Positions 1 through 42,827 of a stretch of 42,827 bases of DNA are shown piece after piece. The translations under genes were made by a program, and so were the position numbers. Numbering within the stretch: position 1 is the stretch's first letter; the number at the start of each line of letters is the position of its first letter. A model generated the notes under the pieces. The model was not told where the DNA came from and ran no database searches. It saw nothing but the letters and a program-made list of their open reading frames with translations. This DNA comes from a virus: UHGV virus genome UHGV-0011110. One strand, written 5' to 3'.

Positions 1-135
1 GAGCCAGAAGTTAAAGAGCCAGAAGTTAAAGAGCCAGAAGTTAAAGAGCCAGAAGTTAAAGAGCCAGAAGTTAAAGAATCAGAAGTTAAAGAATCAGAAG
101 TTAAAGAATCAGAAGTTAAAGAATCAGAAGTTAAA
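1..135 (+). repeat. 15-bp tandem repeat array inside capsid gene: 5x GAGCCAGAAGTTAAA (EPEVK) then 4x GAATCAGAAGTTAAA (ESEVK)
   Basis: Exact unit repetition read directly; same unit x3 at 42783..42827. Confidence 0.9.
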
Positions 136-1119
136 GAAGAAAAACGCTCATTAGAGCCAAAAGGAGAAGAAAACAATATGGAAAAAGTAGTATTAGACGG
201 AAAAGAAATCGCTCAACCAGAAACAGAAGTTCGTGGATTTTTAAATTATGTTCGTTCACACAACTCTAAAATGGACTTACGTGCATTACCAGAAGGTGTC
301 AAATCAAGTGATGTAGGTGCTATTATCCCAGAGGATATTGTTACAAAAACAAAAATGTTACCTGAAACAGTGGTTGACTTACGTAACTTGGTTCAAACAG
401 TGAAAGTAAGCACTCCAACAGGTAAATACCCTATCTTGAAATCAACAGAAGCTGTAATGCATACTGTAGCAGAACTTGAAGCAAATCCAGACTTAGACAA
501 GCCACAATTTGAAAATGTATTGTATGATGTAGATACTTATCGTGGACAAATTCCAGTGTCTCGTGAATCTTTAGATGATTCTGATGAAGATTTGGGAGCA
601 TTAATTGCACGCCATATTCAACGCATTACGTTAAATACTGCTAATGCTAAAATTGTGGAGAACTTTAAAACTGCTGGAGCAGCAACGGTTAAAAATCTTG
701 ATGAAATTAAAACAATCATCAATACTCAATTTGACCCAGCGTATAACTTACAATTTGTAGTTTCTCAATCATTCTACAATGAAGTAGATTTAATGAAAGA
801 CAATGAAGGACGTTACATGTTACAACCTTCAATCACAGCGCAATCAGGCAAATCTTTACTTGGTTTAAACGTGACTGTATTGTCTGACAAGTTACTAGCT
901 GGAGAGGCTGAAAACAAAAAAGTAGCCTTCTTGGGAGACCCTGCAGGGTTTACATCATTCTTTGACCGTAATGAAATTGCAGTGCGTTGGCAAGAACATC
1001 AACATTATGGAGAAATTCTAGCAGCAGCTATGCGTTTTGACGTCAAATCAGTAGACGTAGATGCAGGTAAATTCTTAACTCTTGATACATCAGCACCAGT
1101 TGAAGTTCCAGGAGCATAA
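1..1119 (+). CDS. major capsid protein, HK97-fold; 3' 373 codons of a gene whose 5' end is at 42675..42827 (circular junction)
   Basis: Frame 1 is open from nt 1 (no stop) and is in frame with the ORF that runs off the 3' end of the window. Follows portal and prohead protease; RALPEG-containing HK97-like capsid core. N-terminal delta/scaffold-like coiled coil carries the EPEVK/ESEVK repeats. Confidence 0.8.
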   Translation, partial: EPEVKEPEVKEPEVKEPEVKEPEVKESEVKESEVKESEVKESEVKEEKRSLEPKGEENNMEKVVLDGKEIAQPETEVRGFLNYVRSHNSKMDLRALPEGVKSSDVGAIIPEDIVTKTKMLPETVVDLRNLVQTVKVSTPTGKYPILKSTEAVMHTVAELEANPDLDKPQFENVLYDVDTYRGQIPVSRESLDDSDEDLGALIARHIQRITLNTANAKIVENFKTAGAATVKNLDEIKTIINTQFDPAYNLQFVVSQSFYNEVDLMKDNEGRYMLQPSITAQSGKSLLGLNVTVLSDKLLAGEAENKKVAFLGDPAGFTSFFDRNEIAVRWQEHQHYGEILAAAMRFDVKSVDVDAGKFLTLDTSAPVEVPGA

Positions 1120-1189
1120 TATAAACATTTATTAAGAGAGGTGGGGCTCATGTCTCATCTCTCTTTTATTATAATAGAAGGACGTGATT

Positions 1190-1465
1190 ATGTCAATGAT
1201 TACAGTAGAAGAAATTAAAAATAATTTGCGCATTGACTACGAGGAAGATAATAACTACCTGGAAATGTTACTGGAAGCCGCTAAATTATATATTTTAGGT
1301 AGTATTGAAGTCCTAGAGTTACCAGACACACCACAAACAAACACGTTGATATTCATGCTGGTATCATTATGGTATGAAAATAGAGTTCCAGCAACAAATG
1401 CAATGCAACAACAAGTACCGTTTACAATTACAGCTATGATTCATCAACTGAGAGGTGTGGTATAA
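1190..1465 (+). CDS. gp6-like head-tail connector protein
   Basis: MSMITVEEIKNNLRIDYEEDNNYLEMLLEAAKLYI matches the Phage_gp6 connector N-terminus. ATG at 1190 sits 7 nt after AAGGA; the track start at 1184 is a GTG too close to the SD. Confidence 0.65.
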   Translation: MSMITVEEIKNNLRIDYEEDNNYLEMLLEAAKLYILGSIEVLELPDTPQTNTLIFMLVSLWYENRVPATNAMQQQVPFTITAMIHQLRGVV

Positions 1466-1800
1466 TGGCAAATATCACAGTACAAAGATTAGATAGACGC
1501 ATTCAAATTTTAAAACAAGAAGCTACAAAGAACGAGTTTTTTGAAGTAATTTATGGCTGGATACCAGTCAAAACAATATGGTGTTCAGTCAAACAGCAGT
1601 ATTTTAAAGATTATCAGCAAACATTTGGTACAACCCTTGAAAACACCACTAATTTTATTATTAGATATGATTCAGGTAAATACGTAACGGTTGGTAATAG
1701 AATCATGTTTAATAATCGCATGTACAGAATTATTAATATCTTAGAAGGGTCATTTGATAGAGATTTCACAACACTGGTTTGCCAAGAAGTGGAGGAATAA
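1465..1800 (+). CDS. head closure / head-tail adaptor protein (SPP1 gp16-like)
   Basis: ATGA overlap with the connector gene. Typical size, with IRYDSGKY..MYRIINI..TTLVCQE pattern. Confidence 0.6.
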   Translation: MANITVQRLDRRIQILKQEATKNEFFEVIYGWIPVKTIWCSVKQQYFKDYQQTFGTTLENTTNFIIRYDSGKYVTVGNRIMFNNRMYRIINILEGSFDRDFTTLVCQEVEE

Positions 1801-1802
1801 CA

Positions 1803-2213
1803 ATGACAAAAAAGAATTATGTAGATTTTAGCCAAGCATATAAAGCAATTGGTAAGACTAAAAAACAATTTGAAAAAGCAGAAGTTGAAGCACTTACGAA
1901 AGCTGGAGAGTATGCTGCCAAAGAATTGAAAAAGAATGTACCATATTGGGATGGTAAAAAATATGCTAGAAATAATTGGAGGCAGTATGACAAAAAACAT
2001 GCTAGGGATAACATTGTGTTTTCTAAACCAACGAAAAGCAAACCATTAGTTGAAGTAGGTTTTAACAGTGATGTGTCTTGGCGTATGCACTTCGTAGAGT
2101 ATGGTACAATCAAACAACGTCCTCAACCTTTCATGAAGCAGACAATGAGAGATATTGAAAACCAAGTGGCTACAATTATTCAGAATGAGATGCGAAGGAG
2201 GCTAACACAATGA
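1803..2213 (+). CDS. HK97 gp10-family tail-component / neck protein
   Basis: GGAGGAATAA 4 nt before ATG 1803. C-terminal ..VEYGTIKQRPQPFM.. motif typical of the gp10 family. Confidence 0.55.
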   Translation: MTKKNYVDFSQAYKAIGKTKKQFEKAEVEALTKAGEYAAKELKKNVPYWDGKKYARNNWRQYDKKHARDNIVFSKPTKSKPLVEVGFNSDVSWRMHFVEYGTIKQRPQPFMKQTMRDIENQVATIIQNEMRRRLTQ

Positions 2214-2575
2214 AATTACCTATTTTGTTGGTGGCAGAAACATTGCAGAGTGCTCTACCAGAGATTACATGGTTTGTCAATCAAGTAGAAGAAGAACAAC
2301 AGACTAATCCTAAATATCCACTAGGGCGCATTGTGCAAATCAATGGAGAGTATGGTTCATACGCTTCACAGAACCCAAACTATCTTAACACATCAGTTCA
2401 AGTAGATGTTTGGGTTAGAGATGTGGAAGAGGCTAGCAAATATTACTTCAAATTAGATGAAGTAATGAGAGCTGATAATGTTCAATGTGACTACACAGAA
2501 GAAACACAAGATTTAGATTTGAAGCGTGGACGTAGGATTATTAAACGATATACTATATCACAACTAGTTATTTAA
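2210..2575 (+). CDS. tail completion / neck protein (hypothetical structural)
   Basis: ATGA overlap with the upstream gene; position between neck genes and the major tail protein. Confidence 0.4.
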   Translation: MKLPILLVAETLQSALPEITWFVNQVEEEQQTNPKYPLGRIVQINGEYGSYASQNPNYLNTSVQVDVWVRDVEEASKYYFKLDEVMRADNVQCDYTEETQDLDLKRGRRIIKRYTISQLVI

Positions 2576-2623
2576 CCCACTAATGCCAAAAATATGATAT
2601 ACTGTATATAGAGGAGTGATGTG

Positions 2624-3181
2624 ATGTATACAGTATATTTACATGTCAATAAAATTAATGGTAAAAAGTATTTTGGACAAACTTGTCAAAAAGTTTCTGA
2701 TAGATGGGGTAACGGTTCAACATATTCAAACTCAATACATTTATATAGAGCAATCAAGAAATATGGATGGGATAATTTTAACCATTTTATTATAGCAGAT
2801 AAACTAAATAAAGACGATGCTGACTCATTAGAAATAAAACTAATTCAAGCGTATGATACTATACGAACAGGATATAATATTTGTCATGGCGGAGTAGGAG
2901 TTATGATAGGTAGAAGACATACTGTAGAAACAAAGCAAAAAATACGTGAATACAGAAAAAAACAAGTTTTCTCAAAAGAAATTCAGAAAATAAAAGCAGA
3001 GACAATGTTGGGTTTTAAATACAAACATATTGAAGTCACATTTCATGATGGTAATACACGTAACTACCAACTAATATCAGACATTTCTAACGAGCTTGGT
3101 TTTGATAAAGGACATATTAATAAATGTCTAAACGGAAAAAGAAAATCTCATAATAAATGTAAATTTAACTATGTATATTAG
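2624..3181 (+). CDS. free-standing GIY-YIG homing endonuclease
   Basis: VYLHVN..KKYFGQT (GIY..YIG), conserved R and YNIxHGG motif; C-terminal basic DNA-binding tail. GAGGAG 7 nt before ATG 2624. Confidence 0.8.
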   Translation: MYTVYLHVNKINGKKYFGQTCQKVSDRWGNGSTYSNSIHLYRAIKKYGWDNFNHFIIADKLNKDDADSLEIKLIQAYDTIRTGYNICHGGVGVMIGRRHTVETKQKIREYRKKQVFSKEIQKIKAETMLGFKYKHIEVTFHDGNTRNYQLISDISNELGFDKGHINKCLNGKRKSHNKCKFNYVY

Positions 3182-3243
3182 TCAACACATAGTAGAGCAT
3201 TTATGATATAATTACTTTAGTAATAAAAATAAAAATAAAGGAC

Positions 3244-3819
3244 GTGATTATTATCGCATTAGTAGGGTTCGAAAAAGCTATTATCTCTGTGCCAAAAGTA
3301 GGCGGAGATGGCGTAGACCAATTAGTAATTGATAAGACAGGTGGAGGTACAATTGAAGCAAGTATCTCAGGAATTTCACCAGACCAAACAACAGTGTATG
3401 CTTCAAACGTACCAATTTGGGTATCAGCTAAAGGTGTGGGTGAGTTAACAGCTTCATTGAATGTGTTTGACCTTTATAAAAACAACGTTTATGAACGGAT
3501 TATGGGTATCACACGTGACGCAGATGGTGTAGCAATGGTTGGACAAGATACAGAGGCACCGTATGTTTCAGTAGTATTTGTATCAAGCACCGCTGATGGT
3601 AAGAAGATGTTCCTTGGTTTGACAAAAGGACGATTCTCACATCCAGAATTGGCATTGAATACTACAGAATCTGGCGGAACAGAACCAAACACAGAAACAA
3701 TTGAAGGTTCATTTGTAACTGACTCACGTGGTATTGCTTACATGAGTGGAGTGGAAGAAGCTAGCAAGTTAACACTAGAAAAATTCATTAACAAAGTTAA
3801 TAATGTGTCAGAAGGTTAA
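3244..3819 (+). CDS. major tail protein
   Basis: 191 aa and Gly/Thr/Ser rich. Followed by a strong terminator and then the G/GT chaperone pair. The start is unusual: GTG 3244 or ATT 3247 in the context AAGGACGTGATTAT, which also precedes the connector gene. Confidence 0.65.
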   Translation: MIIIALVGFEKAIISVPKVGGDGVDQLVIDKTGGGTIEASISGISPDQTTVYASNVPIWVSAKGVGELTASLNVFDLYKNNVYERIMGITRDADGVAMVGQDTEAPYVSVVFVSSTADGKKMFLGLTKGRFSHPELALNTTESGGTEPNTETIEGSFVTDSRGIAYMSGVEEASKLTLEKFINKVNNVSEG

Positions 3820-3826
3820 CCACTAA

Positions 3827-3853
3827 ACCTAGTCTTAATTGACTAGGTTTTTA
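3827..3853 (+). terminator. rho-independent terminator after the major tail gene
   Basis: Perfect 8-bp stem ACCTAGTC/GACTAGGT, 6-nt loop, then TTTTT. Confidence 0.7.
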
Positions 3854-3924
3854 ATTTACACAAATAAGGGAACATGTGCTATAATGTATTAGTAGACAAA
3901 ATTAAAATTATTGGAGGACTAAAG

Positions 3925-4254
3925 ATGATTACATTAAAATTAGAAATTGACGGAAAACAAAAGGAATTCAAACAAAAATCAATCAAGGTTCGTGCAATGC
4001 GTGAAATGATGAAGTTTCAAGCTAAAATGGAAAAAGTACAAGCTGGAGAGCTTGAAATGACTCCATTAGAACAAATTGACCATATGATTGCGCTAGTGGC
4101 TGATATTTTTGATAATCCAGAAGTTAACTTTGACACAATTATTGAAGGTATTGATGCTGATAAGCTAGAAGAAGTACTTGGAGACGTATTTAACAATATT
4201 GGAGGCGGTGAAGCATCAGCCCCAAAAAAGGTGAAAAAGACCTCTCAAAAATAA
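3925..4254 (+). CDS. tail assembly chaperone G
   Basis: GGAGGAC 5 nt before ATG 3925. Acidic ~110-aa protein immediately upstream of the tape measure. Ends just after the slippery site. Confidence 0.65.
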   Translation: MITLKLEIDGKQKEFKQKSIKVRAMREMMKFQAKMEKVQAGELEMTPLEQIDHMIALVADIFDNPEVNFDTIIEGIDADKLEEVLGDVFNNIGGGEASAPKKVKKTSQK

Positions 4255-4484
4255 GTTGGGAGGAACATCTTGAAGCAATGGACAAAATGTACACAGAGTT
4301 GTTAGCTACTGAGAATGGTAACTGGTCTCTATCAGAGATAAACAACGCTGATTACAATTTATTAATGGAACTATTTACAGAACAAAATAAGCCAAAAAAA
4401 GAAAAGAAACAGGATGCAATGGATTTTTTCGCAACGTTCATGAGTCCAGCAGATTTAGCAAAAGCAAAAGGAACGGCACTTTAG
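4224..4484 (+). CDS. T extension of the G-T chaperone fusion, reached by -1 frameshift at A_AAA_AAG (4224..4230)
   Basis: Canonical heptamer A AAA AAG in the G frame. The -1 frame is open from 4224 into ORF 4278..4484 with no stop. Confidence 0.6.
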   Translation, partial: KKGEKDLSKISWEEHLEAMDKMYTELLATENGNWSLSEINNADYNLLMELFTEQNKPKKEKKQDAMDFFATFMSPADLAKAKGTAL

Positions 4485-4551
4485 GTAAACCTAAGGTGTC
4501 TTTTTTTATGCTATAATAGGTGTAGAAATACATTGAAGGAGTGAAAAATTA

Positions 4552-7500
4552 ATGGGAGATAAACCGGTAGGAAACATGAAGTTTGGGATTGGTTTTGATG
4601 GATTAGACGAATCCCTAAATACTTTAGATAAACTAAATAGAGCAATTAGACAAACAGAATCTGCAATGAAAACCAACATATCCACTATGGATAAGGCTAA
4701 TAAAACTGCTGCAGACTATGCTCAACAAGAAGCAGATTTATCAAAAGCTTTTGAGCTGCAAGCCAAGAAAATCCAACTTTTGGAAAAACGCAAAGCTGCA
4801 CAGATTGAGCAATACGGTAAAGAGTCATCAGCAGTAGCAAAAACAAACAATGAAATAAACAAAGCATCTGCAGTATACAATAAATATTCACGTGATTTAG
4901 AAAAAGCAAGTCAAGGCTATATCATTGCATCCAGTGGAGTAGATAAGTATAATAAAGCATTGTCTGAAAATGAGAAACAAATGAAACAAGAGGTTTCAGC
5001 ATTAAAGAGTGCTGGAGATAAAACTGGTGCATACGCTGCTCAGAAAAAAGGATTACAACGACAAGCCTCACTAACCACTAAAGCTATCGCAGCACAAGAA
5101 AACGTTGTTAAAGAATTGACAAAAGAATATGGAGCAAACTCTAAACAGGTACAAGATGCTCAATCAAAATTAGATAGTTATAAACGTCAACAAACAATAA
5201 CCTCTAAGCAACTTGAAGCAACAAACAAAAGTCTCAAAGAAGGTAAAAGCTCATTCAAAGGTTTAAATGATGAGATGAGTAAATCTGAGTCCGCTGGGGG
5301 TAAAGCTGTAAAATCATTAGGTAGAGTTACCAGTGGTTTAGGAAGTATGGTAAGTGGTATTGGCAAAGTAGTTGGGAAAGTTGGTTTAGGAGCATTACTA
5401 ACTGTTGGTAATAAAGCATTCAACGCAGTAAGCAATAATATAGATGGCGCAATTAAGCGTATTGACACATTAGCAAACTCAACCAGAGCTTTTGAAAATA
5501 TGGGATTTTCAGCAGACCATACGGCAAAAGCAATGAAAAACATTTCTAAAGCCATTGACGGATTACCAACAGCATTGAATGACTCAGTAAGTAACGTTCA
5601 GTTATTAGCAGCATCAACTGGCGACCTAGACCTATCTGTTGATGTGTACAAAGCATTGAATGATGCCATCCTTGGTTTTGGCGGAGATGCCAATATGGCA
5701 AACAATGCAATTGTTCAATTGTCACAATCATTTTCTAATGGTAAAATTGATGCACAAACATGGAACTCAATGATTAACTCAGGGTTAGGACCAACTCTGA
5801 ACGCATTAGCTAAAACAATGGGTAAGACCACAGGTGAACTTAAAGAAGGTTTATCAGAGGGTAAAATTTCTGTAAAAGACTTCCAAGAAGGATTAATTAA
5901 ACTAGATAAAGAAGGCGGTGGAGGGCTTAAGTCATTAGAGCAAATAGTTAAGGACTCAACCAAAGGTATTGGAACATCTTTAGCCAACGCAAAAACAGCA
6001 ATGGTTAGGGGTACTGCTGAACTAATAAAATCTGCAGACCAAGTGTTAACCAATATGAACCTACCTACAATTGCTGAGTTAATATCAAATTCAGGAAAAA
6101 AAGTAGAAAATGTTATGAAAGCAGTAGCTGCTGGACTTCCTGAACTTGCTAAAAATTTCTCATGGGTTGGTGGTGTATTCACAACAGTTGGGGAACTAGC
6201 AGCTAGTGGGCTAGGTAAAATTGGAGAGTTAGTAGGTAATTTCAAGACGTCAGTCAGTGGACTATTTGACTACGTTAGTAAGGTATGGAGTGGTAATGCA
6301 ACTAACGCAGACCAAGGTATTCTTGCAAGTCTTGGTTTTGACTATGAAACAATTTGGAAATTAGATGACTTTGTTAAAGGCTTCAAGGAAAAAGCAGATA
6401 CATTTGGTAATTACATTAAAGGTTTTTGGAAGCTATTTACTGGTAATGAAGCAGAACAACTAGATGGATATTCCATGCTTAGAAAATTAGGAATGAGTCC
6501 AGAAACTATCACTAAACTAGAAGAAGTGAAAGTAGCAGTAACGAATGCGTTCCAAACAATTAAAGACTCATACTCTAAGTATTTAGGTACAGTTCTAACA
6601 GCTGTTGGAGACATTTTCTCAACATTGTTTACATTCATTATGGAGAAGGTAGTACCTATTCTAGTACCTGCAATAACAGAAATGTTGACAACTATTGGTA
6701 GAGGGTTCAAAGATGTGTTTGGGTTCTTATCAAATTGGTGGGATAAAAACGGTGCTAGAATTATGAAGGCAGTGAATAATCTATTAATCATACTAACACC
6801 ATTGATTGGTATTGCGATAGAACTACTTAAATCGTTTGTAAACTCAGTGATTGGTTTGATGCAAGGACTTGTAAAAGTAGTAACTGGAATTATTGATGTA
6901 TTTAGTATGATAATGACAGGAGACTTCACTGGCTTATGGGAGTCAATTAAAAACATTTTCTTTGGTGCTATACAGGTTGTTTGGAATTACATTAACATCA
7001 TGTTCATTGGTAAGATTGTTAAAGCTGTAGGAGGTTTTGGAGCAAGTATCAAAGGTTTGTTCAGCACTATGTGGAATGGAATTAAAAGTTTGTTTACAGG
7101 TGGCGCAACTGCGGTAAGTAGCACAGTATCAAACTTTGGAACAACCGTTTGGAATTTCTTCAAGTCATTAGGTAGCAACTTAGGTAAAACAGTTAGTGGA
7201 ATGTGGACTGGAATTAAAAATACATTCTCAGGTGGAATTGACACAGTGCTTGGATGGGTCAAATCAATGCCAAACAAGATGGCTGAAGGTATTAAGACTG
7301 GTGCTAAATTCGTATCAAACGCATTTAAATCAATATTTAACGGAGCGTTGAAAGCGATTGGTGGACCAGTTAACGGAATCATTGGCGGAGCATCATGGGT
7401 TCTTGAAAAATTAGGAGCAGAACCGCTTAAGAAGTGGGAAGTACCTCAATATGCTACAGGTACGCCAGAAGGTGGTCACCCAATCAATGGACCTATGATG

Positions 7501-9018
7501 GTAAATGACGGTCGTGGAGCTGAAACAGTCATCACTCCAGATGGTAGAGCATTTATTCCTAAAGGACGTAATGTAGTACTAAACGCACCAAAAGGAACAC
7601 ATGTCTTGACAGCAGAAGAAACAGCTCAACTTCAAGGTTCTAAAGCACCTAAGTATCGTTACAAAAAAGGTACTAACTTCTTTGGAAACTTATGGAGTAA
7701 TGTCAAAGGTTTCGCTGGTAATGTAGGTAACAAACTCAAAAATGTAGTAGGAGATGTTTGGGATTTTGTATCTAATCCAGAAAAGTTAGCTAAAAAAGTG
7801 TTAGGTGGATTAGATGTTTTAGCTGGATTAACTAAATATCCATTAGATGTTGGTAAAGGTATTCTAAGTAAAGCTACAAGTGCATTAACTAGTAAGATTA
7901 AAGAAATGTTCTCAGCCAGCTCAGGTAACTTAGACTTAGGTACAGGAGCAGCAGGTGTTTACAAATATCTAGCTGATGTTGCTAAATCAGTATTGAGTAA
8001 GTACCCTGGTTTCCAAATAACCTCAGGTTACAGACCTGGAGACCCTCATTCACATGGTAAACGTAACGCAATTGATATTGCATTACCAGGTGTAACAGGT
8101 GGCTCACCTAGATATGCAGAAGCCGCAAACTACGCTTTTGAGAAATTTGCTGGTAAGGTTGGATATGTTATCACTAATGGTAAAGTACGTGACCGTTCAG
8201 GGCAATCCGGAACAGGTATTCACAACGACTGGAGACCTTGGGCTGATGGAGACCATTACGACCATGTACACATTAACGGTATCAAAGACCCTCAGAATAA
8301 ACAAATCTCAGGAGAAAACATTGGAGGTAGTGGAGTAGATAGATGGAGAGGGGTAGCAACGCAAGCCCTCAAAATGACTGGTCAATACAGTGCTAGTAAC
8401 TTAGCAGCACTGCTTAACCAGATGCGTACAGAGTCAAACGGCAATCCTAACGCAATAAACAACTGGGATATTAACGCATTGAATGGTACACCGTCTAAAG
8501 GACTATTACAGGTTATTGACCCAACATTTAGACAATACGCAATGCCTGGGTACAATAGTAACATCTTTGACCCATTATCTAACATCTTAGCGTCAATCAG
8601 ATATGCACTATCAAGATATGGTTCACTAGCCAATGCGTATCGTGGAGTTGGTTACGAAAACGGTGGAATTATCACTAAGCAACATATGGCAATGGTGGGT
8701 GAAGGTAACAAAGAAGAGGTTGTAATTCCATTAACAGGCTCAGGACTTAAACGTTCAAGAGCTATGCAACTACTAGCATATGCTAGTGAGAAATTAGGAG
8801 CTACCACAGCATCAATTAGTAGTACAACTGGTAACACGTCAAACGTTTCAGATATGGCACAAATGTTGGCACTTATGCAAGAACAGAATCAACTGTTGAT
8901 GGCTATTCTAGCTAAGGACACTAATGTGGTATTAGATGGAACTAAACTAAATAGTAAGTTAGAAAGCATTAGAAACACACAACAAATTAACAACAATCGT
9001 AACATGGGGTTAATTTAA
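4552..9018 (+). CDS. tail tape measure protein with C-terminal LAS-type zinc peptidase and lytic transglycosylase (SLT) domains
   Basis: 1488 aa, coiled-coil N-terminus, Gly-rich hydrophobic middle. SHGKRNAIDI ... DHYDHVH (HxxxD/HxH-type) followed by TESNGNPNA...GLLQV SLT motifs. Confidence 0.85.
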   Translation: MGDKPVGNMKFGIGFDGLDESLNTLDKLNRAIRQTESAMKTNISTMDKANKTAADYAQQEADLSKAFELQAKKIQLLEKRKAAQIEQYGKESSAVAKTNNEINKASAVYNKYSRDLEKASQGYIIASSGVDKYNKALSENEKQMKQEVSALKSAGDKTGAYAAQKKGLQRQASLTTKAIAAQENVVKELTKEYGANSKQVQDAQSKLDSYKRQQTITSKQLEATNKSLKEGKSSFKGLNDEMSKSESAGGKAVKSLGRVTSGLGSMVSGIGKVVGKVGLGALLTVGNKAFNAVSNNIDGAIKRIDTLANSTRAFENMGFSADHTAKAMKNISKAIDGLPTALNDSVSNVQLLAASTGDLDLSVDVYKALNDAILGFGGDANMANNAIVQLSQSFSNGKIDAQTWNSMINSGLGPTLNALAKTMGKTTGELKEGLSEGKISVKDFQEGLIKLDKEGGGGLKSLEQIVKDSTKGIGTSLANAKTAMVRGTAELIKSADQVLTNMNLPTIAELISNSGKKVENVMKAVAAGLPELAKNFSWVGGVFTTVGELAASGLGKIGELVGNFKTSVSGLFDYVSKVWSGNATNADQGILASLGFDYETIWKLDDFVKGFKEKADTFGNYIKGFWKLFTGNEAEQLDGYSMLRKLGMSPETITKLEEVKVAVTNAFQTIKDSYSKYLGTVLTAVGDIFSTLFTFIMEKVVPILVPAITEMLTTIGRGFKDVFGFLSNWWDKNGARIMKAVNNLLIILTPLIGIAIELLKSFVNSVIGLMQGLVKVVTGIIDVFSMIMTGDFTGLWESIKNIFFGAIQVVWNYINIMFIGKIVKAVGGFGASIKGLFSTMWNGIKSLFTGGATAVSSTVSNFGTTVWNFFKSLGSNLGKTVSGMWTGIKNTFSGGIDTVLGWVKSMPNKMAEGIKTGAKFVSNAFKSIFNGALKAIGGPVNGIIGGASWVLEKLGAEPLKKWEVPQYATGTPEGGHPINGPMMVNDGRGAETVITPDGRAFIPKGRNVVLNAPKGTHVLTAEETAQLQGSKAPKYRYKKGTNFFGNLWSNVKGFAGNVGNKLKNVVGDVWDFVSNPEKLAKKVLGGLDVLAGLTKYPLDVGKGILSKATSALTSKIKEMFSASSGNLDLGTGAAGVYKYLADVAKSVLSKYPGFQITSGYRPGDPHSHGKRNAIDIALPGVTGGSPRYAEAANYAFEKFAGKVGYVITNGKVRDRSGQSGTGIHNDWRPWADGDHYDHVHINGIKDPQNKQISGENIGGSGVDRWRGVATQALKMTGQYSASNLAALLNQMRTESNGNPNAINNWDINALNGTPSKGLLQVIDPTFRQYAMPGYNSNIFDPLSNILASIRYALSRYGSLANAYRGVGYENGGIITKQHMAMVGEGNKEEVVIPLTGSGLKRSRAMQLLAYASEKLGATTASISSTTGNTSNVSDMAQMLALMQEQNQLLMAILAKDTNVVLDGTKLNSKLESIRNTQQINNNRNMGLI

Positions 9019-9092
9019 AAGAATAAGGGGGCTTGTATAGCTCCCTTTTTTATGCTATAATACATGTATAGAACTTTAAAGGAGAGATAATC

Positions 9093-12000
9093 ATGGCAGA
9101 AAAGTATGAGTTTTTAAGAACATTTACCTTTGATGGTAATGAAACAAAGCACTTGTTTCAAATAGCTAAAGTTAATATACCTTTTTTATCAAAAGACAAT
9201 GAGTATTACACAGTAGGAAATACAGACGGCAAGCATTTTCGTAGCACACGTCTTGGAGATTACTCACTATCTATTGATGGTTTCGTCATAAAAGACAACA
9301 CTGGTAAGTCTGTCAGTGACTCATTAGATGAACTAAAGGTTTTGTTAAATTCAGACGAACCTAAACAGTTGATATTTGATGTTTTCCCAGATAGATATTT
9401 CAGCGCAATCTTTAGTGGGGTACAAGAGTATGATGCAACTAATTTGGACTATACACCGCTTACATTAGTGTTTGACGTACCAGATGGGTTGGCACATTCT
9501 ATAGAACCAATTGGATTCTCAAATACCTACTCAAACACAACAAATCTGATGCTTGACAGTGAGTATAATGCTACGTATAAATATATGAAGCCTTGGGTAG
9601 AGAAGTTGGATGAGAAGTTTAATAACTCTAATGTAGTGCAAGGCGACTTCAGAACTGGTATTCCATTGAACTTTGAGCGTGATGACAAAACAGATGAGCG
9701 ATGGCTAAACTGGAATCCAGCTACAACGATTCATACTGCTGATTTGAAAAAAGGAGATGAAGTCAACTTCAGTGTATATGCACAAGTAGTATTCATTGAT
9801 GAAGAGAATAACAAAGATTACGCTGGACAAGTCATTCTAGAAGAGTGGGACACAGTGAAGGGAGCAATACTCAAGCGACACATTGTCTATATCCCTAAAC
9901 AAGTAACCACTCAGTTCACTGAATATGGGTCAGTGGTTAAAATTGAAAACGAAAAAACAAATGCTATTAATCTGCAGTATGGTTTCAGAGGAAGTAATCT
10001 CATTAAATGGAGTAAGCCAATGATTAGCTTTCTACCACCACTTGGGGAAATAGTAACAGCCCCAAGCGTGGGTGCTAAAGCTTATAGTAACAGTTTAGAA
10101 TTTGGGGACTATGATTATAGTGGTAATCCGAATCTAATGAGTGTAATTAAAGCCTCTGATTTTAAAACAGAGGTTGATAGTAATGTTCAAATCTCTGATG
10201 TTGATTATAACAGTATACGTTTAGCATCTCAAGGAACTGAACTAACGCCTTTTGCCGCATATACACCTGGTAGTGTATCAAGTTTAGTTAGTGGTAAAAC
10301 TTATACTATAAGCGCAAAAGTTAAAATAGAGGAAGGCACAACTGGCAACATTGATAAACTAAGAATAGCTTATCGTAAAACTCTTGGTGGAACTATTTTG
10401 CTATCTGCTAACACTACAGGTGTAGAAGTGGGTAAAGAAATAATCATCAAAGGTACAGGAGTCGTTAATTATAACATTACAGATTTAAGCAGATTTTATT
10501 TATCTATTGGTACGGAAGCAGGCTCTAAAATGAACGGTAGTGTGATTGTCAGTGATATTAAGATTGAAGAAGGCTCAACAACCACACCATATCAACCTAA
10601 CTTACTTGATGCTCCATATTATTTGAGTAAGGTGCCTTTGGGAGAAAATCTTATTAAGCCAGAGTCACAACAACCAGTTACTAATAGCAACTATCTTATT
10701 AAAACCTATAACACCAAACCCATGATAAAAGGTAAGAAATATACCATCACACTTGAAGGAACTAAGCCAGCAACACAGGTTTTTAGAGCATTCTTTACAC
10801 AAGCAATAGGAAATTCATGGTCATCTGGTGATTTGAAGCCAGTAGAAGGGTTAGCGAATACCTGGTCTGTAACATTTACAGCAGCGGCAGATTCACATCC
10901 TACTAAACCAGAGGCGATGATTTATCAAGTACCAAACACAAGCTTAGGACAATGTACAATTAAGTGGTTAAAACTAGAGGAAGGCGACACCCGCACCCCA
11001 AACATCCCATACTACAAATATGAAGGAATCGCACCAGCACCATCAAATAATCCAAAAGATTATCATTGGGGTTATAGTCCTTCATATATCAACGCGGTCG
11101 AATATGTACCAAGTGGTGATTCAATTGATGACTTAATCAAGATTGAAAACAACGGAACCTACAAAGCATATCCACAGATTAACTTCACAATGAATGGAGA
11201 AAACGGACTTGTAGCAGTATTAAATGAAAATGGAAATGTGTTGCAGTTTGGGAATCCAGAAGATGTTGACGGAACTGTAGCTACACGTTTAGACATGGGA
11301 CTTAAAGAAAACTTTTGGGGTAACAAATTACCAACTAACATTACAATTAACTCTGGTTTTGATTCAGTTGTACCTAATTTTAACAATAATCCAGCCACAC
11401 CTAACTTGTTTGATGGTGGATTTGATATGACTACGTATGTAGATGCAATTAGACCAACTTTCTCACAAGTCACAAAAGAAGTGTGGCATGGTCCTAGCAT
11501 GCTCTTACCTATCACAGCACCTACAAACAACGATAGAACTGGTAGTTTTGGAGTACACACACGTTTTTATTTTAGAAATATCAACAAGGGAGAACGTGGA
11601 CGATTAGAGTTTGCAGTAAATGATGAGACTGGCGCTAATGCAATGACTTTCATTGTACGTGATAGCTCAATCACAAATACTGAAATTGTGTTAGAAATGT
11701 GGTACAAGAAAAAGAAATTAAATCAAGTCAGTCTTGATAGAAAAGTATTTAAGAAAGATTTCTTTGAGATTAATATGGAACGTACTGGCAAGCAACTAAC
11801 ATGGCGCTTTGTTCAAATCAACAGCTTAAATAAATATGATAATGTAATTGTGGATAAACAATACAAATTCACATGGAATTTGGAATCAGATGACGCAACT
11901 AAATTCACATCCACTGGTGTGTGGTTCATGAGATATGGCAACACACCTCATAATCCAATGTACGTGACAGACACGCAAGTTAAATGGTACAATACTCCAT

Positions 12001-12227
12001 TCTTTAACAACGTTAAAAACATTTTTCAAGATGGAGATAATGTCACTATAGATGTGGAAGAACGTGCAATTTACATTAATGGGGCAATTAATAATGAGCT
12101 AAATGTCGTTGGTAATGAATGGGAACAATTTAGACTTGGGTTAGGCACTACAATCATTCAACCAGTTGTATCCAGTTGGGCGCATCCAGCTAACGTTAAC
12201 GTAACATTCAGACAGTCATATTTATAG
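9093..12227 (+). CDS. distal tail protein (Dit) with long C-terminal carbohydrate-binding-like extensions ('evolved Dit')
   Basis: Position right after the tape measure; Dit-like N-terminal ~250 aa; 1044 aa total. Confidence 0.6.
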   Translation: MAEKYEFLRTFTFDGNETKHLFQIAKVNIPFLSKDNEYYTVGNTDGKHFRSTRLGDYSLSIDGFVIKDNTGKSVSDSLDELKVLLNSDEPKQLIFDVFPDRYFSAIFSGVQEYDATNLDYTPLTLVFDVPDGLAHSIEPIGFSNTYSNTTNLMLDSEYNATYKYMKPWVEKLDEKFNNSNVVQGDFRTGIPLNFERDDKTDERWLNWNPATTIHTADLKKGDEVNFSVYAQVVFIDEENNKDYAGQVILEEWDTVKGAILKRHIVYIPKQVTTQFTEYGSVVKIENEKTNAINLQYGFRGSNLIKWSKPMISFLPPLGEIVTAPSVGAKAYSNSLEFGDYDYSGNPNLMSVIKASDFKTEVDSNVQISDVDYNSIRLASQGTELTPFAAYTPGSVSSLVSGKTYTISAKVKIEEGTTGNIDKLRIAYRKTLGGTILLSANTTGVEVGKEIIIKGTGVVNYNITDLSRFYLSIGTEAGSKMNGSVIVSDIKIEEGSTTTPYQPNLLDAPYYLSKVPLGENLIKPESQQPVTNSNYLIKTYNTKPMIKGKKYTITLEGTKPATQVFRAFFTQAIGNSWSSGDLKPVEGLANTWSVTFTAAADSHPTKPEAMIYQVPNTSLGQCTIKWLKLEEGDTRTPNIPYYKYEGIAPAPSNNPKDYHWGYSPSYINAVEYVPSGDSIDDLIKIENNGTYKAYPQINFTMNGENGLVAVLNENGNVLQFGNPEDVDGTVATRLDMGLKENFWGNKLPTNITINSGFDSVVPNFNNNPATPNLFDGGFDMTTYVDAIRPTFSQVTKEVWHGPSMLLPITAPTNNDRTGSFGVHTRFYFRNINKGERGRLEFAVNDETGANAMTFIVRDSSITNTEIVLEMWYKKKKLNQVSLDRKVFKKDFFEINMERTGKQLTWRFVQINSLNKYDNVIVDKQYKFTWNLESDDATKFTSTGVWFMRYGNTPHNPMYVTDTQVKWYNTPFFNNVKNIFQDGDNVTIDVEERAIYINGAINNELNVVGNEWEQFRLGLGTTIIQPVVSSWAHPANVNVTFRQSYL

Positions 12228-12290
12228 AAAAAAGGGCTTGTAAAGCCCTTTTTTCTATGTTATAATGTAATAAGAAAGGAGAGGTGATAC

Positions 12291-13694
12291 ATGGACTTTT
12301 ATATTTGTGATCGTTCATTTGCACTACAAACAGTTGTTTCAACAGATGGAAGGACTGAGTTTCAAGTGAGTAGTACAACAGATGAAGTAGAATTGAGTAC
12401 AGGATCACGTAGGTTAACATTACAATTAGCGTTTGACTATAACACCACTGGATTAATTAAAGAAAAAACACCAGTTGGTAACTATGTGCTGTATAGAGAT
12501 TTAAACAATAAATTCATCTGGATGACTATTTTGAAAATAACTCATAACCCATTAACTGGTATTCGTACATTAGAGTGTGAAGACGCTGGACTAGACCTTT
12601 TAAATGAAACAGTTGAAGCTAGTAAAAATAATGGTAACCATAACATAGCGTGGTACATTAATAAATTCACTAATGATTCAGGATTTGAAATTGGTAAAAA
12701 TGAGATACCAAACTTAACTAGGACATTAGAATGGGATGGAGAGAGTACAGCGTTAGCACGTGTACTGAGTGTTGCTACTCAATTTGACAATGCAGAAATT
12801 GAGTTCTCATTTGATTTTGCAGGAAATCAGTTGGTTAAACGTAAGATAGACATTTATAAAAAACGTGGTAAGGATACTAATTTCAAACTGTACGTTAATA
12901 AAGACATTAACTCCATTGAAACAGAGGAAGACATTTATCAATTAGTCAATGCAATTAAGCCATATGGTGGTGTTCCTGAGGGTAAAGATCAGCCTATCAA
13001 TCTGATTGGTTACAACTACACAGACCCTGAAGGTAGGTTTGTTGTTGACAAGACACATGGTTACGTCAAAGACACTCAGAACGTAAAAAAATGGAGTAGG
13101 ACAGGTACGGCATCAAACTACTTCTTGCAGTATAAGACTTGGACCACTACAAGTCAGAAAGACTTGTTAGACACTACCATTAGACACTTAAAGCAATACT
13201 CTCAACCAATTACTACCTATAAAGTTGATATTGCTAACATTCCGTTTGACTTAACAGTAGGTGACTACATTTCCATTATTGATGAGAATGAAGAGTTGTT
13301 CTTAAAGAGTAGAGTTCAGAAGTTAACTTATGACTACACACAACATTCTGTACAAGCTGAATTATCTGATTTCAAACGATTAGAAAGTGGTATTTCACAA
13401 CAACTATCAGATTTAGCAGATAAACTAAATAATACAATCAACAGTAGTATTCCCTACGTAGTTACTATAGACCAGTCAGCACCTTTCTTTGTCAATGGAG
13501 AGGGTACTATCACATTAACCGCCAATGTGACAAAAGGAGATTTAAACGTAACTAATTTATTTACAATATACGAATGGACCAGATTAAAGCTAGATGGAAC
13601 ACTGGATACAGAGTGGAGTGATACTGGTAGAACTATTACCATCACTGCTGGAACAGAATTACGTTACACATACATTGTAAATGCAAAAGAATAG
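12291..13694 (+). CDS. tail-associated lysin / baseplate hub (Tal; prophage-tail-endopeptidase N-domain type)
   Basis: Position after Dit; 467 aa; gp27-like N-terminal domain pattern. Confidence 0.6.
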   Translation: MDFYICDRSFALQTVVSTDGRTEFQVSSTTDEVELSTGSRRLTLQLAFDYNTTGLIKEKTPVGNYVLYRDLNNKFIWMTILKITHNPLTGIRTLECEDAGLDLLNETVEASKNNGNHNIAWYINKFTNDSGFEIGKNEIPNLTRTLEWDGESTALARVLSVATQFDNAEIEFSFDFAGNQLVKRKIDIYKKRGKDTNFKLYVNKDINSIETEEDIYQLVNAIKPYGGVPEGKDQPINLIGYNYTDPEGRFVVDKTHGYVKDTQNVKKWSRTGTASNYFLQYKTWTTTSQKDLLDTTIRHLKQYSQPITTYKVDIANIPFDLTVGDYISIIDENEELFLKSRVQKLTYDYTQHSVQAELSDFKRLESGISQQLSDLADKLNNTINSSIPYVVTIDQSAPFFVNGEGTITLTANVTKGDLNVTNLFTIYEWTRLKLDGTLDTEWSDTGRTITITAGTELRYTYIVNAKE

Positions 13695-13706
13695 GAGATT
13701 GATAAA

Positions 13707-14654
13707 ATGGAAGTACAAGGTAAAACAGTAATTAATAATATGCAAATTGAGACAAGTAAAGGTACTGTTTACTGGCAAGAGAATGAACCTACTGAACCAA
13801 TAGATGGAGATACATGGTTTAAAATCATTAATGGTAAAGCGGTAAACGCTTATAATCGTGAAAACGGGGTATGGGTAGAGGTTGAGTTCTCCAGTCAAGT
13901 AATCGCTGAGGAGTTGGTGGGTAAAATCATTACTGGTGCTGAGATTAATGGTGCCACAGTCAATGGTACAACCATTAATGGTGGAGAAGTTAATGGGGGT
14001 AGATTCTTAAACCAGTACACATTTCCTGACACCAGCAGTCGCATTGATGGATTCATTGATATTAAAGATGGCGTGTTCTCTGCACGAAATGAGTATATTG
14101 ATGAACCTAGTGAGCAAACTAGACAAAATGTAGGGGTTACGATTCAAAATGGTGGGTTATTTGCAGATAATAGCGTGTATGACCCTGATGGAACACGTAC
14201 CTCATTTACAGCATCATCTATGGAAGGTGGTATATTATCACTATCCAAAATTGATGGAACAGGTACATTCAATGGGATGCTGGATGCTAAACTACTAGAA
14301 TCAATTGGAACTGTGAAGTCTAAAACAGTGAATATTCCAAACAATTCTAACTTTCAAAATGCTAGTATTATTTACTATAGATGGGGTCAATTTGTCATTG
14401 CTCGTTTTTATTTTGATCTATTAAAATCTGATGGGTACGTTGGTTTGGCTGCACATGAAAACGGTTATAGACCAATCTCATTACCTATGGCATCAGGTAT
14501 TCTACCATCAACAGCAGGGCCTAGCCGTTATTGTGTAGTATATTCTAATACCGCTGGGTGGAGATTAATTCCATCCACAGAACCTAAGGAAACACTAGGA
14601 ACTATCCAAGGTACAATTATGTACCTAACAAATGATGCTTGGCAAGATGCTTAA
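13707..14654 (+). CDS. tail fibre / receptor-binding protein
   Basis: Last structural gene before the lysis cassette. GxxINGxTVNGTTINGGEVNGG beta-helix-like repeats. Confidence 0.5.
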   Translation: MEVQGKTVINNMQIETSKGTVYWQENEPTEPIDGDTWFKIINGKAVNAYNRENGVWVEVEFSSQVIAEELVGKIITGAEINGATVNGTTINGGEVNGGRFLNQYTFPDTSSRIDGFIDIKDGVFSARNEYIDEPSEQTRQNVGVTIQNGGLFADNSVYDPDGTRTSFTASSMEGGILSLSKIDGTGTFNGMLDAKLLESIGTVKSKTVNIPNNSNFQNASIIYYRWGQFVIARFYFDLLKSDGYVGLAAHENGYRPISLPMASGILPSTAGPSRYCVVYSNTAGWRLIPSTEPKETLGTIQGTIMYLTNDAWQDA

Positions 14655-14661
14655 CACTAAA

Positions 14662-14683
14662 GTCCTCTCATGAGGGCTTTTTA
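14662..14683 (+). terminator. weak rho-independent terminator after the tail fibre gene
   Basis: Short imperfect stem (GUCCU/AGGGC) plus UUUUU. Confidence 0.4.
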
Positions 14684-14688
14684 TGTTC

Positions 14689-14760
14689 ATTTAAATGGAT
14701 AAGTACCTTATTTTAAAAATTTAAAGTGCTTAGAATGCTCGTGAGAGACACACTATTTCT
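14689..14760. repeat. R1: ~70-bp direct repeat (pair with 16480..16550); carries a pseudo 3' end of the dNK gene
   Basis: 32-bp exact core TTTAAAGTGCTTAGAATGCTCGTGAGAGACAC plus TTTAAATGGATAA shared with R2. Reverse complement reads stop-VCLSRAF-stop, like the dNK C-terminus. Confidence 0.85.
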
Positions 14761-14770
14761 CTTATATAGG

Positions 14771-14779
14771 TGCTATACT
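14771..14779 (+). promoter_or_regulatory. extended -10 promoter TGcTATACT for the lysis cassette
   Basis: TGnTATACT read directly, ~55 nt upstream of ATG 14833. Confidence 0.5.
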
Positions 14780-14832
14780 AGATATATGCCAGGGATGTGA
14801 GGTGGTAAATAATGTAAGTAAGGTGTGTTGGT

Positions 14833-15111
14833 ATGAATCTGAATGATAAAGAATTTGTTTCATTAAAAGAGCAGTTGGCACGTATTGAGGTAAAGTTAGA
14901 TGATATACCTGAAATAAAGGCTGACTTAAAAGAATATGGTAGTCGCTTAGATCGTCAATCTGAAAAATCAGATAAGGCGTACAGCATGGCTATTCGTAAC
15001 AGAGAGGAATTAGCTGACCTTAAAAACAGCTATACATGGTTAACGCGTACCACAATTGGTGCTGTAATTGCAGCCCTAGTAAGTATTGGGTTATCATTAT
15101 TTTTAGGATAG
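14833..15111 (+). CDS. XhlA-like lysis-associated membrane protein
   Basis: N-terminal coiled coil with a single C-terminal TM (TTIGAVIAALVSIGLSLFLG), directly upstream of the holin. Confidence 0.45.
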   Translation: MNLNDKEFVSLKEQLARIEVKLDDIPEIKADLKEYGSRLDRQSEKSDKAYSMAIRNREELADLKNSYTWLTRTTIGAVIAALVSIGLSLFLG

Positions 15112-15121
15112 GAGAGATAGT

Positions 15122-15403
15122 ATGAAAAATATTAACTGGAAAGTTCGTTTTAACAAAGATAATATCACATTTATCATTCGTTTTGTGGCAGCATTAATCA
15201 TCCCAGTGTTGGCATACTTAGGGTTAGAAGTGACAGATTTAACTAGTTGGAAATTAATTGGAGATGTATTGTTACAATTTATCAGCAACCCGTTCCTACT
15301 TGGTTTAACAGTAATTAACGCATTGAATATGATCCCTGACCCAACCACTAAAGGTATTACAGATAGCGAGAAAGCACTTAACTATACAGAACCAAAGAAA
15401 TAG
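15122..15403 (+). CDS. holin, phage phiLC3 (Phage_holin_1) family
   Basis: Two TM segments and C-terminal ..NALNMIPDPTTKGITDSEKALNYTEP.. signature. Confidence 0.7.
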   Translation: MKNINWKVRFNKDNITFIIRFVAALIIPVLAYLGLEVTDLTSWKLIGDVLLQFISNPFLLGLTVINALNMIPDPTTKGITDSEKALNYTEPKK

Positions 15404-15418
15404 AAAGGAAGTTTTATA

Positions 15419-16447
15419 ATGGTAGAAATTATTAACAAAACAGTAACACGTGGAGTGGCTGGACGCAGAGGCGGAGCAGTTAAAGGGGTGGTATTTCATA
15501 ACACATGGGGTAATTCTACAGCCAAGCAAGAAGCCAGTCGTTTATCAGCAATGAACAACAATCAATTAGCAGCTGGTTTTGCGCATTACTATATTGACAA
15601 AAACACAATCTGGCGTACAGAAGACACTTATAATGGAGCATGGCATACTGCTAACTCTGATGGGAACATGAACTATATTGGATATGAAGTATGTGGTAAC
15701 GACCAAACACCACTAAAAGACTTCTTACAAGCGGAAGAAAACACCTTCTGGCAAATTGCACAGGATTTGAGATACTATGGTTTACCAGTTAATCGTAACA
15801 CAGTACGTTTACATCCAGAGTTCTCAGCAACTCAATGTCCTAAGCGTTCATTAATTGTTCACACTGGTTTCAATTCAACACAGGCTCAACCTGCTCATGT
15901 AATCAACGCTATGAAGGATTATGTGATTAAAAACGTTCTTAAGTATTACAATAACCCTAGTTTGAAGCCAGATGGCAAAGCACCATCTACAAATGGACAA
16001 ACACCTCCAAGTGGCGCAAATGTAACACCATCTAACCCGTCGCAACATGATAGGGCAGTAGCAGCTTCCCCAGCGATCACAGTTGATGGATACACAGCTA
16101 AAGAAGATTTCTTTAACACTATTGCTGGAAATAAACTACGCGCCGCTGGCTGGATGTTACCTACAAAAGGTGGCAAAGCATTCAACTATGGTTATGTGTT
16201 CATCATGGATTACAACACTGGCAAAGAATTAGCACGTCAAATGAGCAAAGGTATTGCTAGACCTGACGTAACCAAAGCATACAATGTTAAGGGTGGTAAT
16301 GCGTATGGTTTAGACTGTACGTTTGATCTTAAACACTTCAAAGGTAAAAAAGTTTATGTAATGTTCCGTAGAACCAATGATAAATCTGGTAATACCAAGG
16401 GTGGTAATAAAGACATTCACTTAAAAGGTATTTACATGAATTTATAA
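15419..16447 (+). CDS. endolysin: N-acetylmuramoyl-L-alanine amidase (Amidase_2/PGRP) with C-terminal cell-wall-binding domain
   Basis: VFHNTWG.., GYEVCG.., HPEFSATQCPKRS Zn-ligand pattern. Sits after the holin. No CHAP domain. Confidence 0.8.
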   Translation: MVEIINKTVTRGVAGRRGGAVKGVVFHNTWGNSTAKQEASRLSAMNNNQLAAGFAHYYIDKNTIWRTEDTYNGAWHTANSDGNMNYIGYEVCGNDQTPLKDFLQAEENTFWQIAQDLRYYGLPVNRNTVRLHPEFSATQCPKRSLIVHTGFNSTQAQPAHVINAMKDYVIKNVLKYYNNPSLKPDGKAPSTNGQTPPSGANVTPSNPSQHDRAVAASPAITVDGYTAKEDFFNTIAGNKLRAAGWMLPTKGGKAFNYGYVFIMDYNTGKELARQMSKGIARPDVTKAYNVKGGNAYGLDCTFDLKHFKGKKVYVMFRRTNDKSGNTKGGNKDIHLKGIYMNL

Positions 16448-16450
16448 AAA

Positions 16451-16483
16451 GAACCCTCAAATGAGGGTTCTTTATTTGTTTTT
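16451..16483. terminator. bidirectional rho-independent terminator between convergent endolysin and dNK genes
   Basis: GAACCCTCA/TGAGGGTTC perfect stem followed by a T-run. Confidence 0.75.
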
Positions 16484-16550
16484 AAATGGATAATCACCTT
16501 AATTCAATTATTTAAAGTGCTTAGAATGCTCGTGAGAGACACGCTTTTTG
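16480..16550. repeat. R2: second copy of the ~70-bp direct repeat; overlaps the genuine dNK 3' end
   Basis: See R1. Confidence 0.85.
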
Positions 16551-17216
16551 AGAGAAATAGGTGTATTCTTCACCACTAATTGCTCCCACATTGAACAATT
16601 CATCTAGTATCATTATTAGTACTTTCATGCGATGTTCTGGGTTATTAACATAGTCAAGTTCTGTTACATCTATGATTAACTTAGGAAAGCCTAAATCTTT
16701 ATTCATCCACTCTTGATAGTTAGCATGATGGTTTCTAAAGTATTCATATAATTCAGTACCTTTTTCAACTTTCTCAAAATCTCGTGCGCGGTTATTAATA
16801 CGTTTAATCTCTTCTTCAAAGCTACAATTTAAAACAATCATCAAATCAGGTGATTTCTTTGGTAGTGGTTCTAGTTCTTTCAACATGCGATTTAATAGTT
16901 TTGTATAGACCTCCAATTCTAACTCGTTCACAGAGCCTTCATCATATAACTGCTTTAAAAAGATTGAATCTTCATATATTGAACGATCAAGAATGCCATT
17001 TTTAACACTCATAGCCTCCTGAATAAGTTCAAAGCGCTTGGACAACATGTCAATTTGAAATAGAAAACCATACGTTTTCTTGTCTGCATAGAATTTCTCC
17101 AGTAGAGGATTATCCTCTACTGGTTCATAAACTGCTTTCGTTTCTAGTAATTCGCTTAATAAATGTGTCATTGATGATTTACCTACCCCAATTGGTCCTG
17201 CCAATGTAATCAACAC
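16521..17216 (-). CDS. deoxynucleoside kinase (dAK/dGK/dCK family)
   Basis: P-loop GPIGVGKSS, VYEPVEDNPLLEKFY, LDRSIYEDSIF (DRS motif). Confidence 0.85.
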   Translation of the reverse strand: MLITLAGPIGVGKSSMTHLLSELLETKAVYEPVEDNPLLEKFYADKKTYGFLFQIDMLSKRFELIQEAMSVKNGILDRSIYEDSIFLKQLYDEGSVNELELEVYTKLLNRMLKELEPLPKKSPDLMIVLNCSFEEEIKRINNRARDFEKVEKGTELYEYFRNHHANYQEWMNKDLGFPKLIIDVTELDYVNNPEHRMKVLIMILDELFNVGAISGEEYTYFSQKACLSRAF

Positions 17217-17228
17217 TAATCTTCCTCC

Positions 17229-17450
17229 CTACTTAAATTCTTCCCATTTGTTTGGTGCAAATCCCATGCTTACAAACTCATCATCTTTAAACACTACAGG
17301 TAGTGTTCTTAGGTTCATAGTAAGCAACTCATTTAACCCATCTAAGTTGTCATCCACATTAACCTCAGTGAATGTGTGTCCTTTTCCTTTAAACCAGTTC
17401 TTGGTCATTTTGCAAGGCATACAGTTGTTTTTAGTATAAATTTTAATCAT
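17229..17450 (-). CDS. nrdH: NrdH-like glutaredoxin
   Basis: MIKIYTKNNCMPCKMTK...LPVVF; CxxC redoxin of NrdH length. GGAGGA 8 nt upstream of ATG 17450. The track's N-terminal MLYLIHKLRGG extension is translated promoter/leader. Confidence 0.7.
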   Translation of the reverse strand: MIKIYTKNNCMPCKMTKNWFKGKGHTFTEVNVDDNLDGLNELLTMNLRTLPVVFKDDEFVSMGFAPNKWEEFK

Positions 17451-17479
17451 TTTTTTTCCTCCTCTTAACTTATGAATTA

Positions 17480-17508
17480 AGTATAACACCTCCGTTACGA
17501 GGTGTCAA
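17480..17508 (-). promoter_or_regulatory. early promoter: TTGACA-17-TGtTATACT plus conserved leader
   Basis: Perfect -35, 17-bp spacer, extended -10. Leader TAATTCATAAGTTAAGAGGAGG shared with the other copies. Confidence 0.7.
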
Positions 17509-17978
17509 GTGTTTATATTTAATATTCTGAATCTTTTATTCTCACCACCCAGTTTATTTAGATTATTAAAGTATGCTGTATTTAGATTGAAAAACTGTGT
17601 CGCTTCAACGAGTGATTTAAATTCATATTCTTTATTCGTTGATTTATCAATCATAGTAATTGTAACTCTATGGTACTCCTTATTAATTGACTGCTCTAAT
17701 GTCGTAGCCCATCTTAAATTTTCAACACTATTGTCTATTCTATTACGATTAATATGATCAACAGTGGGTTTGTTATATGGATTAGCTATAAAAGCTTCTG
17801 CTACTAGACGGTGGACTTTCATGTTTTGATTTTTACTTCCGATGTGTACCATATGGTATCCGTAGGCATCCATACGATTTTTTAATGTCCTATGACGAGT
17901 AATGTTTCGTACCATACCTAGTGTTGATATGTTGTATTTATCACCATATGAATTAGTATACGGTAATATTTTAGTCAA
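17505..17978 (-). CDS. NUMOD4/HNH_3 homing endonuclease overlapping the polymerase 3' end
   Basis: HRLVAEAFI.NP.NKP.VDHINRNR.DN...NLRW.T motif. N-terminus aligns with the other HNH genes from TTG 17978, 3 nt before the polB stop. Confidence 0.65.
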   Translation of the reverse strand: MTKILPYTNSYGDKYNISTLGMVRNITRHRTLKNRMDAYGYHMVHIGSKNQNMKVHRLVAEAFIANPYNKPTVDHINRNRIDNSVENLRWATTLEQSINKEYHRVTITMIDKSTNKEYEFKSLVEATQFFNLNTAYFNNLNKLGGENKRFRILNINT

Positions 17979-20262
17979 TATAATTCTTGACTTCTGGGAA
18001 TGTATATCCAAGTTTTTTAAATTTACTATGAGCCTCCTCAAGTCTAACCCTCCATTCTGTACCTAGCCACAGGATCAGTAGATCTTCCACCTGATTGATA
18101 TAGTATTCTTTATCAATATCATCTAAAGTAATCCAACCTTCACCAATTGCCTCATTATCAATGGCATAATATTCAGGAGCATTAGCTAAACCTTTAGTAT
18201 ACGAATCATTACCAACGATAGTTGTACCTTCCTCTTCAATAACAGCTCCACGTTTTACTTTGAATATTTCAACCGCTTTTTTAGGGTCTTTTACTGCAAA
18301 CACACGATTTACTTTTTGTGCTTTCGTTTCATTACCATTCATATCACGTACTACAGTATCATCAAATGTGTATCCTGTCTTAGTAACCATTTGGAATTGG
18401 CGTAGTTCATCACACTCATTTATAAACTCTCTATAGTCTTTACCAGCAACTACATAATTAATGAACGCATTTGAAACAATTGCTTTAGAAACTTTCAATC
18501 CATTCGTTAGACCAATAGCACCTTTAAACTTCACGTTACCATTTGCTGTAACTGCCAAGTAATTATTTACGTCCTTCTGGAAAATAGCTTTAAATGGATC
18601 ATCATCTAAGGTGTACCCTGTCCGTTTCATCCAATCATTTGCAATCTCATCAATGGCTTTTTCATCTTCTTCACTAAATGGAATATAGTAGTGCGCGTCT
18701 GTGTTTGATTGAATAATAGTAGCATGGTCTTCAATCTTTTCTAGTAAATCCCACATTGCCATCTGCCCAGTAATACATACTAATAACCTCATACGTGGGT
18801 CATACAGTTTATTAAACTCAGCTCCCATTGCACCATATTTAGTGTTTAGAGGTAGTTTATAGCCATTAATCAATAACTTAGTTGGAATCTGAACACCTTT
18901 AATTTCAGTAAATTCTTTTTTAGAATACTTGGCTTCCATACGTTCATCTAATAACATTTGATAGATATGACGTTTGTCTTCTGGGATGTTTCTTGACAAG
19001 TAGTCAAATAGCACCATGGTATTAGGGTAAAGTGAGCCTACGTCACGTGCATGGAAGTTACCTACATGAATAAATGATTCCTTAGCTCCATGTATACCAC
19101 CTACCCCTAAAACCTCTGTCACGTCTCTACGTGGCACATCTAATGAAATACTGGCATGTCCTTTATCATTAGCTTCAAATTCATCTGTCATAAATGCCTC
19201 ACGTATGGTCTCTGACTCAATTTCAAACCCTTCTGGTAGTTCATACTTATCTAACTCGTCACCTCTATCAGGTGTCTTCTCAGCTCCTAATAATTCAGCA
19301 GTCAAGTTTGCGTTAGTCATTGACAGTGCCATTTTGTCTAAACCAAAGTATAAGGCAATCGCTGCCTTAGCTACTAACATGCCTATGTTTTGTTCAAAAC
19401 GTTTTTCAGTAGCTAATACATCATTTTTACAGTATAGTTCATTCAGTAATTGCTCTTCTTCTGTTAATTCTCTATCTAAATCAAAGTCTACCTCAGTTTC
19501 TTTAATGTTGATGCCTAAGAATGCACTATGCTCTTTCAAGCTGAATCCTCTATTGTCTTGATATAAATCCATTCCAAACAGTGGTGTTTTCTTAGTATCA
19601 AACATTTTATATACTAACGCTCTGTCATCACTTTCAATGATTGCTTTTGACACATGAAATGGGTTTTTGCCTTGTAAATAAGCACGCATGACATTTGAGT
19701 CATATGAATGTGAGTTATAACCTACAAACAACGAATCTCTATTCGCTAGATAGAACTTGCGTAAAGCGTCCAAATCATTATGAATGACTGTCCATTCTTT
19801 GGTGAAGTAATCTCTGAAAACAAATAAATTGTCTTTTTTAAATACTTCAATGTCATAAATATATATTGTTTGTTTTGTTAGTGCCTCATTCGGTTTCTCA
19901 GGCAATACGTCAATTACTGCTCCTCTTTGATTAATAGTTACATTTGGGAAACCATTGCTGTATTTTAGAGTAATCATCAACTGCTGTCCAACTTCTATCT
20001 TTTCCCACGTTTTCCAATCTTGCTTACGAAATTTCATAATATAAAATGTAGCGTCACGTCCATCATTTGTGCTACGTACTTTAATTTCTTTCATCTCTTT
20101 GCCTTTAGCAGATAAACGTTCCTCAGCTTTAATCACTACAACTTGATGAATCCCTTCAATCATTGGGTCAAAGCTCTTTCCGTTGCCTGCTAATGCAGAA
20201 AATATTTCTAATAGTTTAGATGCTAACTTTTCAGCACCTTGAAATTCTGCTATGTTTTTCAT
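17971..20262 (-). CDS. family B DNA polymerase with 3'-5' exonuclease
   Basis: Exo I DIE, Exo III YCKNDVLAT, motif A DVGSLYPNTM, motif B KLPLNTKYG, motif C-like SNTDA. Confidence 0.85.
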   Translation of the reverse strand: MKNIAEFQGAEKLASKLLEIFSALAGNGKSFDPMIEGIHQVVVIKAEERLSAKGKEMKEIKVRSTNDGRDATFYIMKFRKQDWKTWEKIEVGQQLMITLKYSNGFPNVTINQRGAVIDVLPEKPNEALTKQTIYIYDIEVFKKDNLFVFRDYFTKEWTVIHNDLDALRKFYLANRDSLFVGYNSHSYDSNVMRAYLQGKNPFHVSKAIIESDDRALVYKMFDTKKTPLFGMDLYQDNRGFSLKEHSAFLGINIKETEVDFDLDRELTEEEQLLNELYCKNDVLATEKRFEQNIGMLVAKAAIALYFGLDKMALSMTNANLTAELLGAEKTPDRGDELDKYELPEGFEIESETIREAFMTDEFEANDKGHASISLDVPRRDVTEVLGVGGIHGAKESFIHVGNFHARDVGSLYPNTMVLFDYLSRNIPEDKRHIYQMLLDERMEAKYSKKEFTEIKGVQIPTKLLINGYKLPLNTKYGAMGAEFNKLYDPRMRLLVCITGQMAMWDLLEKIEDHATIIQSNTDAHYYIPFSEEDEKAIDEIANDWMKRTGYTLDDDPFKAIFQKDVNNYLAVTANGNVKFKGAIGLTNGLKVSKAIVSNAFINYVVAGKDYREFINECDELRQFQMVTKTGYTFDDTVVRDMNGNETKAQKVNRVFAVKDPKKAVEIFKVKRGAVIEEEGTTIVGNDSYTKGLANAPEYYAIDNEAIGEGWITLDDIDKEYYINQVEDLLILWLGTEWRVRLEEAHSKFKKLGYTFPEVKNYID

Positions 20263-20364
20263 ATAGTTACTTCCTCTCTCGTTTGAATATAATATAGTAT
20301 ATCACATCAATTGCTAATACACAAGTGCAAAGTAAAAACTCTATAAAACTTTCTATTGTGTATC

Positions 20365-20571
20365 TCATTGGAATAATTTAAAGTTACGTGGGTGACCTTG
20401 TGTTTGCATGTACATCACATCATCAAGGTTATATACTGCAACTTGTTTCTTCTTGTTAGCAATTGCAATTGTAGATGAATCGATCTTCACATATACCTCA
20501 TTGAAATGTCTGTTGATGAATACTCCATCTTCATCTATTACTGTTAAAATTAACTTGTCCACTAACATCAT
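20365..20571 (-). CDS. hypothetical protein
   Basis: ORF with RBS; no recognisable motif. Confidence 0.35.
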   Translation of the reverse strand: MMLVDKLILTVIDEDGVFINRHFNEVYVKIDSSTIAIANKKKQVAVYNLDDVMYMQTQGHPRNFKLFQ

Positions 20572-20587
20572 TTTATTTTTCCTCCTA

Positions 20588-20923
20588 TTATTTAAAATTT
20601 TGTTTATTCATCAATGCTCCAAATATATTGAATAGTGAAATAATTGTAGGGATACCTGTCCAACAGAACACTAGTTTAATAAATCCTTTCACTGGTTTAC
20701 CAACATAGAAATCATGTGCACCAATTCCTCCTAAGAATAATGCTAGCAATAAATAAACAGTCAAACTTGGTTTATTAGAATCCTCTTTCATACTTTTAAG
20801 TTGTGCTAACTGTTCCTTTAAAATTTCGTTTTTTAATTGTTCGTTAGTCATTTCTTTTTCCTCCTCAGTTTGTGGTGTGTTCATTTTCTTCAATGTTTCT
20901 AATACTGGATTTTGCTTAGTCAT
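20588..20923 (-). CDS. TM2-domain membrane protein
   Basis: LLLALFLGGIGAHDFYVGKPVKG matches the TM2 signature. Confidence 0.5.
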   Translation of the reverse strand: MTKQNPVLETLKKMNTPQTEEEKEMTNEQLKNEILKEQLAQLKSMKEDSNKPSLTVYLLLALFLGGIGAHDFYVGKPVKGFIKLVFCWTGIPTIISLFNIFGALMNKQNFK

Positions 20924-20954
20924 TTTAATCTTCCTCTCTTTATCTTATGAATTA

Positions 20955-20983
20955 AGTTTACCATATCAAGTTAACTTTATCAA
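20955..20983 (-). promoter_or_regulatory. early promoter variant TTGATA-17-TAAACT plus conserved leader
   Basis: Leader CTTATGAATTAAGT shared with the other copies. Confidence 0.45.
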
Positions 20984-21170
20984 GTGTTTTAACTGCCAAT
21001 TTTAAATCTTTTTCTAGGAAAGCTTCTGTTGAACCACTGTACAACTTAACCATATATTCCCAGCCGTCAACTGGTTCATATAGCTTATATAACAGTACTC
21101 CTTTATCACCTTTATTGCCTATTCCGTTTAGATTATCTCGTTTTAACTCTACCACGTTTCCAATATTCAT
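20958..21170 (-). CDS. hypothetical protein
   Basis: Start at internal ATG (MNIGNVVELK); the upstream MLYLIHKLRGG is a promoter/leader artefact. Confidence 0.4.
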   Translation of the reverse strand: MNIGNVVELKRDNLNGIGNKGDKGVLLYKLYEPVDGWEYMVKLYSGSTEAFLEKDLKLAVKTLDKVNLIW

Positions 21171-21199
21171 TGTAATTCCTCCTCTTAACTTATGAATTA

Positions 21200-21228
21200 A
21201 GTATAGCATGGTAAAACAAAAGAGTCAA
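21200..21228 (-). promoter_or_regulatory. early promoter TTGACT-17-TGcTATACT plus conserved leader
   Basis: Read directly; 17-bp spacer. Confidence 0.7.
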
Positions 21229-21257
21229 CCCATACGGTCAACTCTTTTACATTTATT

Positions 21258-21950
21258 TTAGAATGGTAATTCCTCTTCTGTTACTGCTTCTTTTTGATCA
21301 TCTGGGTCTAATGGTTGTGCTTCTAACCATCCATAAGGTGATTTAGGGTCTAACATGTTTTTGTTCACAGTGCAATCTACAACCATTCCAATCGCCATGT
21401 CTGCAGTATCCCATGTTACATTTACATCTTCAAACAATTCATTGAATCGTGCTTTTGCTTTTGCAAGTTTCGCTTGATTAGGAATAAATTTGTTTAATTT
21501 CTCAATATAAACGCCTGAATTAAAGTTAAATGAATAGTATTTACCATCATGTTCTACCACAACAGCACGTCCTTTGGCACTGTCTTTAATTTCAACAATT
21601 GGAACTTGTTTTAACCGTTTTAGTGAGACCAGTGGCTTATCAATCTTTTTGAATGATGTTCCTTCTTCAAAGTAGGCTTTACCTGTTTCTTCATCCACAT
21701 ACATTTCTAACTCTTTATCTTCAAGGTTTTCAAATGAGCCACCTAACATTTCTAATGCTTTTTCAAGGCGTTCTTTGCCTTTTACATCTTCATCTGTGAA
21801 GTCGTTCCACGTTTTGGATTCTTTGTCATATGTTTGTTTAAATACTGCTGCTTCATAGATAGCGCTATAATCTTCACTTGCTACCTGTAATTTCACGCTA
21901 ATATCATCTTCCTCTGCACTAACAATAATTACTTTTTTCAATTCTGACAT
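21258..21950 (-). CDS. acidic protein with SSB-like C-terminal tail (..DDQKEAVTEEELPF); candidate ssDNA-binding/recombination mediator
   Basis: C-terminal acidic ELPF resembles the SSB-Ct DDDIPF interaction tail. Lies in the recombination cluster next to DUF1351 and the MBL protein. Confidence 0.3.
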   Translation of the reverse strand: MSELKKVIIVSAEEDDISVKLQVASEDYSAIYEAAVFKQTYDKESKTWNDFTDEDVKGKERLEKALEMLGGSFENLEDKELEMYVDEETGKAYFEEGTSFKKIDKPLVSLKRLKQVPIVEIKDSAKGRAVVVEHDGKYYSFNFNSGVYIEKLNKFIPNQAKLAKAKARFNELFEDVNVTWDTADMAIGMVVDCTVNKNMLDPKSPYGWLEAQPLDPDDQKEAVTEEELPF

Positions 21951-22031
21951 TTTAATTCCTCCAATTAATTTGTTTTATTTTCTCTCTTACAAAAACTATT
22001 ATATCATATATTCCCTTACTTGTGTAGTATT

Positions 22032-22841
22032 TTATTTTACAATATGATACTCAATTTTAAGTTTATTCAAATCTTCTTTCTTCACTTTGATTGTCACATA
22101 TTCAACTGGTTTAGGAGCCTCCTGTTTTTGCTCGTTTCCAGTGAGTATGACAATCTCAGGTACTTTTGTTTCTTTTACTCTAGCCTGTTCTTTTTCAAGA
22201 CGTTCTTTCTCAGCAATCATGCTGGCATAGTCTAAAATAGCTTCTTGCATATTAAAGCCATTTTTAGAGTAGGCAATCAAAATGGCTGAACGATCATCCT
22301 TATCTGGATATTGTGTTTTTAATAGGTCATAGTCCTGTTTAAATGTTTCAAAATAAGAAACCACTGCTTCACGTATCTTTTTAGCACTTGTGGCTTTATT
22401 GGTTATAAGTGTTGGGTTTTTTGCAATGAACTTATCAAAAGTAAGCCATTGTGGAGCGTTATAAGACTTCTGATATTTTTTAAATAAGTCTTTGATTTGT
22501 AACTTACGCTCTTCTTGCTCTCGCAGTGTAATCTGTTTAATTTGAGCATTAATATGCTCCTCTCCTTCACCTAAGACTTCTTTCAATAGTTTAATCTTTT
22601 CATTCAATTCATCATAAGGTGTCATGATTTGACGCTTAACTGCTAGACGTTCTGAATCAAGTTTTTTGATTTCCTTACGTACCTCAGCAAGAAGTTTCTT
22701 ATTCTCAACTACATTTTCTTCTGTAACCTCTTGCGTCTTCATTCGTTCACTCAACTTTCTAACATCATCTAATGTTTTCTCATACCCAAGAAATTGAATC
22801 TCTTGTTTACCACTTGATTGGATTGATAGTTCAAATGCCAT
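22032..22841 (-). CDS. DUF1351-like phage protein
   Basis: Lys/Glu-rich coiled-coil protein of DUF1351 type, in the usual position beside the ssb/recombination genes. Confidence 0.4.
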   Translation of the reverse strand: MAFELSIQSSGKQEIQFLGYEKTLDDVRKLSERMKTQEVTEENVVENKKLLAEVRKEIKKLDSERLAVKRQIMTPYDELNEKIKLLKEVLGEGEEHINAQIKQITLREQEERKLQIKDLFKKYQKSYNAPQWLTFDKFIAKNPTLITNKATSAKKIREAVVSYFETFKQDYDLLKTQYPDKDDRSAILIAYSKNGFNMQEAILDYASMIAEKERLEKEQARVKETKVPEIVILTGNEQKQEAPKPVEYVTIKVKKEDLNKLKIEYHIVK

Positions 22842-22999
22842 TCTCTTCATCCTTTAGTTTAAGACGTTTATATTCTACAGCAAAGATTTCATCAATGGTG
22901 TAATTGATTTTCAAAAGCCACACATGTTTTTCAATTACATCAAACAACTGATTTTCAGTGTAGCTATAATCTAATTTCAAAAGTGTTTTATAATTCACT

Positions 23000-23227
23000 T
23001 CATAACTCCTCCTTCAATAACTCTAAATCTTCAGCACTTAAGCGATCAATAAACTCAATATCTTCTTCACGTACTTCCTCAAAACGAGCAGCGAACTCTC
23101 CTGTTTCAACCAAGACAAGAATGTTACCATACTTATCAATGTGCTGCACCGTTCCTTCATCGTTTGTTGAAGCATACATTCCGTAGTTGTTTCTAAATTT
23201 TACTAAATCTCCATATTGATAATTCAT
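23000..23227 (-). CDS. hypothetical small acidic protein (paralog of 23228..23491)
   Basis: Shared MxYQYG N-terminus with its neighbour. Confidence 0.4.
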   Translation of the reverse strand: MNYQYGDLVKFRNNYGMYASTNDEGTVQHIDKYGNILVLVETGEFAARFEEVREEDIEFIDRLSAEDLELLKEEL

Positions 23228-23491
23228 TTATTCTTCCTCCCTTAATTTGTAAATTAATTTCTCAACGATATTTAAATGTCCTATGATTGCTTGCTGTTCT
23301 GTTTTATAGCGTTCTGCGAACTCTTCAAGTTCGCTATAGTCATGAATCTTATAGTCACATGCGTTAAAAATCATGGTTTCAAATCCTGCATACGGCACTA
23401 AATTACTTCCTAAGTCCACAGTACTTACACAGTACTGATTTTCATTAATATCTACGAAAGTTTTTAGTTTTACTCCATATTGGTATTTCAT
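23228..23491 (-). CDS. hypothetical small protein (paralog)
   Basis: MKYQYGVKLKTF.. start. Confidence 0.4.
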   Translation of the reverse strand: MKYQYGVKLKTFVDINENQYCVSTVDLGSNLVPYAGFETMIFNACDYKIHDYSELEEFAERYKTEQQAIIGHLNIVEKLIYKLREEE

Positions 23492-23520
23492 TTTTCTTCC
23501 TCCTCTATATCTTAACTATA

Positions 23521-24276
23521 TCATCTCTTTAAATAATTGTCAACATCTTGTTGAGTAATTTTTCCTTTTTCTAATCTAATCAGTCCTTCAAAACTACGAT
23601 AGCGCTCTGAAATGTGAAGTTCAACATCTACCGCATTTGGTTTCTTGAACTTAGTAACAAACTCCTCTCTGTCTACAGTGCTTAGATGGCGATATGATCC
23701 ATTGTTAAAGGTGTCATATCCACTATGAATTTTCATATATTCTGATAAGCCAATGACTTGAGGGTCATAATTAGCCTCTAAAAGAGTAATATCAAACTTA
23801 ATTTTATTTGTCAAGCAATATTCTTCATAATCTATCAAAGTACTCAAATCCGTAGCATAGATTAAATTTTGCGAAGGACTCTCTAGAATGAAACCATGTG
23901 TTTCTGTATAGTCCTCACCTGCGCCATGATAATTTTGGAGGGCTGTGAATTTTACATCTCCAATTTGAAATTGAAAATCGTCTGTGAAGGTTATGTCTAC
24001 ACTACTTAGTTTGCGTTTTAGTAGTTCATTATTAACCGTTTCGTTAGATAATATTTTAATGTGTGGAAAGTTTTCTCTAATCTTTTTATAGGTTGTATAA
24101 ACAAGGTGATCTTGGTGCTTATGAGTAATTAATACAAATTGTTTATCATATAGGTATGGCTCAATATATTTATATGGTTTACCAATATCAATCAAAAAAC
24201 CAAGGTTTTCATAATAGATTGAAACACTGTTGCCTTTACTACCTGTGTAATGTACATCAAACTCAAATTCTGACAT
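23521..24276 (-). CDS. metallo-beta-lactamase-fold hydrolase
   Basis: ITHKHQDH (HxHxDH) motif. Confidence 0.65.
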   Translation of the reverse strand: MSEFEFDVHYTGSKGNSVSIYYENLGFLIDIGKPYKYIEPYLYDKQFVLITHKHQDHLVYTTYKKIRENFPHIKILSNETVNNELLKRKLSSVDITFTDDFQFQIGDVKFTALQNYHGAGEDYTETHGFILESPSQNLIYATDLSTLIDYEEYCLTNKIKFDITLLEANYDPQVIGLSEYMKIHSGYDTFNNGSYRHLSTVDREEFVTKFKKPNAVDVELHISERYRSFEGLIRLEKGKITQQDVDNYLKR

Positions 24277-24290
24277 TTACTTACCTCCAA

Positions 24291-24764
24291 TTATACTAAT
24301 TTATTTCTATCTGCGTATGACGCTCCTTCAAGTTCCCAGAGTTCTCTACCAAGCTTATTAGCGGTAAGATAATCCTTTTTATCGCAAGCATTATTAATCT
24401 TAATAATAAGCTCATGTCGTTTAGGTTCAACACGTTTGCGTGCAGGGCGTGAAACACGTTCTTGTGATTCTTTTGGATTGATTGCATACCCAAGGTTAGT
24501 CCAGTGATTGTTTTGCACGTTACCATCCTTATAATACACATAGCTGCAATTATGTGGGTTGTATACAAACATTTCAGCAACCAGTGGGGCTATATAAAAC
24601 TTACGTGACTTTCTATGTGATCCATTTAGTACTACAAATTGTTTACCTGTCTTGTAGTCAATCTCTTCTGTTACATATTTACCTGAGTCAATATCCATAA
24701 CATGTCCTTCATTTGTAATAGAGTACTTATCATATGGTGGTGAAAGTTGTTCAAATTTAAGCAT
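24291..24764 (-). CDS. NUMOD4-containing HNH-like protein (degenerate HNH; first His replaced)
   Basis: N-terminal YxIxNxGxV pattern; APLVAEMFV.NP..., NNHWTNL. Confidence 0.45.
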   Translation of the reverse strand: MLKFEQLSPPYDKYSITNEGHVMDIDSGKYVTEEIDYKTGKQFVVLNGSHRKSRKFYIAPLVAEMFVYNPHNCSYVYYKDGNVQNNHWTNLGYAINPKESQERVSRPARKRVEPKRHELIIKINNACDKKDYLTANKLGRELWELEGASYADRNKLV

Positions 24765-25185
24765 TGTTTTTTTCCTCCAGTTTGATTAGTTGATCTACAT
24801 ATACTTTCACTTTCTTCAAATCTTCAATTCCATTTTTTTGTTTATATCTATGTGTATACTTATAAATGTTCGCTTTATAGAAGCCACGTAATTCATCATA
24901 AGTTAGTAAGTCATCTTCCAATACATTAAAGAGCTGTTTACCTGAGTTGGTTTTGTAGCGTTTTGTGTTCTGTAGTTCTTCAGAGTCATTACTATCCACT
25001 ACTTTCTCAAAGCGTGACGCCAGATAGTCTAGCGTGCCATTTTTCAAGCCCACATACGTGTCATTCAGCTTGTGATCATACTCAACGCTTGCGATTTCAT
25101 ATAATTCACCAATCTTTAGACTATGCTTTCTACCATTATTATCTACACATCGTACCTTATCTCCAATTTTAAACATTTTTATCAA
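24757..25185 (-). CDS. hypothetical protein (DUF3310-like C-terminus)
   Basis: FYKANIYKYTHRYKQKNG.EDLKKV.VYVDQLIK. Confidence 0.4.
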   Translation of the reverse strand: MIKMFKIGDKVRCVDNNGRKHSLKIGELYEIASVEYDHKLNDTYVGLKNGTLDYLASRFEKVVDSNDSEELQNTKRYKTNSGKQLFNVLEDDLLTYDELRGFYKANIYKYTHRYKQKNGIEDLKKVKVYVDQLIKLEEKNNA

Positions 25186-25208
25186 ATCCTCTCTTTGTTT
25201 ATATATCT

Positions 25209-25237
25209 ATATTATCATATAGTATGTTGATTGTCAA
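25209..25237 (-). promoter_or_regulatory. promoter TTGACA-17-TAATAT for gene 24757..25185
   Basis: Read on the minus strand. Confidence 0.5.
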
Positions 25238-25255
25238 CACTTTTGTTTAATTTTA

Positions 25256-25330
25256 TGCTATAATATATTTATGGAAGTACTCCTCCACTTCCTCCTCTCG
25301 AAAGACTAGCCAATTGACTAGTCTTTTTTA
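25256..25330 (+). ncRNA. putative ~58-nt small RNA: orphan rightward extended -10 promoter (TGCTATAAT 25256..25264), CCUCC-rich hairpin, then intrinsic terminator (25302..25330)
   Basis: The promoter is identical to the late-type promoters. GGAAGT/ACTTCC hairpin, two CCUCC anti-SD motifs, then an 8-bp perfect stem plus T6. There is no ORF, and it is antisense to the early genes. Confidence 0.35.
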
Positions 25331-25540
25331 ATTATATAATCTCAATTCGCTCATATACTCTAATACACTTCTAGCATCTCTGAATTGTTCATCATACTTA
25401 TCATTCCAAATATCAGTAGGGTCAACAACACTTACTTCCCAGACCCCATTATCAATATCACGCCAAACGCAAACCTCTAATCCATTTGGTAGTTCTCCTT
25501 CAAATACAAGTATTAAGTTGTTTTCATATTCATCATACAT
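25328..25540 (-). CDS. hypothetical protein
   Basis: ORF immediately downstream of an HNH gene. Confidence 0.4.
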   Translation of the reverse strand: MYDEYENNLILVFEGELPNGLEVCVWRDIDNGVWEVSVVDPTDIWNDKYDEQFRDARSVLEYMSELRLYN

Positions 25541-25542
25541 TA

Positions 25543-26052
25543 TTAGTCCTCCTTATATTTAAAAGTATATCCTCCAACATGGTTACGTCTACCTTTAAGT
25601 AATTCACAAATTCCACCTGTTGATAATCCTAACAATCGTCCTGCTTCAGATAGACTACTATACGTATTGCCATTTGAACATATTATAGGTTTACTACGTG
25701 ACGTTTTACTTCTTTTAATACCTGTACCATGTTGTATATTATCAATATGTGATACCCATTCCAAATTGTTTATAGAATTATTAGCTTTGTTTTCATCAAT
25801 ATGGTTAACATCACTTAAATTTAGTTCATTATTTATGAAGTGTTTTGCCACTAATCGATGAACCCTGTAACATTTTCTTCCTCTTGAATTAACAACATTA
25901 ATATAATAATATCCACTAGTTTTATTCTTAAATGGTTTTAAAAGTCTATTTGTTTTAATATTTTTTATCCTACCTAAACTGCTCACTTGATAATTTGGGA
26001 AATCCTTAATCGTCCGCCATTCTTCGCAACTCGCGTTTTCTAACTGATTCAT
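25543..26052 (-). CDS. NUMOD4/HNH_3 homing endonuclease
   Basis: HRLVAKHFI.N......VNHIDENKANNSINNLEWVS. Confidence 0.75.
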   Translation of the reverse strand: MNQLENASCEEWRTIKDFPNYQVSSLGRIKNIKTNRLLKPFKNKTSGYYYINVVNSRGRKCYRVHRLVAKHFINNELNLSDVNHIDENKANNSINNLEWVSHIDNIQHGTGIKRSKTSRSKPIICSNGNTYSSLSEAGRLLGLSTGGICELLKGRRNHVGGYTFKYKED

Positions 26053-26746
26053 ACGTTCTCAATACCTCCTCCTCTGATAAGGGTGGATTGCAGCCAATCT
26101 GATTGACGTACATGCTCCACACACGCACCTCATCATGATTTAACCCAGTTGCAAATAACTTACCAATTTGAGTGGTGAGCCAAATATTTCGTCCACCTTC
26201 CCCACTACCTGCAATTATATCACCTAGCAAATTAGCTGTAAATTTTCTCTCTCTTTTCTTATTCTTTTTAGTAATTGATTTATCAGTAAACATTTCTAAC
26301 CATTTCTCAGGTAATTCTGCGACTTCCACATCACGCACTACTTCATAATACTTCCCATCAATTTGACTAGGTGGTGCTACTACGTAACGCCCATGAGTCT
26401 GAAAGTCAACGCCTTCTAGTTGAGTATGATTCTGAATAAATTGTGTGTCATTGTATTTTTCATCTAACTTGAAATAATAGTGTAATCCACCACTTGGGGT
26501 CTTAATGACTTGCGTTTTTGGTAGCGTAATGTCGTAAGTATCTAAGAACTCTTTCAAGTTACCAAGGCCATCTACTCCATTATGGTTGTCAATGTCTATG
26601 ACTGCAATACCACTAGCTGACCCAGTTAGTACACCAACGTTACCACCTTCTTGTACCCATTTTTGAATTAACTCTTCTGATTCTCCATTGAAAGCTCCAG
26701 CCACTAGTGGTGCTTTACCATTTTTCTTTAATCTTAATTCTTTCAT
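26006..26746 (-). CDS. primase-polymerase (PrimPol, bifunctional DNA primase/polymerase N-domain plus PriCT_1)
   Basis: VIDIDN, TPSGGLHYYF, VAPPS motifs; C-terminal GGRNIWLT..EEVLRTYESV. Confidence 0.75.
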   Translation of the reverse strand: MKELRLKKNGKAPLVAGAFNGESEELIQKWVQEGGNVGVLTGSASGIAVIDIDNHNGVDGLGNLKEFLDTYDITLPKTQVIKTPSGGLHYYFKLDEKYNDTQFIQNHTQLEGVDFQTHGRYVVAPPSQIDGKYYEVVRDVEVAELPEKWLEMFTDKSITKKNKKRERKFTANLLGDIIAGSGEGGRNIWLTTQIGKLFATGLNHDEVRVWSMYVNQIGCNPPLSEEEVLRTYESVRKRELRRMADD

Positions 26747-26946
26747 TTTACTTCCTCCCAATAATTTTTGATTAATGCGTCAAAAAAACATTTCTCACCG
26801 CGATCATCAATAAAAAATAAGTGTTTTTTATGATACAAATAAACTTCATAAATATTTCCCACTGTCAAATAATTTGTATAATATTTCTTATTTCCTACAA
26901 ATTTTAATTTAGTGCCTGGGGCTGGTTTGATTGTGTCTAATAGCAT
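26743..26946 (-). CDS. hypothetical protein
   Basis: First ORF after the promoter at 26976..27004. Confidence 0.4.
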   Translation of the reverse strand: MLLDTIKPAPGTKLKFVGNKKYYTNYLTVGNIYEVYLYHKKHLFFIDDRGEKCFFDALIKNYWEEVK

Positions 26947-26975
26947 TTTTACTTCCTCCTTTTATTTATGTACCA

Positions 26976-27004
26976 AGTATAGCATGGTTAGCTATACTTG
27001 TCAA
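26976..27004 (-). promoter_or_regulatory. early promoter TTGACA-17-TGcTATACT embedded in the 3' end of the helicase gene
   Basis: Read directly; overlaps the last codons of 26988..28301. Confidence 0.65.
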
Positions 27005-28301
27005 CACTTTCAATCATTTCATTTGTAAAGTCTTTTCCATTTGTAACTGTGTTAAAGATCTTTTTCTCAATTGGTGTATCTGGGACAATATGATAATACA
27101 GTGGCGTTTTCTCTTGTCCATGTCTATCAGTGCGCCCCTTTGCTTGTAAATACTCTGTAGAGCTTAAAGGCATTGAATTGAATACTGTCACATTACTAAT
27201 CACAAAATCGTTTATACCTGTTGAGGCTGACTTATATTGGGCTAGGACTACCCCATTTTCATTTTGTTTGAATGGTCTCAAATCTTTAACAGCACCATTG
27301 TACGTACCATATGGACGTTTCAGTTTGTCTAATAGTCTACCCAACATTAGTCCTTCCCACTTGTAGTTATAGAAGATTACTACACGCTCATTGTTATGTG
27401 TCTCAAGAATAGCTTCTAAGCGTTCAAAGGGTTCTTTGGATACTTGTTTATTGATTCCATATAGAAAACCATGACTAACTTGTCTTAATGAGTTAAAAAG
27501 TTTAGAACTGTTATCCAATTCAATCGTTTCTGGATTAAATGGCGCTGTTTCTGCTTCATAAATTCTATTCTTTTTCAGCTTGTTGTACATTGCTGGCTTC
27601 TTAGTTTTATAAACGTAATCTTGTGGTAAATAGCCTTTGTCACGCTTGTAGTTCACACTTGCTTCATTTATCATTTGCTGTAACAGGTGCTCATTCTGAT
27701 AGCCCACAATATCCATAAAACGCATTGACCCCATCTGTCTCAGTTGTTTTATCACAAATAGTTGTTCAAACTCTTTCTTAGGCTTTCTAAAGACATTTGC
27801 AATGTATAGTTGTGAATACCAATTCTCCAGTTTTCCATTGCTCACAGGGGTAGCTGTGCATAAATACGTATGTTTTGCTCTCTTAGATAGCTGCATAACA
27901 AACTTAGTTACTTTAGACTTGGATACACCAACTTTGTGAGATTCATCAATAATAATAAACGTGTCTTTGTCTACCCATTTCAATAACTCAGTCAAGCGCC
28001 ATGAGCTTTCAAAACTGATTGCAACATTCTCTGCTGTTTCTAACAGCTCTTTGTTTTTCTTTGTGCCTTTGTTGAGCGCTGTAATGTCAATATCAAACAC
28101 ATGTCCATCTTCCACAAAGTCTAACACTTTAGGTGCTAGACAGATCACTAATAACTTATTACACTTACTTTTCACATATGAACCAATACTCATGTAAGAT
28201 TTTCCAGTTCCAACGTCTGATAGGTTTAAAGGTTTAGTCTCAAAGTTTTCAATGGCTTCTTTCTGATACATGAAAAGTTCTATATTATTCTGCATATTCA
28301 A
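26988..28301 (-). CDS. SF2 helicase (SNF2/DEAD-like)
   Basis: Walker A DVGTGKS, DESH box, motif VI QAKGRTDRHGQ. Confidence 0.8.
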   Translation of the reverse strand: MNMQNNIELFMYQKEAIENFETKPLNLSDVGTGKSYMSIGSYVKSKCNKLLVICLAPKVLDFVEDGHVFDIDITALNKGTKKNKELLETAENVAISFESSWRLTELLKWVDKDTFIIIDESHKVGVSKSKVTKFVMQLSKRAKHTYLCTATPVSNGKLENWYSQLYIANVFRKPKKEFEQLFVIKQLRQMGSMRFMDIVGYQNEHLLQQMINEASVNYKRDKGYLPQDYVYKTKKPAMYNKLKKNRIYEAETAPFNPETIELDNSSKLFNSLRQVSHGFLYGINKQVSKEPFERLEAILETHNNERVVIFYNYKWEGLMLGRLLDKLKRPYGTYNGAVKDLRPFKQNENGVVLAQYKSASTGINDFVISNVTVFNSMPLSSTEYLQAKGRTDRHGQEKTPLYYHIVPDTPIEKKIFNTVTNGKDFTNEMIESVDKYS

Positions 28302-28755
28302 AAATCAATCCTTTTATAGTTTTTCTTCTCTTTGTTAGAACAGAAGATATTGATTGAGGTATTAAATTTAAATCTTTTGCTGCGCTTTTTACACTGTCAT
28401 AGTGTTTACCTGTATTTTTACATATAATTCTCTTTGAATATGACAACCCCCTAGTTCCATAATTGATGTTATATTCATTGGTACACCATTCTAAGTTTTC
28501 AACAATATTATTTCTTTTGTTTTCATCAATATGATTGACTTGTGCGTAATTGTTTGGGTTATCAATAAAAGTTGTAGCTACTATTCTATGCACTAATGTT
28601 TTTGTTACATTTCCATTTTTACACAGACTTACCGCCTCATATCCTCTACCTACAATATTGTGTTTCAATATTCTTCCGTTTCTCATAACTCTTCCTAAGT
28701 TACTCACTTGATATAATCCTTCATAATCTTTAATATCTTTCCAAATTTCTTTCAT
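28285..28755 (-). CDS. NUMOD4/HNH_3 homing endonuclease
   Basis: MKEIWKDIKDYEGLYQVSNLGRV; HRIVATTFI.NP...VNHIDENKRNN.ENLEW. Confidence 0.75.
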   Translation of the reverse strand: MKEIWKDIKDYEGLYQVSNLGRVMRNGRILKHNIVGRGYEAVSLCKNGNVTKTLVHRIVATTFIDNPNNYAQVNHIDENKRNNIVENLEWCTNEYNINYGTRGLSYSKRIICKNTGKHYDSVKSAAKDLNLIPQSISSVLTKRRKTIKGLIFEYAE

Positions 28756-29027
28756 CTAATCTTCTCCACTTCATGCATTACATCTCCCACGATATCAAAT
28801 GAGAAAACCACGTGATCTGGCTTCTGAGCGTAATCTGTGATATATTTTATTTTAATAATTACCATGGTGTTAATAGCCAGATTGTTATCACTTTCAATAC
28901 TAGTGTGTTTCAAACATATGTGCTGTCCCACGTGGAAATTTCTATCTCTCTGTTCTCTTATTTCAAATGTTTTATCTCCCGCAATTATAGGCAATAGATA
29001 TTTTTCTTGAATGTCTAATGTTAACAT
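28752..29027 (-). CDS. ASCH/DUF3850-like protein
   Basis: LLPIIAGDKTFEIREQRDRNFHVGQHICL pattern. Start taken at the internal ATG after GGAGG. Confidence 0.45.
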   Translation of the reverse strand: MLTLDIQEKYLLPIIAGDKTFEIREQRDRNFHVGQHICLKHTSIESDNNLAINTMVIIKIKYITDYAQKPDHVVFSFDIVGDVMHEVEKIR

Positions 29028-29139
29028 TATTTTACTACCTCCCATTTATAAAATATGTTTATCAACTTCATATGCTCTTTATTTGCCGCATATACTGATA
29101 CTTGTTTCATATTCAATATTTTCGCTTTCATGATCCAAC

Positions 29140-29337
29140 TCATAATTCAAAAACCTCCTTAATATCTTGACAAGGTATTTTTAATTTATTAATGGCATAG
29201 TTGATAGCTTCCACAATATTCATTGCTGGTATAGTTAGTTCCTGAACTGTTGTCTCAAGATAAGGACGATATGGATTACTAGCATATACTTGTACTCGTT
29301 TTTCTACACTATAAATAATTAAATACTCTTTAATCAA
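29140..29337 (-). CDS. hypothetical protein
   Basis: ORF only. Confidence 0.35.
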   Translation of the reverse strand: MIKEYLIIYSVEKRVQVYASNPYRPYLETTVQELTIPAMNIVEAINYAINKLKIPCQDIKEVFEL

Positions 29338-29518
29338 AATGAATCACCGCCGTTATCATATTTTTTGAGTTCACATAAAGTTTTGATATTTTCATTGTTT
29401 TAATCTCACTTAGATAATAATATTGATGAATTTCTTTTCCGTAAAATTCATTTCCATTTATTTCAAAAACAACCTCATCAATATCGACACAGTGTATAAA
29501 TATAAATAAACTAATCAT
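29330..29518 (-). CDS. hypothetical protein (start uncertain)
   Basis: ORF overlapping the VRR-NUC 3' end; internal ATG preferred. Confidence 0.25.
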   Translation of the reverse strand: MISLFIFIHCVDIDEVVFEINGNEFYGKEIHQYYYLSEIKTMKISKLYVNSKNMITAVIHFD

Positions 29519-29861
29519 ACTCAATCTCCTCCACTTTAATTTCTGGCAGATCTGGTTGCTTGTATTGTCTTTCAATACCATTATCAATGCAAGATAATAA
29601 AACCATCAACTCTTGAATTGTGTCACGCAGAATCAGTCCAAAACCTCCAGCATCACGCACTTTTTGTAAGTAACTGATTTGTAACGGATCTGCGGTATAT
29701 TTACCCACTTTTAATTCTAATGCTATGAAGAACCCTTTGTAGCAGCATTCAACGTCAGAGCGCCCCACACGATCAAACATGTTTGCGGTGTTAACATTGA
29801 CTAAAGCACCTTTTTCTTTCAAATATTTTACCACTTCTCTACTGAATTGACTTTCTTTCAT
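29511..29861 (-). CDS. VRR-NUC domain nuclease
   Basis: GRSDVECCYKGFFIALELKVGK..LQISYLQ is a PD-(D/E)XK VRR-NUC pattern. VRR-NUC is usually found near an SNF2 helicase. Confidence 0.6.
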   Translation of the reverse strand: MKESQFSREVVKYLKEKGALVNVNTANMFDRVGRSDVECCYKGFFIALELKVGKYTADPLQISYLQKVRDAGGFGLILRDTIQELMVLLSCIDNGIERQYKQPDLPEIKVEEIEYD

Positions 29862-30073
29862 GATTTCTTACTCAATCCTTTCTTTTTACCTGTTGCTTTT
29901 TCCTCACAAATAACTAGTACCTCATCAATTGTCAAATTGGTGTCTTTCATGTGTGTTAGTAGTCCACCATATAAAGACCACATATATCTCTGTTCTTTCT
30001 CACCATAATTTGACAGTACTTGCGGCTCTAATTCTGAACTAATTGCGTCCCACTCTTTTAATGTTAACATCAT
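29858..30073 (-). CDS. hypothetical protein
   Basis: ORF, overlaps its neighbours by 4 nt. Confidence 0.35.
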   Translation of the reverse strand: MMLTLKEWDAISSELEPQVLSNYGEKEQRYMWSLYGGLLTHMKDTNLTIDEVLVICEEKATGKKKGLSKKS

Positions 30074-30285
30074 TATTCCTCCCAATTCATAATGTTAGTT
30101 GTGATGGCATCTTCCAAATAGCGTTTTAAACGTTGTGCCTCCTTTAAAGTTAGATTTACAATAGCGCAATCCTTCTCATAATCAATTAATGTAATGTAAA
30201 TATCTCTACGATTGTTATACGTTCCAACTCCCATTTTCTCATCATTTTCTGTGGTTAGTGTTTTTACATAAGTCAGTTTATCCAT
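30073..30285 (-). CDS. hypothetical protein
   Basis: ORF. Confidence 0.35.
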   Translation of the reverse strand: MDKLTYVKTLTTENDEKMGVGTYNNRRDIYITLIDYEKDCAIVNLTLKEAQRLKRYLEDAITTNIMNWEE

Positions 30286-30286
30286 T

Positions 30287-30496
30287 TTAAACCACCCTCA
30301 CTATTCTAACTTGTTTTAGTGTATATCCTCGTGATTTATAACATTCACCCAACTTCTTTATGCTATAGTAATCTATAGGTATATCATACATGTGTCTTAC
30401 CCATTCTCCTTTATCGTTCAAGACTTCTATTGCATAGATATGATTTTTGTCTTTAAATCCAGTGTGCATCTTAATATCCTCCTTTAGAAAGCCCAT
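30287..30496 (-). CDS. hypothetical protein
   Basis: ORF. Confidence 0.35.
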   Translation of the reverse strand: MGFLKEDIKMHTGFKDKNHIYAIEVLNDKGEWVRHMYDIPIDYYSIKKLGECYKSRGYTLKQVRIVRVV

Positions 30497-30915
30497 GCTC
30501 TATGTTGTAATTTTAGAACAAACTCATTGTTTATTGGAACAACGCTGACAACTTCCATATCTTTAAACTTTTCAATAAATTCATATTTTGTATAGGTTTC
30601 TTTTTCACCAAATACTTTAAATTTAGTATGTTCAAAAAAAGGTTGTAGTACAAATTGTACGGCGTGAAACTTATACTCAAATTCATGTTTAATATCTCTT
30701 ATTCTATTACTAACAATCCAAGTAATCTCATGTTCAATCTTTTGGGCTTGTTCATCTGTTAAATCATAATATACCCCATTTGGTGATAAACAATCATCAC
30801 ATAAATCGTTGTCTGAACGATAATCTTCGTTCCAATACTTAATTCCTTTACATTTCTTACATTGTCCTTTTATCCATTCTATAGAGTCTGATGTATAGAT
30901 AATTTCGTTTTCCAT
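30484..30915 (-). CDS. hypothetical zinc-ribbon protein
   Basis: CKKCKG...CDDC motif. Confidence 0.4.
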   Translation of the reverse strand: MENEIIYTSDSIEWIKGQCKKCKGIKYWNEDYRSDNDLCDDCLSPNGVYYDLTDEQAQKIEHEITWIVSNRIRDIKHEFEYKFHAVQFVLQPFFEHTKFKVFGEKETYTKYEFIEKFKDMEVVSVVPINNEFVLKLQHRAWAF

Positions 30916-30916
30916 G

Positions 30917-31009
30917 TTAGTATCCTCCTTCTTCTAGCCAGTGGATAAGTACTCCAGCGCAATAAATTACTGCTCCAATAAATAATAATCCAATCATCAT
31001 GAATGTCAT
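30917..31009 (-). CDS. 30-aa hydrophobic peptide MTFMMIGLLFIGAVIYCAGVLIHWLEEGGY
   Basis: ATGA overlap with the stop of 31006..31317; GGAGA 6 nt upstream; single TM helix. Below the ORF-track size cutoff. Confidence 0.35.
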   Translation of the reverse strand: MTFMMIGLLFIGAVIYCAGVLIHWLEEGGY

Positions 31010-31272
31010 TTTAATTCTCCTCTTCTAACTGTTTTTACAACTGCCATGTAGTTTTTATCCAATGCTTCGAAATTATCTGCGAATATTTCTGCCGCTTCGT
31101 ATGTGTCAAATTCAAGTTTATTATAGTCAAGTGACTTGAGCGGGGTTTCAAACTTATCAGGATTTATCCAAGTTTCTACAACGTATTTTGTCTCCTTAAT
31201 ATTTATCATCTTTTCTCCTAATACTTTAGCAAATTCTTCATAATCTACATGTTCTTCATTTGTTACTAACAT
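31006..31272 (-). CDS. hypothetical acidic protein
   Basis: GGGAGGAA 6 nt before ATG (MLVTNEE). Promoter TTGACT-17-TATTAT just upstream. Confidence 0.4.
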   Translation of the reverse strand: MLVTNEEHVDYEEFAKVLGEKMINIKETKYVVETWINPDKFETPLKSLDYNKLEFDTYEAAEIFADNFEALDKNYMAVVKTVRRGELK

Positions 31273-31343
31273 TTTTAATTCCTCCCTCTCTATATGTATA
31301 TAATACAATACCCTCAACCATAAGTCAAGGGTAAAGTTTAAAA

Positions 31344-31568
31344 TTATTCAATTATTTTTACAACAGATACAATGTGTTCTACTCTAAATACACTATCATA
31401 CTGGGTTGGTGTTCTACCTGGTTTTTCTTCACCCTCATACTCAAAACGCAATACTCCTTGACCTTTTGTTTTTACAACAGTATTCCAATATTTTTCTTGT
31501 AGATCATTATTTGTTCTGACTACAAATGGTGTATCACTATTTACTGTGTATACGTAATATTTATTCAT
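31344..31568 (-). CDS. hypothetical protein
   Basis: ORF. Confidence 0.35.
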   Translation of the reverse strand: MNKYYVYTVNSDTPFVVRTNNDLQEKYWNTVVKTKGQGVLRFEYEGEEKPGRTPTQYDSVFRVEHIVSVVKIIE

Positions 31569-31579
31569 TCTAATTCCTC

Positions 31580-33166
31580 CTATTGTACATCATTGAAAAT
31601 GTTCGTGTACTCTGTGCCAGCCAGTGCGTTCATTAAATATGGTCTGATTGACTCGTTGTCTCCATTACGTGCGATTTTTAGACCAGTTAATACACGTGCT
31701 TTACTTGTGCGTTTTTCTTCAAAACCTTGCTTCAACAATAATTCTTTCATGGTGCGCCAGTTCATTGACTTGTTGATATTATTTTCTTTAGTGTACACAT
31801 TAAAAATATTCTTCAGTAGTGTTAGGTTAACAGTACCTTCCTCATCTTCCACAATGACTGGTACTTCACTCAAGAACTCTTTGGATGGATCATTTGATTC
31901 AATATACGCTTTCTTAAATTCAATCATGTCTTCTGTTTCTGTGAATGGGTTTTCACCATTTGCACCTGTGTCTAAAATCTTTTTGAATTGTTGAATACAG
32001 AACCATGCGAATTTACCTAGTTGCTCTTTTGATTCCCGTTCCTCACGTTGTTTGTTGAACTCATTAATGCGTTGACGTGCTTCAGGTGTGTCTAGGTTTG
32101 TATTAAAGTTCAAAATCAAAATACGTCTATACCAACCGTTTGTGCGATCGTTAAATGATGGTAGTTCATTCATTGAAAACATTAATTTTGCATAGTTAGT
32201 AAAACTAAAAGCATCTTTACCTTTTTTCTCAGCATGAATGGCATCTAATCCACCTGAAAGTTTTTTCAATGTTTCAGTACCTTTTACAAAGTTTGCACTA
32301 GAATCAGCTTCAAAGTTTAACAACTTATGGTGTAATGAAGCTTTGTCAAAACGATTGTTTTTGTCTGCTAAACTATCTAAGCCAACAGCACTACTGTTTT
32401 CAAAACCAATTAATTTGCTCATAATAAAACCACCAACATACGATTTACCGTTTGATCCATTACCTAGTAAATAAAGTATTGATTGATATTTGTACTCTCT
32501 ATAATACATGTACCCAATGTACTCATATAATGTCTGAGCTTGGTCTTTCAGCAAATAGTCAATCCATTGTTTAGCTAATAACTCGTCTGTTTCATCTGTT
32601 TTAATCAATGGATATGGTAATTGCAACGTATGATAGTCTTCCAATTTGGTTTCACGAATTTCATTCGTTCTAAAGTCATATGTCCCATTCTCAAAAGCAA
32701 TAATGTTTGGATTAGGATTATCACCTAATGGCGCATGTTCACCACGTGTCATAGAGCGATTCGCCAACTCAGGGGCTAATTTCTTCATTTCTTTACGGAT
32801 TTCATTCCCAAATTCTGGATTTCTAAATTGTGGTGTAAACTTTGGCGCTAGAATGTTTTCAAAATACCAATCTGAATATTTGTAACTACCTAGATTTACC
32901 TCAGACCAGATACGTGTGTCTGCATTGTAGACGTATGGTGCATTTAGGTTGGGATGAGCATACACATAGGCTAATTGGTTAAACTTTTCAATAAATAATT
33001 CCTGTTGGATCTCAAATTTTGGTTGTGTACCATCTTTACCTCCGTAATACATTCGTCCTAGCTCTGAATTGAAGTCCACAAACTCCTCACTTGGAAAGTG
33101 TTTATTTGAAACTGGTAGTAACTCCTCAACTGGTGCTGAATAATCTATTTTCCTTAGTTCATTCAT
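31580..33166 (-). CDS. SF3 helicase / primase-helicase (D5_N plus P4-family primase C-terminal domain)
   Basis: NIIAFENGTYDFRT (D5_N); Walker A LLGNGSNGKSY. Confidence 0.75.
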   Translation of the reverse strand: MNELRKIDYSAPVEELLPVSNKHFPSEEFVDFNSELGRMYYGGKDGTQPKFEIQQELFIEKFNQLAYVYAHPNLNAPYVYNADTRIWSEVNLGSYKYSDWYFENILAPKFTPQFRNPEFGNEIRKEMKKLAPELANRSMTRGEHAPLGDNPNPNIIAFENGTYDFRTNEIRETKLEDYHTLQLPYPLIKTDETDELLAKQWIDYLLKDQAQTLYEYIGYMYYREYKYQSILYLLGNGSNGKSYVGGFIMSKLIGFENSSAVGLDSLADKNNRFDKASLHHKLLNFEADSSANFVKGTETLKKLSGGLDAIHAEKKGKDAFSFTNYAKLMFSMNELPSFNDRTNGWYRRILILNFNTNLDTPEARQRINEFNKQREERESKEQLGKFAWFCIQQFKKILDTGANGENPFTETEDMIEFKKAYIESNDPSKEFLSEVPVIVEDEEGTVNLTLLKNIFNVYTKENNINKSMNWRTMKELLLKQGFEEKRTSKARVLTGLKIARNGDNESIRPYLMNALAGTEYTNIFNDVQ

Positions 33167-33423
33167 TATTTCATATCCTCCTTATATTTGAGTAATTCCT
33201 CCTTTAGTTTATAAAACTCAACTCTATTGTCTAAATACATATAATAATATGTTTTAGCTGTTACAGTCAGTTTACCTAGAGCCTTTTGTCGATTCATTGT
33301 CATAGGTGCTAGTTTTGCTAATTGAGTCAAATATTCAATTAACTCGCTTTCTTTACCTCCATTTTCAATGATTTCTATTAATTTTAATCTGAATATTAGT
33401 GGTGTTAGTGGTGTTAGTCTCAT
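33166..33423 (-). CDS. hypothetical protein
   Basis: GGAGGA 9 nt before the internal ATG. Extended -10 TGcTATACT at ~33457..33465 upstream. Confidence 0.4.
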   Translation of the reverse strand: MRLTPLTPLIFRLKLIEIIENGGKESELIEYLTQLAKLAPMTMNRQKALGKLTVTAKTYYYMYLDNRVEFYKLKEELLKYKEDMK

Positions 33424-33495
33424 TCTTTCATATCCTCCCTCATCTGATATGTACTTAGTATAGCACAAACTTTTCATTTGCGCTATACTTTTTAC

Positions 33496-33675
33496 TTAAA
33501 AATATTTAGCAATTGATTCCACTGAGTCTTTTGCATCTAATTGAGTACCATCTGACAATATAACAATCGTATATTCCCAAGATTTGTTGTGATAGAATGC
33601 TGCAATGTGATTGATGTTTACATATAGAGTGGTATCATCAATTCTGGTTAATGTAATTAGTTCTTTTGAGTTCAC
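33496..33675 (-). CDS. possible small ORF (~59 aa, GTG start overlapping upstream TAG)
   Basis: Open frame filling an otherwise empty 200-bp gap; weak RBS AAAGGA. Confidence 0.2.
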   Translation of the reverse strand: MNSKELITLTRIDDTTLYVNINHIAAFYHNKSWEYTIVILSDGTQLDAKDSVESIAKYF

Positions 33676-33983
33676 TATTTTGACATCCTTTCAATGAAAT
33701 CATTCAATAATGATTCTGCTTTCTCTTTATTTTCAAGCAAATCAACGTACTCTCTTAGTTGCGCTGTTGTCAGTTTGTTTAGATCAAATGTTTTTTCTTT
33801 TAGTTTGAATACTGTATTCAATAGATTGTTGGTTAGATACCAGTCACACTCGTCATCATCTGTTATATATAGACCACCATCACTGAATGTTTGAACTCTA
33901 TATTCTTTATCTAATGTCCACCAGTCTAGATCATCACGTTTGCAAACATACGTTTGACCTTCTTTAAATTTTAATGTGTTCAT
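33675..33983 (-). CDS. hypothetical protein
   Basis: ORF. Confidence 0.4.
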   Translation of the reverse strand: MNTLKFKEGQTYVCKRDDLDWWTLDKEYRVQTFSDGGLYITDDDECDWYLTNNLLNTVFKLKEKTFDLNKLTTAQLREYVDLLENKEKAESLLNDFIERMSK

Positions 33984-34057
33984 CTAATTTATTTCCTCCT
34001 CTGTTATGATCACGCTACTAATTTTACTTTTTGATAGTGTGTTTGTTACTGTTGTGC

Positions 34058-34258
34058 TTAATATAAGGTAATCCACACTAACATAAAGATGAAGCCAAAG
34101 ACAACTATACTAAAAAATATTAGCAAGGCGCCCGCTACACCAAGTGTATTTTTTAATAGATCTATAAACATAGGCACTATCCCAATAAACATTAGTATAG
34201 TAATTAGTACGCATTTTATAATTTTTACTAGCAATATGGTTCGCCACCTCTCCCACAT
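34058..34258 (-). CDS. small membrane protein
   Basis: Two hydrophobic helices. Confidence 0.35.
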   Translation of the reverse strand: MWERWRTILLVKIIKCVLITILMFIGIVPMFIDLLKNTLGVAGALLIFFSIVVFGFIFMLVWITLY

Positions 34259-34397
34259 TTTTTACAAACCAGTTTGCTTACTGTATACTCGTTACCTTTT
34301 ATATTACGCTCTTTATCTGTTAAGCCACGCCACTCATACTCATGTATGCAGAACATTTCTTTCTTAACACGTCTTAGCCACAGAATAATATCACCAA

Positions 34398-34721
34398 TCA
34401 TTTCCAGTCCTCCAGTTGTTTTAGAATTGTGTTGTAGTGTTTCTTGTGTTTGTTAAACGATTCTTCTGCTTCATATACCTTTGTTTTCACTTCTAATTTT
34501 AACTTTTCTTGTGTAATCCCATCATACTTTGTCCAAGTGTCATAGTCCATCACCTTTACTTCCACACCAAGTACTGTGGTAGGTACGCATTCACTACGTG
34601 ACACATTCACGATATATGGGTTTTGTGTGCTTGGTACTCTCACTTTTACATTAGTTAAGTCTTCAAATAATTCAGGTGTTACCATAATATAATCTTCTGT
34701 TGCTAATAATAGTTTTTTCAT
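34398..34721 (-). CDS. hypothetical protein
   Basis: ORF. Confidence 0.4.
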   Translation of the reverse strand: MKKLLLATEDYIMVTPELFEDLTNVKVRVPSTQNPYIVNVSRSECVPTTVLGVEVKVMDYDTWTKYDGITQEKLKLEVKTKVYEAEESFNKHKKHYNTILKQLEDWK

Positions 34722-34733
34722 TTTTAGTTCCTC

Positions 34734-35024
34734 CTATTTGTCTTTGTTTATATAATAATTGTAAGTCACATTTCCTTGTTTGTCAAGTTCCTTTTTCAAT
34801 CGTTTGTTTTCGTTGATTAGTTGAGCGTTACGTTCTTTCAAGTTTTTATTTTCTTCAAAGATTCGTCTAGCGTCTTCCACAAATTGTTCTTTCTGATATT
34901 TATGAAAGTCTCTACTTCGCTTTAGCTCTTCTATTCTATTCTCACCGTTTTTACCTACAATATTTATACCTAAGTATATTATTAGTAGAAACCACGCAAT
35001 TAATAATATTATACTTCCTATCAT
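34734..35024 (-). CDS. N-terminally anchored coiled-coil membrane protein
   Basis: One TM helix followed by a K/E-rich heptad region. Confidence 0.4.
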   Translation of the reverse strand: MIGSIILLIAWFLLIIYLGINIVGKNGENRIEELKRSRDFHKYQKEQFVEDARRIFEENKNLKERNAQLINENKRLKKELDKQGNVTYNYYINKDK

Positions 35025-35053
35025 TTTACTTCCTCCTCTTTATGCTGTGATTA

Positions 35054-35269
35054 TTATTTCCATTCATCTCTAGTTTCAATTAACATTGCGATTAGTGACA
35101 CATTTAATGATACTGTAAATGCTACTATTACAATCAGTAGTGGTATTGTTGTTAACAGTGAGTATTTTAGTATGTCAATAATTATTACAACAGCAACTAC
35201 ATCAAGACATACTATGCATAGAATTAACCCTATAACTAGTGTTCTTAATATTTTGTCTTCTTTTTTCAT
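35054..35269 (-). CDS. two-TM small membrane protein (first gene of the leftward early operon)
   Basis: Immediately downstream of the promoter at 35301..35329. Confidence 0.45.
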   Translation of the reverse strand: MKKEDKILRTLVIGLILCIVCLDVVAVVIIIDILKYSLLTTIPLLIVIVAFTVSLNVSLIAMLIETRDEWK

Positions 35270-35300
35270 TTTAGTTCCTCCTCTTTATCTTATGAATTAA

Positions 35301-35329
35301 GTATAGCACGTTTAGAGACCATGGTCAAC
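35301..35329 (-). promoter_or_regulatory. early promoter TTGACC-17-TGcTATACT plus conserved leader
   Basis: Read directly. Confidence 0.7.
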
Positions 35330-35394
35330 TGTTTTATTTAAAAATGTCACTAATTTTCCTGTTTTGTCACTATATGACATAGAATTGACGTTTT

Positions 35395-35685
35395 TAAAAT
35401 CGCTGTAACCCTTGATACTCTAAGGAATAGACCAGTTTAGTGACAAAATGACAAAAAAAGCGCCATACTCTTTATATATATATATATATATATACTACAT
35501 AACCATGTAATAATTATATTTATTATTTAATATATAAAATATTTTGTCATTTTGTCACTATAAAAATAAGAATGTAGATATACCAAGGGCTACAGCGATT
35601 TTAGGTGTCAAAATTAGTGACAAAATGGTGACAAAAATAAGCTAGTTTGTGACAAAATGACACTTTTAGGCTGACTTTTTGTCAC
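35395..35685. repeat. nested inverted repeats and iteron-like array with a central (TA)10
   Basis: Outer inverted repeat at 35395..35411 and 35587..35602; inner perfect inverted repeat at 35440..35456 and 35540..35556. (TA)10 at 35473..35492. About 10 GTGACAAAAT-type sites in both orientations at 35345, 35361, 35440, 35450, 35540, 35549, 35606, 35617, 35628, 35649 and 35676. Confidence 0.85.
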
Positions 35686-35730
35686 AAATTGGTTTACTTG
35701 ATACTTCAACACACAATCCCTTATCTATGA

Positions 35731-35741
35731 TATAATTAGGA
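35731..35741 (+). promoter_or_regulatory. extended -10 promoter TATGATATAAT for the rightward operon
   Basis: Read directly; same 11-mer at ~3202 (+), ~37330 (+) and ~21990 (-). Confidence 0.5.
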
Positions 35742-35757
35742 TAAAGGAGGAGAGTCT

Positions 35758-35946
35758 ATGAAGGAAACGCTAAAAGCATTACTTGGAGTTGGTTTTCTAG
35801 TCCTACTGTTAATTGGGTATGGATATATCGCTATCTATCTTGGGATTGAACTACCATATCAATTATGGATTAATGGAGAGTGGGGTTTTGCAATTGCACA
35901 GGCCGTTATTGTGTGGAGCTGGTTATTAGGAGGTAAACGTAAATGA
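35758..35946 (+). CDS. small two-TM membrane protein
   Basis: AAAGGAGGAG 6 nt before ATG. Confidence 0.5.
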   Translation: MKETLKALLGVGFLVLLLIGYGYIAIYLGIELPYQLWINGEWGFAIAQAVIVWSWLLGGKRK

Positions 35947-36128
35947 AAAAGATTGAAATCACTTTAAATGATGAAACTGGCGCATATTGTATTGAAGAAA
36001 CATTTGATAATTATCAACAAGGCTTAAAGACGTATGATTTAGACGAAGCCTTACTATATCTTGAGGATAGAATGGAGAAATTGACTTATGAAAACAGACA
36101 AACAATTACTACAATTAACAAAGACTGA
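35943..36128 (+). CDS. hypothetical protein
   Basis: ATGA overlap with the upstream gene. Confidence 0.45.
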   Translation: MKKIEITLNDETGAYCIEETFDNYQQGLKTYDLDEALLYLEDRMEKLTYENRQTITTINKD

Positions 36129-36255
36129 GTTGTTAGAAGAATATCGCAAGCTAGAGAAGTCCAAAACTGATAATGAAGTTACACTTGATAAAGCTATTGA
36201 AGTTGTTAAGAACAATGGTTATGTAGTTAAGCCAAAGACATCATATGAGTTTTAA
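36088..36255 (+). CDS. possible 55-aa ORF overlapping 35943..36128 out of frame
   Basis: GGAGAA 8 nt before ATG; fills the gap. Confidence 0.25.
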   Translation: MKTDKQLLQLTKTELLEEYRKLEKSKTDNEVTLDKAIEVVKNNGYVVKPKTSYEF

Positions 36256-36267
36256 GGAGGAATGAGA

Positions 36268-36453
36268 ATGGACTTATCTAATGTATCAAGCGAGGAGTTG
36301 TTAGAAATAGCAGAAACAGTCACACGTCTCAAGAACTTAAAAGATGCCATTAAAGAGTATGAAATATATTATATGCAGGTCAACGAAGATTATGCACGTG
36401 TAATAAATGAAATTACAGATATAGAAACTAAACTAAAGGAGGTGGGACTATAA
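36268..36453 (+). CDS. hypothetical protein
   Basis: AGGAGG 7 nt before ATG 36268. Confidence 0.45.
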   Translation: MDLSNVSSEELLEIAETVTRLKNLKDAIKEYEIYYMQVNEDYARVINEITDIETKLKEVGL

Positions 36454-36454
36454 C

Positions 36455-36613
36455 ATGCCATATATGTATTGCAACCATGCAGGCTGTAATGAAACAGTTA
36501 AGCTACCAGCACAATACTGTGCTAAACATCAACCAGCAAAGCTACCTGAATCACTTAAAGTAGATGTGAATAAAGTTAGCAAGACTATGAACACAAAGAA
36601 GACTACTAAATAA
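36455..36613 (+). CDS. 52-aa zinc-ribbon protein, paralog of the N-terminus of the downstream HNH
   Basis: MPYMYCNHAGCNETVKLPAQYCAKHQ versus MPQRICAEPTCRNKVELPERYCEQHR. Confidence 0.35.
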   Translation: MPYMYCNHAGCNETVKLPAQYCAKHQPAKLPESLKVDVNKVSKTMNTKKTTK

Positions 36614-36656
36614 TAGTAGTCTTTTCTTACATACAATAGTAGAAAGGAGTAACACA

Positions 36657-37049
36657 ATGCCACAAAGGATATGTGCTGAACCAACATGTCGTAATAAAGT
36701 AGAGTTACCAGAACGATACTGTGAACAACACAGAGGACATAATGATAAGCAGTACAACAAACATGTAAGAACGAATGACTTCAATAAGAAGTATAATGAC
36801 TTCTATCATAGTACTCAATGGACTAAGACTCGTAAGACTAAGCTAATGGAGCAACCTCTATGCGAGGTATGTGCTAGGCAAGGACGTATGACTAAGGCAG
36901 ACATGGTTCACCATATTATTGAATTAAGAAGTCCAAACGGATGGAAACATAGATTAGATATGAATAATTTAGAATCAATCTGTTACAGTTGCCATAATAA
37001 AGAGGAGCATAGATACAGTTGGAAAAATGGTGGTAGGGAACAGCGTTAA
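36657..37049 (+). CDS. terminase-associated HNH endonuclease (zinc-ribbon plus HNH; HK97 gp74-like role)
   Basis: CxxC..CxxH N-terminal ribbon; HHIIELRSPNGW...NLESICYSCHNKEEH HNH core. Sits upstream of the P27 TerS. Confidence 0.7.
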   Translation: MPQRICAEPTCRNKVELPERYCEQHRGHNDKQYNKHVRTNDFNKKYNDFYHSTQWTKTRKTKLMEQPLCEVCARQGRMTKADMVHHIIELRSPNGWKHRLDMNNLESICYSCHNKEEHRYSWKNGGREQR

Positions 37050-37187
37050 ATCAACAAACACGCAGACAAAATTATTTTTAGGGAGACCCAAAATATTTTT
37101 ACCCCCCTACCTTTTTTGTCCAGCCTAATCGCTGATGACTCTTCTTCACACGAATTTCTAAAAATGAACTTTCAAAAACGCCCTTTT

Positions 37188-37320
37188 CCCCTCATAAACG
37201 TGATTAAAACCTGGTTTCTTGTGTTGAAAATAAAGAAATAACACTATATATTGTATGTTATTTCTCTTATACGATTCCTCCCCCTATAAACATGATTGAA
37301 CCATGGTTTCTTTACACAGG
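37188..37320. repeat. two ~38-bp direct repeats (37188..37226 and 37281..37320), each containing an AACC(N)GGTT palindrome
   Basis: CCCCTcATAAACgTGATTaAAaCCTGGTTTCTT versus CCCCTATAAACaTGATTgAACCATGGTTTCTT. Confidence 0.8.
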
Positions 37321-37398
37321 ATTCTTTTTATATGATATAATAAATTATATAAGGGATTTTTGTTTAACTCAACAAACTAAAGTAAGGGAGGTAGAACA

Positions 37399-37584
37399 AT
37401 GCCAGCTCCGAAGGCTGTTTATGTAAAAGATTTGTCAACTGGGAAAACACGCAAATTTAAATCACAATTTGCAGCAGATGACTTCTATGGACTCAAGAGA
37501 GGCTATATGAAGGATCTGAAAACCAAGCTTGGTGGTCGTAATAAAAAATTTGAAATTACGGAAGTACCAAAAGAAGAATTATAA
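37399..37584 (+). CDS. hypothetical basic protein
   Basis: AAGGGAGG 7 nt before ATG. Confidence 0.45.
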   Translation: MPAPKAVYVKDLSTGKTRKFKSQFAADDFYGLKRGYMKDLKTKLGGRNKKFEITEVPKEEL

Positions 37585-37647
37585 ATTTTAGTTGACAACC
37601 TCCTTTATTTGTGCTATTATATTAGTATAAAGAAGGAGGAATTATTT

Positions 37648-38154
37648 ATGAAAGAAATTTGGAAAGAATTAGACGATTTACCAAACTATGAAATCAGTAA
37701 CATGGGTAGGTTGAGAAATAAAAATACATTGAGAATTTTAAAAACAAGAATTTCAAAACTTGGCTATGAGCAAATAACAATCACGTATGGCGGCGAAAAA
37801 TATTTCAGAACAATACACAGGCTTGTAGCTAAAGCATTCTTAATTAACCCAAATAACAAACCTGAGGTTAATCACATTGACGAAAATAAACTTAATAACC
37901 GTGTTAGCAATTTAGAGTGGGTGACTAGAAAAGAAAATTTAAATCACGGCACTTGGAAGCTTAAAAAGAGACAATCGCGAGATAAGGCCATTTATGCTTA
38001 CAAAGACGGTGAAGTACTTGAGTTCCCTTCAACTAAAAGTTGCGCTCAAACACTTGGGTTGATTCCAACAAATGTTACTCAAGCTATTCGTGTAAAGAAT
38101 AAAAACGGAAGTAGTAAAACACTAAAAGGCTACACATTCAAATACAAGGAGTGA
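37648..38154 (+). CDS. NUMOD4/HNH_3 homing endonuclease
   Basis: MKEIWKELDDLPNYEISNMGRL; HRLVAKAFLINPNNKPEVNHIDENKLNN..NLEWVT. Confidence 0.75.
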   Translation: MKEIWKELDDLPNYEISNMGRLRNKNTLRILKTRISKLGYEQITITYGGEKYFRTIHRLVAKAFLINPNNKPEVNHIDENKLNNRVSNLEWVTRKENLNHGTWKLKKRQSRDKAIYAYKDGEVLEFPSTKSCAQTLGLIPTNVTQAIRVKNKNGSSKTLKGYTFKYKE

Positions 38155-38160
38155 AAATAA

Positions 38161-38625
38161 ATGGCAAGACCACGAAAATTATTAAACGCTCAGAGTGGTA
38201 ACTTGACCACTCAGCAACGAGAAGAGCGTGAGAAAGAGGAGGAAGTACTTTACAACTACGAAAAGTTAGACTTTAGTTTTTATCCACCAGGTTTATTACC
38301 ACAAGCATTTAATGAATGGGATCGCATTGGAGCCTATGTAGGAGATTTACCTATCTCTGAATTAGATGTGAATACAGTCATTAGATATTGTAACTACAAT
38401 TATTTATACGCTGAAGCAGTAGAGAAAGTGGCACAGATGGGTGCTATTAACCCTGAGACAGGTAAAGCAAACCCATGGGTTAATGCCATGAACTCCTATT
38501 CAAAAGAGCTTAAAACGGCAACCAATGACCTTGGGTTAACAATCAACTCAAGAATGAAGATTATTCTTCCAGCAGAGAAAGAAAAAGAAGTACTTGACCC
38601 ATTCGCAAAAATGTTTGAGGGATAA
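38161..38625 (+). CDS. terS: terminase small subunit, P27 family
   Basis: Size, position and P27-family pattern (..LDPFAKMF.. C-terminus). Confidence 0.65.
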   Translation: MARPRKLLNAQSGNLTTQQREEREKEEEVLYNYEKLDFSFYPPGLLPQAFNEWDRIGAYVGDLPISELDVNTVIRYCNYNYLYAEAVEKVAQMGAINPETGKANPWVNAMNSYSKELKTATNDLGLTINSRMKIILPAEKEKEVLDPFAKMFEG

Positions 38626-38804
38626 CCTACACAAAAATAAAGAGTTGTGGTATAATAAAGATTGAACAATCGTGGACGGCGCACGTAAACGACCGCTCGC
38701 CACAGTATCTGGCTGATGTGTGATAGTATACCCTACTTGACGACATGCACACTAAAGTGGATATATACTTAACGTAGGGCGTGTATATTCGCAGATACTA
38801 ACCT

Positions 38805-38836
38805 CCCACTAGTCTAGCTAACTAGTGGGTATTTTT
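38805..38836 (+). terminator. rho-independent terminator immediately before the terL promoter
   Basis: CCCACTAG/CTAGTGGG stem, 8-nt loop, TATTTTT. Confidence 0.65.
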
Positions 38837-38849
38837 ATGCTATAATATA
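38837..38849 (+). promoter_or_regulatory. late-type promoter TTTTTATGCTATAAT
   Basis: Same T-run plus TGcTATAAT found at 4506, 9047, 12251 (variant TGtTATAAT), 25256 and ~3877. Confidence 0.5.
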
Positions 38850-38878
38850 AATGACTAGCATAAAAGGAGGATATCTAC

Positions 38879-40654
38879 ATGACGGATTATGTAGCTGATT
38901 ATATCAATCTAATTGAAACAGGTTGGATTGAAGGACGTAAATATATAGTAGAAGATGACTATTACAAACCTATTAAAGTTAAAATCAAAGTGGGTAAAAA
39001 AATACAGAAAGCAATTGAACGACACCAGAAGGATATAGAGCGCTCAAAAGACCCCAAGTATCCATATGTGTATAGACCAGAGGAAGCTATAGCACCAGTT
39101 AGATTTCTTGAAATGCTACCTGACCCTAAATCACGAAAAACAACAAAGCTAGCACACTTCCAGAAATTTATTGTTGGACTATTATATGGATGGCGTAAAA
39201 AGAAAGATAATACTAGACGTTTTAGAAAAGCATATATCTCACTAGCACGTAAGAACGGTAAATCACTACTAGTATCAGGAATCGCATTATATGAGTTTTT
39301 ATTTGGTAAGAACCCAGCAGCTAGTCGTCAAGTAGTAGCCGCAGCAAATACTAAGGAGCAGGCAGGTATTGTGTTTAGAATGCTTAAGTCTCAGCTAACC
39401 GCACTACGTAGCGTTTCAAAAGAAGTTAAGAAACGAACAACTGTGCGTAGATATGATATTGAAGCTAGTGACGAGTCAACCGTAAAGCCACTATCAAGTG
39501 ATGCTGACACACTAGACGGACTAGATGTGTTATGTGGTATTTTAGATGAATATGGTGAAGCTAAAGATGATGCAATTATCCAAGTATTAGAATCATCACA
39601 ATCGCAACAATTAGAGGGATTAATATTAATAATTTCAACAACTACTAAAAATCTAAATGGGCCTATGCACTCTGTAGAGTATCCATTTGTTGAAAAACTA
39701 CTTGATGAAGAGGTTAAAGGTGATGCCTATCTTGCGTTATGTTGGGAAATGGACTCACTGAGTGAAGTAGATGATGAAGAAAACTGGATTAAATCAAACC
39801 CATTGTTTGAAATACCAGAAGCGTATGACTCAATGATGGAACATAAGCGCAACTCACTTGATGAATACAAAGGTAAAATGGACTTATCAGGTTGGCTAAC
39901 AAAAGAAATGAATTTTTGGGTACAATCATCTAAAGATAGTTTTGTAACCAAAGAAGAGTGGGATGCAGTTAAAGCACCAAAGAAATACGATATTAAAGGA
40001 CGTAAAGTATATATTGGCTTAGATATTGCCAGAACCTCAGACATGACTGCAGTATCATGGATTATTCCAATTGAGGAAGAACACAAATTACTGCTGGACA
40101 CACATGGTTTTGTGTCATCAGTAGGAGGTATTGATCACAAACAGTCAATTGATAAAATACCTTATAGACAATATGAGTCAATGAACCTCATTCATATTTC
40201 ACAGCGTGAAGATGGCTTAATTGACACAGAAGAAATGTGTGATTGGATACGTGATTTTATAGACTATAACGAGTTACAGTTGATAGGTATTTACTATGAC
40301 CCATTCATGATGGATAAGGCGTTAATTAATTTAAGTAAAACATATCCTAAAAAACTAATTGAAGTACCTCAGAAAATTAACTATTTATCCTCACCAACTA
40401 GAGCTTTGAGGGAACTCATTCGCAGAGATGAAGTTATCCACACAAATAACCCTCTTTTGAATCGTGCAGCCTATAATGCCATGATTAAAGAGTATAACGA
40501 CAGTGTGGCAATAGATAAAGGTATGAACAGAAACAAAATCGATGCTCTTGATGCTGTGATAAATGCCATGAGTGATGCACAATACCATGATTTTGATGCA
40601 CCAACCTTGCAAGATTTACTAGATAATGGAGAGTTTGGCTTTGGGTATGCTTAA
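38879..40654 (+). CDS. terL: terminase large subunit
   Basis: Walker A-like ISLARKNGKS, nuclease-domain acidic residues; size and position. Confidence 0.8.
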   Translation: MTDYVADYINLIETGWIEGRKYIVEDDYYKPIKVKIKVGKKIQKAIERHQKDIERSKDPKYPYVYRPEEAIAPVRFLEMLPDPKSRKTTKLAHFQKFIVGLLYGWRKKKDNTRRFRKAYISLARKNGKSLLVSGIALYEFLFGKNPAASRQVVAAANTKEQAGIVFRMLKSQLTALRSVSKEVKKRTTVRRYDIEASDESTVKPLSSDADTLDGLDVLCGILDEYGEAKDDAIIQVLESSQSQQLEGLILIISTTTKNLNGPMHSVEYPFVEKLLDEEVKGDAYLALCWEMDSLSEVDDEENWIKSNPLFEIPEAYDSMMEHKRNSLDEYKGKMDLSGWLTKEMNFWVQSSKDSFVTKEEWDAVKAPKKYDIKGRKVYIGLDIARTSDMTAVSWIIPIEEEHKLLLDTHGFVSSVGGIDHKQSIDKIPYRQYESMNLIHISQREDGLIDTEEMCDWIRDFIDYNELQLIGIYYDPFMMDKALINLSKTYPKKLIEVPQKINYLSSPTRALRELIRRDEVIHTNNPLLNRAAYNAMIKEYNDSVAIDKGMNRNKIDALDAVINAMSDAQYHDFDAPTLQDLLDNGEFGFGYA

Positions 40655-40723
40655 TATGCATACCCTTTTGCTAATATTTGTGTTAAAATAGAGATAGAAA
40701 TATCGCAAAAGGAGCGTGAAAAC

Positions 40724-40897
40724 ATGAAATTTGTTGCGGTTATTGTAGCTGTTTTATATATAATTAGCATGGTATTTATTGCTTTAGCTGCTTTTTTAGT
40801 ATCAAACACACTTGGTTTACTCGCATGTGGTATAGGGTTCATGATTCCGTCAATCGTACTATACTATGAAGCCACAAAATCAGAGGGAAGGGGGTAA
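40724..40897 (+). CDS. 57-aa two-TM membrane protein between terL and portal
   Basis: AAAGGAG 9 nt before ATG. MKFVAVIVAVLYIISMVFIALAAFLVSNTLGLLACGIGFMIPSIVLYYEATKSEGRG. Below the track cutoff. Confidence 0.4.
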   Translation: MKFVAVIVAVLYIISMVFIALAAFLVSNTLGLLACGIGFMIPSIVLYYEATKSEGRG

Positions 40898-40903
40898 TAA
40901 TTA

Positions 40904-42103
40904 ATGGGATTATTTATAAACAATGGTACACCAGTTACAGAACAACAGTTCATAGATTATATTAATACTGGTACAATATACAGTACCAATTTTACAGGAC
41001 TAAAAGCTCTGACAAACTCAGACATCTACACAGGTGTAAATATCATCGCTGGTGACATTGCGCAAAGTCCATTCAAACCTGTTAACAATAGCACTGTAGA
41101 TGAATCACTGTTAACATTATTAAACAAAGAACCAAAAACTAATCAATCACACTACACTATGATGTATGCCGTAGTGTCAAACCTAATTTTAACTGGAAAT
41201 GCCTACATTTTAATCCATAGAAATGATGATAACTCAGTTAAAGAGTTGGAGTTTGTGGAAACACAACAAGTGAACGTCATCAGAGACCTTGTTACAGGTG
41301 AATATAGATATGAAGTTAATATGCCGTATGGTAACATTATGTATAAATGTACTCCAAACGATATTTTACATTTCAAATTAACAACCACTGATGGGTGGCT
41401 AGGTCGCTCACCATTACTATCACTAAATGACGAGATAGCACTACAAACCAATGGGTTGAAAGTACTAAACAATTTCTTTTCAAAAGGTGTATTCTCAGGC
41501 GGTATTCTTAAATTATTGAATGGTACTGTGAACAACCAAACAAAAGCAAAAATTAGACAAGACTTTGAGACAGTCAACGGGGCTGGAGGAACCATTGTTC
41601 TTGATGAAACACAAGACTTTACTGAAAACAAAATCAACACAGAAGTATTGAAACTAATCCAAGCTAACAAATTTAGCACACAACAAATTGCTAAAGTATT
41701 GGGTATTCCAGTAAGTAGATTTGGACAAGAACTAGTCAACTCATCTGACACCAGTCAGAATGATATTTATATTGCTAGCACAATTGCTATGTATGAGTCA
41801 TCAATTTGTGATGAATTAAATCTAAAACTAGGTGTTAATTTAGAATTAGACTTATCTAAACTACGCCAAGATACAAAAGAGGATAGACTACGTAGAATAG
41901 CAGAAGGTAAAGTTAAATCTGAATTCGCACAAGCAGTGACAGTTAACGATGCACGCACCTACCTTGGTTTCCAAGAGATTGACAACGGACAACAATTACT
42001 AGGACAAATGAAAAACAATACACAAAATACAAATGAACAGGATGTGAAAGTGAATGACAAAGAACATGGAGATACGAGCACTACAGACACTGGAGAAGAG
42101 TGA
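40904..42103 (+). CDS. portal protein (HK97 family)
   Basis: Size and position after terL; followed by the prohead protease. Confidence 0.75.
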   Translation: MGLFINNGTPVTEQQFIDYINTGTIYSTNFTGLKALTNSDIYTGVNIIAGDIAQSPFKPVNNSTVDESLLTLLNKEPKTNQSHYTMMYAVVSNLILTGNAYILIHRNDDNSVKELEFVETQQVNVIRDLVTGEYRYEVNMPYGNIMYKCTPNDILHFKLTTTDGWLGRSPLLSLNDEIALQTNGLKVLNNFFSKGVFSGGILKLLNGTVNNQTKAKIRQDFETVNGAGGTIVLDETQDFTENKINTEVLKLIQANKFSTQQIAKVLGIPVSRFGQELVNSSDTSQNDIYIASTIAMYESSICDELNLKLGVNLELDLSKLRQDTKEDRLRRIAEGKVKSEFAQAVTVNDARTYLGFQEIDNGQQLLGQMKNNTQNTNEQDVKVNDKEHGDTSTTDTGEE

Positions 42104-42605
42104 GGATAATGTAGTAGAGGGGTACGCTTTAAAGTTTAACAAAGAATCACGTGATTTAGGTGGATTTGTTGAAACAATTTCACCAGATGCACTAGATGGG
42201 GTAGATTTAACAGATGTACGTTGTTTCTTAAACCATGACTCTACAAAACTATTGGGGCGTACGTCAAGTGGTACCTTGGAGTTAAATGTTGACGATATTG
42301 GACTACATTTCAGATGTACACTACCTAACACAAGTACTGGTCGTGATGCGATGGAGTTAGTAAAACGTGGCGATTTAAACCAGTGCTCGTTTGGTTTCAC
42401 AGTAGCAAATCACAAATGGACAAAAGATAATGGAATTATGAAACGCTCAATTAATAAAATAAAATCTTTATTAGAGATTTCATTAGTATCAATCCCAGCA
42501 TATGATGATACAGACGTTCGTGTTGCTACACGTTCATTAGAAGAGGCAGTAAACGAATTAGAAAAAGAGAAATTAGAGATTGAATTGGAGTTGTTGGGCT
42601 TGTGA
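42054..42605 (+). CDS. prohead protease (HK97 / peptidase U35-S78 family)
   Basis: VEGYALKFN..S.DLGGF.E.I.P.A pattern; overlaps the portal 3' end; precedes the capsid gene. Confidence 0.7.
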   Translation: MTKNMEIRALQTLEKSEDNVVEGYALKFNKESRDLGGFVETISPDALDGVDLTDVRCFLNHDSTKLLGRTSSGTLELNVDDIGLHFRCTLPNTSTGRDAMELVKRGDLNQCSFGFTVANHKWTKDNGIMKRSINKIKSLLEISLVSIPAYDDTDVRVATRSLEEAVNELEKEKLEIELELLGL

Positions 42606-42635
42606 TTTATAGCCCACAACCTTAATTATGTGTGA

Positions 42636-42641
42636 TATAAT
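42636..42641 (+). promoter_or_regulatory. extended -10 promoter TGtgaTATAAT upstream of the capsid gene
   Basis: Read directly. Confidence 0.4.
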
Positions 42642-42674
42642 TAAAACAGAAAGCTAGTGAAGGAGTGAGATTAC

Positions 42675-42827
42675 TTGAATCGTGAAGAACAGATTAAAAA
42701 AGCACAAGACTTATTATCAGATGGTAAATTTGAAGAAGCTCGCAGTTTAGTTGAAGCTATTAAGAAACATGATGCTGAACAAGAGCCAGAAGTTAAAGAG
42801 CCAGAAGTTAAAGAGCCAGAAGTTAAA
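42675..42827 (+). CDS. major capsid protein, 5' part (TTG start, delta-domain coiled coil, first 3 EPEVK units); continues at nt 1
   Basis: GGAGTGAG RBS 6 nt before TTG. The ORF runs off the window end exactly in frame (51 codons) and matches the frame open from nt 1. Confidence 0.75.
   Translation, partial: MNREEQIKKAQDLLSDGKFEEARSLVEAIKKHDAEQEPEVKEPEVKEPEVK
42783..42827 (+). repeat. 3 x GAGCCAGAAGTTAAA tandem units (EPEVK)
   Basis: Identical to the units at 1..75. Confidence 0.9.

Follow-up and report, generated by a model that had tools for sequence, protein, structure and literature searches.

A genome record that begins and ends inside the same short tandem repeat raises the questions of whether its two ends belong together, whether the repeat is real and, if it is, what the repeated peptide does in the protein that carries it. 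The stretch of viral DNA analysed here (UHGV-0011110, 42,827 nt, taken at its full length and called the window below) opens and closes within a 15-bp array in a gene predicted to encode a major capsid protein. We think it probable that the window is a complete, cos-packaging phage genome that the assembler broke inside an array encoding a linker of variable length, part of a delta domain that would be discarded after assembly.

The capsid gene across the ends of the window

The array and the gene that contains it comprise the following parts.

42675-42827, plus strand: 5' part of the capsid gene; TTG start, codons 1-36 (42675-42782), then three EPEVK units
42783-42827, plus strand: three perfect copies of GAGCCAGAAGTTAAA (EPEVK), the first units of the array
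1-75, plus strand: five perfect copies of GAGCCAGAAGTTAAA (EPEVK), of which the first 45 nt duplicate the final 45 nt of the window
76-135, plus strand: four perfect copies of GAATCAGAAGTTAAA (ESEVK), a block of variant units on the 3' side of the array
136-1119, plus strand: remainder of the capsid gene; EEKRSLEPKGEENN motif (136-177), weak helix, N-arm and HK97-fold core, with the stop codon at 1117-1119

That the window starts and finishes in a 15-bp array of the capsid gene, as the preliminary description had stated, was confirmed by direct read-out of the repeats and by TRF, which reports 9.1 copies of period 15 at 1-137 (98% matches, score 218) and 3.1 copies of the same period at 42781-42827 (100% matches). 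The open reading frame was also said to leave the 3' end through three EPEVK units in frame with the first nucleotide, and this is what we find: from the TTG at 42675, which follows an AAGGAG ribosome-binding site (42660-42665) lying 9 nt before it, the frame takes up exactly 51 codons to the end of the window and carries on at nt 1 to the stop at 1117-1119. The joined product has 423 aa and consists of residues 1-36, eight EPEVK and four ESEVK units (residues 37-96) and then EEKRSLEPKGEENNMEKVV, with M111 corresponding to an internal ATG at window position 178. The EEKRSLEPKGEENN motif downstream of the array is conserved, and the array region holds a single open reading frame.

A perfect sigma-70 consensus (TTGACA-17-TATAAT) occurs once in the window, at 1168-1196 on the minus strand, against 0.04 expected by chance; it is antisense, placed between the end of the capsid gene and the start of the connector gene, and is directed into the capsid gene. 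It is kept at the same position in vB_EhiS_268, Bp29, DELF1 and four metagenomic relatives, and a 14-bp terminator-like hairpin (1134-1165) adjoins it; together the two could form an arrangement for an antisense RNA or a bidirectional terminator.

A complete genome with a candidate cos site

The genes around the capsid gene are listed in their order across the junction.

38161-38625, plus strand: terminase small subunit (TerS), by Pfam
38879-40654, plus strand: terminase large subunit (TerL), by Pfam
40904-42103, plus strand: portal protein (PF04860, 172 bits)
42054-42605, plus strand: prohead serine protease (Peptidase_S78), by Pfam, 69 nt upstream of the capsid start
1184-1465, plus strand: gp6-like head-tail connector (PF05135), the first gene after the capsid gene
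1465-1800: head-completion protein, by Pfam
1779-2213: gp10-like protein, by Pfam

The canonical order of portal, protease, capsid and connector that had been read across the junction is thus borne out by the Pfam assignments (PF04860, S78, PF05065, gp6-like), and no gene for a scaffolding protein separates the protease from the capsid. The other large open reading frames encode tail proteins, an amidase, a prim-pol, a helicase, a D5-type primase, a deoxynucleoside kinase and several homing endonucleases.

The first 6 kb of the window match 87 Enterococcus phage records, the best of which (vB_EhiS_268, Bp29 and vB_EfaS-DELF1) are about 90% identical. In all three of these the capsid gene is uninterrupted and internal to the record, with the same N-terminus, EPEVK array and core. 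When the whole window was compared by BLAST with the complete vB_EhiS_268 and Bp29 records it proved collinear round the full circle, and position 1 of the linear vB_EhiS_268 record fell at about window position 35546, far from the capsid gene. No recombinase or integrase domain was detected in any tested open reading frame of at least 140 aa in the window, a tRNA scan of the window returned none, host flanks are absent and the records of the relatives carry no annotated integrase. Collinearity with the genomes of lytic phages, taken with the absence of integrase, tRNA and host flank, identifies the window as the complete genome of a virulent Enterococcus siphovirus. An integrated prophage or a temperate phage was considered and rejected on the same grounds, in agreement with the initial reading of the window as a complete phage. 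The two ends are also contiguous, as had been proposed, given that the gene is intact in the relatives and that a scaffold built with paired-end information spans the array (see below). Roughly 76% of the window can be aligned to vB_EhiS_268 or Bp29, and the share of its bases that match theirs is only about 65%, so the phage would, by sequence, be a new species at or near the boundary of the genus Delfunavirus (DELF1, Bp29, vB_EhiS_268; genus names from PMC12590732).

The ends of the packaged DNA probably lie elsewhere. [quoted passage not shown] The IME-EFm1 record starts at the cos cut, and the opening 439 nt of it match window 37139-37577 with 83% identity; it was solely by this alignment of the record start that the following site was located.

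37130-37138, minus strand: candidate cos site, with a 9-nt overhang TCATCAGCG on the minus strand (CGCTGATGA on the plus strand), by homology to IME-EF4 and IME-EFm1

Around it the minus strand reads GAAATTCGTGTGAAGAAGAG-TCATCAGCG-ATTAGGCTGG, which shares 34/49 and 36/49 identities with the two mapped junctions, and the 9-mer differs by one base from that of IME-EF4 (TCATCACCG). A direct search of the window for the IME-EFm1 cos 49-mer, allowing up to 3 mismatches, gave no match, and a search for its 9-mer gave matches at chance level only. The candidate site lies upstream of terS, as in IME-EF4 and IME-EFm1, and about 5.7 kb from the ends of the window; it differs in that a NUMOD4/HNH homing-endonuclease gene (37609-38154) stands between cos and terS in the window. 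This homology makes it most likely that the virion DNA is linear with cohesive ends and not permuted, and the packaged molecule probably ends at 37130-37138. Headful (pac) packaging would leave no fixed ends and a redundant terminus; the sole terminal redundancy in the window is the 45 nt of tandem array. The suggestion of a circularly closed or permuted genome holds for the assembly but probably not for the virion.

Several further segments set the window apart from its relatives or stand out within it.

2621-3181, 17505-18041, 24291-24764, 25543-26052, 28285-28755 and 37609-38154: homing-endonuclease genes
9093-12227: distal tail protein (Dit), 1044 aa, with an inserted carbohydrate-binding module (PF21869)
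16521-17216, minus strand: deoxynucleoside kinase (PF01712, 135 bits), inside 16453-17970, a segment unaligned to vB_EhiS_268 or Bp29
35320-35690: divergent intergenic region between minus-strand early and plus-strand late genes, holding a (TA)11 tract

There are at least five and probably six homing endonucleases: one GIY-YIG/I-HmuI-like, four with NUMOD4 and HNH_3 and one lacking a Pfam match, whose position matches that of a vB_EhiS_268 gene annotated 'HNH homing endonuclease-like'. The one at 37578-38146 stands in a segment that the vB_EhiS_268 and Bp29 alignments lack, and insertions of this kind probably contribute to the size difference of about 2 kb between the genomes. The Dit counterpart in vB_EhiS_268 has 688 aa, and window 9616-11148 is unmatched in vB_EhiS_268 or Bp29; this is a probable host-range determinant. 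On the two sides of the (TA)11 tract stand four copies of GTGACAAAATGACA, with both orientations represented (5 hits, where 0.73 would be expected), and the region that holds the tract is probably an operator/promoter or origin region. The ends of the linear vB_EhiS_268 record, which fall in this region, are likely another assembly breakpoint.

The array as a point of assembly failure

How many units the array holds depends on how the two ends are joined. A literal join gives 8+4 = 12 units and a join in which the overlap is collapsed gives 5+4 = 9. With the first and last 45 nt identical, the sequence fits both counts, so the earlier caution that closing the circle inside the repeat might have inflated the 8+4 count was well placed. 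The array in this phage has at least 9 units, and 12 on the literal reading.

Independent assemblies show why the record ends where it does. The ENA scaffold MERR22-1_SAMEA4765843-S001_METAG-scaffold_677 (42,994 bp) has 0 mismatches to the window in 3,774 nt at an offset of 7 nt; it reaches 23 nt further into the EPEVK block, continues with 100 N and 51 nt of ESEVK units and ends there. This gap indicates that paired-end information bridges the array, though the assembler could not traverse it. Run ERR7745914 yields a Logan contig that is identical to the window along 5,692 nt, with its first base at window position 109, within the ESEVK block. Both ENA sample SAMEA4765843, through scaffold_677, and run ERR7745914 contain a phage identical to this one. 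Scaffolds of related phages (SAMEA7428239 scaffold_110 and SAMN17578203 scaffold_750) likewise have gaps of 100 N exactly at the array, which makes three ENA scaffolds with such gaps (677, 110 and 750). The ends of the window are assembly breakpoints and not DNA ends: the short-read assembler would have been unable to cross the perfect 15-bp array and would have opened a circular assembly graph inside it. The array had been named as the likeliest site of assembly collapse, and the contigs that stop there and the N-filled scaffolds demonstrate as much.

Could the array, or most of it, itself be an artefact of assembly, the true gene having few or no repeats? The terminal 45-nt identity and the gaps in the three scaffolds are what such an artefact might leave behind, but reading inward from unique sequence gives at least five identical EPEVK units on the left side and 5+4 units on the right, and isolate genomes together with an independent SPAdes contig hold 6, 7 and 11 units internally. 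We regard an artefact as very improbable. The array is real, and doubt is confined to its exact number of units.

In the ENA and Logan assemblies examined the array is a reproducible point of short-read failure, and for this reason unit counts from such assemblies are not to be trusted. It is also a pitfall for annotation. Wherever the array is broken or gapped, gene callers choose the internal ATG at window position 178; because of their 100-N gaps, scaffold_110 and scaffold_750 have capsids called from it, of 312 aa and 311 aa. Two members of a public collection, P0122 and P0126, are shortened capsid calls of this kind that are without the scaffolding domain. The window's own truncated capsid products (313 aa and 372 aa) gave no exact match on record, and the parent contig was reached by way of the protease. 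A broken array thus leads to a capsid of 311-313 aa being reported with its scaffolding domain missing.

Variation in unit number among relatives

The preliminary description supposed that copy number is free to vary and proposed a comparison of relatives. Counts of 2, 4, 6, 7, 9 and 11 units were found in the cluster of capsids at 90% identity and in the proteins closest to it.

P0123: 2 units
P0003: 4 units
Bp29 and DELF1: 6 units each
vB_EhiS_268: 7 units
P0001: 9 units
P0124: 11 units (7 EPEVK and 4 EPEIK)

The counts from short reads (2, 4, 9 and 11) are possibly collapsed, and those from isolate genomes (6 and 7) are somewhat more trustworthy. An exact-pattern scan of IMG/VR for the 5' flank of the array gave no match.

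Two features of the units bear on how their number changes. First, the EPEVK codons are uniform within a genome and differ between genomes: all EPEVK units in the window start with GAG-CCA and every unit in every relative starts with GAA-CCA. Second, variant units stand in contiguous terminal blocks, namely ESEVK in the window, EPEIK in P0124 and DPEVK in Bp29; compared with vB_EhiS_268, Bp29 and DELF1, the ESEVK block is found in the window only. Homogenisation within a genome combined with duplication of blocks is the pattern expected of replication slippage or unequal recombination, and we infer that unit number changes through one or the other. Since the 15-nt unit equals five codons, all variants from 2 to 12 units remain in frame and the array offers no on/off switch. 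A phase-variable contingency locus was accordingly rejected, the unit length being divisible by three.

An N-terminal region outside the predicted capsid fold

Profile and structure comparisons indicate that the joined reading frame encodes a major capsid protein with the HK97 fold. Pfam PF05065 (Phage_capsid) matches residues 157-410 with 97.2 bits against a cut-off of 24.2. Foldseek aligns the AlphaFold2 model (103-sequence alignment, mean pLDDT 78) to HK97 1ohg_A with E = 6.9e-16 and a TM score (target) of 0.72 over about 290 columns of the 423 aa, and to many other HK97-fold capsids at E below 1e-12. In a phmmer search against PDB sequences one capsid only (30ys/30yt) was recovered; its alignment begins at residue 114 and is silent on the N-terminal region.

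The array lies in front of this fold. In the model, a helical hairpin (helices 3-15 and 19-36, pLDDT above 90) is followed from residue 37 to about 125, the array included, by coil with pLDDT 39-52 and no predicted secondary structure, then by a low-confidence helix at 126-137, putatively the helix associated with the P-domain, and from about residue 160 by a core with pLDDT above 83. Fold and profile matches start between residues 114 and 207, and about 130-150 N-terminal residues fall outside the fold; an N-terminal extension of at least 100 aa before the mature fold is thus present. The initial placement of the repeat in a delta- or scaffold-like N-terminal part is upheld in so far as Pfam, AlphaFold2, Foldseek and hhalign all leave it outside the HK97 fold.

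In HK97 the maturation cleavage falls between K103 and S104. An hhalign comparison of the family profile with HK97 gp5 aligned residues 207-391 to HK97 163-357 with a probability of 80%, and the near-invariant P161 in 'S.D....IP..I' presumably corresponds to HK97 P118 in 'SDADSAGSLIQP', a lead only. By the hhalign offset of about 44 residues, the equivalent of the HK97 site would lie near residues 145-153 ('GVK/SSD'), which we offer as a lead. The conserved KR/SLE (residues 99-103) may be an alternative or additional cut site. We had considered cleavage at R100/S101 ('KR/SLE', like 'K/SLG' in HK97) first; the hhalign result and the motif register favour residues 145-153 or so, and both sites are left standing. 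Whether the expected cut is near 145-153 or at 99-103, the array is N-terminal to it, and with the S78 protease gene immediately upstream the linker would most likely be removed with the rest of the N-terminal domain at maturation. Our literature search for processing of this capsid or of close relatives, proteomics included, found nothing, and nothing on point turned up on delta domains with tandem repeats or disordered linkers, on EPEVK or PEVK in phage capsids, or on Enterococcus phage capsids sequenced from the N-terminus.

The repeat might instead be retained on the mature capsid, inside the head or exposed, with a role in the virion. Such a reading has room, as both the removal of the segment in this capsid family and the exact cut site are deduced by analogy. 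It is nonetheless at odds with the protease gene 69 nt upstream, the lack of a separate scaffold gene and the 130-150 or so N-terminal residues outside the mature HK97 fold. An HK97-type T=7 head has roughly 415 subunits, and a segment of net charge -13 in that many copies inside the head would oppose the packaging of DNA. We judge retention to be highly unlikely.

A hypervariable linker of constrained composition

A search of 5.8 billion proteins returned 1,738 homologues at E <= 1e-10, of which the best 120 or so, about 80% or more identical, were compared. These share a common architecture of a conserved N-terminus, a variable linker and a conserved segment. Identity to the window averages 90% for the N-terminal 35-36 aa and 91% for the 40 aa, beginning KRSLE, that follow the linker (means over the best 123 of the 1,738). 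The linker between them measures 13-68 aa, with a median of 49, and takes 94 different forms in 122 proteins, again the best of the 1,738. E makes up about 38% of it, K 24%, and P and D 8% each; every member compared has one, the shortest being of 13 aa. In the linker of the window 57 of the 62 residues are P, E, V or K, and the net charge over those 62 residues is -13.

Perfect EPEVK repeats are found only in the subclade of vB_EhiS_268 and Bp29 within the best 120 of the 1,738. Other members have micro-repeats of their own with periods of 3, 4, 5, 6 and 11 aa, such as (EQK)4, (PEEQ)4, (DEEPK)3, (EPEKK)3 and (EDKKEPEVKEQ)3, which by their sequences appear to have arisen independently. Distant representatives (at most 50% identity, from an exhaustive search) have E/K-rich delta-type extensions of 60-130 aa, mostly proline-free in the most distant members; among these representatives, Pro/Glu-rich low-complexity stretches occur only in the branch nearest the window. 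The family pattern suggests that the EPEVK array is the latest expansion, and the most regular one, of a linker hypervariable in sequence and length whose composition is constrained.

The main rival to a selected linker is that it is neutral filler, a slippage-prone microsatellite that drifts in length with no selected length, charge or bulk. Much of what we describe would be expected in that case: the extreme variability (13-68 aa, 94 distinct sequences among 122), the recurrence of unrelated micro-repeats and the perfection of the repeats at the DNA level, which marks a very recent expansion. What it leaves unexplained is that no family member dispenses with the linker, the minimum being 13 aa, and that the E/K/P/D/Q composition is constrained everywhere, even in members that have no DNA repeat, which argues for selection on composition. 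We therefore consider neutral drift unlikely.

The same comparison bears on the idea that the array acts at the level of nucleic acid, as an iteron, packaging signal or RNA structure, the peptide being incidental. Its perfect 15-bp periodicity would suit such a role, but the array RNA is less structured than its shuffles (z = +1.5), the cos site is elsewhere (37130-37138), in most of the family the peptide composition persists although the DNA has no repeat, and the region has one open reading frame only. We find this scarcely credible. An Rfam search of the array gave no match, and a reading as an iteron or pac site was rejected on RNA folding, Rfam and the position of cos.

A possible role in procapsid assembly

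The scaffold domains of HK97 and D3 have been described as three elements: an N-terminal coiled coil, whose towers touch the portal; a short linker; and a helix-turn-strand region bound beneath the capsomer. [quoted passage not shown] The predicted parts of the present capsid could be mapped onto this layout, with the hairpin at residues 1-36 standing for the coiled-coil element, the array for the linker and residues 97 to about 150 for the capsomer-proximal region.

To return to the explanation that we prefer, the array would be a linker subdomain, in frame and of the form (E-P/S-E-V-K)n, of an N-terminal scaffolding (delta) domain. The order would be the helical hairpin (residues 1-36), the array (residues 37-96 on the literal join), the capsid-proximal segment (residues 97 to about 150) and the HK97 core. 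The peptide would be an acidic, proline-punctuated polyampholyte for which no structure is confidently predicted, and would most likely serve as a flexible tether and space-filler, holding the N-terminal helices, like the coiled-coil 'towers' of HK97 and D3, inside the procapsid; its action would depend on length, charge and bulk but on no particular sequence. Once the particle is assembled, the S78 protease would cut off the whole N-terminal region, leaving the repeat absent from mature virions. Slippage or unequal recombination between identical units would meanwhile alter the number of units and preserve the frame, and because the segment would be both discarded and insensitive to sequence, such variation would be tolerated. 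The cleavage, the role as tether or space-filler and the slippage are the deduced parts of this explanation.

A more far-reaching reading is that in this lineage of Enterococcus phages the short linker of the HK97 type has been replaced by a long, disordered polyampholyte that evolves in the manner of a microsatellite. Unit number would then be a tunable 'entropic spacer', setting the reach of the N-terminal helices into the procapsid or the crowding of its interior, and through slippage a population of phages would hold standing variation in capsid size or in how faithfully capsids assemble. The hypervariability could also come from diversifying selection to escape a host defence that recognises the capsid or scaffold protein as it is made. 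We hold these to be distinctly unlikely.

Comparison with known systems

The closest counterparts are the capsids of vB_EhiS_268 (CAD0299662.1), Bp29 (QYW06721.1) and DELF1 (BBQ04285.1), which are about 89-97% identical to that of the window outside the array and have an EPEVK array at the same position between the same protease and connector neighbours. They differ from it in having 7, 6 and 6 units, respectively, with GAA-CCA codons, against 9-12 units with GAG-CCA codons and an ESEVK block in the window. The same array thus already sits in three GenBank phages, and no paper that we found discusses it.

The PEVK region of titin has a repeat unit of roughly 28 aa. Both it and the linker of the window are dominated by P, E, V and K, and both would be expected to be unstructured and extensible, but there is no homology, the unit here has 5 aa and the contexts are unrelated, so the likeness is an analogy only.

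Among structurally characterised capsids, HK97 gp5 is alike in its fused N-terminal extension, its upstream protease gene, the lack of a separate scaffold gene and, to judge by the model, a three-part layout of N-terminal helices, linker and capsid-proximal segment. Its delta domain has 103 aa and is largely alpha-helical, with a coiled coil at residues 2-66 and a link of about 10 residues (66-76) (PMC10275583). In the window, by contrast, helix is predicted for about 34 aa only, and the place of the link is taken by a 60-aa repeat for which no structure is predicted; cleavage, moreover, is proven for HK97 and deduced here. Most of the delta domain of the window is without predicted helix, unlike that of HK97, so the scaffold analogy is partial. 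In Pseudomonas phage D3 the scaffold comprises a coiled coil, a short linker and a region associated with the P-domain, and its crowding was proposed to influence capsid size (PMC12749128). D3 differs from the window in its short, non-repetitive linker, its T=9 capsid and its long coiled coil, and there is no detectable relationship between the N-terminal sequences.

In summary, the family provides a natural series of delta-domain linkers of 13-68 aa between flanks that are about 90% conserved, and Bp29, DELF1 and vB_EhiS_268 are culturable isolates. How the length and charge of a scaffold linker affect the assembly of HK97-type procapsids is a question that the HK97 and D3 structures raise, and one that this series could be used to test.

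What the first reader, a model, noticed from the sequence alone, without database searches (positions are those of the whole stretch)
14689..16550. Lysis cassette bracketed by ~70-bp direct repeats that duplicate the 3' end of the dNK gene
Two segments, 14689..14760 and 16480..16550, share a 32-bp exact core (TTTAAAGTGCTTAGAATGCTCGTGAGAGACAC) plus TTTAAATGGATAA. Copy R2 is the genuine 3' end of the leftward deoxynucleoside-kinase gene (encoding ..KACLSRAF-stop) and its 3' UTR up to the bidirectional terminator. Copy R1 sits after the tail-fibre terminator. Its reverse complement still reads VCLSRAF-stop preceded by an in-frame stop, so it is a dead remnant of the same gene end.

The ~1.8 kb between the repeats holds exactly the lysis module: its own TGcTATACT promoter, the XhlA-like gene, the holin, the amidase and the terminator. 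This is the footprint of a cassette acquired or exchanged by recombination at this sequence. Direct repeats of this length also allow excision of the module. It marks a mosaic joint and identifies the lysis genes as the most recently exchanged unit.
Basis: seen in the sequence. Interest (0 to 1): 0.7.

Follow-up and report, generated by a model that had tools for sequence, protein, structure and literature searches.

The report
Conserved boundary repeats flanking phage lysis genes
The two ~100-base direct repeats around the lysis genes are real, but they are an old, conserved, unannotated boundary element found in about a hundred Enterococcus phage genomes, not a leftover of the kinase gene or the scar of a recent insertion.

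Summary
The repeat is confirmed. R1 (14664-14772) and R2 (16455-16563) are 80% identical over 109 nt, with a 32-bp exact core and a 13-bp exact box, and no chance matches are expected.

- The same unit (terminator hairpin, T-tract, box, 17-nt spacer, core) sits upstream of xhlA in all 19 relatives chosen without reference to the motif. These include Efquatrovirus phages, which have no kinase gene.
- R1 aligns without a single gap from -87 to the conserved TGnTATAmT extended -10. Between the two phage groups its core is 78% identical, against 57% for xhlA itself.
- R2 abuts four different leftward gene families and is read in two frames or left non-coding.
- The kinase residues encoded by R2 lie beyond the point where all other kinase homologues stop aligning. 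The kinase therefore runs into the repeat, and R1 is not derived from the kinase.
- The window does have a mosaic joint at the R2 hairpin. What was exchanged there is the early accessory region, not the lysis module.

Best reading: a PeSL-like composite terminator/promoter-upstream boundary element. R1 is the upstream part of the lysis promoter, and R2 is a promoter-less, dispensable paralogue. Patches of sequence have been exchanged between the copies. The biochemical function is untested.

The parts
14659..14680 (+). Rho-independent terminator hairpin after the tail-fibre gene (13707-14654). Its 3' half and T-tract are already part of repeat R1.
   Evidence: Terminator scan. Every relative has a hairpin at the same place, with varying stem sequences.
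14664..14772 (+). Repeat copy R1: hairpin 3' half, T-tract, box, 17-nt spacer, core and about 21 nt more.
   Evidence: the repeat finder family D1; alignment. Present in 12 of 12 genomes of the window's group and 7 of 7 Efquatrovirus genomes. Gap-free alignment from -87 to -7.
14690..14702 (+). Box TTTAAATGGATAA in R1. In this lineage it is of the R2 type, which points to a conversion patch.
   Evidence: Window, DELF1 and 268 carry the R2-type box and spacer (ACCTT) in R1. Most relatives have the ACCCA type.
14720..14751 (+). 32-bp exact core of R1. CTTAGAAT lies at about -57 to -50 and CACACTATTTC at about -37 to -27 relative to the inferred transcription start.
   Evidence: The core region is 78% identical between the two phage groups, against 57% for xhlA.
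14771..14779 (+). Extended -10 element TGCTATACT of the lysis-operon promoter. The transcription start is inferred near 14786. There is no canonical -35.
   Evidence: TGnTATA(A/C)T is invariant in all 17 R1 copies aligned from genomes chosen without reference to the motif. It is also present in the 9184 copy printed in the same call. Promoter activity has not been tested.
14833..16447 (+). Lysis cassette: xhlA (14833-15111), holin (15122-15403), amidase endolysin (15419-16447).
   Evidence: ORFs; Pfam XhlA; annotations of relatives. Internal mosaic breakpoints near 15190-15310, 15420 and 16040-16070.
16448..16473 (+). Terminator hairpin after the amidase gene, flanked by A- and T-runs (bidirectional in form). 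In this window its stem is of the type that relatives carry at R1 (CCCTC/GAGGG).
16433..16480 (.). Mosaic joint. To the left the window resembles DELF1/EhiS_268; to the right it resembles BUCT630/IME-EFm5.
   Evidence: Similarity profile in 40-nt steps.
16455..16563 (+). Repeat copy R2: the same unit without a -10 element. On the minus strand it is the 3' UTR and last codons of the kinase gene.
   Evidence: The core is present in 9 of 12 genomes of the window's group and next to NrdH in all 7 Efquatrovirus genomes examined. It is absent from DELF1 and 268, and EF36P1 keeps only the box.
16481..16493 (+). Box TTTAAATGGATAA in R2.
16511..16542 (+). 32-bp exact core of R2. On the minus strand it holds the kinase stop codon (16521-16523) and the codons for CLSRAF.
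16521..17216 (-). Deoxynucleoside kinase gene (231 aa). The last 11-17 residues (about 16524-16574) are not homologous to other kinases, and the last 7 are encoded by the R2 core.
   Evidence: Pfam dNK domain covers residues 3-202. tblastn shows homologues outside the group aligning only to residue 214-219. BLASTP to the 267-aa and 250-aa kinases ends at 220 and 217.

Best explanation
R1 and R2 are two ancient paralogous copies of a composite intergenic boundary element. Each consists of a terminator hairpin, a T-tract, a box, a fixed 17-nt spacer and a core. The pair brackets the lysis cassette in two related groups of virulent Enterococcus siphophages: the window's group (IME-EFm1/EFm5, DELF1 and others) and Efquatrovirus.

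**R1** is the working copy. It lies between the tail-operon terminator and a conserved extended -10 (TGnTATAmT, with no usable -35). It most likely forms the upstream recognition or regulatory region of the lysis-operon promoter. This is an inference from sequence conservation at the DNA level, not the RNA level.

**R2** carries the same element up to about position -25 and lacks the -10. It lies between the endolysin terminator and whichever gene happens to end the leftward early operon. That end of the operon is a hypervariable accessory region (NrdH, kinase, PnuC-like transporter, alpha-amylase-like gene, HNH endonuclease, methylases). ORFs there repeatedly run into R2 and terminate in it. 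In this window, the kinase's last codons and its stop codon are R2 sequence.

Both copies are islands of conservation next to fast-changing modules: the receptor-binding tail fibre to the left of R1 and the accessory genes to the right of R2. They therefore act as homology anchors at which co-infecting phages recombine. Patches of sequence are also occasionally copied from one repeat to the other. Such a patch, together with an R1-type hairpin at R2, is why this window has an unusually long and exact repeat.

- **Shown:** distribution, conservation, gap-free architecture, mosaic joints, independence from coding.
- **Inferred:** promoter or regulator function of R1, and the recombination-anchor role.
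For: - **Universality of R1.** It is upstream of xhlA in 12 of 12 genomes of the window's group and 7 of 7 Efquatrovirus genomes. These genomes were picked by whole-region BLAST, not by the motif.
- **Prevalence.** The 81-nt unit matches 99 phage records at 140 places. All are Enterococcus phages, and most matches fall outside any annotated feature.
- **Not host-derived.** A scan of 185,579 genomes gave only 7 hits, none of them in an Enterococcus genome.
- **Rigid architecture.** Seventeen R1 copies anchored on the -10 align with no gap from -87 to -7. CTTAGAAT, CAC.C.ATTTC and TGnTATAmT are invariant or nearly so. The 5' UTR downstream carries indels.
- **Island of conservation.** Identity between the two groups is 0.78 for the R1 core, 0.66 for the left part, 0.61 for the 5' UTR and 0.57 for xhlA coding sequence. 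Shuffled controls give about 0.5.
- **Not RNA structure.** The consensus fold has 0 predicted pairs on the plus strand of R1 and about 0 kcal/mol on the minus strand of R2. Rfam gave nothing.
- **Independent of coding.**
  - The core encodes ..ACLSRAF-stop of the kinase here and ..EEHSKHF.. of an extended NrdH in 785CS.
  - It is non-coding after NrdH, after a PnuC-like gene (L021), after an alpha-amylase-family gene (LG62) and in IME-EFm1.
- **Kinase tail.** Homologues outside the group align only to residue 214-220 of 231.
- **Mosaic joints.** These fall at R2 in the window and at R1 in many pairwise matches (query starts 359-429 and 334-336).
- **Patch exchange.** R1 of window/DELF1/268 and of five Efquatrovirus loci carries the R2-type box and spacer. 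R1b_E versus R2_E is 0.86, against 0.69 versus R1a_E. LG62 R2 carries the R1-type right flank ACACTATTT. R1 and R2 of phage 9184 share derived changes.
- **Analogy.** PeSL composite promoter/terminator cassettes of T4-like phages mediate modular shuffling (PMC2839356, PMC4122927). The window's late operon contains at least six other terminator + TGnTATAAT couples.
Against: - **No experimental data.** The promoter, any bound factor and recombination at R are all inferred.
- **No candidate regulator.** None was recognised among the window's proteins by Pfam or PHROGs.
- **R2 is dispensable.** It is absent from DELF1 and 268 and truncated in EF36P1, so a function that needs both copies is unlikely. 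Yet R2 is about as conserved between the groups as R1, and a purely passive copy does not explain that well.
- **No general concerted evolution.** Within each group, R1 and R2 of the same genome are not more alike than R1 and R2 of different genomes (permutation p = 0.98 and 0.49). Exchange between copies is sporadic, not continuous.
- **Ascertainment.** Part of the sample came from exact-motif scans and is biased towards conserved cores. The conservation claims here rest on the BLAST-selected genomes.
- **Other breakpoints.** Joints also occur inside the cassette, so R1 and R2 are not the only ones.
- **Origin unresolved.** Whether R1 gave rise to R2, the reverse, or both came from an insertion event cannot be decided.
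Confidence: 0.6

Rival explanations
1. R1 is a decaying copy of the 3' end of the kinase gene, left when the lysis cassette was recently acquired or swapped by recombination at that sequence.
For: R1 and R2 share 109 nt, and R2 overlaps the kinase stop codon. The reverse complement of R1 still reads ..VCLSRAF-stop. There is a mosaic joint at R2.
Against: - R1 exists in Efquatrovirus, which has no kinase gene at this site.
- R1 is more conserved than xhlA and aligns gap-free with the -10.
- The kinase residues concerned are a lineage-specific tail beyond the conserved domain.
- The cassette is collinear with the tail fibre of DELF1/268, so it was not the unit exchanged.
Confidence: 0.03
2. An ancient insertion footprint. 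The ancestor had one R copy at the convergent junction of late and early operons. A circular or linear DNA carrying R plus the lysis cassette integrated there by homologous (Campbell-type, PeSL mini-circle-like) recombination and left R on both sides. R1 was later co-opted as promoter-upstream sequence. This concerns origin only and is compatible with the best explanation.
For: - The direct orientation and ~100-nt length fit homologous integration, not transposase target duplication.
- The unit includes the hairpin and T-tract in both copies.
- On the minus strand the box looks like a relic ribosome-binding site (AAGGTGAT). In 785CS and KEN14 it actually serves the start of an HNH endonuclease gene.
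- PeSL mini-circles are a precedent (PMC2839356).
- Single copies of the element occur in unrelated 59-kb and 72-kb Enterococcus phages.
Against: No empty site (single R with no cassette between tail and early genes) was seen in 19 examined genomes or in the motif-scan loci. The event would predate the split of the two groups, so no direct trace can be expected. Tandem duplication followed by loss explains the pattern equally well.
Confidence: 0.3
3. A functional pair. Both copies bind the same phage or host DNA-binding protein. The two sites insulate or loop out the 1.8-kb lysis cassette, or block read-through from the tail operon and from the early operon, so as to time lysis.
For: - Both copies are conserved between groups at the level of primary sequence, without RNA structure.
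- The box-to-core spacing is fixed at 30 nt (about three helical turns) in both copies.
- GTGCTTAGAATGCTC is conserved in R2 of both groups and in two unrelated phages.
Against: R2 is missing in viable phages (DELF1, 268, EF36P1). In 785CS and KEN14 an HNH gene separates it from the terminator. No regulator was identified. There are only two sites per genome.
Confidence: 0.15
4. Antisense RNA control. The 3' UTR of the early operon (minus strand of R2) pairs with read-through late transcripts that contain R1 (plus strand). The pairing triggers processing or blocks premature lysis-gene expression.
For: The minus strand of R2 is necessarily transcribed as the 3' UTR of the early operon and ends at a terminator, which is the form of a 3'-UTR small RNA. 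There are weak, sub-threshold Rfam sRNA hits on the minus strand at 16437-16543. Complementarity to R1 is 32 nt exact in this window.
Against: - The R1 core lies upstream of the -10, so promoter-derived lysis mRNA would not contain it.
- In many genomes R1 and R2 differ at several positions, and phages without R2 are viable.
- There is no conserved structure.
Confidence: 0.05
5. Endonuclease or recombination hotspot. The conserved core is the recognition site of one of the many free-standing I-HmuI-like HNH homing endonucleases. Its conservation and the adjacent breakpoints result from cleavage and co-conversion during co-infection.
For: - The window encodes at least four NUMOD4/HNH_3 endonucleases.
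- An HNH gene sits directly against R2 in 785CS and KEN14 and about 200 nt from the element in the 72-kb phage L030.
- The element is mosaic around GCTTAGAATGCTC. L030 has the core right half of the window's group, and EG103P2 has the Efquatrovirus-type right half.
Against: The site is retained in genomes that carry the adjacent endonuclease gene, whereas homing sites are normally disrupted or immune there. This model gives no reason for the rigid spacing of R1 to the -10. Nothing links any particular endonuclease to the site.
Confidence: 0.08

Closest known systems
PeSL (promoter-early stem-loop) composite promoter/terminator cassettes of T4-like phages (Arbiol et al. 2010, PMC2839356; Comeau et al. 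2014, PMC4122927)
   Same: - A short intergenic unit that combines a terminator stem-loop with promoter sequences.
- Repeated within one genome.
- Located at the borders of hyperplastic regions, here the tail fibre and the accessory early genes.
- Coincides with insertion, deletion and replacement joints between related phages.
- Direct repeats around a gene block could in principle yield mini-circles.
   Different: - Only two copies per genome, against about 50.
- Siphophages of a Gram-positive host.
- About 85 nt of conserved non-promoter sequence lies between the T-tract and the -10.
- One copy (R2) has no -10 at all.
- The bracketed block is the essential lysis cassette, not ORFans.
- Neither promoter activity nor circles have been demonstrated.
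Boundary or linker sequences at module junctions of lambdoid phages (from my own knowledge of the lambdoid mosaicism literature; not checked here)
   Same: Short conserved non-coding stretches between functional modules, at which homologous recombination between otherwise dissimilar phages appears to occur.
   Different: Those sequences are not usually duplicated in direct orientation around one module. They are not tied to a terminator plus promoter architecture.
Promoter-coupled terminators in bacteria (Fletcher et al. 2026, bioRxiv 10.64898/2026.08.19.745784)
   Same: A terminator and the next promoter are arranged as one unit. The window's late operon has several hairpin/T-tract/TGnTATAAT couples, and R1 is a stretched version of one.
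   Different: In coupled units the termination and initiation signals overlap. In R1 they are about 90 nt apart, with a separately conserved insert between them.
Repeated cis-elements of other phages: intergenic repeats of halovirus HF2 that carry promoters (PMC8707807, seen only as a title and abstract), and mycobacteriophage stoperators and start-associated sequences (from my own knowledge)
   Same: Conserved non-coding repeats in phage genomes with a transcriptional role, recognised first by comparative genomics.
   Different: Those occur in many copies spread across the genome. Stoperators are 13-17 bp repressor sites in temperate phages. The present unit is about 100 nt, has two copies and occurs in virulent phages.

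Membership tests
PeSL-type composite promoter/terminator cassette | Stem-loop terminator and a sigma-70-type promoter combined in one short intergenic unit | tested here: inconclusive
   R1 has a terminator-like hairpin and an invariant extended -10, but no canonical -35 and a gap of about 90 nt between them. R2 has the hairpin but no -10. Activity is untested.
PeSL-type composite promoter/terminator cassette | Many sequence-related copies per genome, concentrated in hyperplastic regions | tested here: not met
   There are exactly two copies in the window and at most two places per record. The other terminator + TGnTATAAT couples in the window do not share the box or core.
PeSL-type composite promoter/terminator cassette | Copies coincide with indel or replacement joints between related genomes | tested here: met
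   There is a joint at the R2 hairpin in the window. BLAST matches start at R1. Four different gene families abut R2.
PeSL-type composite promoter/terminator cassette | Recombination between nearby copies yields mini-circles | not testable with these tools
   This needs outward-facing PCR or long reads on phage or infected-cell DNA.
Pseudogene fragment (remnant of the deoxynucleoside kinase 3' end) | The fragment is homologous to a conserved part of the parent gene family | tested here: not met
   The Pfam dNK domain ends near residue 202. Homologues outside the group stop aligning at 214-220 of 231. The repeat covers only the tail beyond that point.
Pseudogene fragment (remnant of the deoxynucleoside kinase 3' end) | Found only in lineages that have or had the gene, and decaying neutrally | tested here: not met
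   R1 is present in Efquatrovirus, which has no kinase gene at this site. The R1 core is 78% identical between groups, against 57% for xhlA, with no indels.
Insertion footprint (target duplication or Campbell-type integration) | Relatives exist with an empty site, that is, a single repeat copy and no cassette | tested here: not met
   None was found among 19 BLAST-selected genomes or the loci from motif scans. Genomes without the R2 core (DELF1, 268, EF36P1) still contain the cassette.
Structured cis-regulatory RNA or small RNA | Match to a curated family, or a conserved secondary structure with compensatory changes | tested here: not met
   There were no Rfam hits near gathering scores. RNAalifold gave 0 pairs for R1 on the plus strand and about 0 kcal/mol for R2 on the minus strand.
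Operator or activator binding site of a phage regulator | Specific binding by a protein, with an effect on the adjacent promoter | not testable with these tools
   Only indirect support exists: sequence-level conservation with fixed spacing to the -10. No regulator was recognised.

The most novel reading that the evidence does not exclude
The ~60-100-nt unit is a dedicated cis-acting DNA element shared by several unrelated Enterococcus phage lineages, with a function of its own at both positions. Candidate functions are the binding site of an unrecognised regulator that gates the lysis cassette from both sides, or a programmed recombination or endonuclease site that keeps modules exchangeable. 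On this reading the duplication around the lysis genes is selected, not historical.
Probability: 0.2. Interest if true: 0.7.

Novelty: new variant of a known kind. Interest (0 to 1): 0.5.

Why it matters
- **A comparative result on phage regulatory DNA.** A non-coding unit turns out to be better conserved than the lysis proteins it precedes, across about a hundred Enterococcus phage genomes, many of them therapy candidates. In almost all of those records it is unannotated.
- **A testable lysis promoter.** If R1 is the control region of the lysis operon, it gives a defined target for studying how these virulent phages time lysis. They have no recognisable late regulator.
- **Natural homology arms.** If the repeats serve as recombination anchors, they explain why receptor-binding and accessory modules are so freely reassorted in this group. 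They would also provide ready homology arms for engineering host range or lysis cassettes.
- **De novo C-termini.** ORFs acquire new C-terminal tails by running into a conserved non-coding element. Examples are the kinase tail here and the extended NrdH of 785CS.
- **A caution for interpretation.** Direct repeats around a module are not necessarily the scar of a recent insertion.

Tried and rejected
- **Rfam.** Scans of the region and of the L030 intergenic region gave only sub-threshold, terminator-driven hits.
- **Consensus RNA folding.** No structure was found for the R2 minus strand or the R1 plus strand. An apparent GAGAGA/TCTCTT versus GGTGA/TCACC covariation seen by eye in R1 was not picked up, and it is imperfect in most genomes.
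- **Host origin.** A scan of 185,579 bacterial and archaeal genomes for the 17-mer gave 7 hits, none in Enterococcus.
- **Third or degenerate copies in the window.** None was found, including at the start of the late operon.
- **Canonical sigma-A -35.** I also compared by eye with SigH, ECF, sigma-54 and SPO1-late-type motifs. Nothing fitted in both phage groups. The nearest -35-like hexamer (GACACA) is 21 nt from the -10. The promoter scan did not list R1 or R2.
- **Concerted evolution within a genome.** The permutation test was not significant within either group. Only sporadic patches were seen.
- **Homology to the right of the core.** Gapped alignment against shuffles was not significant. 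Only the in-register 12-13 of 21 matches suggest an extension to about 14772/16563.
- **A small ORF in the unit.** Mini-ORFs exist on either strand, but they are not conserved between copies or genomes (read from the sequences).
- **A candidate regulator.** None was recognised among 30 early-region proteins by Pfam or PHROGs.
- **Literature.** Searches for a description of this element in Enterococcus phage papers found nothing relevant.
- **Assembly chimera at R2.** Considered, but neither parent type supplies the window's hairpin sequence. It cannot be excluded without the reads.


Full report

Yes. The repeat finder returns a single long direct-repeat family in the region: 14664-14772 and 16455-16563, 109 nt, 80% identical, 1791 nt apart.

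- The pairwise alignment and a pattern scan confirm the 32-bp exact core (14720-14751 = 16511-16542).
- They also confirm the 13-bp exact box TTTAAATGGATAA (14690-14702 = 16481-16493).
- The 23-mer CTTAGAATGCTCGTGAGAGACAC, with up to three mismatches, occurs only at these two sites in the 42.8-kb window. It occurs in none of 100 shuffles.
- Looser searches find no third copy.

- Terminator-like hairpins lie at 14659-14680 and 16448-16473, and TGCTATACT is at 14771-14779.
- The genes between the repeats are xhlA (Pfam XhlA), a 93-aa holin-like ORF and a 342-aa amidase (annotations of relatives).
- A leftward deoxynucleoside kinase gene (16521-17216; Pfam dNK) has its stop codon and last seven codons inside the R2 core.
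- The reverse complement of R1 reads ..YSTYIREIVCLSRAF-stop after an in-frame stop.

**2. What the window is**

The region matches only Enterococcus siphophages of about 40-44 kb: DELF1, EhiS_268, IME-EFm1, IME-EFm5, BUCT630, 9184, Aramis and the KEN phages. Identity is 78-91%.

- Structural and lysis genes are on the plus strand.
- A long leftward early/replication operon (PolB, Prim-Pol, helicase, NrdH, kinase) converges on them at R2.

**3. The repeats in relatives**

I fetched 11 relatives chosen by whole-region BLAST, not by the motif.

*R1.* The intergenic sequence upstream of xhlA contains R1 in all 12 genomes, the window included. The order is hairpin, T-tract, box, spacer, core, then TGnTATA(A/C)T.

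*R2.* The R2 core is present downstream of the endolysin terminator in 9 of the 12. It is there whether or not a kinase gene follows.

- IME-EFm1, KEN21 and KEN18 lack the kinase but keep R2 plus about 40 nt of the kinase 3' end.
- In LG62 the core lies 1 nt from the stop codon of an alpha-amylase-family gene (Pfam, E = 6.5e-72).
- EF36P1 keeps only the box.
- DELF1 and 268 have no R2.

*Motif scans.* Scans of IMG/VR added about 25 contigs of the same group. In some of them R2 follows a PnuC-like NMN transporter gene, which itself follows a full-length 267-aa kinase.

*A second group.* A second scan and BLAST (108 records) showed that a second group, Efquatrovirus, has the same arrangement.

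- R1 lies upstream of its xhlA-like gene.
- R2 lies between the endolysin terminator and an NrdH-like gene.
- There is no kinase gene at this site.
- In 785CS and KEN14 an HNH endonuclease gene has been inserted between the terminator and R2. R2 stays attached to NrdH, whose ORF then reads through the core in another frame (..EEHSKHF..).

*Overall prevalence.* An 81-nt query covering R2 matches 99 phage records at 140 places. All are Enterococcus phages, and most matches fall outside any annotated feature.

*Single copies elsewhere.* Single copies also occur in large non-coding regions of a 72-kb phage contig (L030) and of the 59-kb phage EG103P2.

*Not host-derived.* The motif is not in Enterococcus chromosomes. 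A scan of one genome per species gave only 7 hits, none in Enterococcus.

**4. Which way did the sequence go, kinase to R1 or R to kinase?**

- Every kinase homologue outside the group aligns only to residue 214-219 of the window's 231-aa protein. This covers Enterococcus myophages, 72-kb and 86-kb phages, and Lactococcus KSY1.
- BLASTP to the 267-aa kinase of L021 ends at residue 220, and to the 250-aa kinase of L030 at residue 217.
- The Pfam domain ends near residue 202.

The residues encoded by the core (ACLSRAF) and the few before them are therefore a lineage-specific tail. R1 also exists, with the same right-hand continuation (CACAC.ATTTC.C), in Efquatrovirus, where no kinase is present.

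The parsimonious reading is that a kinase ORF, probably after loss of its own 3' end and of the PnuC-like gene, now runs into pre-existing R2 sequence and stops there. R1 is not a relic of the kinase.

**5. Is the element constrained?**

- *Gap-free architecture.* Seventeen R1 copies from both groups, anchored on the -10 hexamer, align without one gap from -87 to -7. CTTAGAAT (about -57 to -50), CAC.C.ATTTC (about -37 to -27) and TGnTATAmT are invariant or nearly so. The 5' UTR that follows has indels.
- *Island of conservation.* Identity between the groups is 0.78 for the core region, 0.71 around the -10, 0.66 for the box and spacer, 0.61 for the 5' UTR and only 0.57 for the first 240 nt of xhlA. 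Shuffled controls give 0.47-0.54. The element is an island that is more conserved than the gene it precedes.
- *Within the window's group.* Here the R1 core is about as conserved as xhlA and the holin gene, and more so than the amidase.
- *Not RNA.* Consensus folding predicts nothing on either strand, and Rfam finds nothing. The constraint is on primary sequence, which points to DNA recognition.
- *Not coding.* The core is read in two frames in two different genes and is non-coding elsewhere. Protein coding does not explain its conservation.

**6. Relationship between the two copies**

- In the box-and-spacer segment, most R1 copies of both groups carry ..ACCCA.., and nearly all R2 copies of both groups carry ..ACCTT... 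This suggests that the duplication predates the split of the groups.
- A minority of R1 copies carry the R2-type segment. They are window, DELF1 and 268, plus five Efquatrovirus loci. For these, R1b_E versus R2_E is 0.86, against 0.69 versus R1a_E.
- Other chimeras exist:
  - R1 of L017, L020 and L034 has the R2-type GTG just before the core.
  - R2 of LG62 continues with the R1-type ACACTATTT.
  - R1 and R2 of 9184 share TTTGGATG.. and GAGGT.
  - The window's R2 hairpin (CCCTC/GAGGG) is of the kind that relatives carry at R1.
- A permutation test shows no general excess similarity of R1 and R2 from the same genome within either group (p = 0.98 and 0.49). Exchange between copies is therefore episodic.

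The window belongs to a lineage in which such patches have made the two copies unusually alike. Its within-genome identity is 0.85, the highest of the 27 genomes.

**7. Mosaic joints**

A similarity profile of the window against 11 relatives, in 40-nt steps, gives this picture.

- DELF1/268-like sequence runs from the tail fibre through R1, xhlA and the holin gene.
- The amidase catalytic half resembles many relatives.
- The cell-wall-binding half is DELF1/268-like up to the step starting at 16433.
- BUCT630/IME-EFm5-like sequence runs from the step starting at 16473 onward.

The joint lies in the R2 hairpin. Many BLAST alignments to relatives with different tail fibres begin at R1 (query 359-429, query 334-336). 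R1 and R2 are thus real recombination boundaries. The variable partners, however, are the receptor-binding tail fibre on the left and the accessory end of the early operon on the right (NrdH, kinase, PnuC, amylase, HNH, methylases, Mom-like). The lysis cassette as a whole is not one of the variable partners, although it has internal breakpoints of its own.

**8. Mechanism proposed**

The late operon of the window is punctuated by hairpin/T-tract/TGnTATAAT couples at 3877, 4509, 9053, 12258, 38838 and 42633. These are composite terminator-promoter units of the kind called PeSLs in T4-like phages. There they sit at the edges of hyperplastic regions and mediate modular shuffling by homologous recombination (PMC2839356, PMC4122927).

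R1 is such a couple with about 85 nt of separately conserved sequence between the T-tract and the -10. R2 is the same unit cut off at about -25.

My reading has four parts.

- (a) R1 is the upstream region of an extended -10 lysis promoter, most likely a recognition site for a factor that sets its timing. This is inferred.
- (b) R2 is a promoter-less paralogue in the 3' UTR of the early operon. It is dispensable.
- (c) Both copies serve as conserved homology anchors next to fast-evolving modules.
- (d) ORFs at the variable operon end repeatedly terminate in R2.

No regulator could be recognised. R2 is more conserved across groups than a passive copy should be. A function for R2 (second binding site, roadblock, endonuclease or recombination site) therefore remains open, and I give it about 0.2.

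**9. Origin**

Two routes would both leave direct repeats: Campbell-type integration of a circle carrying R plus the cassette into a single R site, or tandem duplication followed by loss. No empty site was found, and the event would predate the split of the two groups. The origin cannot be resolved here.

It would apply to an ancient event, with the kinase playing no part.

**10. Verdict**

- **Observation:** confirmed.
- **Interpretation:** partly supported. The mosaic joints are real. The kinase-remnant and recent-cassette claims are refuted.
- **Novelty:** a new variant of a known kind, namely a PeSL-like boundary repeat in siphophages of a Gram-positive host, with two copies around the lysis genes. 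It is apparently undescribed and almost entirely unannotated.
- **Interest:** moderate (0.5).

**Caveats**

- There is no experimental evidence.
- Part of the sequence sample was collected by exact-motif scans. The conservation claims rest on the BLAST-selected genomes.
- The provenance of the window is unknown, so an assembly chimera at R2 cannot be formally excluded.

Noticed in passing
window 16571-16581 and 17210-17220 (also L007, L009, L010): The kinase gene carries an 11-bp near-repeat, TCACCACTAAT near its 3' end and TCAACACTAAT at its start codon and ribosome-binding site. The kinase-less relatives IME-EFm1, KEN21 and KEN18 have exactly the junction expected from a deletion between these two. 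They keep the kinase ribosome-binding site fused to the last ~40 nt of the gene plus R2. KEN21 and KEN18 annotate the remnant as a 39-aa hypothetical protein.
   Followed up: partly
window 17505-18041, 25543-26052, 28285-28755 (all minus strand), 37609-38154 (plus strand); also 24291-24764 and 36657-37049: There are at least four free-standing NUMOD4/HNH_3 (I-HmuI-like) homing endonuclease genes, a further HNH-like ORF, and an HNH gene upstream of the small terminase gene. This is an unusually high endonuclease load for a 43-kb phage and probably contributes to its mosaicism.
   Followed up: partly
window 3877, 4509, 9053, 12258, 38838, 42633 (plus strand): Intergenic gaps of the structural operon repeatedly hold a terminator hairpin whose T-tract runs directly into TGnTATAAT. 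Several other promoters show wACACA-N17-TGnTATAAT. The late region appears to be broken into many terminator-promoter couples.
   Followed up: no
window 15420-16070 and 16070-16440: The endolysin is itself a two-part mosaic. The catalytic half groups with 9184, IME-EFm5 and BUCT630, and is unrelated (20-50% identity) to that of EhiS_268, Aramis, KEN18 and LG62. The cell-wall-binding half groups only with DELF1 and EhiS_268. There is also a variable segment inside the holin gene at about 15190-15310.
   Followed up: partly
L021 471-2015; L011 6828-8027; L061 2911-3510: The accessory genes at the variable end of the early operon differ between relatives. Examples are a 267-aa kinase plus a PnuC-like NMN transporter (L021), a 399-aa alpha-amylase-family protein (LG62) and a Mom-like DNA modification protein (TwoStep).
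   Followed up: partly
L064 2842-3111 (785CS) and the equivalent region of L066 (KEN14): Where an HNH gene has been inserted next to R2, the NrdH ORF is 11 codons longer. It reads through the R2 core and ends at the HNH ribosome-binding site. The HNH start uses the box region, whose minus strand (AAGGTGGGTAAT..ATG) looks like a Shine-Dalgarno sequence.
   Followed up: partly
L030 4400-4900 and L043 3500-4280: Single copies of the box and core lie in ~800-nt AT-rich non-coding regions of a 72-kb phage contig and of the 59-kb phage EG103P2. These regions also contain their own direct repeats, such as GATGTTTTAAGTGA...AAAAATCCCGGG twice in EG103P2. In L030 the core is followed after 17 nt by GGTGCTATATAGG, which resembles the R1 -10 region. 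The role of these regions is unknown.
   Followed up: partly
window 13929-13996: There are four tandem 15-nt units in the tail-fibre gene, encoding a repeated five-residue motif (..INGAT VNGTT INGGE VNGG..).
   Followed up: no

Follow-up and report, generated by a model that had tools for sequence, protein, structure and literature searches.

A candidate small RNA with an exposed UUCCUCC motif probably turns down translation of replication genes in Enterococcus siphophages

Analysis of the genome of an Enterococcus siphophage (42.8 kb, i.e. 42 827 nucleotides; this whole stretch of DNA is called the window below), together with that of its relatives, revealed a short module made of a promoter, a hairpin with a pyrimidine-rich loop and an intrinsic terminator, with an orientation opposite to that of the neighbouring genes. 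As judged by sequence comparison, this module is not a product of chance: it is a conserved, single-copy, structured and non-coding transcription unit, and we consider it highly likely that the locus is a real, expressed small RNA gene. The predicted RNA would expose a UUCCUCC motif and probably turns down translation of phage replication genes. That it acts through pairing of CCUCC with Shine-Dalgarno (SD) sequences appears moderately likely; the proposal that it is directed mainly at leftward mRNAs of the phage itself is put forward more tentatively.

The locus, its promoter and its predicted transcript

The nearest relatives of the window in GenBank are phages of E. faecium and E. faecalis (KEN18/20/21, dArtagnan, Aramis, RG1, DELF1, Bp29, IME-EFm1 and BUCT630), with an identity of 83–88% spanning about half of the window; Efquatrovirus phages of E. 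faecalis, e.g. EFap02, are remoter relatives. Structural, lysis and packaging genes are carried by the plus strand (∼1–16.4 kb and 35.7–42.8 kb), and the minus strand carries replication and small accessory genes (∼16.5–35.3 kb). The module is found inside a 142-nt spacer (25186–25327) with a minus-strand gene on either side (Table 1), one encoding a DUF3310 protein and the other a protein of 70 amino acids; upstream of the latter are genes for a NUMOD4/HNH homing endonuclease and a Prim-Pol/PriCT primase-polymerase. Overlap of the small RNA with a gene is confined to the 70-aa gene's stop codon (25328–25330); the remainder is spacer, which would be transcribed leftward only by read-through.

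Table 1. Coordinates of the small RNA module and of related features in the window
Feature	Position	Strand	Description
Extended -10 promoter TTTTATGCTATAAT	25251–25264	+	Exact; TRTGnTATAAT part at 25254–25264
-35-like box AACACT (AACACA in relatives)	25236–25241	+	17 bp upstream of the plus-strand -10
Leftward promoter of the DUF3310 gene operon	25209–25237	-	-35 TTGACA 25237–25232, 17-nt spacer, TG-extended -10 TAATAT 25214–25209
Predicted small RNA, ∼58–60 nt	25270–25329	+	Putative start at ∼25270–25272; 3′ end within the T6 run
Hairpin 1	25273–25292	+	GGAAGU 25273–25278 pairs with ACUUCC 25287–25292; 8-nt loop ACUCCUCC 25279–25286
CCUCC motifs	25282–25286, 25291–25295	+	Two copies
Second anti-SD stretch UUCCUCCUCUCG	25289–25300	+	3′ arm and single-stranded linker; complementary to (C)GAGAGGAGGAA
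Intrinsic terminator	25300–25329	+	Stem 25300–25309 with 25318–25327, 8-nt loop CCAATTGA, T6 25324–25329
DUF3310 protein gene	24757–25176	-	Flanks the spacer; divergent from the small RNA gene
70-aa protein gene	25328–25540	-	Flanks the spacer; without Pfam match
ORFs after copies of TTTTATGCTATAAT	4552 (1488 aa), 9093 (1044 aa), 12291, 38879 (591 aa)	+	
Long complements, examples	35024, 23491	-	AGAGGAGGAAGU at gene start 35024; AGAGGAGGAAG at 23491
Leader cassette AAGAGGAGGAA	17450, 21170, 35269	-	Among the long complements

The promoter motif proposed in the original prediction is present as an exact copy of TTTTATGCTATAAT, starting at 25251 rather than at 25252, and it includes TRTGnTATAAT, the Gram-positive -16/-10 consensus. 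The plus strand has further exact copies of TTTTATGCTATAAT at 4504, 9048 and 38833, and a copy differing at two positions at 12253; these four other copies are located 30–45 nt 5′ of large plus-strand ORFs, and the three exact ones precede structural or packaging genes. When up to two mismatches are allowed, nine matches are found against 1.74 expected, a number that was reached in none of 100 shuffled sequences. Rightward promoters come in two forms, nACACA-17-T(A/G)TGnTATAAT and a terminator hairpin the T-run of which passes directly into TTTTATGnTATAAT. The arrangement nACACA-17-TGnTATAAT is also seen at plus-strand promoters at 3204, 3877, 35728, 37333, 38648 and 42633, as well as in IME-EFm1 and EFap02. 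Leftward promoters form another class, TTGACA-17-TGnTATACT, behind which a short leader, TAATTCATAAGTTAAGAGGAGGAA, is conserved. Since the small RNA promoter combines an AACAC(A/T) box at 17 bp with the TTTTATG prefix, it is, on its sequence, a member of the rightward class used on the structural strand; it is -35-poor and has a TG-extended -10. It had been described as late-type, and it does share the 14-mer and the ACACA box at 17 bp with the structural-strand promoters, the same class being found also in front of small, early-looking rightward genes at 35.7–37 kb. The minus-strand TTGACA-17-TAATAT promoter and the 11-codon minus-strand ORF that had been noted next to the module are both present. 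In a promoter scan the former scored 10 matches out of 12, with the TG, and its -35 is kept in all relatives as part of GTCAACAC.

The 60-nt transcript is predicted to fold at -17.9 kcal/mol (z = -4.56), and none of 200 shuffled sequences folds as well. The GGAAGU/ACUUCC hairpin was correctly anticipated, except that its loop, ACUCCUCC, has 8 nt and not 7. The two CCUCC motifs are found as announced, and neither the loop nor the linker that follows hairpin 1, UCCUCUCG, is paired in the minimum-energy or the centroid fold. As to the terminator, described as a perfect 8-bp stem with a T6 run ending at 25330, the stem and the T6 were confirmed, but the stem has nine Watson-Crick pairs and one G.U, and the T6 ends at 25329; a C.A mismatch (25310/25317), which relatives lack, is present in the window. 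A CCUCC-in-loop hairpin with a terminator occurs just once in the window. Taken alone, scans of the window are of little help: there are 68 promoter-like sites for 57 expected and 8 terminator-like sites for 3 expected. Because such single-sequence scans are barely above shuffled expectation, the element was judged by comparison with relatives, and it is conservation and covariation in the alignments that raise it above chance.

Contrary to the claim that there is no ORF between promoter and terminator, one of 12 codons runs from an ATG at 25271 to a TAG at 25309 and would specify the peptide MEVLLHFLLSKD. It lacks an SD, and in most relatives, with AUAGGG at this place, the start codon does not exist; the start codon of the 11-codon ORF on the minus strand is likewise missing in most of them. 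Comparison of the relatives revealed no conserved ORF on either strand, and small peptides were rejected as candidate products for this reason of non-conservation. The 12-codon ORF and the two CCUCC motifs are nevertheless the basis of a further explanation, that the product is either this peptide or an RNA sponging 30S subunits, as the original prediction had suggested, and we find it hardly credible. In SD:anti-SD pairing, the anti-SD of 16S RNA is itself CCUCC. The sponge idea fails because the small RNA and the 3′ end of 16S RNA have this sequence in common and cannot pair with each other through it; the small RNA would instead compete with ribosomes for mRNA.

Conservation, covariation and the presumed transcribed strand

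All 16 GenBank relatives retrieved by BLAST have the module in the same place, 3′ of the 70-aa gene and with the leftward gene that comes next diverging from it, and every relative examined, whether from BLAST or from a pattern scan of IMG/VR, has it in the same position and orientation. The module was found in 121 phage records, all of them from Enterococcus phages, the hosts of which include E. faecalis, E. faecium, E. gallinarum and E. hirae. No RNA is annotated at the locus in the matching phage records; that of phage 9184 does annotate a plus-strand terminator at the equivalent spot. Together, IMG/VR and GenBank provided 46 distinct promoter-plus-RNA sequences, corresponding to 29 distinct transcripts. 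In the 16 BLAST-derived relatives, TATGnTATAAT is unchanged and at a fixed distance, n being any of the four bases.

A check by folding and by a search for covariation in related phages had been proposed, and its outcome was clear: the same two hairpins, strong covariation and an invariant loop. Folded individually, each of the 29 distinct transcripts gives hairpin 1, then a linker, then a second hairpin, the terminator, with its U-run. The hairpin-1 loop has 7–9 nt and ends in UCCUCC in every variant. At least nine different stems carry it, some variants having an extra outer helix: GGAAGU/ACUUCC, AGGGA/UCCCU, AGGGAGA/UCUUCCU, AUGCUG/CAGCAU, AUGGUA/UACCAU, AAGGUG/CACCUU and AGGGUA/UACCCU, besides further variants. 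Five unrelated terminator sequences were found among the relatives, each with a plus-strand T-run. UCCUCC is the sole invariant block inside the transcript, in line with the designation of CCUCC as its functional core. The second CCUCC, in the tail, can not be retained as a general feature: it is present in the types from E. faecium phages and absent from the Efquatrovirus types. The sequence CCUCCUCUCG is kept in type A and type B relatives.

For the ungapped class with an 8-nt loop, 92.3% of the cells are paired and 10 of 11 pairs are changed on both sides; sliding the pairing scheme gave only 34–45% paired cells, and the observed value was attained by none of 500 shuffles. In this class, the inner stem of hairpin 1 is paired at 100% and compensatory changes affect five of its six pairs. 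A covariance model was built from 24 sequences, and the alignment based on it (25 members) has 91% of cells paired and compensatory changes in 14 of 16 pairs (0 of 500 shuffles); for the terminator alone the values are 98% and 8 of 10 pairs. In the window the model has only one strong match, at 25270–25329 on the plus strand (65.8 bits, E = 5.7e-17). The same is true of the other complete genomes, one strong match each, and the model revealed no second copy or paralogue of the small RNA in complete genomes. Covarying stems around an unchanging loop core are the mark of a structured RNA in which the sequence of the loop, and not just a shape, is under selection.

No Rfam family (Rfam 15, with RsaE, RNAIII, csRNA and phage small RNAs among its entries) matched the four loci covering types A to D at E ≤0.1, the window giving chance-level matches alone (E above 1), and a literature search found no description of this element. 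A wider search for the same architecture brought one unrelated phage group with a similar promoter, a hairpin with a UUCCUCC loop and a terminator. With 21 bits against the covariance model, this element is, on sequence grounds, an analogy and not a homology.

Compensatory changes keep a hairpin on both strands, and the question of which strand is read leads to another explanation, namely that there is no RNA gene here: the hairpins would be signals at the DNA level or in a minus-strand RNA, the promoter-like box being incidental. Such signals could act in the termination or processing of leftward transcripts, be the remains of a ribosome-binding region, bind a protein or, next to the primase-polymerase and helicase genes, serve as a single-strand initiation site. 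The location of the element within the replication module fits this idea, as does the minus-strand copy of the loop, which bears GGAGGAA, the early ribosome-binding motif. The energies give mixed G.U evidence on the strand. For the window and for type B variants, the minus-strand RNA has a slight edge in stability. For the Efquatrovirus variants the plus-strand RNA is far more stable (-25 and -27 kcal/mol versus -13 and -17 for the complement), and their folds depend on G.U pairs that exist only in the plus-strand RNA. Against a non-RNA element stand also the retention of TATGnTATAAT at a fixed distance in every relative and the five unrelated terminators, none of which has a U-tract after the hairpin on the minus strand. 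The minus-strand GGAGGAA was rejected as a real ribosome-binding site, for no start codon follows it in any type; in type D it is followed by a mere two-codon UUG-CUA-UAA. We hold this explanation to be very improbable.

A second explanation accepts transcription but places the action in cis, on leftward read-through from the operon of the primase-polymerase, HNH and 70-aa genes. In an antisense version, a fully paired duplex of ∼58 bp would form and serve, for instance, as an RNase III substrate; in an interference version, RNA polymerases would collide or occlude one another at back-to-back promoters. In both versions, the leftward operons upstream and downstream would become uncoupled or be tuned. 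The organisation of the locus lends itself to this. The -35-like box of the small RNA shares 2 nt with the leftward -35 TTGACA, so that the two promoters are indeed back to back, and the T-run of the terminator and the 70-aa gene's stop codon overlap. Leftward read-through into the spacer is plausible because no intrinsic terminator was found on the minus strand between the 70-aa gene and the next gene, the hairpin there being followed by UUUCGAGAGG; and the operon extending into the locus is driven by a strong leftward promoter at 26984. However, an antisense RNA acting in cis is complementary to its target whatever its sequence, and the invariance of UCCUCC, while stems, linkers and terminators are swapped wholesale, is thus left unexplained, and so is the match of the motif to the ribosome-binding sites of leftward genes described below. 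An effect in cis seems unlikely to us; it can coexist with an action in trans.

Complementarity to leftward ribosome-binding regions

GGAGGAA is the exact complement of the UUCCUCC loop motif. It is present in 44–63% of the ribosome-binding sites of replication genes on the strand opposite to the small RNA, compared with 7–14% on the structural strand and 13% in a host plasmid, a 3–6 fold enrichment on the opposite strand. In the window, where gene starts are our own gene calls, it occurs in 17 of 39 minus-strand and 3 of 27 plus-strand ribosome-binding regions (p = 0.006). With depositors' annotated starts, the figures for opposite- and same-strand sites are 18/40 and 3/30 in IME-EFm1 (p = 0.0016) and 20/38 and 2/22 in EFap02 (p = 0.0008). 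The IMG/VR loci give 265/581 and 8/59 (p = 7e-7), with a spacing of 7–9 nt from GGAGGAA to the start codon. The genomes compared are kin, so these p-values overstate independence. No 7-mer is commoner than GGAGGAA in leftward sites, where it ranks first or joint first, and rightward sites favour AAAGGAG or AGGAGGT. The early leader sequence is CAUAAGUUAAGAGGAGGAAUUACAAUG; a late leader is of the AAAGGAG type. Strong SDs are less general than the original prediction assumed: it credited nearly every gene with GGAGG, which was found in 40 of the 66 called ribosome-binding regions.

At opposite-strand sites, the longest stretch complementary to the RNA of the phage itself exceeds that at same-strand sites (Mann-Whitney p = 1e-4 to 7e-4). 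The predicted pairing to the 16S 3′ tail shows no difference between the two strands. When all the ribosome-binding regions of three complete genomes are ranked, the best complements are nearly all on the opposite strand. The window has nine sites with perfect complements of at least 10 nt, eight of which are on the minus strand with perfect complements of 10–12 nt (examples are given in Table 1). Pairing with the SDs of mRNAs, which was one of the modes of action envisaged originally, is therefore the one that the strand bias of GGAGGAA supports best, as far as sequences can tell.

The specificity of such pairing calls for some caution. Any strong SD will pair with CCUCC, which makes complementarity, taken by itself, a weak argument for specificity, and the enrichment of GGAGGAA could have another cause, e.g. 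duplication of a leader cassette or translation efficiency. Among the complementary ribosome-binding regions none is conspicuous as a single target, sites of the GGAGGAA type numbering ∼17–20 per genome. The adjacent divergent DUF3310 gene was considered as a privileged target and rejected, its duplex energy being close to the median over 30 loci and ranking 52nd out of 66 in the window; the tail UCCUCUC pairs with its SD, AGAGAGGA, over 7 nt. The RNA of a phage has just a weak advantage over those of other phages on its own sites. For complements of at least 10 nt, the numbers of sites with the own RNA and with two other RNAs are 9, 1 and 5 in the window, 3, 7 and 6 in IME-EFm1, and 7, 2 and 2 in EFap02. 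Leaders of the AGA-GGAGGAA type are commoner in clades where the RNA has the CCUCCUCU extension (13/32 and 35/150, versus 13/149); this co-variation of the flank was not counted as evidence because it amounts to one phylogenetic contrast.

Host mRNAs could also be concerned. According to this third explanation, the anti-SD loop would dampen host translation in general or be directed against a specific host or defence gene. A loop that is invariant across phages of four Enterococcus species is what a conserved host target predicts, and sites exist in the host: in our sample, the E. faecalis plasmid pTEF1, 6 of 45 ribosome-binding regions (∼13%) have GGAGGAA. Furthermore, many known phage small RNAs target host mRNAs (PMC12197685). 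On the other hand, GGAGGAA is 3–4 times more frequent in the leftward sites of the phages than in this plasmid sample or in rightward phage genes, and we regard a host-directed role as improbable.

Proposed role and relation to known regulators

The model that we favour, at a level of confidence that remains tentative, is that a small RNA controlled by a promoter of the rightward class pairs with the GGAGGAA-type SD regions of leftward mRNAs. A non-coding RNA of ∼58 nt would be transcribed rightward and end at its own intrinsic terminator. Its hairpin 1 would display (U)UCCUCC in the loop and be followed by the linker and then by the terminator hairpin; in the window and its relatives from E. 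faecium phages, the linker UUCCUCCUCUC would provide a second pairing stretch. These exposed pyrimidine motifs may pair with the SD regions of genes of the leftward replication module, thereby blocking 30S binding and possibly destabilising the mRNAs, and rightward genes with AAAGGAG-type sites would be spared. If the small RNA is co-regulated with the rightward programme, as its promoter suggests, then its timing would follow that programme, which would thus cross-regulate the leftward one. A stronger version, in which the RNA reads the GGAGGAA and not the AAAGGAG dialect and shuts ∼17–20 leftward genes at once as a class-specific silencer, is in our opinion doubtful.

Such an RNA would constitute, on sequence criteria, a new family of a known kind, that of SD-targeting and phage antisense-like RNAs. 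C-rich small RNAs targeting SDs are well represented in Firmicutes: S. aureus RNAIII and the Rsa RNAs with their UCCC loops, RsaE/RoxS, Listeria LhrC and the streptococcal csRNAs, which have anti-SD plus anti-AUG stretches. The phage RNA would resemble them in having its own promoter and terminator, in being Hfq-independent, and in presenting an unpaired C-rich motif, in a loop or linker, that is complementary to GGAGG-type sites. It differs in that it is encoded by virulent phages, is much shorter (∼58 nt) and has a full UUCCUCC instead of UCCC or CCCC; moreover, there is no homology of sequence or structure, and no Rfam match for any variant.

Among phage antisense RNAs, the c4 RNA of P1/P7, P22 sar and lambda OOP occlude a ribosome-binding site. 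The c4 RNA is mentioned in PMC12197685. Like these three, the Enterococcus RNA would be a short, structured phage RNA with its own promoter amid oppositely oriented or regulated genes, its proposed targets being phage mRNAs, at their ribosome-binding sites or close to them. However, c4, sar and OOP belong to temperate phages and serve immunity or lysogeny via one specific, largely cis-encoded target, while the present RNA is found in siphophages of strictly lytic type, overlaps no ribosome-binding region in cis, and carries a motif that matches a whole class of sites.

In its proposed logic, i.e. recognition of a ribosome-binding-site feature of one temporal or strand class, the RNA recalls two proteins of T4, the endoribonuclease RegB, which recognises GGAG, and the translational repressor RegA, which shut one class of phage mRNAs and spare others. 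Here base pairing by an RNA would replace the protein, so that the parallel would be a functional analogy, with no homology.

Regulatory RNAs of strictly lytic Gram-positive phages are, to our knowledge, almost unexplored. In the Kayvirus phage K, RNA-seq defined the non-coding RNAs snc001–007, some of which are intergenic and antisense to their neighbours (PMC9241854). Both they and the present element are small RNAs of virulent Gram-positive phages, the latter by prediction. The phage K RNAs are defined by expression, without conserved motifs or structures, and have no sequence relationship to the Enterococcus RNA, which in contrast is predicted from its conservation, its covariation and a motif that does not vary. 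A review of phage small RNAs from 2025 mentions no Enterococcus or Gram-positive case (PMC12197685).

The element is unannotated in ∼120 sequenced Enterococcus phages, many of which are candidates for therapy, and it offers a hypothesis on how two divergent gene programmes could be coordinated, by means of one 58-nt RNA, an invariant 7-nt motif and GGAGGAA leaders. If class-wide silencing were true, it would be an RNA-only equivalent of the RegB/RegA system of T4, and it would provide a programmed switch, from strand to strand and from early to late, in phages widely used for Enterococcus therapy. Should the model be confirmed, this would be a rare case of a small RNA that recognises ribosome-binding sites as a class and not mRNAs one by one, and it would supply a compact, portable and Hfq-independent translational repressor module for low-GC bacteria.

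The terminator of the predicted small RNA and its mosaic neighbourhood

The terminator of the predicted small RNA contains, in the window, a C.A mismatch between positions 25310 and 25317, where DELF1 and the relatives carrying the type B sequence of the module have T-A or C-G, and the mismatch enlarges the terminator loop from 4 to 8 nt. Read on the minus strand, the same substitution would form a U.G pair. The promoter-RNA module itself is constant while the neighbouring genes differ between relatives: the gene directly leftward and the surrounding ones (window 24291-24764 and 25543-26052) are mosaic, with DUF3310, HNH/NUMOD homing endonucleases and other ORFs as the alternatives, and in several phages homing endonucleases lie on both flanks of the module.

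CCUCC motifs outside the Enterococcus module

The architecture of the Enterococcus module recurs in an unrelated group of metagenomic phages (loci L082, L062 and L071; see table), in which a TATGnTATAAT promoter is followed by an ACAGAG/CUCUGU hairpin with the loop GUUUCCUCCUUUA and a strong U7 terminator. This element lies between genes for 390 and 70 amino acids and on the same strand as these neighbours. Its score against the Enterococcus covariance model is only 21 bits, so the likeness may reflect convergence. At another locus, L089, UUCCUCCUAG in a 5' leader pairs with a downstream Shine-Dalgarno (SD) sequence, CUAGGAGGAA, immediately preceding the AUG; the leader is a cis hairpin that sequesters the SD through an anti-SD, with the same motif put to a different use. 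Metagenomic phage contigs that make up one large family (L061, L063, L064, L067, L069, L073-L078, L080, L081, L083-L087 and L090) have TATGTTATAAT-(5 nt)-AUGACUUUGUAAUUCCUCC in common, but no hairpin. Here CCUCC may simply be the complement of the SD of a divergent gene, and the motif has no relation to the Enterococcus element.

Coordinates of promoter, leader and RNA-like elements (promoters: examples; leader cassettes: starts of the genes behind them)
Feature	Genome or locus	Position	Strand
Leftward promoters, TTGACA-17-TGnTATACT	window	35308, 26984, 21208, 17488	-
Rightward promoters, nACACA-17-TRTGnTATAAT	window	3204, 3877, 35728, 37333, 38648, 42633	+
Terminator-TTTTATGnTATAAT module before TMP	window	4480-4517	+
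Same, before 1044-aa tail gene	window	9020-9061	+
Same, before 467-aa tail gene	window	12225-12266	+
Same, before terL	window	38800-38846	+
Leader cassette	window	17450, 21170, 35269	-
Leader cassette	IME-EFm1	38343, 37994, 32472	
Leader cassette	EFap02	5817, 6376, 19107	
Promoter-like box CTTTATGCTATAGT	window	30356-30369	+
RNA-module-like element	L082	5066-5163	+
RNA-module-like element	L062	2093-2190	
RNA-module-like element	L071		
SD-pairing leader	L089	~802-881	-

Promoters of the leftward and rightward programmes

In the structural and packaging operons of the window, each TTTTATGnTATAAT promoter is joined to an intrinsic-terminator hairpin just upstream, and the TTTT in the motif comes from the T-run of this hairpin, as in AAGGGGGCTTGTATAGCTCCCTT-TTTTATGCTATAAT. 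These fused units are terminator-promoter modules punctuating the late operon. Downstream of several leftward promoters lie near-identical copies of a leader cassette, TAATTCATAAG(T/A)TAA(A)GAGGAGGAA(T)T..ATG, and the genes behind it are small and unrelated; together with its promoter, the cassette resembles a portable unit of promoter and leader. The minus-strand gene block also contains a second promoter-like box on the plus strand, CTTTATGCTATAGT. Neither a hairpin nor a terminator follows this box, which could serve as an antisense promoter.

The promoters of the window fall into two distinct classes split by direction, the rightward ones carrying a non-canonical, -35-like ACACA box, and the split is identical in the related phages IME-EFm1 and EFap02. 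This division suggests that the leftward and rightward programmes are recognised differentially, perhaps through a phage factor.

Follow-up and report, generated by a model that had tools for sequence, protein, structure and literature searches.

An iteron array between divergent early promoters is a candidate replication origin in a group of Enterococcus phages

We analysed a divergent intergenic region in a virus genome of 42,827 nucleotides (UHGV-0011110, hereafter the window, meaning the whole stretch at its full length). The features of the region and the replication genes discussed below are collected in Table 1. An equivalent gap of 450–580 bp lies in the same place in all relatives examined, and the gap of the window is 90% identical in BUCT630, EF36P1, RG1 and dArtagnan. 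An earlier note, made from the sequence alone, had placed an early promoter on each side. Both were recognised in the sequence as putative promoters, with corrected coordinates: the left one runs from 35328 to 35300 and the right one is an extended -10 at 35728-35736. The leftward promoter is conserved in the alignment of the relatives' gaps, and the sequence CCCTTATCTATGATATAAT of the rightward promoter does not vary in any relative that has the window-type flank. The scan detected no terminator-like site. The two flanking ORFs (71 and 62 aa) are both hydrophobic, which fits their previous description as small membrane proteins without an HTH repressor or Cro; Pfam searches of 20 neighbouring early ORFs detected no HTH, Cro or repressor. 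The repeat cores described below miss the hexamers of both promoters; the closest ones are 17 bp from the left -35 and 46 bp from the right -10, upstream in each case. On these three grounds (no HTH in the 20 early ORFs, hydrophobic flanks, no core on a -35 or -10 hexamer) a lambdoid operator or immunity region was rejected, as the earlier note had expected.

Table 1. Coordinates of the features in and around the divergent gap and of the replication genes in the window
Feature	Position	Strand	Description
Family-B DNA polymerase gene, presumed replicase	17971..20262	-	92% identical to dArtagnan DAR_28, annotated 'B-family DNA polymerase'
PrimPol gene, presumed primase at the origin	26006..26746	-	93% identical to dArtagnan DAR_43, annotated 'DNA primase-polymerase'
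SF3 self-loading helicase gene	31580..33166	-	528 aa; D5_N, SF3 ATPase (DUF5906), C-terminal winged helix
Whole divergent intergenic region	35270..35757	.	488 bp, between leftward early/replication arm and rightward small early genes; ORF map
Putative leftward early promoter	35300..35328	-	TTGACC-17-TATACT with TG; 10/12 matches in consensus scan
Left outer iteron group	35345..35390	.	TGACR cores 35345(-), 35365(-), 35375(+), 35386(+)
Outer inverted repeat, left arm	35395..35417	+	AAAATCGCTGTAACCCTTGATA; overlaps CCCTTG-N7-AAGG box
CCCTTG-N7-AAGG box	35409-35425		Conserved across all helicase types
Left inner iteron pair	35438..35456	+	TAGTGACAAAATGACAAAA; two cores 8 bp apart, facing the centre
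AT-rich centre, candidate DNA-unwinding element	35465..35545	.	35470-35540 is 91.5% A+T; holds (TA)11
Right inner iteron pair	35542..35560	-	TTTTGTCATTTTGTCACTA; perfect inverted copy of left inner pair
Outer inverted repeat, right arm	35581..35603	-	TACCAAGGGCTACAGCGATTTTA; inverted-repeat search
Right outer iteron array	35605..35685	.	Cores 35606(-), 35618(+), 35629(+), 35650(+), 35658(+), 35680(-)
Putative rightward promoter	35728..35736	+	Extended -10 TGaTATAAT; read from sequence

The gap is strongly enriched in one short word. RTGACR occurs 12 times against 0.7 expected (P = 7e-12) and TGAC[AG] 14 times against 1.6 expected. The longer form GTGACAAAA has eight exact copies in the window, seven of them within 35362-35685; with at most one mismatch, 10 of the 29 matches in the window fall there, in line with the ten or more copies of a 10-mer counted before. 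There is no second cluster elsewhere in the window, where other 150-bp windows hold at most 3 RTGACR compared with 7 and 5 inside the element. All the features described in the earlier note were confirmed with small coordinate corrections. The inner inverted repeat is perfect as claimed, but measures 19 nt (35438-35456/35542-35560), its right arm having been set 2 nt too far to the left, and its cores lie at 35441/35449 (+) and 35545/35553 (-). The outer inverted repeat is also present, now with an extent of 23 nt and 91% complementarity (35395-35417/35581-35603), and the symmetry centre is real, at about 35499. In the alignment of the relatives' gaps the cores of the left outer group are invariant or nearly so, the left inner pair varies at a single G/A position, and the right outer array is conserved. 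The CCCTTG-N7-AAGG / CGCTGTA box does not change where other helicases and iterons have been swapped in; the CCCTTG-N7-AAGG box is probably not the helicase site.

No other duplex segment of the 42.8-kb window is as unstable as the AT-rich centre when scanned in steps of 40–100 bp window size (z = 4.4–5.3); with 80-bp windows the centre reaches -72.2 kcal/mol and the next best site -81.9 kcal/mol. It also ranks first for melting in dArtagnan, Aramis and DELF1. Because the central sequences of these phages cannot be aligned with that of the window, composition rather than sequence seems to be selected at the centre. The minimum is weak in IME-EFm1 and Max. The TA microsatellite exists, as (TA)11 at 35473-35494 instead of (TA)10, but the tract itself is specific to this phage, and relatives keep the AT-richness only. 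The GC-skew switch of the window falls at the same point as the change of transcription direction, and the skew is therefore uninformative on the origin.

The earlier note held that absence of the repeats from related phages would speak against an origin; we found the layout in more than 40 related Enterococcus phages, which keep it while the repeated word changes. An unbiased scan covered 46 IMG/VR loci. In most of them the repeat cluster of highest density was located upstream of the helicase gene, and the scan yielded at least nine different words, all containing ACA. Several loci gave no informative gap window (short upstream sequence, or a low score, e.g. L027 with 4.7 kb). In L054 the scan picked a coding tandem repeat, and the actual gap was identified by reading the sequence. 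Four ENA/Logan contigs found via the helicase, read directly, carry the same type of array in their divergent gaps; the contigs of P0011 and P0004 do not include the upstream gap.

The word changes together with the helicase gene. Four phages with 96–97% identical helicases have 12, 13, 10 and 6 copies of RTGACR in their gaps versus about 1 expected, and the word is not enriched in IME-EFm1 (1 copy) or Max (0 copies), whose helicases are 29–32% identical to that of the window. Compared with the window, the family-B polymerase of IME-EFm1 is 92%, its PrimPol 90% and its small terminase (TerS) 99% identical, and its SF3 helicase 29%; the word of this phage is GGTAC/GTGTCC, and its helicase gene adjoins the gap. 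Between these extremes, helicases 82%, 79%, 73% (L068) and 58% (L063) identical to that of the window go with the words TAGACA plus ATGACA, (G/T)(T/A)GACA, ACTACAY and GTAACA, respectively. In L068 and L063 the helicase identity minimum falls at residues 475–500, which form the wing and recognition helix. Strong divergence is also seen over the first ~60 residues in all four graded relatives (0.30–0.60 identity), so the C-terminal domain is not the only divergent segment. Coarse clustering of the helicase C-terminal domains at 60% identity suggested no association with the word; within Efquatrovirus, a finer analysis localised the divergence between word classes to the last ~100 residues (0.66–0.82 identity, >0.9 elsewhere). 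Among the widely shared ORFs of this genus the helicase alone combines uniformity inside each class (99%) with lower identity to all the others.

The co-variation is imperfect. L035, L040 and L052 have the dominant extra word GTCTACACTTTTT and a helicase identical to that of phages with AGAACAC only. An extra gap-adjacent gene plausibly explains this word; the extra 181-aa protein of L040 gave no significant profile match to the helicase family (E = 0.089) and nothing in Pfam. L054 carries a second repeat family, GGTTCAT. Aramis and DELF1 have the helicase type of the window, but their repeats differ outside the 5–6-bp core. Relatedness confounds part of the association. With these reservations, the repeat word tracks the SF3 helicase, mainly its C-terminal winged helix, and phages appear to exchange their helicase and iterons jointly. 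The earlier note had called the binding protein unidentified; judging from word co-variation and homology, it is most likely the SF3 helicase which that note had itself listed.

We compared this helicase with known initiators. In phmmer searches against PDB the only matches were 7OLA/7OM0, SaPI5 PriRep5 (E = 2.4e-10), and chains of 7OLA were also the best Foldseek matches (E = 4e-17, TM 0.53–0.64). Pfam recognised D5_N and DUF5906 only, with no primase domain in the 528 aa. The C-terminal part (residues about 405–528, nt 31583-31954) is a winged helix that resembles the origin-binding domain of phage P4 alpha (PDB 1KA8). A homologue search with this domain by itself returned 2 proteins, and the full-length protein was used instead. 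The PrimPol gene is separate, 4.8 kb from the helicase gene and neither fused nor adjacent to it; Pfam assigns the Prim-Pol and PriCT_1 domains to its homologues in L063 and L066-68.

We propose, with a probability of roughly three in four, that replication of the phage starts bidirectionally at this element, an origin of the type in which iterons are read by a self-loading SF3 helicase (SaPI Rep/PriRep, P4 alpha). The melting minimum, the conserved layout, the co-variation of word and helicase, and the helicase homology all favour the iteron-type origin with an AT-rich unwinding element suggested before. In the model, the helicase would be expressed from the leftward early promoter and its winged helix would recognise the (A/G)TGAC(A/G) iterons. 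[quoted passage not shown] The two rings would then travel apart, with PrimPol priming and the family-B polymerase extending, and concatemers would later be cut at cos, about 1.6 kb rightward. The outer arrays could add affinity or cooperativity and, as they adjoin both early promoters, they may modulate early transcription too. The 'switch' function considered in the earlier note may be a secondary role of the element.

The closest parallel is found in the staphylococcal pathogenicity islands. SaPI Reps bind penta- or hexanucleotide iterons via a C-terminal winged-helix domain, and SaPI origins have at least two iterons in opposite directions on each side of an AT-rich region (PMC9371898). 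It is also characteristic of the SaPI type that Rep binds and melts its origin independently of ATP. The phage element likewise has an AT-rich centre with two or more iterons per side in opposite orientation, short-core iterons (14, compared with 6–12 in SaPIs), and an iteron specificity that varies with the C-terminal domain; its helicase has such a winged-helix domain and is closest to PriRep5 in both sequence and structure. However, the identity to PriRep5 is only about 17%, and the phage element adds nested symmetry (the outer inverted repeat) and the conserved CCCTTG box. A SaPI is a chromosomal island with its origin immediately downstream of the helicase gene, whereas the element belongs to the genome of a lytic phage and occupies the gap between its divergent early promoters, 2.2 kb upstream of the 5' end of the helicase gene (0.4–9 kb upstream in relatives). 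Given this distance and a primase encoded separately, as PrimPol, 4.8 kb further off, the system would be SaPI-like in its working but not in its organisation.

An origin of the same type has recently been predicted for the Efquatrovirus phage Abitsa, by sequence analysis, 'at the expected genomic locus' near a genome end (PMC13517437, 2026). Abitsa shares the genome plan, by implication the locus, and the combination of a helicase like PriRep5 with an AT-rich region surrounded by iterons of roughly 10 bp; we examined the equivalent gap in Efquatrovirus Max, which shows the layout. The helicase, in contrast, is only about 32% identical, the iteron word is unrelated (AGAACAC-type, GTGACA here), and the AT-rich centre of Max is much less extreme than that of the window. 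The Abitsa report presents no co-variation, melting or structural tests.

Other parallels are more distant. The P4 alpha protein unites primase, SF3 helicase and winged-helix origin-binding domain in one polypeptide. The phage helicase belongs to the same D5_N/SF3 family, annotated 'P4 family primase', and in both systems the iterons adjoin an AT-rich segment. The iteron sequences are not the same, no primase is fused to the helicase according to Pfam, PrimPol being separate, and the window has no counterpart of crr, the distant second iteron cluster of P4. The core origins of SV40/polyomavirus and papillomavirus share an SF3 helicase initiator (large T antigen, E1), inverted pentanucleotide-type sites beside an AT-rich tract, double-hexamer loading as the model, and a position between divergent promoters, there early and late. 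In SV40-type origins, binding of the initiator also regulates early transcription. The origin-binding domain of T antigen and E1, however, has another fold and is N-terminal to the helicase, the hosts are eukaryotic, and no sequence relationship is detectable beyond the SF3 core.

The same repeats could instead be purely regulatory, with the helicase or another early protein repressing or activating the divergent early promoters in an early-to-middle switch that has no origin function. The array does fill the inter-promoter space and stops only 17 bp short of the left -35, and there are possible internal promoters that coincide in part with the inner iterons. Some relatives pair a second repeat family with an extra gap-adjacent gene, so more than one DNA-binding factor can act at the gap. 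On the other hand, no core sits on a promoter hexamer, the early ORFs lack a detectable repressor, and regulation leaves unexplained both the genome-wide melting minimum at the centre in several phages with unrelated central sequences and the tracking of the word with the winged helix of an SF3 helicase homologous to origin-binding initiators. We consider this account unlikely, with the proviso that the early promoters are located at the same site, which makes regulatory and origin roles inseparable by sequence alone. Still less probable is a transcription-primed origin, in which a transcript of the host RNA polymerase primes and the repeats are -35-like or structural elements. The model for it is the lactococcal phage c2, a lytic siphophage of the cos type with a low-GC Gram-positive host, whose origin lies in a non-coding region between divergent promoters (early and late); its replication reportedly needs an early-promoter transcript, not iterons with a phage SF3 initiator. 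Apart from the matching position, the iteron in reverse reads TTGTCA, which is -35-like, promoter-like sites are twofold over expectation (15 versus 7.6) with pairs on the inner arms at 35558..35529 and 35550..35522 (10/12) and another at 35446..35417, and SSBHU, EFm5, Aramis and DELF1 carry TGATATAAT at the equivalent of 35417-35422. Yet the layout is unchanged in relatives whose words (GTAACA, CTACAC, AGAACAC, GGTACA, GCGTTACA) are not -35-like, and priming by RNA polymerase is not needed, as a PrimPol and a helicase of the initiator type are both encoded by the phage itself. The idea that the repeats are extra sigma-70 promoters was rejected because they are -35-like in the word class of the window only.

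A structural role for the nested inverted repeats, as a DNA cruciform or hairpin or as a structured ncRNA, seems very improbable. The 209-nt core folded as ssDNA gives -38.7 kcal/mol (z = -9.3 against shuffles), but such a z-score arises from any inverted repeat. In the five phages compared, outer-stem substitutions affect one side and disrupt pairs, neither long stem shows compensatory changes (covariation term unfavourable, +2.32), and an Rfam scan of 35000-36000 returned no family at E <= 1. A packaging site (cos or pac) might be suspected because the region is non-coding, rich in repeats and some 2.5 kb upstream of the gene for the small terminase. This was ruled out by the published end-mapping: the cohesive ends of IME-EFm1 and IME-EF4, determined experimentally, are 9-nt 3' overhangs located shortly downstream of the HNH gene (PMC4445525), and the IME-EFm1 junction aligns to about 37130-37138 in the window, 1.6 kb to the right of the element.

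The origin reading can be extended, though we hold the extension only tentatively and think it rather unlikely as a whole. The element might be a dual-function hub in which helicase bound to the outer arrays beside both early promoters links the firing of the origin to a shut-off or rebalancing of divergent early transcription, much as SV40 T antigen does. The constant CCCTTG-N7-AAGG / CGCTGTA box might provide a separate site at which a conserved factor, for instance PrimPol, loads or primes, and the natural series of iterons and winged helices (GTGACA, TAGACA, CTACAY, GTAACA, GGTACA, AGAACAC, GCGTTACA, GCATAACA) might form a readable recognition code.

The type of origin proposed here is already known and has recently been predicted for sister phages, so it does not represent a new kind of system. 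If correct, the reading would extend the self-loading helicase origin of SaPIs and P4 beyond satellites, to many related lytic phages that form a large group, and would set it between divergent early promoters, an arrangement shared with small eukaryotic DNA viruses. The roughly 42-kb siphophages of E. faecium and E. faecalis are in development for therapy of VRE. A defined origin with its cognate initiator would offer engineering targets, such as minimal replicons, phage-dependent plasmids and origin-decoy resistance. The relatives would also provide a compact natural series for learning how winged helices read iterons of 5–6 bp, and joint exchange of helicase and iterons would help to explain modular exchange among co-infecting phages.

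The window is an Enterococcus siphophage genome of ~42.8 kb, complete or nearly so, with ~85 % identity over half of its length to the E. faecium phages dArtagnan, Aramis, KEN20 and RG1, and with Efquatrovirus as more distant relatives. The ORF map shows rightward structural and lysis genes and a long leftward early/replication arm from ~35.27 kb to ~16.5 kb, while a few small genes, an HNH endonuclease and the terminase genes follow rightward from 35758. HNH/homing-endonuclease-like ORFs at 17505-18041, 24291-24764, 25543-26052, 28285-28755 and 37648-38154 are scattered over the replication arm and the vicinity of the terminase genes. In relatives they often match best at positions that are not equivalent, with just 35-48 % identity, which suggests, at the level of sequence, mobile insertions differing between phages. 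The 52-aa ORF at 36455-36613 and the adjacent HNH endonuclease (36657-37049) have a common N-terminal Cys/His motif (MPYMYCNHAGCNETVKLPAQYCAKHQ and MPQRICAEPTCRNKVELPERYCEQHR), and the former may be a duplicated zinc-ribbon module.

The divergent intergenic region at 35270-35757 (488 bp, hereafter the gap) contains 14 TGAC[AG] cores in total. RTGACR cores number 12 against 0.7 expected (P = 7e-12), and seven of the eight exact GTGACAAAA copies in the window fall within the gap; no second core cluster was found elsewhere in the window. The earlier note had described an ordered, repeat-rich region between the early promoters, at ~35340-35700, as a candidate replication origin or switch. This region is real, as the cores, both inverted repeats and the TA tract are all present, and the coordinates were correct to within 1-2 nt, but the tract is (TA)11 and not (TA)10.

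Features of the window and of related phages (L-numbers are loci of relatives; word, the repeated short sequence in a phage's gap)
Feature	Position	Details
Outer inverted repeat	35395-35417 / 35581-35603	23 nt, 91 %
Inner inverted repeat	35438-35456 / 35542-35560	19 nt, perfect
(TA)11	35473-35494	
Core orientations, left outer		- - + +
Core orientations, left inner		+ + (then centre)
Core orientations, right inner		- -
Core orientations, right outer		- + + + + -
CCCTTG-N7-AAGG box	35409-35425	hairpin-like; arms 35395-35417 and 35581-35603
CCCTTG box in relatives	L010 ~1934, L012 ~1718, L016 ~39753, L040 ~3684	also L055, L058, L066-L068
SF3 helicase	31580-33166	leftward arm
SNF2-type helicase		leftward arm
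PrimPol	26006-26746	leftward arm
Family-B polymerase (PolB)	17971-20262	leftward arm
Extra 181-aa gene	L040 4132-4677	gap edge; GTCTACACTTTTT family there, 9 copies
SSBHU, GEC9		left gap half non-homologous to window's, GTGACAAAA nonetheless present
EFm5, Aramis		word ATGACA(A/T)
DELF1		word TGAC(G/A)
IME-EFm1		words GGTACA, GTGTACC, GTGTCC
Efquatrovirus Max		word (A/G)AGAACAC
Metagenomic relatives		words TAGACA + ATGACA; (G/T)(T/A)GACA; ACTACA(C/T); GTAACA(AAAA)

According to nearest-neighbour energies, 35465-35545 is the least stable duplex segment of the entire window at 40, 60, 80 and 100 bp (z-score 4.4-5.3), with -72.2 kcal/mol at 80 bp vs -81.9 for the runner-up. The equivalent centre ranks first genome-wide in dArtagnan and Aramis, and at 60 bp in DELF1; in the same ranking it is first neither in IME-EFm1 nor in Max. 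The gap is 90 % identical in BUCT630, EF36P1, RG1 and dArtagnan vs ~77-79 % for the wider match. Among these phages the repeat blocks are nearly invariant and the most variable part of the alignment is the centre (columns ~213-268), which stays AT-rich, so what is under selection is the sequence of the repeats and the base composition of the centre rather than the microsatellite. The TA tract is present, but its long form is unique to the window phage, close relatives having TATATATA and then unrelated AT-rich sequence. It could be a length-variable tract altering the ease of origin melting.

The earlier note had held that absence of the repeats from related phages would speak against an origin; repeat arrays are kept in the related phages' gaps. 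Distant relatives retain a divergent gap of 450-580 bp in which repeats of a different word flank an AT-rich centre, and the 11-12 copies of GTAACA(AAAA) face opposite ways to the left and right of it. In an unbiased search of 46 IMG/VR loci for the densest clusters of repeated 7-mers, the top window lay in most cases upstream of the SF3 helicase gene, and the words GCGTTACA, GCATAACA and GTGGAACA also emerged; several loci gave no informative window, having either too little upstream sequence or a low score. The top window of L054 (2567-2630) is a perfect (ATGAAGAAT)x6 tandem repeat in a small ORF, encoding HEEYEEY..., and does not belong to an origin. ACA is common to all words.

The likely reader of the repeats is the SF3 helicase. 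A Pfam search of 20 early ORFs detected no HTH. Between the window, dArtagnan, Aramis and DELF1 the helicase is 96-97 % identical, and RTGACR is enriched in all four gaps (12, 13, 10 and 6 copies vs ~1 expected). The enrichment is absent from the gaps of IME-EFm1 and Max (1 and 0 copies), where the helicases are just 29-32 % identical. IME-EFm1 resembles the window in PolB (92 %), PrimPol (90 %) and TerS (99 %), but its SF3 helicase is swapped (29 %; region 38650-41190), with the gene relocated almost adjoining the gap, and its word differs too. In a graded series, helicases at 82, 79, 73 and 58 % identity go with progressively different words. The 73 % and 58 % relatives have their identity minimum at residues 475-500. 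Since all four also diverge over the first ~60 residues, the C-terminal winged helix (CTD, residues ~405-528) is not the sole variable segment. Between Efquatrovirus word classes, the helicases differ mainly over their last ~100 residues (0.66-0.82 vs >0.9 elsewhere), and two CTDs a few substitutions apart pair with GCGTTACA and GCATAACA. When all widely shared ORFs were compared, only the helicase was uniform within a word class (99 %, 13 loci) with lower identity to each of the other classes.

The word-helicase association is strong but imperfect, since in three Efquatrovirus loci (L035, L040, L052) an additional word, GTCTACACTTTTT, is dominant and the helicase unchanged, and L054 has four EFm1-like GTGTAC words and a second family, GGTTCAT. 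It is also partly confounded by relatedness. An extra 181-aa gene starting at the gap edge is found only in the former three loci (0/11 other loci without GTCTACACTTTTT repeats). Its product has no significant similarity to the helicase CTD and, judged from sequence, may be a second DNA-binding factor at the origin region. As to gene order, the helicase gene of the 73 % relative adjoins the gap as in IME-EFm1. The 74-aa ORF directly downstream of the window's helicase gene (31344-31568) is 97 % identical in dArtagnan, 86 % in Aramis and ~32 % in DELF1 and IME-EFm1 alike; it does not follow helicase type.

The helicase has the Pfam domains D5_N and DUF5906 (SF3 ATPase), and its sole PDB sequence match is SaPI5 PriRep5 (7OLA and 7OM0, E = 2.4e-10). 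PriRep5 is also the top Foldseek match of the AlphaFold2 model (mean pLDDT 83.8, E = 4e-17), and the predicted fold aligns over 398-440 columns with PriRep5 chains that have the CTD built vs 347-380 with those that do not. SaPI Reps are self-loading initiator helicases that use their C-terminal winged helix to bind iterons of five or six nucleotides; 6-12 of these, at least two on each side and in opposite directions, flank an AT-rich region, a pair of hexamers, one per side, presumably loads, and binding and melting do not require ATP (PMC9371898). For Efquatrovirus Abitsa, a sequence analysis of 2026 proposes initiation by a PriRep5-like helicase at seven iterons of 10 bp that surround an AT-rich region, near one genome end (PMC13517437). 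Such an array is present in the homologous gap of Max. A literature search turned up no experiment that maps an origin in these phages.

The gaps of nearly all related phages also keep the CCCTTG box, whatever their helicase and iteron type, always within ~25 bp of that phage's own iterons and often inside a CGCTGTA...TACAGCG palindrome, the counterpart of the window's outer inverted repeat. The stem is conserved and the loop variable; the window-group loop ATACTCT resembles the reverse complement of the others' GAGAGT. Being constant across helicase types, the box is unlikely to be a helicase site.

Other functions of the gap were weighed. It is not cos, as the ends mapped in IME-EFm1 align to 37130-37138, where a junction with a 9-nt overhang (CGCTGATGA) is predicted ~80 bp downstream of the HNH gene. 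To the right of cos (~37195-37345) a promoter-like block, AAAC[G/A]TGATT[A/G]AA[A]CC[A]TGGTTTCTT..., occurs twice, and its second copy ends in an extended -10 (TGATATAAT) resembling that of the rightward early promoter. Packaging and late genes may be transcribed from here. A structured RNA or cruciform would agree with the strong folding of the core (z = -9.3), but substitutions in the outer stem break pairing without compensation, and Rfam gave zero matches for an RNA.

The repeats could also be extra promoters, since the reversed window word is -35-like and a scan found promoter-like pairs, yet the relatives' words are not -35-like. A pure operator array would explain neither the melting minimum nor the link to a replicative helicase, and none of the cores overlaps promoter hexamers; helicase bound beside both promoters may regulate them as a secondary function. 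GC skew does switch at ~35 kb, but transcription switches there too.

We consider the origin reading of the earlier note well supported, with a probability of roughly three in four. Building on the observed anatomy, statistics, conservation, co-variation and homology, we infer binding, melting, loading and priming that would proceed as follows. The winged helix of the early-expressed SF3 helicase would bind the (A/G)TGAC(A/G) iterons, and the inward-pointing inner pairs would position two hexamers, one to the left and one to the right of the 35465-35545 core. This core would then melt and the rings separate outward, PrimPol would prime and PolB extend, and concatemers would later be cut at cos. 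The outer arrays would add cooperativity and may tune early transcription. Such an origin belongs to a known kind of system, one already anticipated for the sister genus.
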